NCBI GenBank assembly: GCA_964016885.1
Contig: OZ024752.1
Coordinates: 29,078,001 to 29,142,000, forward strand
DNA length: 64,000 nt
Direction of reading: 5' to 3'
From: Eledone cirrhosa
Lineage: Eukaryota
Shown: positions 1 through 64,000 of the stretch, one piece after another
Position numbering within the stretch: the stretch's first letter is position 1
How the letters are laid out: every line of letters begins with the position of its first letter
Notes under the pieces: model-generated
What the model saw: the letters and a program-made list of their open reading frames with translations, nothing else
Told to the model about the DNA's origin: nothing
The model's database searches: none
Translations under genes and position numbers: made by a program

Positions 1-1036
1 TGTAGCTAACAGTGGTAATAGCTCCCTGAACTTTCTCCCTCCCGTTCTTGCTCTGGCTACTGTACTTTTGGAACACCTTCCTCCACTGCTGATTTCGTCA
101 CCCAGATAACGGAAACTGTCGACTATTTCTATAGAACTGTCTGGGTATTTGAAAGAGCTAGTATCCTGTGGGCACTTGCTACTTACTGCATCTGTGCATC
201 GGTTGCATATAAAACTGCATCCTTTGATAGCCTGCCTGTGATCCCACTACATCTTTTATGTACCCATAGCTTGCATTTGGGACATAGAATGGAATTTCTA
301 CCTACTCCTTTCCTGCACACTGAGCAAGGTCATTTCCCAGAAGGAATCTGGGCCATTTTCCTTTCTACATACTAGGACTTTAGTCTGACACTTTAAGATC
401 TTTTGGTTCTAGGCCATGCTTCTAGGTTTGGAATATTTTCTCTAGTTCAGCCACAGATTCAGCTATGAGAGTTAGATCATCTGCATAAAGAGGTTCCCAT
501 GGGCAGCCAGTAATAAACTCTGCTGTTATAACCTGTAGGGCAATAATAAACAAGAGAGGGCTAAGGGCGGAGCCCTGATGAACACCTACCTGTACGCTAA
601 ATTCTTCACTATAGCCATTGTTAATTCTAACCTTGCTGACTGTTCCTCTATACATGGCTTGTACAGCTTTCAGAAGTCACTCATCTACTCCTATTTTCTA
701 AGAGCCCACCAGATAATGGAGCGGGGGACTCTGTCAAAGGCTTTCTCTAAGCCAACAAAAGCTAAGTAGAGGGGTTTACTTTTAGCTAGGTACTTCTGCA
801 GTTGCCTCACAGAGAAGAGAGCATGTGGTACTTTAACCTGGCACAAATCTAAACTGCATTTCATCAAGGTTAATTCGGTCCCTGATCAGCTGTGTGATAA
901 CTCTTTCTATAACCTTTATGACCTGGTCAACCAGCTTAGTGCCTCTATACTTTTCTCTGTCTAGAGTATCTTCTCTACCCTTGTAGCAGTTGATGATGCT
1001 GCTGCTACACCCGTCATTTGGTATGACCCCATTTTG
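1..1036 (-). mobile_element. RTE-clade LINE fragment (RT domain, degraded)
   Basis: Minus-strand VGVHQGSALSPLLF, LYADDL, AFDRVP remnants. Confidence 0.85.
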
Positions 1037-1799
1037 TATTAATTGTTATAATTATATTAAAAGTTAAATAGAGATAAGAATTTTTATTTATCAAAGGAAA
1101 CAGCCCATGATATTTGGAGCATTATTGCAAACGATACTTCGGTCAGATAAGATACCAAAGAATAAATCAAGAATTTTGTGGTTAATAGCCAAGTACCTCC
1201 AAACATCACAAATGACATGGATTGAAAAATGTAATTTTCCTGCAATGGGTGATGTTTAGAATTTGTGATTTTATATTAAGTTGCTATTTTTACTCTGCCT
1301 TACTGTATATTAATACTAGTATCATGATGCCATGATTTTAGATCAATAATGTATGTTTAGTGTTATCAGTCATGTCATAGCAAGTATTTTCCCCCCTACT
1401 TACATCATGGGATTTCGAAGTTAGTCTTAGGGTCAATTAAAATAACATTGCTTTTATTGTTGCTATTTTTAATTAAATTTGATCAAAGATGATATATGTA
1501 ATTAGCTGGCTTAACTTGTACCTCTTATCTTTAATGATAATGTTTCGCTTATTAGTAATTAGTGAGAGTCTAGGCTTTTATACTAACAAAAATAATTACG
1601 ACTTCAATGAGATAGAATTATGAAAAGAACAAATGGCAATAAAAAGAAAAAAAAAAATGAAGAATCCATTTATTTTTAGGCTTTATCTCCAAAGGGAGCC
1701 TTTCGTTAAGAGTCATTATGAGGAACAGCCAAATAAAATAGAGGATTAGCAATTTTAATTATCTCTCTAACATTACCTGGAATGTTTTGATTAGAAATA

Positions 1800-2570
1800 T
1801 CCACTTTTTCCATCCCGTTCTGACTCTGGCTACTGTACTTTCAAAGCACCCTCCACCACTGCTGATTTTGTCACCCAGGTAATGGAAAGTGTCCCCTATT
1901 TCTATAGAACCATCTGGGCAATAGAAGGAGCTAGTATCCTGTGGGCGCTTGCTGCTTATTGCACCTGAGCATCGGCCACATATAAAATCTATGTTCTTAG
2001 ATAGCTACCTGTGATCCCACTACATCTTTAATGTACCCATAGTTTGCATTTGGGACATAAAATGGAATTTCTGCCTACTCCTTTCCTACACATTGAGCAT
2101 GGCCATTTCCCAGAGGGCACCTGTGCCCTATTTTCCTTTCTACATACTAGAACTTTAGTCTGAGACAAGTTAACTTTAAGGCCTTTTGATTCTAGGCTAT
2201 GCTTCCATGTTTGGAATTTCTTCTCTAGTTCAGCCATAGATTCAGCTGTGAGAGTTAGATCATCTGCGTATAGAAGTTCCCATGGGCAGCCGGTCTTGAA
2301 CTCCTCTGTTATAGCCTGAAGGGCAATAATAAATAGGAGGGGCTAAGGACAGAGCCTTGATGAACACTAACGTTTACGCTAAATTCTTCACTATATTCAT
2401 TGTTAATTCTAACCTTGCTGACTGTTTCTTTATACATGGCTTGTATAGCTCTCACAAGCCATTCATCTACACCTAGTTTTCTAAGAGCCCATCAGATAAT
2501 GGAACAGGTACTCTGTCAAAGGCTTTCTCAATTTCAACAAAAGCTAAGTAGAGAGGTTTACTTTTAGCTA
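1800..2570 (-). mobile_element. RTE-clade LINE fragment
   Basis: Homologous to 1-800; GLKVN..KTKV and KWPCSMCRKGVG remnants. Confidence 0.85.
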
Positions 2571-2571
2571 A

Positions 2572-2826
2572 TGGTCTCTGTTGTTTTTTTCTGGGTTACA
2601 TCATTACCCTAATGATCCCTGTTGTTTTTTTCTGGGTTACATCATTACCCTAATGGTCCCTGTTGTTTTTTTCTGAGTTGCATCATTACCCTAATGGTCC
2701 CTGTTCTGTTTTTTCTGGGTTACATCATTACCCTAATGGTCCCTGTTCTGTTTTTTCTGGGTTGCATCATTACCCTAATGATCCCTGTTTTGTTTTTTCT
2801 GGGTTGCATCATTACCCTAATGGTCT
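2572..2826. repeat. minisatellite, 41-42 bp unit, about 6 copies
   Basis: ttttctgggttacatcattaccctaatggtccctg repeated. Confidence 0.9.
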
Positions 2827-3062
2827 ATTATTAACAGAACTTGATGGTTGTACTCCCTTATTATACTGAACTTCCTATTCCTGTATTTCCAGTCTCCTTC
2901 CCCAGATTTCACATAAAACATCACATGCAATTCTTCATTCTGAGAATATCAGGTCTCTAGAACTGCTTTCATTCCCCTATTTTTTCACAATACATCAGAC
3001 TACATTAGTTCAATATCCATGTTATCATCACTCATTTTCACACATCACACTTATTGTTTTAG

Positions 3063-3108
3063 AGAACCCCATATGGTTTAAGAAGTGACCCTTCTTGTTT
3101 CTTTACAG
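3063..3108 (+). CDS. possible 46-nt upstream ABCA micro-exon (RTPYGLRSDPSCFFTG)
   Basis: ttattgttttAG acceptor, open frame, AG|GTAAGC donor in phase 1, compatible with the exon at 8841; no homology support. Confidence 0.3.
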
Positions 3109-3134
3109 GTAAGCTAAAATAAGCAATCATCACT

Positions 3135-3768
3135 GTAAAACTCATATCATATGAATAAAAAAACCTAAAACTTATATCATATGAATATCAAATCCTAAAA
3201 CTTATATCATATGAATATCATATCCTAAAACTCATATCATATGAATATCGTATCCTAAAACTGATAACATATGAATATCGTATCCTAAAACTGATATCAT
3301 ATGAATATCGTATCATAATACTCATATCATATGAATATTGTATCATAATACTCATATCATATGAATATCGTATCATAATACTCATATCATATGAATATCG
3401 TATCATAATACTCATATCATATGAATATCGTATCTTAAAACTTATATCATATGAATATCATATCCTAAAACTGATATCATATGAATATCGTATCATAAAA
3501 CTGATATCATATGAATATCATATCCTAAAACTCATATCATAGGAATATCGTATCATAAAACTGATATCATATGAATATCATATCCTAAAACTCATATCAT
3601 ATGAATATTGTATCATAAAACTCATATCATATGAATATTGTATCATAAAACTCATATCATATGAATATTGTATCATAAAACTCATATCATATGAATATCA
3701 TATCATAAAACTGATATCATATGAATATCATATCCTAAACTCATATCATATGAATATCATATAAAACT
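3135..3768. repeat. minisatellite, 30 bp unit, about 21 copies
   Basis: aaaactcatatcatatgaatatcgtatcct repeated. Confidence 0.95.
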
Positions 3769-4199
3769 CGTGTCAGCTTAGAAATCAATATAGAACTTTT
3801 GAAGAGAATGAAAAGGGTATTGTTTCTTTGTTGAAACCCTCGTGACATGAATAGAACCGGGTATGAGATATATAGAGAGGAGTGATATGTAGATACTTTC
3901 ATTGGATGACTAGTATTACAAATATTTAGGAACAATAGGTTAAGAGGTCAGGATTTGAAAATGTAACACTGACTGATGAAAGCTGATGCAATAAATAGTA
4001 TAAAAAACAAAATTATTCAATTTATGTTAGTGTAACACATAGCAATTAAATTATGCCTAGAATTTCATATATTTCTGAAATAATAGATATTTATGGTGAT
4101 TTCAGAATATATCAAAAGATTGAAAATATATTCCATGAAGATATAAATAACTGTTTCTGGCTAGATTTCTACGACTGGATGCCTTTTCTAACGCCAACC

Positions 4200-5272
4200 A
4201 CATTTACAGTGTGTGCTGGGTGCTTTTTGCCATATCTCCTACACGACCACTTTACAGAGTGGGTTGGGTGCTTTTTGTTGTGACACCTACACGACCACTT
4301 TACAGAGTGGGTTGGGTGCTTTTTGCCGTATCTCCTACACGACCACTTTACAGAGTGGGTTGGGTGCTTTTTGCCATATCTCCTACACGACCACTTTACA
4401 GAGTGGGTTGGGTGCTTTTTGTTGTGACACCTACACGACCACTTTACAGAGTGGGTTGGGTGCTTTTTGCCGTATCTCCTACACGACCACTTTACAGAGT
4501 GGGTTGGGTGCTTTTTGCCATATCTCCTACACGACCACTTTACAGAGTGGGTTGGGTGCTTTTTGTTGTGACACCTACACGACCACTTTACAGAGTGGGT
4601 TGGGTGCTTTTTGTTGTGACACCTACACGACCACTTTACAGTGTGGGTTGGGTGCTTTTTGTTGTGACACCTACACGACCACTTTACAGAGTGGGTTGGG
4701 TGCTTTTTGTTGTGACACCTACACGACCACTTTACAGTGTGTGCTGGGTGCTTTTTGCCATATCTCCTACACGACCACTTTACAGAGTGGGTTGGGTGCT
4801 TTTTGTTGTGACACCTACACAACCACTTTACAGAGTGGGTTGGGTGCTTTTTGCCGTATCTCCTACACGACCACTTTACAGAGTGGGTTGGGTGCTTTTT
4901 GTTGTGACACCTACACGACTACTTTACAGTGTGTGCTGGGTGCTTTTTGCCATATCTCCTACACGACCACTTTACAGAGTGGGTTGGGTGCTTTTTGTTG
5001 TGACACCTACACGACCACTTTACAGAGTGGGTTGGGTGCTTTTTGCCGTATCTCCTACATAACCATTTTACAGAGTGGGTTGGGTGCTTTTTGTTGTGAC
5101 ACCTACACGACTACTTTACAGTGTGTGCTGGGTGCTTTTTTGCCATATCTCCTACACGACCACTTTACAGAGTGGGTTGGGTGCTTTTTGTTGTGACACC
5201 TACACGACCACTTTACAGAGTGGGTTGGGTGCTTTTTGCCGTATCTCCTACATAACCATTTTACAGTGTGGG
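4200..5272. repeat. minisatellite, 45 bp unit, about 24 copies, two interleaved variants
   Basis: ctacacgaccactttacagagtgggttgggtgctttttg(ccatatctc/ttgtgacac); unit also found inside RTE 3' UTR/SINE copies. Confidence 0.95.
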
Positions 5273-5599
5273 CTGATATTTACTGTGCTGGTATAGAGTT
5301 GTGAAAATAAGTATTATGTACAAGTAATACATAGAAAAGTGTAATTATCTCTAAAAATAATTAATTAACAACACAGAATCTTGTTCATTCAACTAAAACT
5401 TTTCCTGTGATACAAAGATAATCAATTTGCTATTGGAGCAGAGTTGGCTGCCTGCAGGTGCAAGCCCCATGAGGTGTAGTGGCTGTTCCACCCTGTCTCC
5501 TTCGCTGTCCTCTGGAGCTATGTATTCTCGCTCCATCCTGTCAGCTGGGATCAAACCACTTTAAGTTATGTTCCAAACATTACTGAGATTATGATAATA

Positions 5600-5741
5600 T
5601 TGGTGGATTGGAAGTATCGGTAGAGTTATGACCCTTTACGTTTGAGTTCAAATCCTGCCGAGGTTAGCTTTGCCTTTCAATAAAACACCAGTAATGCACT
5701 GGGGGGTAATTGCTGGCCTTGTGCCAAAAGTAGAAACAATA
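5600..5741 (+). mobile_element. tRNA-derived SINE family A (Meta/MESC-like core)
   Basis: B-box gagttcaaatcc followed by tttgcctttc...accagtaatgcactggg; about 15 copies in window. Confidence 0.75.
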
Positions 5742-5977
5742 TTATTGATCTCATATTGGCACAAAGTATGTTGGCGAGACACAGTTGATTAAAAGGATTC
5801 AATATTAGGTGTTATTAATTTTTAACTTAGGCACAAGGAAACAATATCCCTGGTCTATTATACAACATTAAGTATAGGCTCATTACTCTCAGACACATAT
5901 TTATGGAAACAGCTCTTCTCCATCTGAACACAGTCCTCCATGCTGATAAGACTCTTCCACCTTCAGCTCTCTTTAAC

Positions 5978-6194
5978 CCTTTAGCATTTACATTACTCTA
6001 TATATACTATTATATTTTCACGATAAAGACTTTACCTTGCATAATTATCTCACATATCAAATCTATGAGATTTTGATATTATTTATTTTGAGAACCATAA
6101 CTTGACATCAATATGAGTGGCCAGTTATGGCTGGTTTGAACAGAAAGAAGTGAGATAATTCTGGCCGGATACGGCCTGTTTAAATGCTAAAGAG
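5978..6194. mobile_element. TTAA-flanked piggyBac-type MITE
   Basis: ttaa-CCCTTTAGCATTTA ... TAAATGCTAAAGAG-ttac; about 9 related copies. Confidence 0.75.
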
Positions 6195-6509
6195 TTACGT
6201 ACAGTTTATCAACATCACCTTTCTTATGAAACATACTGTAGGTAAACGGAAAAAATGAAACGAAATTTCATTTCCCACTCTTAGTACGGCTGTTACTTAA
6301 ATATAAGTATGTACACGTACATACATATATGTATACAGACGTACAGTAGTATGTATATATATATACATACATGCACACATATATATATGTACGTATGGAT
6401 TCACCGAACATTTATTATAATGTTCGGTGTGTTTGTAAACAAACATCCCGTATTAAGCTGTACTGTCTAGAAACCATCGTTGCTCGTTTGTTCAACACTG
6501 ACAAAGGAA

Positions 6510-6550
6510 CGCTGTACTAGTTTCAAGCTTATTAGCTATCATCAGCAACG
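6510..6550 (-). ncRNA. minimal type I hammerhead ribozyme motif
   Basis: Minus strand: cgttg CTGATGA tagc taataa gctt GAAA ctag TA cagcg. Confidence 0.7.
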
Positions 6551-6641
6551 TATACCTTCTTGCCAGATTGTTGAACATATATACTTACCTTAATATGCAT
6601 AAGGTAAGTATATACGTTCAACAATCTGGCAGGAAGGTATA

Positions 6642-6682
6642 CGTTGCTGACGATAGCTAATAAGCTTGAAACTAGTACAGCG
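6642..6682 (+). ncRNA. minimal type I hammerhead ribozyme motif
   Basis: cgttg CTGACGA tagc taataa gctt GAAA ctag TA cagcg; helix I cgttg/cagcg, palindromic helix III ACTAGT, predicted GUA cleavage after 6677. Confidence 0.7.
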
Positions 6683-6999
6683 TTCCTTTGTCAGTGTTGA
6701 ACAAACGAGCAACGATGGTTGCTAGACACTGTACGGCTTAATACGGGATGTTTGTTTACAAACACACCGAGCATTATAATAAATGTTCGGTGAATCCATA
6801 CGTACATATATATATGTGTGCATGAATGTATATATATATATACATACTACTGTACGTCTGTATACATATATGTATGTACGTGTACATACTTATATACTGT
6901 AGGTAGTTGTTGATTCCTTTGTCTTTCTACCCAGTTCCAACTGTCTGATAGGTATTGAAGATTTCTCAAGAGTGTCAGTTACAAAGCTTAGCTAGATGT

Positions 7000-7270
7000 G
7001 ATTCTATCACAGCTGAACACATTGCTGTCCTTTCTCATTAAACTCTGCCAAATCCAATGCTGTGCAGGGGTGTTCCAGCAGGGGGCATATCAGGAAGTGC
7101 TGCGTAGTCTGTGGTTCGATGTTGCAGTCACACACAATGTCCCACCCTTTAAATATCCCCATTTTGTCAGATTAGCTTTTGCACGACCAGCACCAGATCT
7201 TAATCTGTTGAGGCATTTCCACACTGCATAATTATTTGTATCTGCTCTGGGGGCAGTGGCTCGAAGTACC
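7000..7270 (-). mobile_element. non-LTR retrotransposon C-terminal fragment
   Basis: WKCLNRLRSGAGRAKANLTKWGY followed by a decayed Cys motif, typical of LINE ORF2 C-termini. Confidence 0.55.
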
Positions 7271-7271
7271 A

Positions 7272-7545
7272 ATAGGAAAAATAGAACAGAGGTGAAATTA
7301 GCAGCTAAATTACATGAGGCGATTAGAGTGGTATTGCAACCAATGTGCTAGCTGTGAGAATGGCACTTGACTATTTCTTCAAAGTGAAACACAAAGGTTG
7401 CATTGTCAGAACCAAGGCGCATGCTTTAAGAAATAAGGAAACAAAAGCTATTCGATAGGCCCAAGTGACAGAGGTGCAACGCAGCAACAAAGCATGACAG
7501 CGCATGACAAATCATGACAGCTGTGTACTGCTCGATTCTAAGTAG
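7272..7545 (+). mobile_element. old fragment of Tx1/L1-type LINE ORF2
   Basis: Colinear nucleotide similarity to about 54195-54460 (e.g. gcacttgactatttcttcaaagtgaaacacaaaggttgc vs gcactggaccagttcttcgatgcgaaacacgaaggctgc). Confidence 0.65.
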
Positions 7546-7724
7546 TATCCCAATTTATACCAACTCTAACTTTGCCGGAATCCTGCACAATATATCAAGC
7601 CTCTGAGATCAGGGACAAATTTGAGGCCAATCAAGTTTTCATCTAGCAACTGATTGCTAGATTTTTTGAAAAAAAACAAAAAAACACAAAATAAATTATT
7701 ATTATTATTATAGATTGGCATTAT

Positions 7725-8075
7725 CGATAGAGTGTCAGACACCGTGCTTTGCAACATAAAGTCATGGCCCTTTACGTTCTGAGTTCAGATCCTGCCGAGG
7801 TTAACTTTGCCTTTCATCCTTACGGAGTCGATAAAATAAAGAACCAGTAATGCACTGGGGTCGATTTAATCGAGTTTCCCTTCCCCAAAATTGCTGCTGT
7901 TGTGCCTATATAAGAAACCATTTGCTTTGCAGCAAAGAGTTACGGCCCTTTATTGTCTGAGTTCAAATCCCGCCAAGGTTAATTTTGCCTTTCATCCTTA
8001 TGGGGGTCGATAAAATAAAGTACCAGTAATACACTGGGATAATTGCTGGCCTTGTGCCAAAAGTAGAAACCATTA
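7725..8075 (+). mobile_element. two tandem SINE family A copies
   Basis: gttctgagttcagatcctgccgaggttaactttgcctttcatcctt...gtcgataaaataaag twice. Confidence 0.8.
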
Positions 8076-8546
8076 TTATAAAGTAGAAGCAGTCTTCAGG
8101 GCCTGGTTTATAATACCACGTAGATGATGCCATTGCTTAAATGTTGATTCCTTGTCTTCTTTCTTTAATATCGTAAAGAGCTTTCAAAACTAAATGGTCT
8201 TGGGTCCCAAATAATAGGGTGTGTTTGTGTGTGTGTATGTGTGTGTGTGTGTGTGTAATAAGGGCGGGGGAGGGCTGCTAGAATAAGTGGTGGTAGTGGT
8301 GGCGGCATTTGGAAAATTGGTAATTTTTCCAGGTTGTCTCTTGATTTAAAAAAAAAAACAGAATTAGTTGCTTAGTCTATATATTGAGACCCCAACCCAT
8401 CCTATTTATTTAATAAGATATAGGATTTCTAGTAATGTTTTTTTTGTCATGTTTAAAGTTTTTTTAATGTATAAAGAAAATTAATTGTTGCAGGAACAAA
8501 TGTTACCACTTAAAATAAAATTTCAATTTCACTGGAGATAGATTAA

Positions 8547-8754
8547 CCCTTTAGCATTTAAACCAGTCATATCCGGCCAGAATTCTCTCTCCTCTTTCTG
8601 TTCACACCAGCCCTAACTGGCCACTCATACTGATGTTAAGGTATTGTTCTCAAAATAAATAATATCAAAATCTCATAGCTTCGATATTATGTGAGATAAA
8701 GCCTTCTCCATTAAAATACAATAGTATATATAGAGAAATGTAAATATTAAAGGG
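8547..8754. mobile_element. TTAA-flanked piggyBac-type MITE
   Basis: TTAA|CCCTTTAGCATTTA ... TAAATATTAAAGGG|TTAA. Confidence 0.8.
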
Positions 8755-8840
8755 TTAACAACATTTAAGTGTGTGATTATTGGAGACCCAAGAGTAATAA
8801 GACCAAATAGTTTCAATTATCTCTTCTTTTTATATTCCAG

Positions 8841-9074
8841 GTTTTCTTTCCGAAGACGAAATGGTATCACATTTAGTCTCCAATGGATCTCTAATGAAGA
8901 AAAGTGGTGTTGTCTTTCAAAATATGTCTTCAATAAACACTTTTGATATGTTGTTGAAAATAAGGCTTTCTTCAAGTTCTCCCAATCGAGTCAAATGGAA
9001 TACTGATCGGATGTTTCCATTATTTCAAACATTTCAACCAAGAGTGCAATATTCAAATTGTGGAGTTAATCCAG
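8841..9074 (+). CDS. ABCA3: ABCA exon (extracellular domain 1: GFLSEDEMV...[11 protein letters not shown]...GVNP)
   Basis: tattccAG acceptor, G|GTAAAA donor, 234 nt, W-T-xx-FP motif. Confidence 0.8.
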
Positions 9075-12000
9075 GTAAAACGTAATTTCAATTTGGAATT
9101 TCTTCTGTGTCTAAGTAGTTTCTATTATTCATTAATCTATACATATTAGTACTATATATTAATGATGTATAATAGTAATGACATATAATAATATAATAGT
9201 TATTCTTTTTGTAATGTACTCTCATTATTATAATTGTGCCAAAAGTAGAAATCATCATCATCATCATTTTACGTCCGCTTTTCCCTGCTTGCAAGGGTGG
9301 GACGGGTCTTATTCAGCCCAGCATCTCTCCACTTGTCACGGTCCTCCGTTATCTCCACCGTGAGCTTCAGCGATCTGAGGTCTGTTCTCACCACCTACGC
9401 TCATGTTTTTCGTGGTCTACCTCTACCACGTCTCCCTTCAACTGGCATTTCCTGGCACTTCTTCACCCATCGGTCATCCTCCATGCGCATCACATGTCCA
9501 TACCACCGCAGTCTCCTCTCTTGCACACTACATTCTATCCCTCTCAGACACAGTTTCTCTCTCAACACATCCATGCTGGGTTGTTCACGCACATTGACAT
9601 TGCACATCCAACAGCATGCTTACCTCATTTCTCTCCAGCCGTTGCATATCCTCTGCAGTTGCTGCCCAAGTCTCACTATCATGCAGCATCGCGCTCCTCA
9701 CACAGGCATCATATAACCGGCCTTTCGTACGCAGGGAGAAACCCTTCTTTGTCAGCAGAGGAAGCAGCTCCCTAAACTTCTTCCAATCCGTCCTTATTCT
9801 AGATACTATGGCCTCGGAACACTCCCCTCCCATGTTAATCTGATCTCCTAGGTACCGGAAGCTATCCACCACTTCTATAGCACCCGCCTGCATTTGAAAA
9901 ATGTGTCTATCAATGCGACTTCTACTGTACATCTACTGCATACGTATTTCTCCCTACCTGTTAGTTTGTCTGCTATCCCACTACATCTCTTGTGTATCAA
10001 GGATCTGCATTGTGTGCATTTTATAGAATTTATGCCAGTTCCTTTTCTGCATATCGAACATGGCCATTTCCCTGACGGAATCAGAGTTTTATTCTCTTTT
10101 CTACTCATCAAAACTTTTGTCATAGCTAGGTTCACTCTCAGTCCTCTTGCTTCCAACTGCTGTTTCCATAGCCAGAATTTATTCTCTAGCTCCTCTACTG
10201 ATTCTGCTATAAGAACCAGATCGTCAGCATAGAGAAGTTCCTATGGACAGCCAGTCTTAAACTCCTCTGTTATGGCTTGGAGGACTATAATGAACAAGAG
10301 CAGGCTGAGGACCGAACCCTGATGTACTCCTACTTGTATCTGGAATTCCTCACTAAACTCCATTCCTACTCTCACTTTACTGACAGCACCTCTGTACAAA
10401 GTTTGCAGTCCTCACAAGCTATTCCTCAACACCTAGTTTCCTTAGGGACCACCAGATGACAGACCGGGGTACCCTATCAAAGGCCTTCTCTAGGTCAACA
10501 AAGGCTAAGTATAGTGGCTTATTTTTCTCTAAGAACCTCTCTTGTAATTGTCTCACCAAGAAGAGGGCATCTGTTGTACTTTTCCCAGGCACAAAACCAA
10601 ACTGCATCTCATCTAGTTTGACCCTTTCTCTAATTAGTTGTACTAATATCCTTTCTGCCACTTTCATAACCTGATCCATCAGTTTTATACCCCTATAATT
10701 GCTCCTCTCCAGAGCATCCCCTTTACCTTTGTAGTAATTTATGAGAATACTGCTGCACCAGTCTTTGGGTATGACACCACCATATATAGCCTGATTGATG
10801 ATGCGTGCAACCAGTTTAGTGCCTACATCCCCTGATGCCTTCAGCATCTCAGCAACTATCCCCGATGGTCCAGCAGCCTTACCATTTTTCATTTCCTTAA
10901 TCGCCTCTCGGACCCTATATTCGTCAATCTCAATAGCTGGTCCCTCTGTTGGATCTACTGAGGGTAATTTCTCTCTCTCCCATTCGTTCTCCACATTCAT
11001 CAGTCTCTCATAATGACATTTCCAGGCCTCCTTTTTCTGATCATTCGTGACACTAAGTACACCGGCATCATTCCGGATACATTTATCTCCAAGATCATCC
11101 TGATTTACATTGACACACTGCCTTGCAATGTGGAACACTGCACGCCTCTGATCTTCCCGTCGCAGAACATTGGCAAACCTCCTACTCTCTGCCTCCCTGC
11201 GTGCTAAGTACACCTGACGTCTAGCTTCTCTCTTAGTGGCTGTATATCCTTCTCTACTCCCACCTTTTTTTCAAGCCTTCCATGCTAGTCTTTTGTCTCT
11301 AATGGCCCTATCTACTGTGCTGTTCCACCACCAGGTCATTCTCTGTCTGGTTGGAACTCTGTCAAAGCCACAAGTTTCATCAGTAGCCTGCAGTAAGTTG
11401 TCACGTAAGAAATTCCAGTTATTATCTATGTCATACAACTCTAAATCGTCTTCTTTTTTATTATACACATCTTGAAGGGCTTTCCTAAATTTGTATTTTA
11501 GTGAAAGGTCTTTTAGCTTCCAGACCTTTCTTCTCCACACCTTCCTGTATGTCTCATTCCATCTTTTTCTTACTGAGATATCACTAACGACTAACCTATG
11601 CTGTGGGGTACATTCTTCCCCAGGGTATACCTTGGTATTTGACACCATCTGCCTGTCCCGCTGCCTAACTAGTAAGAAAATAATTATTATAATTTCTATC
11701 TATCTTCACACTTCTCATTAAAGTGAAATGCTCAACCTACACACATTCAAAATGAACAACAAAGGTCATTGGCACTCTTCCCCTCTGACTAATTAAATAA
11801 AAATAATTGCTCTAATGATTTATTTCTGCCTAGTGTTGGCACTGAAGTGTGTTACTGGTAAAGGCACTTAACTCTAAATGGTCTCCTAATGTACCAATGT
11901 AGTAGGACTGTTAAAATATCCAATATATTGAAGTACATTGTTCTTCTTCTTCCACTTCTTCCTGAGAGGATCATTGGGGCAGAGCCCTCAAACACTCCTT

Positions 12001-15000
12001 CTAGTTGGTTCTGTCAGAAGCAACCCTTTCCAACTGATCTAGCTGGATCCCCAAGTGAGACCAGCTGAGTTCATGGATGTTATTCAACCATCTAACTCGG
12101 GCTCTTCCTCAGGGTCTCCTGCTAGTTGGTTTTGCCCGTAAAATCTGTTTAGCAATTCTTTTCTGAGACATTCTAACCACATGTCCATAGTATCAGAGCT
12201 GTGATCTCTAAAGTATATTTATGTAGTTTAAAATACATATATTCTCATTGTGGAATGAAATACCGAAATTTCTCAAAAGTCACATGAGCATCAAATTTAC
12301 TGTGGGTTTAGATATTTTAAACTCTCATCTGTTTATTTATCTTTAGTTATCCTAACACTGAGAAGTAATAACTCAGAGCTATAGAAGATATGCACTTTTG
12401 CTCACACAATCTATTCTACTTTTCTATTGATGTTAGATTGACAACAGTAAAAACATTACTGTTACACCAGCTATCTATAATCAATAACACTTCTATTAAC
12501 AATAGAAAGCTGATATTTTATGATAAAACTCAGTAAGATCTTTATCAGAAACTTAATCTCTTTTAATTGTTGCATTTTAAAACAAACTGTAAGGACCTGG
12601 TGTTCCTTGTTCTTGCTAAGCTCAGTTAAGATCAAAGGTATTCTAGCCATTATCAATCACACTCTCTTTTACAGTGAACACAGAATTACATTATTCAATA
12701 TGTTCTCTTCTAAGAAAGTAGTATGTGATTTGAAGGAGATTTGGTTGTTATTTCTAGCAAGTCGAGTGACTTGGCTTAGTAGAGGCTACTTCATTGGCTT
12801 AGTAAAGGTCCCTTTTTGGTTTTCTGAAGGCTACCTCATCGGCTTAGTAAAAGGTCCCCCTTTTGGTTTTCTGGAGGCTACCTCATTGGCTTCAATAGAA
12901 GTTTCTTTGATGGTTCAGTGGTGATTCCCATGTTGGCTCAGTAAATGTTCCCTTATTTACTTGTTAATGGCTTTCTGGTTAAGTAAGGGCAGTGATTTCC
13001 AGCGTGGGCACACACCCCACAGGGGTGCGATTTGAATACTCAAGGGGCTATTTGAAAATGATGTTAATGAGAACAAACTTTAATGTTTTACTTTATTACT
13101 TTTACCTCAAGGCAACTTTGATTACTGTCAGAAACTCCTGTCTCTCCTCCTCCACACATGTTATTGTGTATCTGGCATCACCTATACCAAAGCAACTTTG
13201 GTACACATTACTGTCAGAAACTTTTGTCGCACCTCCTCCACACATGTTATTGTGTATCTGGAATCACCTACACATGTTTACACTTTGCAGTTGATCATTG
13301 CTGTTTTCACATTAAAGAGGGTGGAGGGGGCATAACAATCTTTTAGATGTTGAGGTGGGGCATGGTACACAAAAGGTTGGGAACCACTGAGTTAGTCTTG
13401 TTGAATTGTATAAGGCCATGGGTATAGATATGGTGTGTGTATAAACTTCTTGAAGCCACAAAACACATTATTTTGAATAGGCAATTTCTGACATCTATGA
13501 GGCACTTTACACTGAGCTCTAGATAACTTTCCAAAACTATTTAACTGTTTTAGATATATTGGTTTTGATAATTTTTATTACAATATCTTGAAACAATTTA
13601 TTTATATTAATAAAATGTTGTAGTTTGCTTGAAGCATTCTGTATAGCATATAATGTAGAAAATGATATGTTTAAGAAGGCTAAGACAATGTGAAATGTTT
13701 GTAAAATTTAGTTTAGATGAAGGCAACGAAGATGTTTGTGTTACCTGGTATTTATTATTATCTTTTGTTTTTTTATTATTATTATTTTTTTTGTCCTAAT
13801 ATTTCGGGACTTAAAAATCCTTTTCTCAGAGTAAAGGGTACTTTCGGAGCAAAACATTCCTGTCTTATTGCTTTGAAATTTGATTTAAATTCAAAATTTA
13901 TAAACTGCTTTCAAGGTTGTGTTTTGATATTTATATTCATTTCTAAAAATTATTTTTACAGATTATGAAGGTACTGGGTTTCTCTTCCTTCAGTATTTTC
14001 TTACTCAAGGTATAATAATTAAACTCAATGCATCTAGTGAAGTTTTCTTTAATAAAACTACAGTCCATCTGAATCGACAGCCATATCCACCATACAACAA
14101 TGATCCTATGGTTCTAATTCTACAGAACCAACTTCCATTTATGCTCGTACTTAGTTTTGTACTTTGTGCTCTTCAAATAGTGAAAGATATTGTCCAAGAA
14201 AAAGAACTAAGATTAAAGGTGAGTTACAATAAAGTTTGTATAATAACCAGCTTTGTTATATCACATGGTTGTATATCTGGTTATGTGAATATTTTGTTGT
14301 GATGAGTTTTAGAACCTTCTATATACAGTTGTAGGGTGCTGAATTGACAAAGTCATTAGAATGTTGGATTAAATGCTTTCTGAGTTCAAATCCTGCCAAT
14401 ATCAACTTTGCCTTTCATCCATTCAAGATTGATTAAAAAAAAGTACCTATCAAGTACTAGAGTCGATTCTTCCTCAATATCTCTTTCTCACTTCCATTCG
14501 CTCACTCTCTGTCCTTCTTTGGAAGAAATCTTCTGTATTCAGACCTGGAGAGGAGATAAGCCCTGCCAGGTTTTAAAATGCTCTAGAAATGCTGTATGTC
14601 AATATGACTCTCTGCACTCTGAGTTCAAATCCCACCGAGGTCAACTTTGGCTTTCATTTCGATGTCGATAAAAAAAATGTACCTGTCAAGTACTTTTTTT
14701 TTCCTCTATATCTCTTGCTTCCATTCTCTCTCACTCTCTATCCTTCTCTGGAAGAAGTCTGCTGTACTCAGGCCTGGAGAAGGATGGGCTCCGTCAGACT
14801 TAAAATGCCCTAGAAATGCTGTACAAGTATGTCAATACAGCACCCCTATGACACCCTCAGGAGTTATGGGACCATACCATACCTGAGGTGAAAGGCTTCA
14901 AGAGTAAAGTTTTATGTTTTTAGCTGAAATCCACCACAGTAATTTCATTGAGTATTTTGACTGCGATATACAGTAGTCCCCTGGTATTCACGGGGGTTAC

Positions 15001-18000
15001 ATTCCTAGAGCAAATATTGGATGTGGTCCATAAAAATGCTTATAAACATCTAAATACAATGTGAAAATTAAAAAAGAGGGAGCGTCTTATTCGAAGAGGT
15101 GTCCAATAGGCCAGCAAATACGGTATATTGTTATTAATAATTTAGCATTATATATTGCCATGAAAAAAGCCATAAAAAAAAATCGCGGAAGATATTTATG
15201 GTTTGTTAGGTTCTAACTAAGCCGCGAATAACTGGGGCCACGAATGTTGGAAGTACACTGTATTGAAATAATATCCAGTTAAAGCATATCTTTCATTTGT
15301 TTAATATTTTGAAAACAGCACTAAACATAAATTGTTATAAACTTTTCGGGTTTAGAGAAAAGGATGTGTGAGGGTGAGAGAAAGCAAGTATGTGTGTCAG
15401 GGAGAAAGCATGTATGTAACTAAGTACCTATTGGTGTTTGTGTGTGTTCAAGAAAATTTGTGAGAGTTCATGTGTATAGATGAGACTATCAGTGGGGTTG
15501 AATCTCAAATGATATAGTAGTAAAGTGAACTTGTTGACAACCCAACCATACCTGCATCTGTTAATAAGTACGTTGTAATAGTTAAAGTTTTGCTACAATA
15601 ACAGATTTGAACCTGTGGCATGATAGCAGAAATTCTGTAATGTCTATTTTTAGATATGTGACTTTATATAGTTGATGGAAGCTATATAGAAGAAGGTAGG
15701 AAGACTTGGGATGAGGTGATAAAAGCTGACCTTGCACAATTGCACCTCTCCAAGGCAATGACACAGGATTGAGATCTTTCGCGTTATACAATAATACAGA
15801 AGACCCGTCTTCCCATGTGCACTGGTTGAAGCATACATCTAGTATGCATCATTCTATTTCTATCATCCCCTCCCCCTTTCCAAACATGTCCCATGCCGTA
15901 ACACTCCACCTACGTCCTAACACCCCATCCTTCAACCACGTCCTTACTATGCCCCACCCCAGCTCCAGCCTCACAGTCCACACTGTAAAGTGGTCATGTT
16001 GGTATCATGACAAAAAGCAACCAGTCCACACTGTAAAGTGGTCATATTGGTGACATGATAAAAAGCACTCAGCGCGCATCATAAAGTGGTTGTGTTGGTG
16101 TCATAACAAAAAGCACCCAGTCCACACTGAAAATGTGGTTGGCGTTAGGAAGGGCATCCAGTCATAGAAACCAAACCAGAAACAGTTCTGTATGAGCAAG
16201 ACATGGTCATCTTTTCTGACTTGTCTTACAACGGGACAACTTGTCTAACCCATGTTGGAAAATGGATGTTAAACAGCGATGATGATGATGATGATTGTAT
16301 AATTGCACATCCTTCCCTGACTTCTTAACCCTTTAGCATTTAAATCAGCCGTATATAGCCAGAATTCTCTCACCTCTTTCTGTTTAAACTAGCTATAACC
16401 AGCTGCTCATACTTATGTTAAGGGATTGTTCTCAAAATAAATAATATCAAAATTTCATAAATTTGATATTATGTGAGATAATTATGTAAGATAAAGTCTT
16501 TACCACAAAAATACAATAGCATATATAGAATAATGCAAAGGTTAAAAGATTAATCTTGAAGTTATGTTGGTGTGTATATATATTTTTAATGCCACTTTTC
16601 TATGTAGTATACTCCTAAAATAATTTTTCTTATTTTCTTTTTCAGGAAGCCATGAAAATGATGGGACTACAAAACTGGACCATTTGGATAGGATGGTTCA
16701 TAAAATATTTCATCTTTATATTAATATCAATTTCCACAATGACATTGTTTCTATGTATAAAAGTTGGAGATAAAGGAAGTGTTGTGGGTTATACAAATCC
16801 ATTAATACTTTTTATCTTCTTTCTTGCTTATACTTTTGCAACCATCACTTTCTGCTTTTTACTGAGTTCATTTTTTTCTAAAGGTAAGCTTTTCAAAAAT
16901 ATAACTAAAAGTATTAACCCTTTCATGACCACATTTCTAATGAAATACACTCTATTTTAATTAAGTAATGAAGACTTTTCAGGGATTTACTAAAATTATT
17001 AATTATTTCATTAATAAGATAGTAACTTAATGTAAGGTTCTTATACAAAATTATGTTGAAAGATATTAATTTAAATTGGAAACCTTTAAAATGAGTGACC
17101 CTATCTGATAGAACCTGAGGTGTGTTTGAGTGAGTTGCTAACTAAGCTAGTAACTTAATGTAAGGTTCTTATATAAAATTATGTTGGAAGATTTTAATTT
17201 AAATTAGAAGCCTTTAAAATTGGTGGCTTTATTTCTTAGAACCAGAGCTGTTTCATTGGCTCAGTATGTCTGGTTGTAAACTATGAGGGTCGGATGAAAA
17301 GTTCATAGGCTGACTATGGAGGAGTGATGCTAGTACTGTGAAATCTTGCATGCATTAATTTCAACTCTTCTTATTAATAACTGCATTGTTTCTTTCTAGG
17401 GACTATGTTGAAAAATAAACCTCATTTGGTCATTCCATAAGAATATCTTGGTCAGCCTATGAACTTTTCAGTCTATTAAATTTTCAGCTAACCATCATAG
17501 TAGCATGAGATCTGCACTTTGAGCATCAAAAACACTGAAAAATTGTTTATACAAGTATAAAAAGCTCCCAGTCCATGCTGTAAAGTGGTTAGCATTAGGA
17601 AAGACATCCAGATGTAGAAAACCAAGCCCAAAATGGAGCATAAGAGCAAGAACGTAGTTACCTGATTTGTGTAGACATATAACATGATAGCCCATCTAAC
17701 CCATGCAAGCCTGGAAAATAGACATTTGATGGTGATGATGATAATAATTTAGATAAAGTCTCAGATATATTGATTATTTATTAAGCTTTCGAGGGTTGCT
17801 GTAAAATAGCTGAATTCTACTAGTGTTATCACAAATGAGAGTCAGAATCTCAACAGTTTACATTTGCAGTTTTTGGTTTTTTATATGCTATAACACAATT
17901 TTCAATCCTTAATTCTGTATTTTTGTTTCACTTATTTTCTTTTGAATAATGTAATGATACAATAATTTTCTATGTAACAAAGAAAGTTTTTTTTTCTTTT

Positions 18001-18236
18001 TTCCAGCCAACACAGGAGCTGTTGCTGGTGGTGCTTTATTCTTTCTTTCTTATATTCCATACACATTCCTTGCTAGTCGATATGGTACTTTAAGTTGGGC
18101 TGCTAAAATTGGAGTTTGTTTAATATCCAATATTGCACTAGCTTTAGGTGCCCAGGTCCTTGGAACATTTGAAGGTCAAGGTAAAATTATACATTTACAT
18201 ATTATTTACTATACATATATATGATTTCCTTGTTAC

Positions 18237-18271
<35 letters not shown>

Positions 18272-21200
18272 GTTTAACGTCCATCTTCCATGCTTGCATG
18301 TAGTACAATAAAGCAATGCAGATATCGGATAAGTAGCACTCTACAGTTTGTAGGACTGGAGTATAAATAATATAAGATCAAAAGATGGTTAAAAGAGTTC
18401 CATGTATTTTATTATGCGCATTTCAAAAACAAATATCATCATGAGATGACATTTGCGTTTTCGTCAGATAAAATAGGAATACATGATATGAAGGTTAAAA
18501 AACACTTGTGAATAGTGGAGTTTTAAATCAACATATGAAAAGTAATTTAAGATTGATGTATGATATTGGGGAAAAAAAAGTGAGGGGGGGGGTGGAAAGG
18601 GTGAAAAAGAGGAGGAGATGAGAGTAAAGAATGGTGGGGGAGGAGTATAATAAGGAAGGAGGAGAGATGGGTGATAGAAAGAGAGAGATAGCCTTTATAA
18701 CTGAGAAAAAATATATATTGTTTCACAGAGAGGTTAAAAAGCCGTTGGAAGATAATATATAATTTAAAAGAATTTGAAAATAAAAAGTTGATGAAGAGAA
18801 AAAAAAGTTAAGAATAATATTAAATTAAGGTTTGTATGCTGCCAATCCACTGCCCCAATAATAATCACAAATATCAAACGGAATGTTTTTCTTTATTAGA
18901 TACTAGCAGTAAAGCCCGGCGTTGCTTGGGGTCGCTCAGTAGCTGTGTTAAAGTTACAATGTTAAGTTTCTTTCTTGGCTTAAAAACTGTAGTGTCTACT
19001 GTGCAGACTTGCATGTGGTGTTTTTGATTAATATTCCCTCAACCAACAATATGCCTTATGAAGTTAAGAAAACATAACGATAACCCCAATGGTATAACAA
19101 AAGAGGATGCTGGGGATAGAAACTGCACTGGTTATTTATTAACAAAGATCGAAAATGTAAACACTGCAACGCAGAGAAAAACATTAGCGTAACCAAATTA
19201 TCAGTTATGTCTGTCTGCACGCCTATATCACCTCTCTGCACGACTGTCTGTCTGCACGCCTATATCACCTCTCTGCACGACTGTCTGTCTGCACGCCTAT
19301 ATCACCTCTCTGCACGACTGTCTGTCTGCACGCGTATATCACCTCTCTGCACGACTGTCTGTCTGCACGACTGTCTGTCTGCACGCCTAACGACGAAATA
19401 TTTGCTTGTTTTACGTAGTCTTTAAATAGACTTGTTTTCAAGTAAAAATATTGTTTTAAAATGCTTTTAAATGGAAATGAAGCAAAACGGAAGCTTAGTG
19501 TTCGGACTGATGAATTTTGCAGGTCAATATTTTGCTGGCTCGACAACTGTTAATGTCATTTTAAACGCTGAGAAAGCCAGCGTAATTTTTTACGTAAGAC
19601 GCTCAATGTAAACAGAACAAAGGGAAATAACTGATAACTTACGCTCAAAAATCGATACATTATATTCGATTTCGTCACATGGGGCGGGTCAATTTGAAAT
19701 ATTTTTTTTCCGATGTCTTCGCTAGGGCTCAATGTACAAGTATAACAATTTCGGTGCAATTCCGTGAGAGATTCTAAGAGGAGATCATCATCATCATCAT
19801 CATCAACGTTTAACGTCCGTGTTCCACGCTTGCATGGGTTTGGACGGGGGTAGTCCCACTTGAGGCAAGAGTGATTGTCTTGCTCGCATAGGACTGTCTG
19901 GCAGGTTTTCTACAGTTGGATGCCCTTCCTAACACCAACCACATTTACAGTGTGGGTCTGGGAGGTTTTTACCGTGTTGCCTACACGGCCACATTACAGC
20001 GTGGACTGTGTGTTTTTTTGTCGTGACACCTACACGATCTCATTTGTTTCGGCCTCGATGGCACGGCACCAACATAACTTTACATAGAACGGGGTGGTGT
20101 GGATGGGGTGGGGGTGGTGGTGGTGGGACGGGGTGTATTTTGTTAGAGATGCCTACTGGCTGGAGTAGGTTTTACTATATATTTAGGTAAGGCGGGTCTT
20201 CTCTGTTACTGAGTACCGCCAAAGGTCTCGGTCCAGTGACATTGTCTTGGAGAGGTGTAAGTGTGTGATGTCGGAGTTTATCAGCTCGTCCCAGGTTTTT
20301 CTAGGTCTGCCTATTCCGTGACTACCGTCTATCTTTATTGCCCTGCACTTTGTTATACAGCTATCGACTTTCATGCGCATCACGTGTCCATACCAACGTA
20401 GCCTTCTCTCGAGTAAACAACATCTGATCCCTCTTATCTCTAATTTTTTCCTTAGTTCGTTTATGCTTTGCCGTTCACGTATATTACTGTTACACATCCA
20501 GCGGAGCATGCAAGCTTCGTTCCTCTCTAGTCTGCGTATATCCTCTGCACACAATGCCCAGGTCTCACTGCCATGCAGCATTGCTGTTCGTATGCAGGCA
20601 TCGTACAACCTGCCTTTCATAAAAATCGATAGACAGACAGACAACCACAGTTTTATATATATAGATGAACTTTGAGCAACTGATTATAAAATTAACTGTT
20701 TTCCAAAGGAGCAAAAAGAGAAGCTAACCTAATTCATGGTTTTATCAGTGTTTTTACTGATTAGATCAACTTCCACTTTAGTATGATTAATAAGTCTACT
20801 TTAAGTTTAATAACAAAATGAAATTGTAATATTTGAACATAATTTATGTGTTTTACAAAGCTAGAAGATCAAATTTATTCTAATGATTAACTTGTTAACA
20901 ATTTGTTTTTGTTCGTACATTTATGTTATGTAAAAGATAAAATTATAATTTTTTGACAAAAATCATTAATTACTGACAAAAATGATTAATTTTCCGTCAA
21001 AAATCATAAATTTTCCGACTAAAATTACTTATTTTCCAACAAAAATCACTAATTTTCCAACAAAAATAATTTTCTGACAAAAATTACTAAATTTTCTAAC
21101 CCTTTTTTTTTGGGGGGGGGGGGGTTACCTCCATGCACCCCCAACAATACACTACTGGTCAGTCAGAAGGTACAAAAATATTTCATAAAATTTATGTTTT

Positions 21201-24200
21201 TCAATTTTCCAGTAATATTTTTGAATCATTTAAAATATAAAATTGCTGTAGATTAGTATTCCCCAAGTTGTTCAGACATGTATAGAAAAATAAACACACA
21301 AACATGAGACAGACAGACACATACATACAAACATGTGACACACACATACACACAAACACATGACAGAAACATACACACAAACACATGACAGAAACATACA
21401 CACAAACACATGACAGAAACATACACACAAACACATGACAGACACATACACACAAACACATGACAGAAACATACACACAAACACATGACAGAAACATACA
21501 CACAAACATGTGACACACACATACACACAAACACATGACAGAAACATACACAAACATGTGACACACACATACACACAAACACATGACAGAAACATACACA
21601 CAAACATGTGACACACACATACACACAAACACATGACAGAAACATATACACAAACATGTGACACACACATACACACAAACAGAAGAGAGACACATACGCA
21701 TAAACTAGGACAAACTCATACACAGAAACAAAGACAAACACATATACACAAAGACAGACACATATCATCATCATCATCATCATTACCGTTTTACGTCCGT
21801 TCTTTCCTTTGGAATAATGTTAATTTTATAATCAGTTGCTCAAAGTTCATACCTAATAAAGAAAAACATTCCGTTTGATATTTGTGATTATTATTGGGGC
21901 AGTGGATTGGCAGTGGATTGGTAGAACGTCGGACACCATGCTTCACACCAGTTTGTTATATCTCTTTACGTTCTGAGTTCAAATCCCATCGAAGTTAGCT
22001 TTGCCTTTCATCCTTACAGAGGTCGATAAAATAAAGTACCAGTAACCACCCTCCCCTAAAATTGTTGGCCTTGTGCCTAAATCAGAAACCTTTATTGTTT
22101 GATAGGAAACACTCGCACTAAAAAAAAAATAATGATTTAACCATGCATTGATATTTATTTTTACTTTGGTATTTTTACTTTTTAGGTATTGGTGTTCAAT
22201 GGAATAACATAAGCCAAGGTTCTTCAGTTGACGATGACTTTGCATTTCTTCATATCATCCTGATGTTAATTTTGGACACTATTATTTATAGCCTTCTTAC
22301 ATGGTATATTGAAGCAGTATTTCCAGGAGAGTATGGTGTACCACAGAAATGGTACTTCCCTTTTATGGTAAATCATTGCTTAATCATCTATTATTTTATC
22401 TTTTAACACTAAATAATTCTCTGATTTCTTTCCGATAATATTTTATGAATCTTTACTAGTAGATAGATTGTCATGAATATTTGCAATATTAAAGTAACCC
22501 TTTAGTATTTAAACTGGATGTATCTGGCCAGAATTCTCTCACCTCTTTATGTTCAAACCAGCTGTAACTGTCCACTCATATTGATGTTAAGGTATTGTTC
22601 TCAAAATAAATGATATCAAAATCTCATAGCTTCAAAATTATGTGAGGTAAAGTCTTTACCATGAAACTACAATGATAAATATAGAGTAATGTAAATGCTA
22701 AAGGGTTAATGTGATGCAGTCATCATGCTGTGTGTTGTACTTTGTAAAAATGCCTTGCTAATATGGTTTTATTTTGTATAGTTTGTGGAGTTAAAAAATC
22801 GTTTTAAAAGATGTGTTAGAATATAAGGATACACAAAGCTAGTTATTTTTAATTACAAGAATGTTTATTATATCGTCCATATTATATATAAATTAGTTTA
22901 CAGAAAATTTTCCAAAAATAAAAAATAATTGTAACTTTTAATAATGTCAACAAATTTGTTACTGTTGGACTAACAGACAATCAAGCAAACCTTTTGGTCT
23001 TTGATTCTTATAATCCCTTTATTATTTGGAGAAAGTATTTCGACTGTGTGAGGTAACATACAGTCAGCAAATTCTGAAGAGCAGATGGCAGTGTTGTAAG
23101 AGCATAACAAAGAATGAACATAGATAATAGACAGTGGTTGAAAGTAATTGGTGATGGTACAGAGATAAACTCTTAATGAATACAATATATCAACTGTTTT
23201 TAATTATTGCTTAACTCTTTAGCATTTAAACCAGCCATATTTGGCCAGAATTCTTTCACCTCTTTCTCTTCAAACCGACTGCAACCAGCTGCTCATATTG
23301 ATGTTAAGGTATTGTTCTCAAAATAAATAATATCAAAATCTCATAGATTCGATATTATGTGAAATAATTATGTGAGGTAAAGCCTTTACCATGAAAATAC
23401 AATAGTATATATAGAGAAATGTAAATACTAAAAGGTTAAAATAGATTGTACTATACATTAAAAAAAGCTCATCTGTCCAGTCTTATCCTTGGTTCCATTG
23501 GTGTAAAGCAACTGATAGTACAACACACTGTCTCTGGACAAGATGCTAGTTCATTGCTGGGTTAACTCCTAGCTACTGCTGTTATTCATTTGCAGCTGAG
23601 TTACTGAAGCAACATGAAATGAAGTGTTTTGCTCAAGAATACAATGTACCACCCACTACAGGAATTGAACTGATGACATGATTGTAAGTCCAACACCCTA
23701 ACCACTAAGCCAAACATCTCCCTTATTGTCTTTGGAGAAATACAAAGGTTACAGATTCCCACTTCCTTTTCTTGTGAACCAAAAGCTTCATTTTTAATGA
23801 ATATATCATTATTTTCATTATTCCCTGCTATTTTTCTGAAAGATACTTTTTGAAATCATCATTATCATTTTTTTTTTTCATCCATTTTTCCACACTTGCA
23901 TGGGTTGGACGGGTCCTATTCAGCACAGTATCTCTTCACTTGCTGCATTACTTTGTCATTTCCTCTGTGAGTCTCAGCGATTTGAGATCAGCTCTCAACA
24001 CCTTTGTCTAAGTCTTTCTTGGTCTTCCTCTATGGCAGCTTCCTTCCACTGGGGTTTCCTGTCACTTTTTCACCCAGTAGATGAAATGTAAAAGTATAAT
24101 CCTCTTTTTTTTCTTTTTTCTTTTTCAGAAATCTTATTGGTGTGGAACTACTCAAGTTAATATCACCTCTGGTTCTCTAGGTCCTGGAAACCCCGAAGAA

Positions 24201-27200
24201 CAACAGTATTTTGAATCAGAACCTAACAACTTAAAAGCAGGGATCGAAATAAAACATTTGTATAAGGTATGTTTATTTGCAAAGGCAGTGAATTAGCAGT
24301 CATTAGAACATTGGATGGAATGCTTTGTGGTATTTGTTTCGGCTCCCTCCTCTTTGAGTTCAAATCCCGCCTAGGTCAACTTTGCCTTTCATCCATTCAA
24401 GGTCGATAAGTACTGGGGGTTGATTCTTCCTCTATATCTCTTTCTCACTTCCATTCTCTCACTTTCTATCCTTCTCTGGAAGAAATCTGCTGTATTCAGA
24501 CCTGGAGAAGAGATGGGCTCCACCAAGCTTTAAAAAATGCCCTAGAAATGTTGTATGTCACTGCAGTGCCCCTACGACTCCCTCGGGAGTTACGAGACCA
24601 TGTATGTTTATTTGTGGTTTCATACCACTTTAATACAGAGTGCCATGTTGAGACACCTATACATTTGCGACACCATCTAACATGTGCAAGAACATTAGTT
24701 TAACCCAAAATTTGTCTTCTATTATCTCTTATTTGTTATAGAGAGCAGTATTTGTTCTACTTCTTTATATTCTGAGTTCAAATCCCCCTAAGATCAGCTA
24801 TCCTTTTCTTCCTTATGGGGGTTGATAAAAAGATGTTCCAGTCAAGTGTTGTATTTAGTTTAATTAACTAACCCCGCCTCCAAATCTATGATATTGTGTC
24901 CATGTTAGAAACAATTATTTGAAATAGTTAAATTGTTAAGAAAAAAAAAGCAACAGCTGAAGAAATGTTTTCATCATCTGTTTATGTCAGTTGTGTGCAA
25001 CATATTCCATTAGCGGGCCACTTTTGAACATTGGAACAACTATTAGGGCTATTAATATTTATTAAGCACTATTCCAAAGATTCACCACAACTTCTTTCCA
25101 TAACATGGAACTGGGAAATTACACACAACCCTATCACTGAAGCCCTTTAGTATAGGTCAACTAACAGAAAATTGTATTACAGTTATGAAAAAAATTCTAA
25201 ATAAGCCTACAAGGTAAAACTTAAAAACGGTCATTGTGGGCCACTCTCACTGGCTGGCAGGCTAGATTGTGGCCCGCGGGCCACCTGTTACATACCCCTG
25301 GTCTATGTCAACCTTTCTATGCTTGCATGGGTTTGATGTGTGTTTTCCAGCACAACTTCCCTTTGCCTACTGCGTTCCTTCATCATCTCCTCTGTCAGAT
25401 TCAACATATTGAGATCTGCTTTGACCACTTCTGTTCAGGTCTTCTTTGGCCTTTCTCTACTGCAACTCCGTTCCACTGGGAACTCCTGGCACTTCTTCAC
25501 CCAATAATCAACATCCACACGCATTATATATTCATACCAACACAGTCTTCTCTATTTACAATTTTTAAATTCTCGTGTATTTATTATATTCTAGGAATTT
25601 AATGGCAGTAAAAAGGTTGCTGTTGATGATCTAACTCTGAATATGTATGAAGGCCAAATTACAGCACTACTTGGACACAATGGTGCTGGAAAGACTACTA
25701 CGTTGTCCATGCTCACTGGTAAGTAAACTGCTGAACTTTACTTAGTTTAGAATTGAAATAGAAAAAGCTACACAGTAATATTGATTAAATAATATAGTCT
25801 AATAATGGGGTATATGAACCCACTGAACAGAAAAAGATCGATATCAGCACACATGTTTGCTGATATCCATTCTTTTCTGTTCAGTGGGTTTATACGCCCC
25901 CTTGTGGATTGGCAGTATCAGTAGAGCGTCAGACACCATGCTTTGTCGTATAGAGTTATGGCCCTTTATGTTCTCAGTTCAAATCCTGCCGAGGTTAACT
26001 TTGCCTTTCATCCTTATGGATTCGATAAAATAAAGCACCAGTAAATCGCTGGGGTAATTGATGGTCTTGTGCTGATAGTTGAAATAATTATTTAGTCCAT
26101 GTTACATTGTAGCTTCTAAACTTTGCTTGCCATATTCCAAACATACTTCCTTTGTTCCTTTAGTTTGTTTATTGGAATTTTATAAGAAAATATACTTGTC
26201 GTGTAACCCCAGGTCAGCCTTAATAACACAAACTGAGATATGTATGTAGTGAAATTATACACAGCCAGTTATTGTATGAAACAATCGCTATGTTCATATT
26301 TGCATATAACTAATTTCTGTGCAAGACTTGCTAAATTTTCCAAATTTATAGTATGACATCATCTTGTTGTTTAAAAGATGGTGCTACCAGCTCTTCCTCT
26401 CTTGGTTGGTAGCAGATTTCTCATTGAAGCAGAGTCACTTCAGGCTGTACATCAGTGAGTATGATGACCTGTCATGTGTATCTCTTATTCTCTCAGATCT
26501 ATTCACTCCCATCTTTAGCTTCTCCCTCTCTCCTATTTTTACACGACTCTCCATACATGCCATCACAACTCTCACAGTTTATTCTGTCCAATCTTTCATA
26601 CAATTCATTTACACACAAATATCATTGCTTTATTCAATTTGTTATGATTATTCTTTTGCTGGCTTCATAATTTCAACAAATCATCTAAAGATTTGAACAT
26701 AGTTTCAAATTCGATATTTCACAAATAAATAACTGTACTTTAGACCACAGGTTCTCAACCCATTTAGGCCAAACGCCCCCTTTTGTCTCTCGAAATCATG
26801 AAACGTCCCCCTACCCTATTTTTCCATTTTTCAATATACTACTAATTTTAATATCAGTAGATTACTAAAAAATTGATTAACAATATTCCAAAGATACGAT
26901 TGCAGGCAGCTGAGAGTATAAATATATTCCTTGAAAGGAAATATATAAATTTCAAAAAACGGAATATAAATGTTCTTTTTTATGAATAATGACCAGTTGA
27001 AGTTGTTATATTCCCACCAGGCGATACCAGCTACTTTGAACATTTCTGCAAGAGCAACTCTGTCTATCCCAAGAGTGCTCTTACCTGGAAGAAAGTGGCA
27101 ATTATATCATTTCAAAGCTTTTCAATTTTCCCTTTAATGAAACAGACAGAATAAATTTATCAGTAAATGGTAAAATATATACAACAAATAAGAAAGTGAA

Positions 27201-30200
27201 TTGTAGTAGATGGTTTCCAGTCCAGAACAGACTGCAACTACAAATAAAAAAATTGTTAGTTTGCTTTGTAACAATAGCATATTCAAGTTTTCGGATAAAT
27301 CAATTTACTTTAACTTTGACCTCATTTCAATGGGACCCTTGAGCTTCATGGAGTCTAGCTAACTCTTTGACGTCAGGCTGGATATTTGTAAGATGTAGCC
27401 AGAGATCCACATGTAATTACATTGTAGCAGTTGCGAGCCTTACTGTGAAGTCTGGAAACAGCACCAAACCTCCCCGCGACTAAGTATGAGCTTGGAAAAG
27501 GCAGAGCAAATCTCTTAGCCTCTGCATGTAGGAGTGGAAATCGACGCTGCATATCTTCTTGCATCCAAAAAAGGGGTTCACCTATTTTGGGAAATCTAAT
27601 TTTGATCATGTCATGTGCTTGAAGTTCAATGAATTCTTCCTGAAGGGATCTGCTATCCACATTTGGATGTCCATCAGCAAAAGGTCGACAAACCATTCTC
27701 TCATGTTGTCTTGTAGCGCACGGAGGTGAGCGGTATAAATTTGGAGTTGGCCATCGCTTGCAATGTTTTAAACATTGGCGACACTAGGAAAATTATAGAA
27801 TTCCCGTCAACAAAGATTACTTTCGATGACATTCAATTTGGCCAGGAATGTTTTCACAGCATTCCTTGCTTTAAGCAAGGTGGTCTTCTTCCCCTGCAAA
27901 GCCATAATAACGCTCAGCGAGGTAGGCGCAGTCTTGCCTCACATCGAGGGTTTTCTTATACAGTTCTGTGTTGCGCCCTCGAAGAAACTCAATGATAGAG
28001 TCAAACAGTTCAAAGAAGTCAGTAAGGCACTTGCCCTTTGAAAGCCACCTCACTTCAGTATGAAGGAGCAACTTGATGAATTCTTTGTCATTATCTTGGC
28101 ACAGTTGCCGGAAAATTCGTTCATTGGGGGAATGGAGTTTGATAAAATTGAAGACATCAATGGCCATCTGCAAGGACTTGCTCAGTGGCTCGCTGAATTT
28201 CTTTGCAGCCAAGTGTTGTTGATGAATGACACTATGAACAGCAAATGCAGTTAGATTTTCTCTCTTCAGAAAAATGACGAAACCCTTATGTTAGCCGACC
28301 ATTGCTCTTGCGCGTCTGTACCACATGATACAATGTGTGTTGTATGTGGTCCTAGATGTATGTATTACCTGCCTGTGTATTGTATGTGGTCCTAGATGTA
28401 TGTATTACCTGCCTGTGTGTTGTATGTAGTCCTAGATGTATGTATTACCTGCTTATGTATTGCATGTCGTCCCAGCTGTATTTATTATCTGCTTGTGTGT
28501 TGTATGTGGTCCTAGATGTATGTATTATCTGATTATGTGTTGTATGTGGTCCTAAATGTGTGTGCTACCTGATTATGTGTTGTATGTGGTCTTAGATGTG
28601 TGTATTACCTGCTTATGTGTTGTATGTAGTCCTAGATGTGTGTGCTGCCCGCTACTGTGTTTTTTTTTTGTTTTTTTTTTGTAATATTATTTATACAATA
28701 GGAAATAAAATAGATCTACATAGTGTTAACTCGTTACAGTTGAGTCAAAAATTTCAGACATGAAATACATTGTTATCGGTGAAGGAAAGACAAGATTCTA
28801 ACTGGCTGCGCTCAAAGTGCCCTTGACTCAGTTGACTGTGGGTGTTTTCCATTTTTAGGATCTCAGTTACCAGTTAATGTCTAGATACGCCTGCTCACAG
28901 CTGCAGTCAGACCATAGTTATGCTGTCTGCATGCTCATTCAAATGCATTCACACTGACCGTTTCAGCGACATATAAAACTTACCAAAGTAAAGAGCCTTC
29001 CAGCGCTCTTCAAAGCTCCAAACTCCCCCCTGGAGTTCCCCCCCCCCCCCCCCCCCCCGGAGGTGCATATGCCCGCCGTTGAGAACCTTTGCTTTAGACA
29101 ACAGAGGCTTTTGTTTTCTCTATTTGCTTTTCTGTAGTTTTTCATCAAACATAAATATGAAATTTTGCTGAGGACCATTCTAACATACTACACAGCCTGT
29201 ATCACAGTCTGTCATACTGCCTCAACTACACATCACCAAGTCCTCATAGCAGCCAAAATTGAATCTTTTTGGCATACGATCTCACATTCTTTCTCATATC
29301 ATCCATGCTCACTTTAATTACATATATCTGAAAACAAAATATATTTGTTGGAGATTCAGTTCTAATTTTTCACATTTTCCATTTCTATTCCAATAAACTT
29401 GGATTTTGAATCACTTTTTTAACGGCACCATATTTTTAATTGAGTATTGATAGCTGTCATAGCATTTATATTACTCTATATTTACTATTATATTCTCATG
29501 GTAAAGGCTTTATCTCACATAATTACCTCACATAATATTGAATCTATGAGATTTTGATTTTATTTATTTTGAGAACAATACCTTAACATCAGTATGAGCA
29601 GCCGGTTACAGCTGGTTTGAAAAGAAAGGGGCGAGAGAATTCTTGCCAGATATGGCCAGTTTAAATGCTAAAGGGTTACAGTATGGCATTACACATTTCA
29701 GTAGAATTTGTTGTTTTAATTATTATGTAGTTGCAAATCTATTTGTTCTACTGTTTTATACTGAAATACCTCATCAAATATTAGTTTTAATTATCCAACC
29801 TTTACATATTGTTGGTTTTTACTAGATTCCACTCATCACTTTTAGAGATAGTACAATGACCAAAAGCATTAAAACATTTTCTTACTTTTAATTTCACACA
29901 GGTCTCTTTCCTCCTTCAAGTGGAACTGCTATTGTGAATGGCTATGATATCCGTAATGACATGAAAAATGTCCGGTCAAGTTTGGGTATATGTCCACAAC
30001 ATGATGTCTTATTTGAGATGTTAACAGTAGAAGAGCATTTACAGTTCTTTGCAAGGGTAAAAATGTTATTAGTTTATTCTATACAAAAATGATAAAACTA
30101 TGTTTATTATAATATTATAGGGAGGTGGATTGGCAGTATCAGTAGAGGGTCAGACGCCATGTTTTGGAGCATAGAGTTACGTCCCTTTGCGGTCTGAGTT

Positions 30201-30995
30201 CAAATCCTGCCGAGGTTAACTTTGCCTTTCATCCTTATGGGGTCGATAAAATAAAGTACCAGTAATGCACTGGGATAATTGCTGGCCTTGTGCCAAAAAG
30301 TAGAAACAATTATAATATTATAGCAATTTTCTCTCTAATTTAAGTGACACTCAGTGAACATTACTCATAAAGAATTAGTTTCAGTTATGAGTCTAATACC
30401 TATGTACAATGATTATATATATATATATATTGGTAAACGGAATAGAAAATGCTGACAAATTGTTCACAGTTGAAAAATGGTTTAATTAGGAATAAAAGAG
30501 TATTAGTGATTGTATGGGTTAGTATTCAGTTGTGGTTTTAAGTTTTTAAGTTTTTACCGGTTGCGCATTTCTAAATGCTTTTCAAAAATAATTTTGAGAT
30601 TTTAACATAAAAACAGTCTTGGCGCAAAATCAACTTTTTACATTCACATGACCTCTACCGACCAATCAAAATTGTTTTGACCACAAGAATTTTTGCAACA
30701 CAAAAATAACGCTGGAGCCACTTTTTTAACATAAAAACAGGTAGAATTCCCAAAACTAATCAGATCAGAGCAAACAGCACGGACACTCTATCTCAAAATT
30801 ATTTTTGAAAAGCATTTAGAAATGCGCAACCGGTAAAAACTTAAAAACTTAAAACCACAACTGAATACTAACCCATACAATCACTAATACTCTTTTATTC
30901 CTAATTAAACCATTTTTCAACTGTGAACAATTTGTCAGCATTTTCTATTCCGTTTACCAATATATAATAACTTGTGTGTTACACCTCTATTCTTT

Positions 30996-31046
<51 letters not shown>

Positions 31047-34000
31047 AAAATAAAGGCAGAGCTTGGACGAGTTGAGTGAGAAGCTAGGTTTAAGAGGAAT
31101 TTGAGGTGGTATGCAGTAGAGAAGACTGTGTTAGTATGGACATGTGTTGCACATGGACAATGATCACTGGGTGTGGGGAAGAAGTACCAGGAAATACCAG
31201 TGGAAGGAATCCATAGTAGAAGTAGACCAAGAAAAACCTGAGCAGAGGTTGTGAGAGCTGACCTCAAATCACTGAGACTCACAGAGGAGATGATGAAGGA
31301 ACACGGCGAGTGAAGAGATAATGTACTGAAAAGGACCCATTCAACCCATGCAAGCATAGAAAAACGGATGTAAAAATGGTGATGATGATGATGATATGTG
31401 TGTGTATAAGTAGAGAGGAGCTTTTCTTTCAAACATATTATATTGAAAATATAACATATATTCAGACCTGGAGAAGGATGGGCTTCACCATGCTTAATGC
31501 CCTAGAAACACTATGTCAAGATGGCGCCCCTATGACTCCATCTGGAGTTACGGGACCATGCATGCATGTATCAGTAGTATATGTTGTGTTTAGGATCTGT
31601 AGTTGGTGTGTAGATTGTTGTTTAGTTCCAAGTCAGTTCTAATTATGCATACATATGATCAAAGTCAACCCAGCTGTGATCAGCCTGCCTTTTTTTTCAG
31701 ATGTAGTATGTCTAGGACTACATTATCTAATGTGTTCTTCCTTTTTAAGATGGTAAAGTGTAATTAAAGAGAAATTTAGTTAAACAACCACAGACTTTTT
31801 TGTTAGTTTGTGGTGTGTATTTTGTATTGTGTTTCTTTTTCAGGTATGTATGTACATGTGTGAAGGTGCTTGGCTTAGTGTTTAGAGCAATGGGCATGCA
31901 ATTGGGAGGTTGTGAGTTCGATTCTTGGACCAGGTGATGTGTTGTGTTCTTGAGCAAGACACTTTATTTCACGTTGCTCCAGTTCACTCAGCTGTAGAAA
32001 TAAGTTGCTACATCACTGGTATCAAGTTGTATTAGCCATTGCCTTTCTCTTGGACAACATCGGCAGCTTGGAGAGGGGAGACTGGTATGCATGGGCGACT
32101 GTTGGTCTTCCACAAACAACCTTGTCTGTACTTTTGCCTTGGAGGGGAACTTTCTAGATACAAATCCCATAGTCATTTGTGACCAAAGATGGTGCAGGTC
32201 TTTATATGTATGTAATAAATAGTTAAATAGAGCCTCGGCACTTCATTGTTGAATTGCAGTAAATGCAGTAAAGTCAGAGAGAAAAAATACAAAGCAAATA
32301 CATATACTTTTGTACTAAGTCCTATACTTGTAGCATATGATTAGTCAAATTCTTTCAATTATTTTGACAACCTCTATTTCTCTGCTAATACTATCCCTAC
32401 TGCACCAACTCCAACATTCTTACACGACTGGAAGGATTTGCATCAATGCTCCTTCGCTCCAAAGAAGATCATACTGTTCTTTTTTTTTTGTTTTGTTTTT
32501 TAAAGCCTGGTGTTTATAAGATTGTGTGTATATGTGTGTATCTGTGTATGTGTATATATATATATGTGTGTATCTATTATCAAATTTATATTATTTCAAA
32601 ACAAACCAACCTATATAGCTACACCATCTATGTTTATTATTTTTCTGCTTCTTCTTTAACTCTCACATTCTTGAGAGGGTCATGGGGGTAGAGTCTTCAG
32701 ATATGCCTCCAAGAGGGTCCTATCGGAAGCAACCGTCTCTAAATGATCCAGCTGGGTCTCCAAGAAGTCCAACTGAGGTTGCTCAGTCATCTTGCTTGTG
32801 GTTTACCTATGGGTCTCCTGCCAGTTTGTTTTGCCTGTAAAATATGTCCTGTGACTCTTTCATTAGATATTCTAACTACACATCTGTATTTTGTTTTACA
32901 GTTGAAAGGTTATCCTAAAATGTTGCTGAATTCTGAAGTGAATACGATGCTCAAGTCGATTACATTGGAAGATAAAAGAAAGGTTTTGTCCAAAAACCTT
33001 TCTGGAGGAATGAAACGAAGATTATCTTTAGGGATTGCTCTCATTGGAGATTCAAAGGTGATTTTTTAATATTTTCTACATTAGAAATAGGTGTTACAGA
33101 TGCTACTCTAATCAGGTTATTCCAGTCACACTGATGTCATAATATCATCAGTCATTCTGTTATGTAATCCATTATATGTAATTATATTGCAATAGTTGTT
33201 CCATTGAGGATGGTGGATTGGCAGAATTGGTAAAGCATCACTTAAAATGCCATTGTGGTATTTGTTCTGGCTCTTTACATTCTGAGTTTCAATCCCACCA
33301 AGGTCAACTTTGCCTTTCAGCCTTCTGGGGCTGATAAAATAAAGTACAAATCAATTACTGGGGTTGATTTTATCAACTTTGCCCTTCCCCAAATATTTGC
33401 TGGCCTTGTGCCTAAATTAAAACTCAATAAATAGTAGGTCAATTATCATAAAAACTCTGGCAATGTTTGTAACTCCACAGGGTGCCAGAGAAAGAACTCA
33501 ATATAAAAAAGAATATAAGAGGTTGTGTCCTGGGAAAAGAAATTAACATTTGTTTGCAGTACTCTTGGGTCTCGAATAATTGTCCCCACCTTCCACGCTT
33601 ATTAATTTTTCTGATTTTTTCCAAACCCCCAGCTTATTAAATTTTGCTAAGCTATCTCTGACAGAATGGTAACATTCCCACAACAATTGATTTTATTTAG
33701 ACATTAAAAAACATTATACATGACAAAAAGAGAACATTACAAGAAATCCCATACATTATTAGATAAATAGGATGGGTTGGGGGGGGGGTCTCAATATGTA
33801 AACTAAACAACTAATTCTGGTTTTAAAAAAAAATCAAGGGAGACAACCTAGAAAAATTATACCCCCCCCCATATATATATATATATTGAGTCTCTATTTG
33901 GTATAAATATTTCTATTCTACTATTCTACACACGTTATCTTTATTTTTGTGTAAATATTTTGTCAACCTCCTGTCTTCTTTTTACACAATTATTTTTAAA

Positions 34001-37000
34001 AACGTTTTGTTTAACAGTTCTTAACTTCTACTGTTTTAACGGTTTGCTCCATCATTTGTCTGTGTGTGAGTAGTAGTGCTGGGAAGAGTATGCAACCATA
34101 TTCCATATAAATATTAAATACTAATGTTTGAGCTGTACATTGTCATTACTGAAAGTAAATGAATTTCTCCATAGATTGTTATCCTTGATGAGCCATCCTC
34201 AGGATTGGACCCTAATGCACGGCGACAAGTTTGGTCTGTTCTTGAAAAACACCGAATGGGTCGGACAATGCTTCTTACAACTCACTTCATGGATGAAGCA
34301 GACTACCTGGGTGATAGGATTGCTATTATTTCTGATGGTGTTCTCAAGTGCTCTGGTAGTTCTTTGTTTTTAAAATCGAAATATGGTAAGTTATTATTTG
34401 TTCTCTCCTCTCCACCTCATTCCTCCATCCATCTGAATTTAATACATGCACTCACATATATGCATTCACATATATGCATCTAAATATATGCACACATATA
34501 TACATATCTAAATATATGCACTCACATATATGCATTCACATATATGCATCTAAATATATGCACACATATATACATATCTAAATATATGCACTCACATATA
34601 TGCATTCACATATATGCATCTAAATATATGCACACATATATACATATCTAAATATATGCACTCACATATATGCATTCACATATATGCATCTAAATATATG
34701 CACACATATATACATATCTAAATATATGCACTCACATATATGCATTCACATATATGCATCTAAATATATGCACACATATATACATATCTAAATATATGCA
34801 CTCACATATATGCATTCACATATATGCATCTAAATATATGCACAAATATATACATATCTAAATATATGCACTCACATATATGCATCTAAATACAGGAATT
34901 CACATATATGCATCTAAATATATGCATTCACATATAAATATAATAGTATATATAGAGTAATGTAAATGCTAAAGGGTTAAATGTCTGCCTTCAAATTATC
35001 AAATTTCAGAACCATTTAACCAATGCTAATAAGTGAAGGCATGTGGCTTAGTGGTTAGAGCGTTGGGCTTGCAATCGGTAGGTTGCGAGTTTGATCTCGG
35101 ACCAGGTGATGCATTGTGTCCTTGAGCAAGACACTTTGTTTCACATTTCTCCAGTTTACTCAGCTGTAGGAATGACTTGTGATGTCACTGGTGCCAAGCT
35201 GTATTGGCCATTGCCTTTCTCTTAGACAACATAAGTGGTGTGAATGTTTATGCAGGTGTGGCTAGCCACATATAGTCTAGCCATTAGGAAAAGCAAAATG
35301 AATGCTTCACCTTCGAAAGAGGGATGACTGAAGGAGAATAAGAAATAAAAACTAATGTAAAATGATCTGTAAACTAATGTCAAATTCTGTTTCTAGGTGC
35401 TGGCTATCATTTGGTGATAGTGAAAACTCAAGACTGTAATGTGGTCAGTGTGTCAAAGTTTCTTAAGTCTTTCATCCCAGAAGCAACAATGGAAAGCAAT
35501 GTTGGGTCTGAACTGTCTTACCTTTTACCTCATGAAAGCAGCTGTCATTTTGAAAATCTTTTCAATCAAATAGAGAGGGAACACACTGCTTTAGGAATAT
35601 CAAATTATGGTGTTTCTGTGACAACAATGGAAGAAGTATTTCTGAAGTTAGTTTATTTTAAATGATTATATTTTTGCTATATATACTTTAAGGCGGTGAA
35701 CTGGCAGAGTCATTAGATAATCAGATAGAATGCTTTGCAGTAGTCATTCCGGCTCTCAGCTCTCTCAGTTCAAATCCTGCCGAGATCAACTTTGCTTTTC
35801 ATCCATTCAAGGTCGATAAAAAAAAAAGTACCAGTCTAGTACTGGGGTTGATTCTTCCTCTATAAATCTTTCTCACTTTCTATCCTTCTCTGGAAGAAAT
35901 CTGCTGTATTCAGACCTGGAGAAAAGATGGGCTCTGCCAGGTTTTAAAAATGCCCTAGAAATGCTGTATGTCAATACAGTGCTCCATATGACTCCATCAT
36001 GAATTATGTTTGTGCCTATTTGCATTTTGTATTGAATGCTTGAGAAATTCTTTTAAAAGAAACCACTACGAAATTATGAAATTGAATGCTTGAGAAATTC
36101 TTTTAAAAGAAACCACTACGAAATTATGAAATTAAAATGGTTTTGTCTGCATCCACCTATAATCCACAATCAATGTTCTCAGAACTTTTCTGGATTTTTA
36201 AGTGACATTAATGGAATCCTGCTACACATAAACATTTAAAACCACATATAAAAAACAAAAAAAGCTATCTGTATTGACATTCTCCAGCTTTTGGCCTACA
36301 AACCTACTGTCTCGTCTCTCTTTCTCTACCTTTTCTATCTTACTACAGTGGTTTCTGCTCTTTGGGGCTGGCTAGTTTCATGCCACCAACATTCAGCCAC
36401 TCCCGATTCTCTTGTTTCTCCTATCAATTTCAATGAATGAGTTATCAGTTTCATGATATAAGAAAATTGCACTAGATTACATTTTTTATTTAGATTTTTT
36501 TTCTGTATTTTCCTCAATGAAATTTATTTATTTTATATTCATATTCTATACATTTTATAACTTTTTCATATTCCAACTCTAAACTAACTTGATCAGAGTG
36601 AGTGAAAACAAAAGCAACAAAGCAAATAATGACTCCGACACTTACACAAATTTTGATGAAGACCCTTTCTCTGCCTCAGTTCCTGTCAGTAGCCCATACG
36701 AAACATCTTTTGAACCCTCGGGTAAGTGTGCTTTATATCAATCTATGTAGCAAAATAGTGGAAAGGAGTTATAGTTTGCTTTCTTATTAATTATTTTGTA
36801 TTTGGTTTGATATAAGTATAGTAATTCTGCCTGCAATGTAGCTAGTTTCAGGTATTAATAAAGATGTTTGCTTATTGGAGACATGATTGTAAAAATGTGT
36901 TGGTGTATTGACAAAAAGTGCCCAGTTTAAACTGTAAGGTGGTTGTGCTGGTGTCACGACAGAAAGTGCCCAGTCTACACTGTTAAGTGGTCATGCAGGT

Positions 37001-40000
37001 GTCAACAAAAAAGCACCCATTTCACACTGTCAGGTGGTCTTGCTGGTATCATGACAAAAAGCACCCAGATCACACTGTAAGTGTGGTTGGCATTAGAAAG
37101 CACATACAGCTGAAGAAACCATGCCAGAAACAGACCTGTATGAGCAAGACATGGTCATCTGATCTGGCTTGCCTCACAAATGGACAACTCATCTAACATG
37201 TACTAGCACGGAAAAATAGACCTTAAACGGTGATGATGATGAATCATAACATTATCTGCTTCTACTGACAGTATCTGTTCCTGTATATATTGTTTTAAAA
37301 ATTATAATGTCTTGTTTTAAAATCATTTACCTCTTTATTGATATTGATACCATGTTTTTCTTTTCTTTGCAGGAAATAAGAAAAGTGGTTTACATTTAAG
37401 TCTCCAACAATTCTCTGCTATGTTTGTGAAGAAAGTGCTTTACTCCTGGAGAAATAAATTTTTGTGTGTTAGCCAGATTCTTGTGCCTTTGGTTTTCACC
37501 ATTATTGCATTGATTGTTGTGAAAACTTTTCCAGCTCAGAATGAATTTCCATCACTTTTGCTGAGTCCTGAAAAGTATGGACAGAATACTATAGCATACA
37601 GTAGTTCTTTAAATCCCACTCCAGTGCAAACAAAAATTACCAAAACCTACCAAGACAAATCATTGAAGGATGTTACATTCAAATATATTAATGAAATTGG
37701 AAAGTTCAAGAACTCACCAAATATTACCCAATATTTAGGAGATACTAGCATTAAGAATAGACAAAGCTATAACAATCGTTATATGATTGCAGCTGATTTA
37801 GGTGAAACACAACCAAATCAATACATAGCATATTTTAATGGTCAGTCATTCCACAGTAGTGCTATATCTCTAGCTGTGTTAACCTCAGCTTTTTTAAGAT
37901 ATTTCCATGAGCCCACTTCAAAAATTTCTTATGTCAACCATCCACTTCCAACGATAAAATCTGATAAATCTTCAGAAGGTTTCAGTGCAACTGCGTTTAC
38001 AATATCAGTTATGATCTTATTTGGTATGAGTTTCTTGATTGCAACATTTAGTATTTTCCTGATAAAAGAACGACAAACAAAATCAAAACACCTCCAATAT
38101 ATTAGCGGTGTATATCCATTCAATTTCTGGGCATCAGCATATATCTGGGACTTGATTTCTTTCCTCTTAACTGCTGTATGTATCATAATTGCCCTTGTTT
38201 GCTTTGACATTAAAGCATACTATGAAGATGGGCGCTTTGCAGATATTTTGCTTTTGCTTTTCCTATATAGTACAGCTGTTCTACCTTTAACATATGTGCT
38301 GTCCTTCCTTTTCACAACACCAACATCAGGTTTTGTTTGGTTGTCACTCATCAACCTCATCACAGGTAAATTACTAAACATTTCTACCAATATATTTATC
38401 ATTATCAACATATAAATATAGTTTTTAATTCTTAATACAGTTGAACCTTGGTTCACAAACTTAATTTGTTCCTGAAGGCCATTTGTCACCTGAAACGTTC
38501 ATAAACTTAAACTATTTTCCCCATATGAAATATTGTGAAACATTGAGAGAGAAATACAGTGAGAGAGAGAGAGACTGTGTGTGAAAGACAGATAGATATC
38601 ACCATAGTAACTACACAGCAAATGACAGTTTTCTGCCTGCATGTTAATTACTTGAGACACCGTTTGTGAACCAAGATGTTTTATGTTTCGGAAAAATTGT
38701 TTGTGATGCAAGGCATTCATGAACCGAGGTTCCACTGTATTTGTCGCTATCAATATATAATTATAGTTTTTAATTCTTAATATTTCTATTTCCGGAAGAA
38801 TCCAAAATAACTTTCATAATTTTTTTTCTTCAATTTTAGGACTTGTAACTGTAATATCTGTCAACATTCTCAGTATACCTCAACTGGATCTTCTTGATGT
38901 AGCAAAAATCTTGAACTGGATCTTTCTTGTTATTTCACCTCAGTTTTGTCTCGGTCAAAGTCTCATTGATTTTTACTCCAACAATGAGGGGGTGGAATTT
39001 TGTGAAAAATATCCTAGAAGCCAGAGCTGTTTTAGTAAGTTATCATTTTACTTGAGTCTCTTCTTCTCTTCTTTTGCCGCTTCCTCCTCCTCCATTTTCT
39101 TTTTTTTCTTCTTCTTCGCCCACTTATTCCTGAGAGGGTAGTGGGGGCAGGGCCTCAAATACTCCTTCCAGCGGGTCCTGTCAAAAGCAACTGTCTCCAA
39201 CTGATCCAGCTGGATCCCTAAGCAAGACCAGCCAAGCTCATGGATGTTATCCAACCATCTTACTCAGGGTCTACCCCTGGGTCTCTTGCCAGTTAGTTTT
39301 GCTCATAAAATCTGTCCAGCGATTCTTTCCTGAGACATTCTAACCATATGCCCGTAGTATCGGAACTGAGATCTCTTAATTCAGAGAGATTTCTCTCATT
39401 ATTTTAAATATAATATGATAAACCATGTCATGAAGTATAACTTAATTATTATAATTATTTCTTTCAGGCAATTGCACAATAAACTGTATATCACACAATA
39501 AAAATTACATTGGCTGGAAAGAAAACGGCATTGGAAGACTGTTGGTTTTCTTATTTATTCAAAATGTTATTTTTTTAAGCCTGCTTGTTCTGATTGAATC
39601 ATCAATTTTTCAAACAATTTCCTATTCATTAAAAATGTTGTGCAAAAAGAACAAAATTCAGGGCGTGAAGAACAACTCTGTTTCTGAAAATGCTGCAAGT
39701 ATTGACAGTGATGTGTTTGAAGAACAAGAGCGAATAGATAAATTTTATCAACTTCATAATGATGTGATTGTGATTAAAAGTGTGACAAAAATGTACGGCT
39801 CTCTTATGGCTGTAGACCACCTTAGTGTTGGAATCTCTGCTGGAGAATGTTTTGGCTTACTTGGCATCAATGGTGCTGGTAAAACATCCACTTTTAAAAT
39901 GCTGACCGGTGATGAACGAATTACCAGTGGAATGATTTATATCAATAAACTTAGTCTGAAGTCTAATATACGAGAGGTAAATATATATTTATTTTCAGTT

Positions 40001-40709
40001 TTCTGTAGCCAGTGGCTTTTATTGATTATAAATAGAATTTTGGCTGCATGGAAATGCAAGTGGAAGGAAGTCGCAGTAGAGGTAGACCAAGTAAGACCTA
40101 GGCAGAGTTGGTGAAAGCTGACTTCAAATCACTGAGACTCTTAGAAGAGATGAAGGAATGCAATGAGTGAAGATATGCTGTGCTGAGAAGGATCCGTCCA
40201 ACCCATGCAAGTGTGGGAAAAAACTGACGTTAAAGCGATGATGATGATGATTATGTCTTGAACATTTTATAATAATTTGAATAGTAAATAGAAAATCTCA
40301 TCATCATTTAATGCCTGTTTTTTCCTGCTAGAAAGGGTTGGATGGGTCTTCACAGACTGAGTCAATACTCAAGTGGGGCTACTCACAAATGGGCTGGGGG
40401 TTTACATCTCATTTACATGATTCTTCACTCTACTGCACTAGGGAGGTTGTCATGTCTTTGATACAATTCAAGGGTCCTCCCAACCCTTTGTTTGGCAAGT
40501 TTTCTACCACCTTACAGCATGTACTGGGTGCATTTAGCATGTAGATCACCAATACTTTGACTTTGACTCAACTAAAGGGTTCTCCCGACCCTTTCTTTGG
40601 CAAGCTCTCTGTGTTATTGTAATTCGTCAGTTATTTCAAATCCTTATCTGCTTTTATTGCTGCTGAGATTTTAGTAAAACATGTAGTCACAGTATAATTA
40701 ATGTATGTG

Positions 40710-40742
<33 letters not shown>

Positions 40743-40771
40743 ATGTATATATATGTGTGCGTGTATGTATG

Positions 40772-40838
<67 letters not shown>

Positions 40839-43800
40839 ATGTCGAGTCACTCTTGAGTGCTACTGGTAACGTGTAACCCAGTACAACCTGTCGCATGGTC
40901 GGGTCGTCGGTGACTAAACCGGCAACCCCACCAAGTTTACTTGGTGAGGAGGGTGACTTTGGACACCTTGCAGGACAAAAAACAAAACCTGACAAAGGGC
41001 GGAAGAACTCATAAGGGTCAATGGCCATCCAAAAGTGTATAAATATGTATACACATATGTACATATGTATGTATATGTATAAACATGGGTGCATGTGTAT
41101 GTATATGCGCGGGGACATAGAAATAGTCGGGCTGACACCCGATTGCACGGTTAAACCACGGAGTGAAGGACCCCTAGCCTTTGTCAGGGCATTCTTCTAG
41201 GAGAAGGCAACTCAGGAAACTGGGATAACTCCGATATAAAACCTGCGGCTCAGTAGTTACCGATGATGTTGATCTCTTCTTCTTTTCGGGTTATAGCTAC
41301 TGTCGCTCAGAGAGTGGGATTGGCTCAGTGCACAGTCTTTCCTCACTTTAAAAAATATCTTCACGCACCACTCACTGTAAATGAGGTTGGTGTTAGGAAG
41401 GGCATCCAGCTGTAGAAATCAAGCCAGAATCGGTTCCCGTCCCAACCTTGCAAGCAGGGAAAAGCAGACGTAAAATGATGATGATGATATATATATACAT
41501 ATATATCATCATCATCATCATTTGATATACATATACATATATATATATATAGACACATATATATATATATATATATCATCATCATACGTCCGCTTTTTCC
41601 AGCTTGCATGGGTGGGATGGATCCTATTCAGCACAGCATCTCTCAACTTGTCACGGTCCTTCATCATCTCCTCCATGAGCTTCAGCGATCTGAGGTCTGC
41701 TCTCACCACCTCCGTCCATTATTTTTGTGGTCTTCCTTCTACTGGGATTTCTTGGCACTTCTTTACCCAGCGGTCATCCTCCATGCGCATCATATGTCCG
41801 TACCATCTCAGTCTTCTCTCTCGCACACCACAACTTATCCCTATTATACACAGTTTCTCTCCCATCTCATCTATGCTTGGTCGTTGCACGCACATTGACA
41901 TTGCACATCCAACAGAGCATGCTTGCTTCATTTCTCTCCAGTCGTCGCATATCCTCTGTAGTTGCTGGCCATGTCTCACAAGCAGCATCGGGCATCTCAC
42001 ACAGGCATCATATAACCAGCCTTTTGTATGCAGGGAGAAATCCTTCTTTGTCAACAGAGGAAGCAGCTCCATAAACTTCTTCCAACCCGTCCTTATTCTA
42101 GATACTATGGCCTCGGAACACCACGCTAATCTGATCACCTAGGTACTGGAAGCTATCAACCACTTCTATAGAACCCACCTGCATTTGAAAGATGTGTCTA
42201 TCACTGATTACTAGTGTCAACTTTCCCTGTACATCTGCGGCATACGTAGTTTTCCCTACCTGTTAGTTTGCCTGCTATCCCACTACATCTCTTGTGTACC
42301 CAAGATCTGCATTGCGTACATTTTATAGAATTTATGCCAGTTCCTTTTCAACATATCGAACATGGCCATTTATTTCCCTGATGGAATCATAGTTTTGTCC
42401 TCTTTTCTACTTATTAAGACTTGTGTCTTAGCTATGTTCACTCTCAGTCCTCTTGAGTCCAACTGCTGTTTCCATAGCCAGAATTTATTCTCTAGCTCCT
42501 CTACTGATTCTGCTATAAGAACTAGATCATCAGCATAGAGAAGTTCCCATGGGCTGCCAGTCTTAAACTCTTCTGTTATGGCTCGGAGGACTATAATGAA
42601 CAAGAGCAGGCTGAGGACCGAACCCTGATGTACTCCTACTTGTATCTGGAATTCCTCACTAAACTCCATTCCTACTCTCACTTTACTGACAACACCTCTG
42701 TACATAGCTTGCACTGTCCTCACAAGCCATTCCTCTATACCCAGTTTCCTTAGAGACCACCAGATGACAGATCGATGTACCCTATCAAAGGCCTTCTCTA
42801 GGTCAACAAAAGCTAAGTATAGTGGATTATTCTTCTCTAAGAACCTCTCTTGTAGTTGTGCTCACTAAGAGGGCATCTGTTGTACTTTTCCCAGGCACAA
42901 AACCAAACTGCATCTCATCTAATTTGACCCTTTCTCTAATCAGTTGCGCTAATATTCTCTCTGCCACTTTCATAACCTGATCCATCAGCTTTATGCCCCT
43001 ATAATTGCTCCTCTCTAGAGCATCCCCTTTACCTTTGTAGCAATTTAAGAGAATACTGCTTGCCCAGTCTTTGGGTATGACACCGCCATATATAGCTTGA
43101 TTGATGATGCCTGCAACTAGTTTAGTGCCTACTTCTCCTGATGCCTTCAGCATCTCAGCAACTATCCCCGCCGGTCTGGCGGCCTTACCATTTTTCATTT
43201 CCTTAATTGCCTCTTGGACCCTATATTCATCAATCTCAAAAGCTGGTCCCTCTGTCGAGTCTACAGGGGGTAATTTCTCTCTCCCATTCGTTCTCCACAT
43301 TCATCAGTCTCTCATAATGACATTTCCAGGCCTCCTTTTTCTGATCATTCGTGATGTAGTGACCTACATTCCGCGGGTTCACATACATTCTCTGTGCGTG
43401 ATTTGGCTCAGTTCAGCCAATCAGCGCCAGTAGAAGAGGATGTATCCCTACGCGCCCTGAGGAAGAAATTCACCGCGAAGATTTGAAGAATCTCGCTCTT
43501 GTACCAGAAACTTTGAGCCAGCAACACGCATAATGTAACAGTGAGATATTGCACCACTAGCCTCGCCGGCTTAACGCGCAATGGCACATTCCATTTGGTA
43601 ACCTCTTTGTATCTGTAACTTCAACCATATAAATAAACAAACATTTCATCTCTAATTACTGCGGTTGAAGTCGTTGTTATGTTACTCGTGTCTCCATGAC
43701 ATCTTTAATCCATGCTGCTGGAATTGGCGACCTGACGAAAGGAATATTGTAAATAGATGGTAAATAGATCGAGGGACCTTCCCTCACGTCTATGTCAACA

Positions 43801-46800
43801 AGATAATCCAACGAGGATACTATCACTTACCACACTGGCAACTAACGACCACTGATTCTACCACCCCGCTAAAGTGGCGACTACTCTACAACTAATACTG
43901 CTAAAGTGGTGACCGACGTAAGAATATCACGCAGCCCTTCTTATTCATTCAGTTTAACTTTTATTGCCACGTCGCAACTTGCGAAAATCCAGAATATTCC
44001 TTTTAAGATTTTTGAAAAATTAGCAGTATTTCAAAAACTTTTTCGCCACGAAAAAAATTTCAAGATGGCTACCGACATGTCATGGCTACGCTTGACAACA
44101 ACAATGACAGCAGCGGCGACAGCGTTGTTTAACCACTGACCAATACAGGGAACAGTGAGTTGCAGCTTCATAACCTTACCGACGCCAACCACCACACATC
44201 GGAAATTTCAAAACGGCTTGTAACTTTACCGACGCAACCACCATACCTTCTGTCTCGTTACCACAGGGACGCGAGAAATTGAGACAGTAGTTTTCTCACC
44301 ATTATGGCGTCAGACGTGACTGCCATATTTGGTGACTCCTACTCTACAGAAGATTCTTTGACTTTGCTTTAACAAGAAGCAACACAACCGTGTGGCGGGA
44401 CGGGAAAATGGCCACGAAATCTCACAAAAACACCATACATCTAACCCCTAACGGCATTAACAAACTTCTTTTTCAGTTTTCAGATAGAACTAGTGTCTGT
44501 ACACTGGTGATGTGTGAACTATTTTACTTTGAAAAACTTTGAACTTATTGAGCAATTTCTCTGCTCCCCTAGATTGACTTTGAATTATCAGTTTGTTACA
44601 TTCACATATTTCTTTGTAGAATGCATTTACTTGTTTTGTGCTCTTTTGCTATTTGCTTGCTCATGGTTTTTGTTCATTCACATTCTTTGCTGTTTTACAT
44701 GCCTGCATATGCACACATTTTTTTTATCACACACCAACATGTTCTTGGTATATGTTCTTCAAACGTAATATTCTGCGAGTCCCTTTTCACCTGGTTGAGA
44801 TGCTGTCACATGCTAGCAGCTCACAGAGCTTAATCCACTGGATTCAAACAGGCACCGCAACACGAGAATACATTGCAGCTGAACTCAAACAGCTTCGCAT
44901 CTCGTTGCACACTGATCGTCCATGACGGCCATCCGTCTTGTTGTTTTTGCCCGACTCGCTGGGAAAGCAACAAATTGAACTGGACTTGTTAGCATTTCGG
45001 CCACTTCTGTAGATTCGCCCGAATTATGGAATTTACACTGCAACCCACCTACAGATTAAACTTGCCTTTTGTTCTTTACAAAGCAACCAGCCATTTTTTC
45101 CTGGCTCCACAGCACATTCGACAATACATCTGGGGGCCAGCACTGGTAAACTACCATAATAGCTTCGTTCACAGCTACTGGTACAACGCTTACCATTAAC
45201 ATTTAATGCAAGAACAGCAACTTCGCCCATGTCAGACTTTATCCGTTTTTTGTTAGACCCTTGGCGGTCACGTATAAACAACAAAACAACTGGTCATTTG
45301 ACACAGCGGCTCAACACGGCCCGTAGCGCCTCATTTTTTGTTCTTGCATGCAACCTTCTGCTCAATTATTTTTTTCACTGATGTGCTCTTTCAGCATTTG
45401 TTCTTGCTGATTTAATATGTGAGTCCTTGGTTTCTTCGTTATCGATTTTCGGCTGAAAATCTGGTTGGAGGTGATGTAGTGACCTACATTCCGCGGGCTC
45501 ACATACATTCTCTGTGCGTGATTTGGCTCAGTTCAGCCAATCAGCGCCAGTAGAAGAGGATGTATCCCTACGCGCCCTGAGGAAGAAATTCACCGCGAAG
45601 ATTTGAAGAATCTCGCTCTTGTACCAGAAACTTTGAGCCAGCAACACGCATAATGTAACAGTGAGATATTGCACCACTAGCCTCGCCGGCTTAACGCGCA
45701 ATGGCACATTCCATTTGGTAACCTCTTTGTATCTGTAACTTCAACCATATAAATAAACAAACATTTCATCTCTAATTACTGCGGTTGAAGTCGTTGTTAT
45801 GTTACTCGTGTCTCCATGACATCTTTAATCCATGCTGCTGGAATTGGCGACCTGACGAAAGGAATATTGTAAATAGATGGTAAATAGATCGAGGGACCTT
45901 CCCTCACGTCTATGTCAACAAGATGATCCAACGAGAGCAACTATCCCCGCCGGTCTGGCGGCCTTACCATTTTTCATTTCCTTAATTGCCTCTTGGACCC
46001 TATATTCATCAATCTCAATAGCTGGTCCCTCTGTCGAGTCTACAGGGGGTAATTTCTCTCTCCCATTCGTTCTCCACATTCATCAGTCTCTCATAATGAC
46101 ATTTCCAGGCCTCCTTTTTCTGATCATTCGTGACATTAAGTACACCAACATCATTCCAGACACACTTATCTCCAACAGTATCCTGATTTGCACTGACACA
46201 CTGCATTGATTCAAATATATATATATATATATATATATAAAATTTAATATAGAAATACCTTCTACAGGACTAGAACTGTTTCATTTGATATAAACCATCA
46301 GGCTTTCCTGATGATTTCTTTCGAATGAAACAGTTCTAGTCCTGTAGAAGCCATTTCTATATTAAATTTTGTACATACTCTACTAATGTATTGAGTACTT
46401 CACTTACTGTTGTTACCCCTGATTGAACCCGGGACTCATCATCATCATCATTTTGAATTAATATTCTACTATAGATAGAGTTTAGAAAGATACTCTCTTG
46501 GGGTGATTTGGGTTAATTATTTATTGATGGATGTATAAGATTAGAAATACTCATACAATTTCCATTTATTACATTTGTATTAAATAAATTTTAACTGATT
46601 GATGTATTTTTCTTTTTCACGTAAATCCTGATTGGGTCGTAGGGGCACTTTTATTGACATATGGCATTTCTTGGGCATTTTTTAAACCTGGCAGAGCCCA
46701 ATCCTCTCCAGGCCTGAATACAGCAGATTTCATCCAGAGAAAGATAGAAAATGTGAGAGAGGAAGTGAGAAAGAGATATAGAGGAAGAATCTATCTCAGT

Positions 46801-49800
46801 ACTAGACTAGTACTTTTTTTTATCAACCTTAAAAGGATGAAAAGCAAAGTTGACCTAGGCAGGATTTGAACTCAGAGAGCCAGAATGAATATCATAAAGC
46901 ACTCTGTCTGACATTCTAACAACTCTGCCAATTCACCACCATCATCGATGTATACAGTGCATTAAAACTGATTTGATTAGATTTTCATGTCCAAACTGGT
47001 TTTCTAGAGTGAATAGACAAATCAGTATGAGTGTGACATGTTGAATTAGCAATTATATATTCCTAATCTTTCTACTCAGATAGTGTTTGTACTTAAAGTC
47101 TAATACTAAAAATGTAATATTGTGTTGTATATTAAAAAAAATTATTTCTTAACCCTTTCATAGCCATATTTCTAATGAAACTCCATTTCAATTAATTAAT
47201 GTAGAATTTTGAGGGATTTGCTAAAATTATTAATTATTTCATTACTGTGATAGTAACTTAATGTAAGGTTCTTATATAAAATTATGCTGGAAGATTTTAA
47301 TTTAAATTGGAAACTTTTAACCCCTAGGCATTTGAACCGCCTGTATTCAGCCAGAATTCCCTCACATTTTTCTGTTCAAACCTGCCGTAACTGGCCGCTG
47401 AACTGATGTTAAGGTATTGTTCTCAAAATAAATAACATCAAAATCTCATAGATTCAATATCGTGTGAGATAATAATGTGAGAGAAAGCCTTTCTCACAGA
47501 AATATAATAGTATATATAGAGTAATGTAAATTCTAAAGGATTAAAATGGGTGATATTTATTTCATAGAACCAGAGCTGGTTTTGGCCAGATTGGTAACAA
47601 AAGAGTTAATGTAAATTATCAATTTCCTATTTTGTAGATTCAACGTCACGTTGGTTACTGTCCTCAATTTGATGCTTTGATTGAATGTATGACTGCTCGG
47701 GAAATTTTAAAAATGTTTGCTTTGATACGAGGTATCCCACCAAAGAAAATTACAAAGACAGTTGATGATCTGATTGAAGAGTTAATGCTACAAAAATATG
47801 CTAATAAACAGGTGAAAACATACAGGTGAGTTTTTGTTGTTTTTTTTTTAAAGATATTATGATCATCTTACATACGGATAGCCAAGACTGGATTCACTAA
47901 GTAAAATAAGTACATGCTTAGCACTTCAAGGGAAGAGGGGTACAGCATTTTGTATTTTTATTTAAATTAAATGTATGTTGTCATTCTCCATCAAAAGATG
48001 TTTGGTGATATTAAAATAGAGAATTAGTAACTTAGCCATTAGATTATGAGTCTCAATGGCCAGATCTATCTATTTACAGCACATAATTCTGATATATCAA
48101 ATAACTGATGAAGCGTTAGAATATTAAGTTTGTTAAATTTAGAACTAGGAAAATATTGTTTTTATTTAGGACACTTCACTGAGCCGTGTGAAATTACAAA
48201 GAGTATTTTATTGATATTTTAGTGACAATACAATTTGTATAACCCTTTAGCATTTAAACCGGCCATATCCGGCCAGAATTCTCTCACCTCTTCCTGTTCA
48301 AACCAGCTGTAACCTGCCCCTCATACTGATGTTTAGGTATTGTTCTCAAAATAAATAATATCAAAATCTCATAGATTCAATATTATGTAAGATATTTATG
48401 TGGGGTAAAGCCTTTACCATGAAAATATGATAGTATATATAGAGTAGTGTAAATATTAAAGGGATAAGGAATTAGACTATGTAGATGTATACAGTACTAA
48501 AAAAAAGAAGAAAAAAGGATAGGGAGAATAATAAAGAAGTTAAAAGGATGGAGACACACTTAATCACACACCACAATAAAGGATCCTGGTGCATCAATTG
48601 TTAAGGCAAGCCAACACACTCACAGCATTGTCGCAGGTGATAGCAGGGCTAAGGTGCCGGAATAACCAATCACTCTCATGGGAATCGCCTGATACCTAGT
48701 TAAAGCAAGCCATCAATGATGACAAGAACTTCATTGTTAGTGAGCCAGCTCTCCCAAAACGTCTTGAATACCACAAGCTGGAAAAAAACAGTTTGCTCCA
48801 ACACCCCTTGTGGGGGTGTGTGATTGAGTGTGCTGAATATATCTTCTTCTTTGTCCACTTATTCCTGAGAAGGTCGTGGGGGCAGAGTCCTCAAACACTC
48901 CTTCCAGTGGGTCTTGTCAGAAGCAACTGTCTCCAACTGATTTGGCTGGATACCCAAGCGAGACCAGCCTAGGTTATCCAACCATCTTGCTCAGGGTCTA
49001 CCTCTGGGTCTCTTGCTGGTAGGGTTTTGCCCGTAAAATCTGTCCAGTAATACTTTCCTGAGACATTCTAACCACATTCCCATAGTATATTGGAGCTGTG
49101 ATCTCTCAATTCAGTGAAGTACTGGCTTACCTGGAGTGACACTCTGATCTCTGAGCTACACACTTTATTGAGTAACGTTACTCCAAAGACTGTTTGGAGG
49201 AATCTCATTTTGGCCGCTTGTATTCGCTTGTATTCTTGTGTATATCTGATTTAGCATTATATATATATCTGCTTAATCTTTATTCCTTATATAAATTGTA
49301 TGGACAATGTGATATTAATAAAATACTCCTTTATTTAACCTGAAGTAAATGAAATGTTAGGTCAATCCATGAGTAATTTTAATGTTTTTAACAAATTCTC
49401 TTTGTATGACACAGCGGTGGAAATAAAAGGAAATTAAGTACAGCCGTGGCTTTAATTGGTGATCCACCTGTTGTCTTATTGGATGAACCTACTACTGGTA
49501 TGGATCCTGGTACCAGACGTAATCTATGGAATACTCTTATAAAAGTGAGGGATACTGGCCGCACATTAATTTTGACATCACACAGGTAATTATTATCTCT
49601 TCTTTAAGAAAATAAATATAGATTGTTAGAAATATAACATACCAAACTAATGTTATCTTAGATTCTTGACATTGACTCAATTGATCTCCACGTGGGTCTG
49701 TCGTTCATTGCCATTGCTAAGTCCTGGATTTCAATACCAGAATCGGGATAGGAGAGCTTGCGCTCCCTGTTATTAGTGACTGCCTGTGATTTCCAAGGCA

Positions 49801-52800
49801 CTAATGGGGACACAGCCTCAGAGGTGGCACGATGGCATTGGCCAGCAAATCTTACTCTCCTTTTACATACAACAACATACATACAATAACAGATATGCAT
49901 GGGAGGCCGGCATATATTTCTTTCAAAGTCAGATGTCACCAGCTTATGTTCTGAATGCATCGAAGTAGACCAGTGTAGGTTCCATCAAGGCACTTTTGAT
50001 GTTTGGATGAAAGTGTCCATGTTTCACTTCCATATAGTAAAATTGGTTGAATTGTTCTTCATAATCCCTCTTAATATGCTTTTTTGCTTCAATAAAATCT
50101 CTTTATGCCTCAATAATATTTCATAATATTCTCTCAGAATAGCAAATATAAGAGAATATCTTGTACAACACTGATGAGTTTTACAAGCTGACTTTGGAAT
50201 GAAAATTGATTAGACAGAAACTGCTGAAGCCTATTGTGTTTTTATATATATTATATTATATTATATTATATTATATAGATATATACATATATAGATATAG
50301 AACATCTTATACAAAATCACTTAATGAAGCCTTCTAGCTTTAGGTTGCTTAACTAAGGCTCTATGCCTAAGGAAAAATATTTGTGAAGTTTTCTTGGTTT
50401 AGATTACTTTACTAGGATCTACCCATCAGTGATTTTGTATAAGATGTTCATTTATGTATATGCTTCTCTGAATTAGATATATTTTAGCAATCTTTTCATT
50501 GCGATGTTATGTATATTGGTGTCTGTATATATATATGTAGAAGTTATATTTAATTTGTTGGGATTCCACCAAGCTTAAAAGTTTATAACTGACATAAAGC
50601 ACTCAACAAATTACTGGAGTAAATAGTCAATATATTAATAAATGGAAACTATATTTAGAAAACCATAATTATTTTATTATATATATTTCAAGGACAACCA
50701 AGGCATTCTTGGTGCGCTTTCATCAGATAAAATACAACATTTGTTTTATAAATATTGACATAACCGTGGAAAAAACAACCTTGACAGTTGAAATAATTAT
50801 GGTTTTATAAATATAGTTTCCATTTCTTAATATATTGTATATATATATATATATATCGAGCCAGCCGACTGCTCCATATGCAAATAAGGCTTATCAGCCC
50901 ATGTACATAGGCATGAAAACTATCTTTTTGCCTACATTGGATTCCAGCAGGGGGAGGAAGTATTGTCTTGATAATGACCATAGTCAGAAACAGTAGGCTG
51001 TTGGCAGATTACCCAGTCCTGCTTCCGCTAGAATCCACCTAATGGCATTAGCCATCAGCTTCCAAAATTCTTAGCTAAAAGGCTTTCAAATGTTTATTCG
51101 TAAACATATTGTATATCGTTAGCTATACAAATACACACCTATCTATCTATCTCTCTTTTTGTCTGACGTGTGAAACATCGCCGGTAAGTTTTTTGTTAAT
51201 TTCTATGCAAAAAAACCGATCTAATTGTTTGGAAAAATACAACACTTTGTAGATTAACCTCGAAGCTGAATTGTCAGCTGGGTGGTAATCCCATTTTTCG
51301 CCCCTGTAGGGGCGAAAATTTTATTTTAAAAATTTGCTTTAAAATATCAGATTTTACAAAGTAAAAAACTTGAGCAACACTAGAACGCTGGAGAACGTTA
51401 ATAGAGAAAAGAGAGAGAAAGAGGCAGATATTAACGTTATATCTGCTTCTACTACTATGGACGTTGCCATAGATACAACTGTCACAAAAGAAAAAAATAT
51501 ATCAACATTTGAAAATTTTAAAATTTCTACCGCCGAAGCGGAGAAAAATGACAATAACACACAGGAAAACACAGCAAAAAAACCCATTGACATACACACA
51601 TGAAAAAGACATCAACAACTCTACAGATACATCTACACATAAAGTTTCCAACAACGATAACATCATCATCAACAACAACACCACACAAAAAAAGAAAATG
51701 TCTTTCGCTGACACAGTGAACAAGAAACAAGATTTTATAAATCTTGATATCTCCAACGCAAGAGATATGCTCCAGCAAGGGAGAAAATTTGTAACTTTCG
51801 AAGAAAGAGGTGGGTTTAGAATTAACTCACCCCTTGAAATAAAGGAAGACACAAACCGCCGATCAGTCACTTTTAGGACTGTGTCAAATTCGTCAAGAAA
51901 GCCAACATTTGTTAATCAAGCAGATATAGAAGATTCTTTCAAGGAAATTCTAGCAAATGTCGATTTTCTTCAGCGAGGAAAACAGTACGGAAGTGTTTCC
52001 GTACTGTTTAAAAGCGAGGCACTCGCCCCAAAAAACTCTGTGACACCAATAGTGTCAAAAGCATACACCTTTTTCCCTACATACATGGGGAAAAGGACAC
52101 AAAAAATAAAAATAAAAAACATACCTCCAAGCATTAACATCTGGTGGATCTTGGCTGGCTTCGTAGAGCCAGAAACAGACATAATACTTTCGATACGAAA
52201 ATCTATTCGACAAAGGTGGGCGGGCACAGATTTGGAGATTCTGTTGCAAATGAAACCGGAGAGAATCTCCAAAATACCCGAAAGAGTCGTTATTGATAAT
52301 AACAACAAAATAAACATTTCGGTAGAAGGACGAAAATTTCATTGCTTTCGCTGTGGTAGCACATCTCACCTAAAAGCCTCTTGTCCACAAACACACAACA
52401 ACAACATCATAAAAAAAACGCTATTACCAACACCAACACCAAAACAACCACCACCACCACAAGTACAGAGACAGACGAAACAAGCAACCACACCAAAGCA
52501 AACAGACACTCAACCAACAACAACAGAAAAAACAGAGACAACACCCCTGAAGAACACATCCCCACTCCATCCCACTCCATCAAACACTACCACAAACACA
52601 CATACCAAAACACCACCACCACCACACAACATACCCTTACCCCACACACCTGACGATGATTATTCATCGACGGATGAAGCTGCTTCTCCTTCTTTAAGTG
52701 AAGAAGAGGGAGAACCGCGGAAATCTAAAAAACAAAAAAAGAGACACCACAAAACCCCCAAAACTCCAATCACCAACACCAACACACAACCACAGACACA

Positions 52801-55800
52801 AACAACAACACAAACAACACCACAGTCAAACATCCCCCTATCAGCAAAACCAGCACCAACACCACCCCAAACACAAGCACCCACCATAAAAAGAAAACTC
52901 CCGGATGAACAACAAACTAAAACAACACAACAAAAACACAAACAACAATACGCATACATCAACACAAACAACAAGAGTTTGATGGAGGTCATCTCCCAAA
53001 ACCCCAAGGTGGAGACGGAGGGCAAAACTTTCGTCAAGGCAGAATCGTCTCCACACCTTAAACTTATAAGGGTTTCTATGGAAACCTATAAAGACCTAAA
53101 AATTAAATTTTCACAGGACGTGGGCAACCCCTGCCACAAACCCATCAACCGCATCCTGTTGAAAGGTTTCCCCACCCCACCCAACACCCCATCCGGCACC
53201 CAAATGGAGATTGAACAACCCGATCTCCAGGAAACGAAAAGGTAAGTGCACCTTTCGTCCTTTTTCTCCAACTTTTCTTCACCAACATGGCTGGTTTACG
53301 AGTTGGAACCGTGAATGTGCGTGGCCTAGGGATGCCCTGGAAACAGGGCCAACTTTTAAACGACCTTAGGTCACACAGTATGGATGTGATAGCCATCACC
53401 GAGTCCAGGATCCACAACAGGCAGCAACTAACCCCCATCTTCGACGACTTTGAGATCTACGCATCTCTCTGTCAGCCAGGAGGTGGAGGTGGAGTGGCTG
53501 TTATGTTTCGGAAGAACCTGGACGTCGGAGTACAGCAAGTACACTTGGACCCGGAGGGTAGACTGGTAGTCCTAGACGTGAACAGTATCGGAGGTGGAGC
53601 CTTCAGACTGGTGGTCGTTTATGCCCCGACCGGGCAATCGCAATCACGGCCAGACTTCTTTAAGCGTCTAGAGTCTTTTCTGGGAACGTCTCGCTCCTTA
53701 CTTTTAGTGGGGGACTGGAATGGTATCCTAGATGCACGATGGGACTATGTGGGAGCATGTCCCAGTAGAGCGGGGTGCAACAGCCTCAAAACTTTAATCG
53801 GCCAATTCCAACTGGCCGATAGGTATCGACTGGATTTCCCGACTGCACCACAGTGGACGTGGGTAAACCGCAGTGGGACATCTAGATCGTATTTAGATAG
53901 GTTCTTCATTAGAGAAAGGGACAAGGAGATGTTAAGCTGTCCACGAATGCACATGGTTGCCTATTCAGATCACAAGTTAGTCGTCTGCTTAGTCAACCGT
54001 GATAGAATACATAGACAGGGTCCCGGATACTGGAAGCTGAACGTGTCGTTGCCGGCACGTAAAGCTTACAGTGAACGGATAAGTAGACTAGTCAAGCAAC
54101 AGTTAATGGGAGCCATCGTCAACAATAGATGGTGGTACTCTCTCAAGAAAGCAATTAGAATAGAATCGATAGGGTATAGCAGAGAGTTAGCCTTAGAGAA
54201 AAACAGAATAGAAAGAGAACTAGTAGCCAAGGTAGAGGAGGCACTTAGAAGTGGCAACGCGGCTAGAGTGTTAGCGTTGAGAACGGCACTGGACCAGTTC
54301 TTCGATGCGAAACACGAAGGCTGCGTGGTCAGAAGCAAAACACGTGCTCTAGGAAATGAAGGAGCGAAAGCTGTCAGCTGGGCCCGAGTGGCGGAGGCAA
54401 AAAGTGGCAACAAGTCCACGATTCGGTCTTTGAAAGACCAAAACGGACACGTGCTACTTGACCCCAAGCAAATGTGCGCGGCCTTTCAGCGGCACTTTGC
54501 GCGACTGTTTGAGCAGAACGATGGTGAGCCGAACGGGGCAATGGACTTTAGTTCATACCTCGACGGCCTACCGCGTCTCTCGAACATGGACGCCGAGTTC
54601 TGCGAAAGACCGATCACAGACACTGAGATACGGGACGCTCTGGGCCGCTGCGGGAAACGCAAATCACCCGGTCTAGATGGTCTACCCTACGAATTTTACA
54701 TAGGCATGCCGGACTTGTTCTCTGGCGTCCTCGAAGCCGTCTACTGCAATTGGCAGCAGAACGGGAGAATTCCCAGTTCTGCAGGCAAGGGCGTAGTAAC
54801 GCTGATCAGGAAAGACGAGAACAAGGGGGACGAAATTAACAACTTCAGGCCCATAACTCTGCTCAACACAGAGTTAAAGATTTTGGCCAAGGTGCTAGCG
54901 ACGAGGTTGGCGCTTGTCGTCGAGAACCTGGTAGGGAAAGCGCAAATGTGTGCAATCCCGACCAGGTCCATACACGACAACCTCCACCTCATGCGATACA
55001 TCATAGAGAGGGTGGGTAGTAAACCCGGCTTCGGTGGGGCTCTGATCAACTTGGATCAGTCTAAGGCATTCGATAGGGTCGACCATCGATACTTGGAAGC
55101 GGTTCTCAAGGCGGCCGGTTTCGGTCCCGTGTTCAGAGGATGGATCGAGGCGATGCACACCAGCATCTGCTCACCAGCATCTGCTCGAGGGTCAAGGTGA
55201 ACGGCTACCTATCGGAGCCGTTCGCAATCACGCGTTCCATTCGACAGGGATGCCCTCTCTCCTCCATTCTGTATGTATTGACTCTAGAGCCACTACTGCG
55301 GAAATTGGAGCTGTTGCAGGGCATCCCCCTAGAACCGGGACTGCGCAAAGCGGCGTCGGCTTATGCCAACGACGTAACGGTAATGGTGTCGAGCACTTCG
55401 GAAATCGGGGTGATCGGCAACATACTGAAAGAATACGAAACGCTGACGGGAGCAAAACTAAACCCAGACAAGTCTGTCGGTTTGCAACCCAGTACATGGA
55501 GAGGCAAACCGATGACATCCGACAGCGTCGTTGGACGCTGGACGGACGGACCGGTGAAATTGCTCGGGGTCTGGTTCAGTCCAGACCTCCAGGTGGAGAA
55601 AAACTGGAACAAGGTCATGGCCAAGGTGTTTGCACTCACTCAGAAGTGGGCAGAGTGCAAACTGTCCTTGAAAGGTCGAGCGGAGGTGGCGAACATTTTT
55701 ATAGCGTCCGTCATCTACTACCGCTTGACTGTCGTGCCTTGTCCCCGTGAACACCTCGCCAAGATGGAACGCATGCTCTTCCAGTTTCTGTGGAAGAAGC

Positions 55801-57015
55801 AGGCTCCGCTGGTGAGGAGATCCGTCTGCTGTCAGCACCCTTCCAACGGAGGGCTGGGAATGCCGTGGCTGATGATGCGCAAACATGCGCTGAGGCTGCG
55901 GCATCTCCAGGTATTCTTCACCGACCCCCAACCGGTGTGGGCACCGTTTGTGAGACAGGCTTTCCCACAGCTCGTCTCGCTAACGGAGCTGCAGTCCTGG
56001 GTGAAGAAAAGACCGAAAACGATGGGCGCCTGGCACATTGAATGCGCTCAGGCGCTCACAGTCCTCTGGCAAGCGGGCGCAGCAATCAGTGGAGACTCCA
56101 CTTCGACATTCTATAGAGGGATTGTACGTTACAAGGGCGACGACGTGCTCAGAGAGACTCTGGCCGTCGAAGACGATGAGCTCACCAGTCTGTTTGGTAG
56201 GACTTTCCGCCCGGGACCTATGGACAACTTCCAGAGGACTCTGGCCTGGCAGTGCTACCGAGGAGCTCTACCGGTTCGTGACAAGATCTACAGGCACGGA
56301 CGCCCTGGCAGGGATCCTTCCAAGAGGACGTGTCCAAGATGTGCGCAGGACATTGAAACAGTTCTGCACACAATTGTACACTGCCCAGGCGTAAGTAACC
56401 TGTGGAACTATGCAGAACAACTGCTGTCGCGTATGGGACAAATCCAGTTGACTGCCGAGTCCATAGTAAGGATCAAACCGCCAGACTCTTTCAAAAACGA
56501 AAGAGAGGCAGTTTTCCTCTGTACGGTGGCTATGGTGAAAGAAGTTATATGGTGGACGACGTTGAGAGGACTGAGGACAGATACCTTTCTCTCCGGACAA
56601 CAATTGATTCCCTTCTTTAAGTATCACTTTAGAAGGAGAATCAGGGTGGAGAGAGAGGCACTGCACCCCAGTAAATTTACTGAAAGGTGGGTGAATGAAG
56701 CGAAAATGGCCCGAGTGATTGGGCCTTCTCTGTTTATAAGCCTGTAGGTTGAGGAAGAGAGCAAAAGGAAGAAAGGAGCACTTGCACAACACGCTCCTGG
56801 AGTTAAGGGTTGTTCTATCGACGGGGTATTAAACAACCCATTTGTGGCGTCTCCCCCCTATTGGGGATTTCGATTGTTGAAATTGTTTGTTTTTATATTT
56901 TTTACATGACTGTATGTAAAATCCCCGGCATGTTTTTGTATTGTCCTCTTTTCTTGTTGCGCCCTTGTGGCTAATAAAGAAATCTATCTATCTTTCTCTT
57001 TCTTTCTCTCTCTCG

Positions 57016-57056
<41 letters not shown>

Positions 57057-58281
57057 TTTGTGTGTGTGTTACATTTATTGATATGTCCTGTAACCTAGCG
57101 GTTTGAAAAATAAAGATTTATAAGATAAGTACCAAACTTTAAAAAATAAGTAATGAGATCATTATCAGTTTTCTTTCTGTATCAAATGACATTGAAGACT
57201 CTTCTAAAACATGTAATCTTACTTTGCCTAAGATGTACATGTACACTGTAAACAATGCACATATATTCAGTCTTGGGTGCTGCACTATTTTGTTTGAAAA
57301 TAAATTTATAAAGAAATGAATAAGAGAAGAAAAATGCTTTTATTTATTGCATATTTAACAAAATTTTCTCCCTCTAAATTTCTGATCCTTTGCTAAAATT
57401 CGCTTGAACTTCCCCTAACTACTCTCAGGTTTCAAATAATCGTCCCCACTCACTTATTAATTTTTCAGATTTTTTTCACCCAGCCCCCTTGCCCCTGCTT
57501 ATTAAATGTTGCTAATCTATTTTATGTGGTAGCATTCCTGCAACAATTAATTTCCTTTAGACATGAAAAAATATTATATATGACCAAAAAAGAATGTTAC
57601 ACGAAATCCCATACGTTATAAAATAAATAGGATGGATTCGGGTCTCAACATATAAACCAAATGATTGATTCTGGTTTTTAAAAAAATCAAGGGAGACAAC
57701 CTAGAAAAATTAACTATTTTCACCCCCCCCCCCTATTATTTGGGACTTGAAGGTATATATGTATAATAATATAAAGAAATATCTTCTCTTTGTTTTTTCT
57801 TTCCTAAAGTGAAACTATATTTTCTGATTATATATTTTTGATGTTTTCCTTTTATTTGTCAAGCATGGACGAATGTGAAGCCCTCTGCACCAAAATAGCT
57901 ATAATGGTCAATGGCCAGTTCAGATGTTTGGGGAGTATTCAACACCTAAAGAGCAAATTTGGAGAAGGCTATAGTCTCATCGCCAAAGTGAGACATCAAG
58001 ATGCCAGTGCAGAACATCAAGACAACGGTGCAGAAAATCAAGGTTTACAGCCATTAATGAACTTCATTGAAAATTCTCTGCCTGGAAGTACTTTAAAAGA
58101 CTTACATGAAAGTCTTATCCATTATCAAATTCCTAAAAATGCAAATATTTCATGGGCTCAAATGTTTGGGACTTTGGAGAAGGCTAAATATAAGTTTAAT
58201 GTTGAAGCTTATTCTTTAGGTCAAACAACTTTGGAACAAGTATTTTTAAACTTTGCCAGGTCACAAGTAACGCCAAAATAG
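8841..58281 (+). CDS. ABCA3: ABCA-subfamily (ABCA3-like) full ABC transporter gene, 18 coding exons, 5' part outside or not resolved in window
   Basis: All 18 exons have AG/GT boundaries and join in phase (4718 nt total). NBD1: [41 protein letters not shown]2: [41 protein letters not shown]. Also [22 protein letters not shown] and [12 protein letters not shown] motifs. Orthology to ABCA3 specifically is inferred. Confidence 0.9.
9252..11672 (-). mobile_element. RTE-clade LINE, 5'-truncated 2.4 kb copy with (ATG)n tail
   Basis: Minus-strand ORF pieces from QHRLVV through [26 protein letters not shown] to RLRWYGHV and RGRPRKT; catcatcat tail at 9252. Confidence 0.92.
11940..12210 (-). mobile_element. 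3' fragment of a second RTE-like LINE family, (GAA)n tail
   Basis: Related copies at about 32650-32880, 39100-39380 and 48840-49230; encodes RPxGRxRVRWLxNIHEL. Confidence 0.65.
13962..14218 (+). CDS. ABCA3: ABCA exon ([11 protein letters not shown]...PYPPY...EKELRLK)
   Basis: tttacAG acceptor, AAG|GTGAGT donor, ABCA motifs. Confidence 0.92.
14971..15260. mobile_element. Tc1/pogo (Tigger-like) MITE
   Basis: TA|CAGTAGTCC ... GTACACTG|TA. Confidence 0.55.
16646..16883 (+). CDS. ABCA3: ABCA exon (EAMKMMGL...SSFFSK)
   Basis: ttttcAG / G|GTAAGC; TM helices. Confidence 0.93.
17283..17472. mobile_element. mariner-derived MITE, right end eroded
   Basis: tgaaaagttcataggctgac ... gtcagcctatgaacttttca inverted repeat; starts TA-TGAGGG. 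Confidence 0.6.
18007..18180 (+). CDS. ABCA3: ABCA exon ([19 protein letters not shown]...FEGQG)
   Basis: ttccAG / G|GTAAAA; 174 nt, in phase. Confidence 0.92.
18405..18475 (-). ncRNA. type I hammerhead ribozyme motif
   Basis: Minus strand: tattttat CTGACGA aaacgcaaatgtcatc tcat gatgatatttgttttt GAAA tgcgca TA ataaaata; 8-bp helix I, about 16-bp helix II, palindromic helix III. Confidence 0.8.
18900..20666 (+). mobile_element. probable Helentron/HINE-like non-autonomous element interrupted by an RTE
   Basis: 5' ATACTAGC...GCCCGGCGTTGCTTGGG, internal 37-bp tandem repeat (19207-19388), 3' (GACA)n then ttttatatatatagat. Confidence 0.45.
19785..20622 (-). mobile_element. RTE LINE 3' end with about 400-nt 3' UTR and (ATG)n tail
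   Basis: ORF 20183-20644 ([22 protein letters not shown]), then a UTR holding 45-bp repeat units. Confidence 0.85.
21295..21680. repeat. CA-rich minisatellite, about 25 bp unit
   Basis: tgacagaaacatacacacaaacaca repeated. Confidence 0.9.
21900..22090 (+). mobile_element. SINE family A
   Basis: gtggattggcag head, gagttcaaatcc B-box, gcctttcatcct core. Confidence 0.75.
22186..22367 (+). CDS. ABCA3: ABCA exon (GIGVQW...[22 protein letters not shown])
   Basis: ttttAG / ATG|GTAAAT; conserved PGEYGVP motif. Confidence 0.94.
23470..23720 (-). mobile_element. tRNA-derived SINE family B (CORE-like), minus strand
   Basis: Reverse complement resembles 35035-35240 (ggcttagtggttag, ttcttgagcaaaacactt). 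Confidence 0.6.
24129..24266 (+). CDS. ABCA3: ABCA exon (KSYWCG...FESEP...GIEIKHLYK)
   Basis: tttcAG / AAG|GTATGT. Confidence 0.92.
25595..25718 (+). CDS. ABCA3: ABCA exon, NBD1 Walker A ([18 protein letters not shown])
   Basis: ttctAG / G|GTAAGT; Walker A. Confidence 0.95.
25807..25900. repeat. 94-nt near-perfect palindrome/hairpin
   Basis: aacccactgaacagaaaa / ttttctgttcagtgggtt and gatatcagca / tgctgatatc arms. Confidence 0.85.
26746..29091 (-). mobile_element. hAT (Buster/Charlie-type) transposon, internally deleted, transposase pseudogene
   Basis: TIRs CACAGGTTCTCAAC / GTTGAGAACCTTTG (13/14); 8-bp TSD CTTTAGAC (26738-45, 29092-99) with central TA; minus-strand [13 protein letters not shown] and FPSSYL remnants. 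Confidence 0.9.
28335..28660. repeat. 40-bp minisatellite, about 8 copies, inside the hAT element
   Basis: tgtatgtggtcctagatgtatgtattacctgcctgtgtat repeated. Confidence 0.9.
29902..30056 (+). CDS. ABCA3: ABCA exon, NBD1 Q-loop ([11 protein letters not shown])
   Basis: cacAG / AGG|GTAAAA. Confidence 0.95.
30121..30310 (+). mobile_element. SINE family A, intact copy
   Basis: ggaggtggattggcagtatc...gagttcaaatcc...gtgccaaaaagtagaaacaat. Confidence 0.8.
30423..30967. mobile_element. foldback element with about 178-bp identical inverted arms in a (TA)n tract
   Basis: 30423-30600 is the reverse complement of 30790-30967; 189-bp spacer. Confidence 0.85.
31050..31395 (+). mobile_element. RTE 3' fragment with (ATG)n tail
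   Basis: gtatggacatgtg, agaccaagaaaaacctg, ggatgtaaaaatggtgatgatg. Confidence 0.75.
31862..32190 (+). mobile_element. tRNA-derived SINE family B (CORE-like)
   Basis: A-box tggcttagtgtttag, B-box gagttcgattc, CORE-like gtgttcttgagcaagacactt. Confidence 0.75.
32902..33057 (+). CDS. ABCA3: ABCA exon, NBD1 signature ([20 protein letters not shown])
   Basis: tttacAG / AAG|GTGATT. Confidence 0.95.
34175..34385 (+). CDS. ABCA3: ABCA exon, NBD1 Walker B/H-loop ([13 protein letters not shown]...TTHFMDEAD)
   Basis: ccatAG / G|GTAAGT. Confidence 0.95.
34446..34935. repeat. 70-bp higher-order minisatellite, about 6 copies
   Basis: atgcactcacatatatgcattcacatatatgcatctaaatat... with period 70. Confidence 0.9.
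35035..35240 (+). mobile_element. tRNA-derived SINE family B (CORE-like)
   Basis: tggcttagtggttagagc, gagtttgatctc, gtgtccttgagcaagacactt. Confidence 0.75.
35397..35646 (+). CDS. ABCA3: ABCA exon, regulatory domain 1 (GAGYHL...[10 protein letters not shown])
   Basis: ttctAG / AA|GTTAGT. Confidence 0.92.
36597..36721 (+). CDS. ABCA3: ABCA exon, linker (KVSENK...FEPSG)
   Basis: gatcAG / G|GTAAGT; provides the needed phase 2 to phase 1 bridge. Confidence 0.8.
37373..38365 (+). CDS. ABCA3: ABCA exon, 993 nt, TMD2 and extracellular domain 2
   Basis: tttgcAG / G|GTAAAT; [26 protein letters not shown]. Confidence 0.95.
38438..38737. mobile_element. Tc1/pogo (Tigger-like) MITE
   Basis: TA|CAGTTGAACCTTGGTTCA ... 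TGAACCGAGGTTCCACTG|TA. Confidence 0.75.
38840..39034 (+). CDS. ABCA3: ABCA exon (GLVTVISV...PQFCLGQSL...SCF)
   Basis: attttAG / A|GTAAGT. Confidence 0.9.
39468..39976 (+). CDS. ABCA3: ABCA exon, last TM helix and NBD2 Walker A ([23 protein letters not shown])
   Basis: tttcAG / GAG|GTAAAT. Confidence 0.94.
41574..43354 (-). mobile_element. RTE LINE (3' part), interrupted by an LTR element; continues at 45936-46206
   Basis: Close relative of 9252-11150; RT motifs on the minus strand. Confidence 0.9.
43355..45935 (+). mobile_element. non-autonomous LTR retroelement with truncated 3' LTR
   Basis: 461-bp near-identical direct repeats 43355-43815 and 45475-45935 starting TGT; AATAAA in repeat; PBS-like TGGTGACCGACGT at 43907; purine-rich ggttggaggtga before second repeat; no gag/pol ORF. 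Confidence 0.8.
46240..46369. repeat. 130-nt foldback carrying back-to-back hammerhead motifs
   Basis: aaatttaatatagaaat..cttctacaggactagaactgtttcatt mirrored by aatgaaacagttctagtcctgtagaag..atttctatattaaattt. Confidence 0.85.
46301..46352 (+). ncRNA. type I hammerhead ribozyme motif
   Basis: ggctttc CTGATGA tttc tttc gaat GAAA cag ttctagtc ctg TA gaagcc; helix III CAG/CTG, GUA site. Confidence 0.68.
47153..47605. mobile_element. TTAA-flanked MITE with a second TTAA MITE (47321-47540) nested inside
   Basis: TTAA at 47149, 47317, 47541 and 47606; empty site aacctTTAAaatgagtg in the related copy near 17085. Confidence 0.75.
47638..47825 (+). CDS. ABCA3: ABCA exon, NBD2 Q-loop ([10 protein letters not shown])
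   Basis: ttgtAG / AG|GTGAGT. Confidence 0.95.
49415..49585 (+). CDS. ABCA3: ABCA exon, NBD2 signature/Walker B (SGGNKRKLS...[10 protein letters not shown]...TSH)
   Basis: cacAG / AG|GTAATT. Confidence 0.95.
49658..50040 (-). mobile_element. RTE-like LINE 3' fragment
   Basis: [12 protein letters not shown]...AMNDRPTWR remnant. Confidence 0.55.
50670..50734 (-). ncRNA. type I hammerhead ribozyme motif, same family as 18405
   Basis: Minus strand: tattttat CTGATGA aagcgcaccaag aatgc cttggttgtcctt GAAA tatata TA ataaaata. Confidence 0.75.
51457..53245 (+). pseudogene. LINE ORF1 (gag-like CCHC zinc knuckle, Pro/Thr-rich), probable frameshift near 51597
   Basis: [14 protein letters not shown] knuckle; the ATG at 51457 is in a different frame from the 51509-53245 ORF. 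Confidence 0.75.
53287..56747 (+). pseudogene. LINE ORF2 (AP endonuclease, reverse transcriptase, C-terminal zinc finger), frameshifted
   Basis: TVNVRGL, VGDWN, SYLDRF, SDHK; [36 protein letters not shown]; CPRC..ETVLH..C; frame break at a 14-bp duplication 55158-55185. Confidence 0.92.
57422..57753. mobile_element. TA-flanked MITE with imperfect TIRs; relatives at about 8190-8490 and 33560-33870
   Basis: ta-ctctcaggtttcaaataatcg ... ctattatttgggacttgaagg-ta; shared aaatcaagggagacaacctagaaaaatta. Confidence 0.5.
57864..58281 (+). CDS. ABCA3: ABCA terminal coding exon (SMDECEALC...[18 protein letters not shown])
   Basis: tttatttgtcaAG acceptor, TAG at 58279-58281. Confidence 0.93.
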
Positions 58282-59019
58282 ATAAAAGGATGGCATTTAT
58301 CTAACTAAATGTTGCTCAGTCATACAGAAAGATTAGTTAAATGTCACATTGCAGTTAAAAGTCATTTTAGTGCCTTGCCTGATTAGTAAGTAAAAATGCT
58401 GGGATGAATTTGTGTGTGGGTGTGTGTGTGTCAGTGAGTATATAGTGCTTAATGGAGATATATATATATAATTATTTTACATGACTTTATTTTTTACTAA
58501 ATGCACATAAAACTCACTAAAGCTTAGAAGACTCCAGAGACATAGTTTCATTCTTTCCATATTTAGCTCATTGATATGTAAGATACTTTGATAAACAAAG
58601 TCTATTTTTGCTAAATATGGATATTTACATTTTCTAAAAGATTTTGCATTAAAGAAATTTGATTATTTTAATGCTTAATTTTGATAAACTATATCCAGCG
58701 GTTTTCAACCGTTTTATTACCAAATACGCATTTTAAGTAGGTTTTTTCATGGACCTAACCCTAACCATTGCTACAATTATTTCTGACCCAAATTGTTATA
58801 TTGTGAAAATAATCATCAAAAGAGAGACGTGTTTATACTTAGAGAAGAATAAATGTGTGTATAATAGGTTTTTAACAAAGTATTAAAAATTTTAACCTAG
58901 CTCATAGATCCCCTGCACCCAGTACTACTTTTGTAGACTTCTAGGGATCCACAAACTCCAGGTTAAGAGCCATTGGTCTATATTTTGAAGAAATTATAGA
59001 TTTTAAGATGAGATGTTTG

Positions 59020-59935
59020 AAGGAATTCCAATATGCTGATAACTTGATCTTATAGCTCAAGCTATTCAAGATTTAGAGAAGAAAACAAAAACCTAGAATC
59101 AAGAGGCCTCATAGCAAAATTAGCAAAGACTAATATTTTAGTACATAGGAAATAGAGCAGGCCCATGCTGCCACCAAGGAAATAGCCTTGCTCAATATGC
59201 AAAAAAGGCATAGGTAGAAATTCCATATAGTGTCCCTAGAGTGTATAATGGATGCACAAAAGGTTTACAAATAAGCTATTGAAGAAAGTAGACTTCATAG
59301 GTGGCAGATATTCAAGAGTGGTTAACAATAAGAGTACCTGTAGATTAGATCCCTTCAAATAATTAGGGACCCATTAGAAATAGTTACCTAAGTGACCTAA
59401 TTAGCAGTAGAGTTTGGAGCTCTGAAAAACTTACTAGCTAGAATAAGAATGGAGTGGGAAAGGCTGAGACAGCTAGTGACTCTGCTGGCTATAAAGGGTT
59501 TATTTTTCTCAGAGCAAGGTTGCAGAGTAGTAAGACATAGGCCTTCTATACGGAAAAGTTTTGAAGACTAGAAAAAATAAAATAAAATGAGCATGCTCCA
59601 TTGGATATGTAATATTGGAATGTATGAATGGTGGCATATATGAGCTGAGAGAAAGGCTGCATGTGACAGAAATCAGATTGGTGTGCAAAAGAAAAGGATA
59701 CACTGGTGTGGGCATATGATGTATATAAAGGATGTCAGTTGTGTAAAGAATTACCAAGTGTTTGACATGTCTGGATCTTATGGAAGAAGAGGACAGAAGA
59801 GTAAGAAGTGGTGAAGACAGTTCTCATGAAGGAGATGACAAAGGACCATGACAAGTGACAACCCCTGTTGTTTGAGAAGACTTGCCTATTGGTGCAGCCA
59901 TGGCAAAACAGGCATTAAAATGATGGTGATGATAG
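59020..59935 (+). mobile_element. old degraded RTE fragment
   Basis: tatgctgataacttg (YADx), ccttgctcaatatgc, tgatggtgatgat tail. Confidence 0.65.
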
Positions 59936-62170
59936 AGGTTGGGATGTACAATTATATTCCTGACCTGATTATCCTCTCATCTATCACATAACCTATCTCT
60001 TATTCACTGTACTGTGTAACAAGGGATGTCACTTGATCTGTCTGTATTTAAATTCTCTCCACCTTCACCATTTCTCACTGTACCTTCCTTCCACCATCAC
60101 TATTTATCACTCTCTTGCTCACATTTGCCTTGAACAAAGAGAGAGACAATGTAATCTAGAGGGGACTCTTTAGTGTTGTTGAGAACAACCAATACAACCT
60201 CTTTTGGTGTGATGTTTAAAGTGGATAACCACGCCAAAAATGGAATGTACAAGCAAAGCATTGTTCATTGTTCATAGTATGACTGAATAAGAACTGACTT
60301 GGGTCATGATGATGTATAACCCCTGCCAACATGGGAAGTGGACATAAAATGATGATGATGATTTTTAGAATAGAAAACTTTCCTACTGACTGTAACACTA
60401 TAGAGTCCTTTGTTTCCTAGTTAACTAAATTACAAATATCTATGATTGTTAAATAATATGTAAGTTTAAACTAGTCTTTATATAATTCAAACTGCAGCTA
60501 GTGAGTCACAAAATTATTCAGTTAAACAGGGACTATACTGATAACATTCACTAATTTGGATATCTGATTGCAACCTAGGTAGATTAATATCAGTTTAATA
60601 TATATGACATAATTAGGGTGTGAAAACCACCACAATTCATGGTACTTGTTGTTTTGCCCAGCTATTTGTAGGGCATTCTCTAAGGAACCAGCTATTTGTA
60701 GGGAATTCACCATGACAAATTAGTATTGAGAAGTTATCTTCTATAAAATGTTTTCCTCTTACATAAATCATAGTATAATAACTTTGGTGAGAGAAAAATC
60801 TCTTTATATTTTACATGTCTTATATTTATAACAGTATTATCCACTTTGAGATGTTGATAAAATTGAAATATATGTGCAATATAAAGGGAAATATTTATTC
60901 AATTAAAAGTACACCTAAGATATATAATACAGAACTTCATATATTTGACTATTCCATGCTGTACTGCAAATAGGTCTTTCCTTGGACAATTTCAGTAGTG
61001 TATGAGTTTTTCTATGAGAAAAGGTTGCCTCTCATCCCTTTTACATTTCTAGAGAAAGGGGCACTGAGAACAGTCCCTTCTGAGAAAATTCTGAAAGGAT
61101 GAAAAATAAAATTTGCTTTGGTGGGATTTAAACTCAGTGCACAAAAAGTCAGAACAAATGTTGCAAAGTATTCTCTCTTACACTCTAACAACTCTTACAC
61201 AACTCTTACACAACTCTACCAAGTCATTGCCAATATAGCAATAGCTTTAGAAATGTGTCATAAAAACTGATAATAATGGATGGATTGATAGAGTAACAAG
61301 GTGGATGAAATATACACCCCAACATAAATAGAATAATATAAATCTGGAAGAAGAAACAAACAGATCTTCAGGATTATATAATTCTTGCTAATAGGCTAAC
61401 AGCTTGGTAAATTTTTTATAGATAAGAAGGAATAAAGACAATCTCAGAAGTATTTGAACTCAGAATATAGATATTAAACTAAATACAGAAATATGGAAAA
61501 CTTAACCTATGGCTATCTATATAAGTTAAAAATATTGATTGATTATACTGAAGCCTCAAATATAGTGGAGGAATATGTTGTGACATTAAGGTTGGTCAAA
61601 CTTTCGAGCCTTCAAAGGTAAAAACTGAAAATGACATGGCTTTAATAAGGAATCAAAATAAATTATAAATTTGGTTTGCCATAATATTATTTCTTAGTTT
61701 ATGGTGCCACACCACCATTTATGATTCTCATTACCATCATTAAATGCCTACTTTCCATACTGGCATGGATTGGACTGGTTGTCATGGTCTAAGTCTGGAG
61801 GGATTGGAAAGATCACATCTTTCTCATACATTCCATTTTTTTTTTTCATTGTTTCTATGGCTGGATGTCTTTCCTAATGCAAACCATTTTATTATGACTC
61901 CACAGGAGAGGTTGTAATATACTTCGTAAAACTGAAAAGTCCTCTCTACTCTATATTGTCTCTGTTTGATGTCAACCACTACACATTCTAAATTAATTTA
62001 AAGTTCTTCACTGATTTACTACTCCATATTCTAAAATATATAGTTGAAACTGATTTGTATTCTGACACCATGTAATGAATTTATTAAAATGGAATTTGGT
62101 GGATGGAAATCCGGTGAAAACCCATCATATATACAATTATATATTTATGTGTGTGTGTGTCTAACGTTCA

Positions 62171-62355
62171 TTGGATTGGCAGTATCGGTAGAGGGTCGGA
62201 CGCCATGCTTTCCAGCATAGTTACGTCCCTTTACGATCTGAGTTCAAATCCCGCCGAGGTTGACTTTGCCTTTCATCCTTACGGGGTCGATAAAATAAAG
62301 TACCAGTAATGCACTGGATAATTGCTGGCCTTGTGCCTAAAGTAGAAACAATTAA
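62171..62355 (+). mobile_element. SINE family A
   Basis: Near-identical to 30127-30310. Confidence 0.8.
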
Positions 62356-62415
62356 TGTATATTACCAACAAATATAAACATATGAAAAACATTGTCATTC
62401 TACCATCAGAAATAC

Positions 62416-62591
62416 AGTGAAATTCTGTTATAATGAAATTCATGGGGAATAAAAAAAATTTGTTGTAACGAAAATATTTTTAAAAACGAGATCAACTGAA
62501 ACAAATCGAGCATGTGGGCAGGGATTGAAAAAAATGTTGTTATACTAAAAAATTCATTATAATGGTATTCGTTATAATGGAATTTTACATG
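62416..62591. mobile_element. Tc1/pogo-like MITE
   Basis: TA|CAGTGAAATTCTGTTATAATG ... CGTTATAATGGAATTTTACATG|TA. Confidence 0.55.
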
Positions 62592-62599
62592 TATAGTAA

Positions 62600-62960
62600 A
62601 CCAGTAATTGGCCTGCTGGAATCTTTTAATACCCTCTTCCTATTCAAAGGAGATAAATACCTTATGTGGGACATGACATGCTGTGATACATCCTCTGCCT
62701 CCAACTTAGTCACTTCAGCAATAAACCACAGTACTGCAGCCTGCAATGCAGAGGACAGGAAGACAAGCAAATACAGGGGCTTGTCCGGCTGTTTCCTCTT
62801 CCCACCAGTTGTCGTCATGACTGCAAGCGTCCTTGAACCCCATACAGTTGACCTCCATAATATTGGAACAATGGTAGCTTGTCTGAGGAAGGAGCAACGC
62901 AAGGTGCTGTGGTCGTTGCAGCAAGTGTCACTGACCATTTTGTCAGTGAGGCTCAAATGA
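62600..62960 (+). mobile_element. fragment of a CRE-like non-LTR element, restriction-like endonuclease C-terminus
   Basis: WDMTCCDT...AACNAEDRKTSKY..L..FLFPPVVVMT pattern. Confidence 0.55.
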
Positions 62961-63033
62961 AACACAACTCTGACCTAAGTGTAGAGTCTGTTACCATTTC
63001 CTCTTTTCCTTTTCTTTTTTGCCTAATAGTCCT

Positions 63034-63090
<57 letters not shown>

Positions 63091-63469
63091 TATATATATG
63101 AAAAAATGGGGAGAAGAATACTGCAGGTTGCACATGGATAACATGTTATAAAATGAGTCCCTCATCAGTGATTTGCCAACGATCATAGATATTTGCATTG
63201 CATTAAAAATCATATACCTCACGTTGGTGCAATAATAACTAAATTAAGTTATTAGGACAATTAAAACGCGTAAAGCGAGTGAGACAAGTAAACAACAAAG
63301 AGGAAAGCTAACCGTAGATAACATATAACAAAGGAATTGTAGTAAGGAACCAGATGGACAATAACGCACCAGAGTACTCAATACTTAGGGTAGTAGAGTG
63401 GGAAATAGGAAAAAGTATGACTCTGACGGCAGAGCTCAAGCCATTTCGAAATAGACGTCATACTTTTTC

Positions 63470-63603
63470 CTATAAACATATATATAAACATATATATATA
63501 AACATCATACTTTTTCCTATAAACATATATATAAACATATATATATAAACATATATATATAAACATATATATATAAACATATATATATAAACATATATAT
63601 ATA

Positions 63604-63648
<45 letters not shown>

Positions 63649-63673
63649 ATATATATATAAACATATATATATA

Positions 63674-63712
<39 letters not shown>

Positions 63713-63753
63713 ATATATATATAAACATATATATATAAACATATATATATATA

Positions 63754-63802
<49 letters not shown>

Positions 63803-63894
63803 ATATATATATATATATATATATAAACATATATATATAAACATATATATATATATATTATATATAAACATATATATATAAACATATATATATA

Positions 63895-63929
<35 letters not shown>

Positions 63930-64000
63930 ATATATATATAAACATATATATATAAACATATATATATATATATATATAAACATATATATATAAACATATA
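63470..64000. repeat. (TA)n / aaacatatatat microsatellite
   Basis: Direct inspection. Confidence 0.97.

Follow-up and report, generated by a model that had tools for sequence, protein, structure and literature searches.

The palindrome and its host gene

The window, by which we mean the whole 64,000-nucleotide stretch of Eledone cirrhosa DNA that was analysed, contains a palindrome at 6243-6895 that sits in an intron of a plus-strand ABCA3-like gene and is flanked by a 12-bp direct duplication. The host gene was identified from an N-terminal coding exon 4.4 kb upstream of the window, which matches ABCA3 residues 25-79 (E 3e-7), and from exons downstream of the palindrome that match ABCA proteins; the plus-strand ribozyme copy is sense to the ABCA transcript, as an earlier, sequence-only reading of this DNA had claimed. 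The palindromic arms, the unpaired extension on the left and the flanking 12-mer that it described were likewise recovered. The reverse-complement arms, 6301-6592 and 6600-6895, are 96.3% identical, with 7 substitutions and two indels of 2 nt each between them, and ATACTGTAGGTA is present twice, at 6233-6244 and 6894-6905. When pairs of ends were drawn at random within the window (±3 nt), a 12-mer match was obtained in 177 of 200,000 draws, and the flanking repeat is likely to be a target-site duplication. Both presumed nick positions carry TA or AT, and the target is not a microsatellite, which makes it an exception within the family described below.

Comparison with that family, a ~420-nt retrozyme repeat, adjusts the boundaries of the arms, pushing the left arm out to 6243 and the right arm in to 6590. 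The left arm (6243-6592, minus strand) corresponds to monomer positions 1-350, and its outer end is the “long” 3' end of the family. The right arm (6590-6895, plus strand) comprises the ~10 last nucleotides of one monomer followed by positions 1-292 of the next, and finishes at the “short” 3' end. Since the left arm maps onto monomer 1-350 and the right arm stops at 292, the unpaired “tail” (6243-6300, minus strand) is ordinary monomer sequence, namely the stretch from the short 3' end (~292-295) to the long one (~350-351); a small hairpin is predicted inside it. Each outer end of the element overlaps the duplication by 2 nt, the last two nucleotides of the left copy also fitting the long end and the first two of the right copy also fitting the short end. 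At the apex (6590-6602) the two 5'-truncated pieces meet over a 3-nt TTA microhomology (6590-6592), and the 7-nt loop at 6593-6599 belongs to the right arm.

A hammerhead core is present in each arm, as had been reported, and both are accompanied by GAAACTAGTA. In the left arm, the type I hammerhead (6509-6551, minus strand) has the core CTGATGA at 6545-6539 and a predicted cut between 6515 and 6514; its counterpart in the right arm (6641-6683, plus strand), also of type I, has CTGACGA at 6647-6653 and a predicted cut at 6677/6678. In the right arm, helix I is formed by 6641-6646 and 6678-6683 (6 bp, extending further), helix II begins with a U.U at 6654/6667 followed by 4 bp (6655-6658 with 6663-6666), and helix III, at 6671-6676, is 2-bp and palindromic. 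The Rfam scan of 5500-7700 gave 70 matches at E<=10, none of which reached its gathering score and none of which was to a hammerhead family; the below-threshold matches are to microRNA-hairpin models.

It is very improbable that the palindrome is a fold-back artefact of assembly. Among the alignments listed, no contig or read spans the apex or the element, and none joins 6244 to 6906 as an empty allele would; the sequences used are short repeat unitigs and reduced-representation reads, so they are uninformative on an artefact and on an empty allele alike. The 7 substitutions and 2 indels between the arms nevertheless argue against an artefact, as do the direct 12-mer flanks, an asymmetry that falls exactly at the two family ends, and a geometry common to 70 of the 148 insertions sampled.

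The ~420-nt retrozyme family and its hammerhead

One arm compared with the 3.0-Gb genome returned 2,531 first-look candidates, the 40 best being full-length matches of at least 97% identity. The same sequence recurs in head-to-tail arrays with a period of ~420 nt (loci L006, L007, L024, L033 and L049), with one hammerhead core per unit and as many as 8 in a single insertion. A 31-nt pattern for the exact ribozyme core has 24,157 matches genome-wide, against 0 for the reversed control, a count that takes in at least two subfamilies of ~420 and ~490 nt. The palindrome is probably inert, one of thousands of copies. A pattern for related ribozymes with another helix II gave 213 matches; the 100 listed are mostly point variants of the retrozyme family, and none of the 30 loci fetched with this pattern has a match to an ORF of Penelope-like elements (PLEs). 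At L121 (7722-9891), a sister subfamily of ~490 nt has an identical ribozyme and both 3' ends without the GT donor.

By the sequence definition given in the available text of PMC7229834, the ~420-nt repeat is a non-LTR retrozyme. Like the metazoan non-LTR retrozymes in that text and in the accessible part of a preprint (bioRxiv 10.64898/2026.07.22.740005), the family has a non-coding tandem unit of 150-450 nt with one type I hammerhead each, a GC content below 50% (37% in the monomer), a very high copy number, a duplication longer than 4 bp (12 bp here) and PLEs in the same genome. Unlike array retrozymes, the locus itself is an inverted pair of truncated units. Neither the element nor the monomer contains an ORF, the longest ATG-initiated frames in a natural trimer being 60 aa (sense) and 97 aa (antisense), and no PLE-ORF match was reported for the window.

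The ribozyme fold appears to be kept by selection: among 303 copies the third pair of helix I is paired in 299 and varies among subfamilies (U-G 174, G-U 76, A-U 41, U-A 5, C-G 3, mismatched 4), although these tallies are of copies and represent few independent events. The U-U at the base of helix II, which the sequence-only reading had called atypical, is in fact the rule, being found in 301 of 303 family copies and in the ribozyme of PLE family C; U10.1-U11.1 is, moreover, a natural variant with retained activity in the portion of PMC3088659 available. Similarly, the splice donor consensus AAG/GTAAGT at the apex is present in both directions (6601-6609 on the plus strand, mirrored at 6591-6583 on the minus strand), as claimed, but does not hold up as a conserved hallmark of an intron. 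The GT is found in only 28 of 101 ribozyme copies, with GA in 49 and 24 not scorable, and the donor is seen twice because the arms mirror each other. On this sequence evidence, GTAAGT may amount to no more than a cryptic splice site within the host intron.

In the available parts of PMC4209133 and PMC7229834, PLE-type and amphibian dimer hammerheads share with this ribozyme the type I fold, a short palindromic helix III and expected action as a dimer. The retrozyme ribozyme has neither the bulged base nor the G10.1-C11.1 pair that PMC4209133, so far as its text was accessible, gives as typical of metazoan PLE ribozymes, and its helix I is long and extended, unlike theirs. In the predicted fold of a single arm, helices I and II form and helix III does not; the palindromic helix III hexamer is computed to pair between two molecules at -6.8 kcal/mol.

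Transcribed in full, the palindrome is predicted to form a single hairpin of -501.7 kcal/mol, and folding thus backs the earlier claim that the sense ribozyme is masked once the full hairpin forms. Self-cleavage of this copy is unlikely in such a model, because helix III needs a second copy and because the antisense arm is made first in the ABCA pre-mRNA, so that a ~290-bp hairpin would bury the sense ribozyme; the copy is likely to be a dead end. Were it made as part of the ABCA transcript, this ~290-bp hairpin would probably be subject to A-to-I editing or to processing into small RNAs.

Other hammerhead-bearing repeats were observed. At L112, ~1.7 and 2.1 kb past an ORF stop, a ~459-nt tandem repeat has a hammerhead with U-U at the helix II base and a (TA)n end, features by which it classifies as a second retrozyme family. 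On the minus strand of the window, at ~18410-18475, there is another type I hammerhead-like motif, in which helix II is long and helix III palindromic; motifs resembling it in L116, L125 and L185 suggest a further ribozyme-bearing repeat family.

Two fixed 3' ends and the proposed route of insertion

The geometry of insertion was examined in 145 loci picked by position from the ribozyme motif lists, with overlapping duplicates removed, which together hold 148 insertions; the sample comprises copies with a ribozyme core only. The 3' ends fall at two fixed sites in 183 of 218 cases (103 long, 80 short and 35 other, in end-class windows up to 19 nt wide), and these sites, at monomer positions ~295 and ~351, are ~56 nt apart. 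Seventy of the 148 insertions are head-to-head, none is tail-to-tail, and 78 have one orientation only; three apparent tail-to-tail cases were spurious (TA)n self-matches and are gone from the final count. Where both ends of a head-to-head insertion could be assigned to the fixed sites (n=48, the remaining 22 having at least one unclassified end), 46 pair a long end with a short one, 2 are long with long and none is short with short. Among the ends scored by motif, 62 of the 79 long ones and 21 of the 37 short ones, or 83 of 116 together, are followed by a (TA)n tract, and at a few other insertion sites that are not pure TA there are candidate duplications of 9-15 bp. At the opposite side of the unit, only 10 of 155 5' ends lie within monomer 70-90, where the ribozyme cuts; as they do not pile up there, there is no sign that cleavage defines the template.

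The same geometry is found in the ORF-bearing PLEs of this genome. In family A, 15 of 21 insertions are head-to-head and all 12 that could be classified are long with short; in family C the corresponding figures are 8 of 24 and 6 of 7, and family F likewise has two 3' ends. The tails of families A, C and F measure ~44-65 nt, and that of the retrozyme 56 nt. The retrozyme shows what characterises a Penelope-like insertion, namely head-to-head 5'-truncated arms, a one-sided tail and AT-rich or (TA)n targets, and its end geometry indicates a link to PLEs. Thus one part of the Penelope-like interpretation offered by the sequence-only reading stands, since the inverted arms, tail and duplication form a geometry shared with ORF-bearing PLEs. 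Its other part, that the arms are inverted pseudo-LTRs, is not supported: they are pieces of a 420-nt retrozyme that forms tandem arrays, and not of an autonomous element identified here. A second head-to-head stump lies in the same ABCA gene at 30425-30998; it belongs to PLE family D, with its short end on the left, its long end on the right and TA tracts on both sides.

A long inverted repeat with a flanking duplication could also be read as a fold-back DNA transposon or MITE with long terminal inverted repeats, and the weak Rfam matches as a microRNA-like hairpin gene. This reading has a negligible probability and is already refuted by the family structure: inner boundaries vary among loci while the 3' ends are fixed, the ends are asymmetric, 78 of 148 insertions have a single orientation, the unit forms tandem arrays, and every Rfam match is below its gathering score.

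We regard the element as two 5'-truncated, head-to-head pieces of the ~420-nt retrozyme. A single insertion into the ABCA intron, carried out by the reverse transcriptase (RT)-endonuclease of a Neptune-type PLE, the kind with a zinc-finger linker, is its likely origin, and we give this reading a probability of roughly 85%. Priming of both target strands by a PLE RT is what we infer from the fixed ends, their orientation and the microhomologies. In this model, retrozyme arrays would give rise to multimeric or circular RNA, and the PLE protein would nick both strands of the target, 12 nt apart and beside TA. Each target 3' end would then pair with 2 nt of RNA and prime cDNA synthesis internally, one cDNA starting at the long site (~351) and its partner at the short site (~295). 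Having halted early, the two cDNAs would be joined at the TTA microhomology. Such two-strand priming would produce the outward 3' ends, the one-sided 56-nt tail and the 12-bp duplication. As this copy landed outside a microsatellite, the locus gives a clean read-out of the 12-nt stagger between the nicks, of the 2 nt over which the primers would pair and of the two start sites.

In the available text of PMC11167929, a purified PLE protein nicks AT-rich DNA on both strands and extends each of them; reverse transcription starts within its RNA, at two sites that mark the limits of the tail, and does not require ribozyme cleavage. As the start site did not differ between strands in vitro, that account, in the part accessible, does not explain the near-strict pairing of long with short ends seen here, a pairing that limits models for the use of the two start sites by a PLE. 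One tentative possibility, which we consider somewhat less likely than its opposite, is that a single PLE RT dimer uses two coupled sites of one RNA to prime both strands and is able to carry retrozyme RNA together with that of an autonomous PLE. Several Neptune-type families would then mobilise the retrozyme and, at times, co-insert it. Coupled priming of this kind would yield the 46 long and short pairs among 48.

Across 31 loci, two of which represent one insertion, arms within a locus differ at 137 of 5,312 columns (2.6%), as against 4.1% between loci, a similarity to be expected where both primers share a single RNA or a single array as template. At the palindrome itself, the arms differ in 7 of 190 scored columns, which equals the 3.8% background and puts them as far apart as random copies, and they have no minority allele in common at the scored difference columns. 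The minority alleles of the left arm were tried as a family haplotype and dropped, no other of the 146 segments carrying more than 3 of the 7.

These comparisons also bear on a reading that draws on the self-priming idea in the accessible part of PMC3846280, namely that the second arm arose when a single cDNA folded back and primed itself at a mini-hairpin of TTA and TAA at the apex. The apex is nearly symmetric and does contain a TTA-7 nt-TAA hairpin, symmetric junctions exist at a few loci (L015, L048, L159), and arms are closer within a locus (2.6%) than between loci (4.1%). Yet the same likeness is equally expected when both primers copy one RNA, and the arms here stand at background distance without a common minority allele. 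Most of the 44 junctions, moreover, have arms truncated at unrelated positions, and the orientation of the loop fits only the short-end cDNA, whose fold-back copy cannot extend 56 nt beyond the start of that cDNA to form the tail. We consider fold-back priming improbable, though less so than an assembly artefact.

Penelope-like elements in the same genome

The genome is rich in PLEs that combine RT and GIY-YIG domains, with 10,596 first-look candidates (PF01541) and Pfam confirmation of RVT_1 and GIY-YIG; the best 150 of the 10,596 were scored and 50 loci fetched. Motif matches number 13,904 genome-wide for family A and 5,901 for family C. Families A, B, C and E have a CX2-5CxxC linker ahead of the GIY-YIG domain and are putatively Neptune-type, an assignment made by this linker motif and not by a tree; in the text of PMC8557442 that was available, the linker is tied to Neptune and Nematis, and microsatellite targeting is offered as a hypothesis. 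Likely hammerheads with a U3-A8 core replacing C3-G8 were noted by eye in families A (3' UTR at L111/L112), D and E; this core variant is described in Schistosoma Cercyon in the accessible part of PMC4209133.

The sequence-only reading had proposed using one arm to recover an autonomous partner, and in this no partner sharing sequence was recovered among the six families sampled: BLAST of the monomer against the 50 GIY-YIG loci returned separate retrozyme insertions only, and no monomer sequence is shared with families A-F. The best local alignments of the tail to PLEs had p values of 0.004-0.9 over 21 tests, which is not significant after correction. The long end of the retrozyme resembles the short end of family A and that of family D in register, but not significantly, and a flank match to family B at L055 was dropped as low complexity. 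The refuting outcome named at the outset, an arm unlinked to PLE ORFs, accordingly holds for sequence, where nothing is common with the six sampled families, and does not hold for geometry, by which a link is indicated.

Homology to PLE ORFs is found at 11 of the 145 positional loci, three of which (L167, L185 and L379) were inspected base by base. In these, and in L121 from outside the 145, the PLE terminates in a 3' end of its own plus a TA tract. In L121, L167 and L185, family F sits on the same strand and upstream, and was considered as a partner; each time it ends in its own 3' UTR and a TA tract ~600 nt after the stop, and we regard its position as a coincidence of a very abundant family.

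Alternatively, an autonomous PLE outside our sample could have left the arms as stumps of its inverted pseudo-LTRs, with the arrays as its derivatives and this copy made from that element's own RNA. In favour of this are a geometry identical to the stumps of ORF-bearing families, including the family D stump in the window, the breadth of the search (150 of 10,596 GIY-YIG candidates scored, 50 loci fetched) and the homology of Xenopus retrozymes to pLTRs in the accessible part of bioRxiv 10.64898/2026.07.22.740005. However, upstream of the ribozyme the copies run into another monomer and not into an ORF, the right arm here spans a boundary between monomers, and the PLEs at the inspected loci end in their own 3' end and TA tract. 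We hold this origin to be unlikely, although it is the least improbable of the alternatives to insertion of retrozyme pieces by a PLE.

Junctions were tallied over 396 loci, a set that is not unbiased and in which some duplicates may remain. Head-to-head junctions join retrozyme to retrozyme in 112 cases and PLEs of the same family in 58. Retrozyme and PLE are in contact across a TA tract in 13 cases, which we read as independent insertions into one target. Four junctions are direct and head-to-head without a TA tract: L047 (2297-2611) with family C, L175 (4489-5171) with family D, and L180 (4559-5229) and L373 (1335-2145) with family A. At L373 a family A piece of ~85 nt lies between two retrozyme arms, the only direct tandem contact. 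At L256 the retrozyme is head-to-head with family E across ~80 nt of rearranged junction sequence, and this locus was left out of the four. The sequence of these four junctions hints at co-insertion of retrozyme and PLE. They may instead have arisen by later deletion between neighbouring insertions; they are few, and TA flanks hide any common duplication. If co-insertion by a shared dimer is correct, L047, L175, L180 and L373 would be direct footprints of PLE-driven mobilisation of a retrozyme with no sequence in common.

Retrozymes have been proposed (PMC7229834) and argued (bioRxiv 10.64898/2026.07.22.740005) to be non-autonomous derivatives of PLEs, and in the available portions of these papers the view that they ride PLE machinery is drawn from co-occurrence and pLTR homology, the preprint stating that the mechanism of mobilisation is still to be elucidated. 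Against its 21 Xenopus PLE matches, no homologous pLTR was found here among six families. The two fixed 3' ends, the head-to-head geometry and the (TA)n targeting found here are not described for retrozymes in the accessible text of either source. Our literature search on cephalopod or octopus hammerheads and on a head-to-head Penelope geometry of retrozymes, which had most subscription papers and the preprint supplements outside its reach, returned no description of this family or geometry. With PLE insertion geometry on a retrozyme and ORF-bearing families in the same genome, the claim becomes testable by the published in vitro priming assay. The view of retrozymes as PLE derivatives and the tail are already published; what is worth following is the coupled long and short priming and the mixed junctions.

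Inverted pLTR arms with a one-sided tail are a known PLE structure (PMC8557442, PMC3846280, as far as available). Like the EN+ PLEs in the accessible parts of PMC3846280, PMC8557442 and PMC11167929 (Poseidon PAc), the element has head-to-head 5'-truncated arms, a tail at one end, AT-rich or (TA)n targets in its family, a hammerhead upstream of the 3' ends and two start sites that bound the tail. The duplications cited for EN+ PLEs are on the scale of 8-10 bp, compared with 12 here, and the tails 30-40 bp, compared with 56 nt. Unlike them, so far as those texts go, it has no ORF, no conserved donor and no intron shown here, and its arms come from a tandem monomer; judged by sequence, it is not an autonomous EN+ PLE. 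A further parallel is offered by non-autonomous Chlamys elements such as MRC1 (PMC8557442, available part), PLE dependants with multicopy head-to-tail insertions. Chlamys dependants, however, generally share 3' sequence with an autonomous family, a match that the retrozyme here does not show with the six families, and most Chlamys lack the canonical hammerhead that it has. By these sequence tests the element is classed as a non-LTR retrozyme that would work like a non-autonomous PLE.

Several other repeats were observed around the insertion and in the ABCA introns. Just left of the insertion lies a very high-copy MITE-like element with 17-nt terminal inverted repeats (5974-6197), and a tandem repeat with a period of ~48 nt is found at 5006-5323. 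On the right, a LINE-like repeat 3' end on the minus strand, with no Pfam match (6967-~7350), starts at 6967, beyond the insertion target; other copies of it end in 73-nt tandem repeats, and we take it to be an RTE-like C-terminus. Further into the gene, the ABCA introns hold hAT-like transposase remnants at 27376-28290 (minus strand) and long LINE ORFs with an endonuclease-like start at 51473-55197 (plus strand), both named by eye.

Follow-up and report, generated by a model that had tools for sequence, protein, structure and literature searches.

The window, i.e., the whole stretch of 64,000 nt from the Eledone cirrhosa contig OZ024752.1 that was analysed, carries exons of an ABCA-type transporter gene on its plus strand. 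Three of five peptides from these exons match the ABC2_membrane_3 and ABC_tran domains, while the exon beside the insert described here, taken alone, and the following exon gave no domain match. The intron between these last two exons spans 18181–22185 and holds, 118 nt downstream of its start and antisense to the gene, the 3′ stub of a high-copy repeat with a hammerhead motif. The host gene appears to be expressed. An 8,703-nt contig of run X4, from whose contigs strand and ends cannot be read, matches only 18005–18183, and there perfectly, which is how a spliced message would look.

On one side the stub meets a (CAT)n-tailed LINE 3′ end, labelled RTE in the first-pass annotation. A longer copy of this LINE joins a reverse transcriptase (RT) ORF at 10422–11270. 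The repeat breaks off at 18300, where its copy at 19784–19836 continues, and the insert and the LINE tail overlap by 2 letters. This bears out the first-pass annotation in that the repeat is cut off here; that the insert did the cutting is one order of events, and a later deletion fits equally well. The 18300 junction differs from the natural end of the inserted element. As the copy lacks the last ≈20 nt and the (TA)n of the family 3′ end, with the 2-letter overlap, the junction may be such a deletion. No target-site duplication could be defined at the insert.

The other end of the insert lies at about 18835–18838, and a different repeat starts at 18839. The 64 nt adjoining the 5′ end of the stub (18839–18902) are 98% identical to 21913–21850 on the opposite strand and cover the upstream flank and the head of a SINE-like repeat. 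Their read depth is low, and they are thus possibly locally copied filler DNA. A second high-copy repeat, with a Helitron-like start, begins at 18902 (18902–19060), and a tandem array follows at ∼19208–19389.

Table 1. Features of the insert, its surroundings and related stubs in the window.
Feature	Position	Strand	Basis or remark
Host ABCA-type transporter exon	18007–18180	plus	joins in phase to exon at 22186
(CAT)n-tailed LINE 3′ end, truncated at 18300	18235–18300	minus	repeat comparison within window
5′-truncated 3′ stub of high-copy repeat, likely Penelope-like (stub A)	18299–18838	minus	depth profile, loose ends
Bulged tail hairpin, stub A	18335–18362	minus	+51 from cleavage site, behind TA-rich short end at ∼18362
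Type I hammerhead motif	18405–18475	minus	structural scan and folding; predicted cleavage between 18413 and 18412
Helix I 5′ strand	18475–18468	minus	pairs with 18412–18405, perfect 8 bp
Core CUGACGA	18467–18461	minus	N7 at 18463 is the variable position in the family
Long helix II including loop	18460–18425	minus	strands 18460–18445 and 18440–18425
GAA	18424–18422	minus	core strand between helices II and III
Helix III AUGCGCAU	18421–18414	minus	perfect palindrome; pairing predicted between two molecules
Competing segment for helix I 3′ strand	18478–18485	minus	two letters differ from family majority
Pyrimidine-rich tract (ribozyme strand)	18566–18700	minus	in repeat family; likely 3′ UTR
Tail hairpin, stub D	46377–46399	plus	starts at +31
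Sister stub B	50540–50845	minus	core 50726, long helix II; on the 5′ side a short inverted piece next to (TA)n
Tail hairpin, stub B	50620–50598	minus	starts at +58
Tail hairpin, half-hammerhead stub	63399–63373	minus	starts at +26; stub spans 63447–63373

Direct reading of the sequence and a structural scan both gave a type I hammerhead motif, with CUGANGA, GAAA and UH at a three-way junction and an open helix I. The scan recovered the core, the perfect 8-bp helix I and the palindromic helix III of the first-pass annotation. The proposed helix II of about 16 bp with one mismatch also held up, as 16 positions, of which 13 are Watson-Crick, 2 are G·U and one, at position 4, is a C·U mismatch. 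The helix I pairs are all A-U, the helix II loop is UCAU and the cleavage triplet is AUA, with A17 at 18413. A detail that was missing before is that an A-U pair closes helix II, against the usual G-C.

As a chance control, the same structural scan was run on both strands of the window and of 200 block-wise dinucleotide shuffles of it. Cores with a helix I of at least 5 bp occur twice in the window (18467 and 50726), against a shuffled mean of 0.03 and a maximum of 1, so that 0/200 shuffles reach two. A core with at least 8 bp in both helix I and helix II was found once in the window and in 0/200 shuffles. The motif at 18405–18475 is therefore confirmed as a real hammerhead-ribozyme motif, beyond chance. 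An Rfam scan of the region gave no hammerhead, neither at the gathering score nor at E ≤ 10, likely because the 36-nt helix II region exceeds the Rfam models.

With relaxed settings the scan gave cores at 6545 (minus), 6647 (plus), 46308 (plus), 50726 (minus) and 18467 (minus). Further CUGANGA matches at 10952–11003, 34151–34202, 37110, 43262, 46041, 50171 and 51923 fail the structural scans. Hammerhead pattern scans gave no matches in metagenome contigs (two scans) or viral contigs. Four matches in prokaryote genome contigs were put down to chance; a palindromic helix III was seen in 0/4 and a stable helix II in none.

The insert had been left unexplained in the first-pass annotation, and it can now be described as a stub of a high-copy family with signatures of Penelope-like elements (PLEs). 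Reads and contigs of 4 of the 13 listed runs (X1, X4, X5, X11) were aligned on 17980–19060 at 80% likeness. Depth jumps at 18299. The summed contig depth in X1, which measures neither copy number nor expression level, is 0.8–2.3 million over 18313–18534 against 8 on the flanking exon, and X11 gives 750–2,700 RAD reads per bin against 4–6. Raised depth in X5 shows that the family is also present in a second organism. The X4 run behaves like a cDNA run, without an RNA record, and is rich in the repeat family.

Away from the ribozyme end the depth falls stepwise toward 18835, which fits 5′ truncation of a minus-strand element. In all four runs the loose ends at 18299 continue for ∼20 nt and then become TA-rich (2,673 reads in X11), giving a long family end at ∼+134 nt after the cleavage site. 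A second TA-flanked end lies at 18362, +51 after the cleavage site (X1 and X5). Among the 10 joints listed, all from short contigs and reads, none is head-to-tail and 7 connect opposite strands, each seen on 2 read starts (X11) or in one contig, with the direction not given; an example is 18376 to 18536 with 79 reads. Such joints are consistent with head-to-head inverted pieces. The copy at 18299–18838 has no inverted piece itself, and there is no tandem copy of the insert within the window. This copy has letters other than the family majority at numerous sites.

The purine-rich tract noticed earlier is real (84% purine on the plus strand). Beside it, at 18701–18728, the stub has an imperfect 28-nt palindrome, with a pyrimidine run and AG at its end on the ribozyme strand, which could be a 3′ splice site like that of the Penelope pLTR intron.

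Of 206 variants in the family, 40 were listed, and 4 of these fall within the motif, drawn from up to 84 distinct read starts. They are C>U at N7 (18463; 905/1,226 X11 reads), G·U to A-U in helix II (18450; 906/1,325 reads), C-G to U·G in helix II (18448; 599/1,324 reads) and a change in the helix II loop (18444; 510/1,496 reads). All four leave the conserved core bases intact, and among the 40 listed variants family A shows one-sided, compatible helix changes only. One loose-end consensus suggests a G10.1 in a subfamily.

Two-sided changes appear when the hammerhead of stub A is compared with that of sister stub B. Helix I is identical in both. In helix II of stub B a G-C pair replaces A-U at position 3, and positions 4–6 keep the C·Y mismatch, the G·U and the C-G pair. 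Helix III reads AUAUAUAU, which differs from AUGCGCAU and is still a palindrome. There is thus 1 two-sided change in helix II and there are 2 in the dimeric helix III (n = 2 sequences), and we read these compensatory changes as real covariation as far as two sequences can display it. Both family 3′ ends are visible within the single insertion of stub B: its inverted piece stops ∼+50–58 after the cleavage site, its direct copy extends to +138.

An inverted piece beside (TA)n is seen in each of the stubs B, C (6301–6895) and D (46232–46377). Stub C is a near-perfect 600-nt palindrome (95%) formed by two head-to-head stubs, bounded on either side by (TA)n and carrying a terminal hairpin; each half has a Hydra-style hammerhead with a palindromic helix III and a 4-bp helix II whose base is a U·U. 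Stub D (46232–46420) has its hammerhead at 46308 on the plus strand, sense to the host pre-mRNA, and its inverted piece would likely bury this hammerhead in a long hairpin. In a further stub at 63373–63475 (minus) the hammerhead is reduced to its 3′ half (GAAA, helix III and UC), accompanied by an inverted short piece, a TA-rich flank and a tail hairpin.

The tail hairpin has the general shape ACTC-stem-loop-stem-NN-GAGY-RCT and reads ACTC…2 nt-GAGT-GCT in stub A. The pattern matches 5 times in the window against 0.71 expected, and 0/100 shuffles reach this. Since stubs A, B and D served to define it, only the match at 63399 is independent. Four of the 5 matches sit 26–58 nt after a hammerhead cleavage site; the fifth (27057) has no hammerhead upstream and was rejected as chance. 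The hairpins alone are not significantly stable (z −2.0 to 0.0).

Visual comparison with five Hydra-clade 3′ ends from the PMC8557442 supplement shows the same hairpin shape in three of them, namely Hydra-2_Amil, Hydra-2_Ajap and Hydra-1_Crog, where it lies 40–50 nt after the cleavage sites. The consensus ends of Hydra-1_Obim and Hydra-1_Ajap stop short of the hairpin point. Six 9-letter strings from the tail hairpin gave 8 matches in the supplement, of which only two are at a 3′ end, both in Hydra elements. The main text of PMC8557442 does not use the words "hairpin" or "stem-loop." We regard the tail hairpin as a candidate RT-binding or priming signal.

Folding was analysed by secondary-structure prediction without Mg2+ or tertiary contacts. 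In the minimal 18405–18475 RNA helix I forms with a predicted probability of 0.5–0.8, and the base of helix II is weakly formed (0.3). The prediction favours the dimer by 13 kcal/mol; the active dimer lies 2.6 kcal/mol higher than the minimum, and helix III pairs between the two molecules with a predicted probability of 0.96. Helix III is therefore predicted to form only between two molecules, which is the palindromic, dimer-type helix III of PLE-type hammerheads.

The first-pass annotation recommended 18395–18490 as a good test construct, and here the predictions speak against it. A competing helix (18485–18478 with 18401–18408) wins in this RNA and leaves active helix I at a probability of 0.02, so that the construct is predicted to misfold and to give a false negative. 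The segment 18485–18478 also captures the 3′ strand of helix I in three longer contexts, and active helix I stays at 0.02–0.05 in the monomer and 0.07 in the dimer across all of these. The family has the other letter at the two minority positions of this segment in 771/1,095 and 580/1,098 X11 reads, and restoring both majority letters, with their co-occurrence on the same molecules assumed, raises active helix I to 0.87. The copy at 18405–18475 is likely inert, being solitary, off the strand of the host pre-mRNA and carrying the two letters predicted to trap helix I. Of four triplets compared in a viroid hammerhead, AUA was the slowest (PMC1636495).

Taken together, the insert is very probably a dead, 5′-truncated copy of a (TA)n-targeting Penelope-like retroelement, probably of the Hydra clade, lying antisense in the ABCA intron. 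The earlier proposal of an antisense PLE 3′ remnant thus stands as regards the 3′-end anatomy and the antisense position, whereas membership in the PLEs is deduced from these features and no PLE ORF is linked to the stub. No RT or GIY-YIG ORF was found in six frames of the insert or by eye among the long ORFs of the window. PLEs are described with inverted 5′ pieces, a one-sided tail, (TA)n targeting and a Hydra clade (PMC8557442). The 5′ truncation with head-to-head inverted pieces typical of EN+ PLEs is seen in the depth gradient, the joints and stub B, and the optional one-sided tail appears as two ends (∼+51/+134 in family A, ∼+50–58/+138 in B). A and B have neither the G10.1-C11.1 pair nor an additional base following A9, features that PLE hammerheads show commonly but not universally.

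PLE hammerheads have a palindromic helix III and an enlarged helix II, cleave weakly as dimers and are mostly solo motifs (PMC4209133; reviewed in PMC6765202) that stem from truncated PLEs (PMC4209133). Like the metazoan PLE hammerheads of Cervera and De la Pena (2014, PMC4209133), the motif studied here is of type I and has an intact core, a helix III whose short palindrome implies dimer action and a helix II larger than usual, and like most of them it stands alone. It differs from them in the length of helix II (16 positions against 6–8 bp) and of helix I (8 bp against 2–5), in the A-U at 10.1-11.1 in place of G-C and in having no extra base after A9. Long helix II regions are also reported for two plant PLE-X motifs (PMC8557442). 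In cephalopods, Penelope-like families are abundant in Octopus vulgaris (PMC13282606), and 235 hammerheads are annotated in the giant squid (PMC6962438).

The Hydra clade, for which an octopus member is known (PMC8557442), is the likeliest source because the tail hairpin of four stubs in the window recurs, by eye, in three of the five ends compared from that clade, and we consider this origin somewhat better than an even guess. As in the Hydra-clade 3′ ends of Craig et al. (2021, PMC8557442), there is (TA)n targeting with a hammerhead close to the 3′ end (a combination that some other clades share and that is not diagnostic), a helix III that is nearly palindromic, a position 17 taken by A or U, a pyrimidine-rich 3′ UTR and the bulged RCTC..GAGY-RCT hairpin 40–50 nt after the cleavage site. 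The hammerhead sequence differs from that of Hydra-1_Obim and of all listed Hydra motifs, in which helix II has 3–7 bp. The upstream non-coding stretch is also longer than in the Hydra elements compared, at least 370 nt without a coding trace against 3′ UTRs of ∼100–200 nt, with no ORF linked, and the inferred tail of ∼83 nt exceeds the 30–40 bp reported (PMC8557442).

An origin in another PLE clade (Neptune, Nematis, or a Naiad with a missed long-helix-II ribozyme) would refine the PLE reading, and we regard it as a serious alternative of about one chance in three. Neptune and Naiad elements also target microsatellites, and eight Naiads are annotated as "HHR_half_core" with halves 35–50 nt apart, a spacing that includes the 36 nt found here (PMC8557442). 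Against this, three octopus Naiad 3′ ends from the supplement do not resemble the insert by eye, the comparison covering Naiad and Hydra ends, and the only two 3′-end matches of the hairpin strings, among the 8 in the supplement, are Hydra elements. Visual comparison led us to reject Naiad_Obim, Naiad_Ovul, Naiad_Omin and Hydra-1_Obim as the same element.

Improbable, in our estimate, is that the insert is the solo monomer of a non-autonomous PLE derivative or non-LTR retrozyme, i.e., a short, non-coding, self-cleaving unit that may circularise and borrows the PLE enzyme. It shares with animal non-LTR retrozymes (PMC7229834; bioRxiv 10.64898/2026.07.22.740005) the non-coding nature (no coding trace over 540 nt), the low G+C content, the type I hammerhead and a very high copy number, including its heavy presence in the cDNA-like X4, and the same two sources describe type I hammerheads and a derivation from pLTRs. 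Unlike retrozymes, the family is dispersed and shows graded 5′ truncation, inversions and 3′ ends that enter (TA)n and not another monomer; no head-to-tail joint occurs among the 10 listed, and tandem monomers with a hammerhead are not seen in the window (the reads and contigs being short). Retrozyme hammerheads are moreover described as canonical, with loop 1-loop 2 contacts.

That the host gene has co-opted the ribozyme or the insert as a regulatory element is very improbable. The insert does lie 118 nt into an intron of an apparently expressed gene, but the motif is antisense to the pre-mRNA, solitary and predicted to misfold, the copy departs from the family majority as often as any aged copy would, and similar stubs litter the window. 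From the antisense intronic position no host effect is expected. A chance resemblance within AT-rich DNA, for which the all-A-U helix I, the missing Rfam match and the 4 chance matches of a similar sequence-only pattern in prokaryotes could be cited, is practically discarded, already refuted by the 0/200 shuffles together with the compensatory changes of the sister motif at 50726, and the prokaryote matches have neither a palindromic helix III nor a stable helix II (0/4).

For the Penelope-like element we prefer as source, published PLE biology suggests how such stubs could arise. Tandem element transcripts would bring two hammerheads together, their palindromic helices III would pair with each other and the RNA would be cut after AUA. 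The RT/endonuclease of the element would then use an AT-rich nick to prime reverse transcription, starting at either of two sites behind the ribozyme; one start would yield a short end (∼+51), the other a long, tailed end (∼+134). Reverse transcription would usually stop early and leave stubs like the 540-nt copy, often with a head-to-head inverted piece. Two RT start sites are reported to make the PLE tail, and cleavage was found to be protein-assisted and dispensable (PMC11167929).

In PAc, a Poseidon element of Anolis (Frangieh et al., 2024, PMC11167929), the hammerhead is likewise followed by two 3′ ends, the targets are AT-rich and the tail region holds a stem-loop. Its cleavage needed protein and was itself dispensable in vitro. 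Unlike here, its ORF starts in helix II and its tail is 30–40 bp long; an ORF starting in helix II was looked for in the insert and not found, and the tail here is ∼83 nt.

PLE 3′-end hammerheads and solo motifs from truncated copies are already well described, and the stub is genomic debris of this known sort. It stands out only by its unusually long helix II, and this and the tail hairpin are the leads it offers.

A survey of PLE hammerhead variants was reportedly made by Lunse et al. in 2017. In the literature searched there is nothing on the repeat family, on a 16-bp PLE helix II or on the tail hairpin; Lunse et al. 2017, Repbase and supplements may cover them. Motifs with a long helix II escape both Rfam and the published descriptor, capped at 17 nt (PMC8557442), and hammerhead counts in such genomes may therefore be low; some published "half cores" may be whole ribozymes. 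The tail hairpin provides a concrete candidate cis-signal for the start of PLE reverse transcription. We tentatively suggest, as a doubtful proposal in its combined form, that a long-stem variant (helix II of 11–16 bp with the kept C·Y at position 4) serves an abundant PLE family and evades Rfam and published descriptors, and that the tail hairpin is a conserved, hitherto undescribed RT-binding or priming signal shared with Hydra-clade elements, which would set the start and the tail length.

The window holds other mobile elements as well. A near-intact two-ORF LINE with endonuclease, RT and zf-RVT domains lies in an ABCA intron at 51473–56744 (plus) and carries a frameshift near 55100. Decayed transposase-like frames are found at 27376–28290 (minus), with an 80-bp tandem repeat at 28334–28661.
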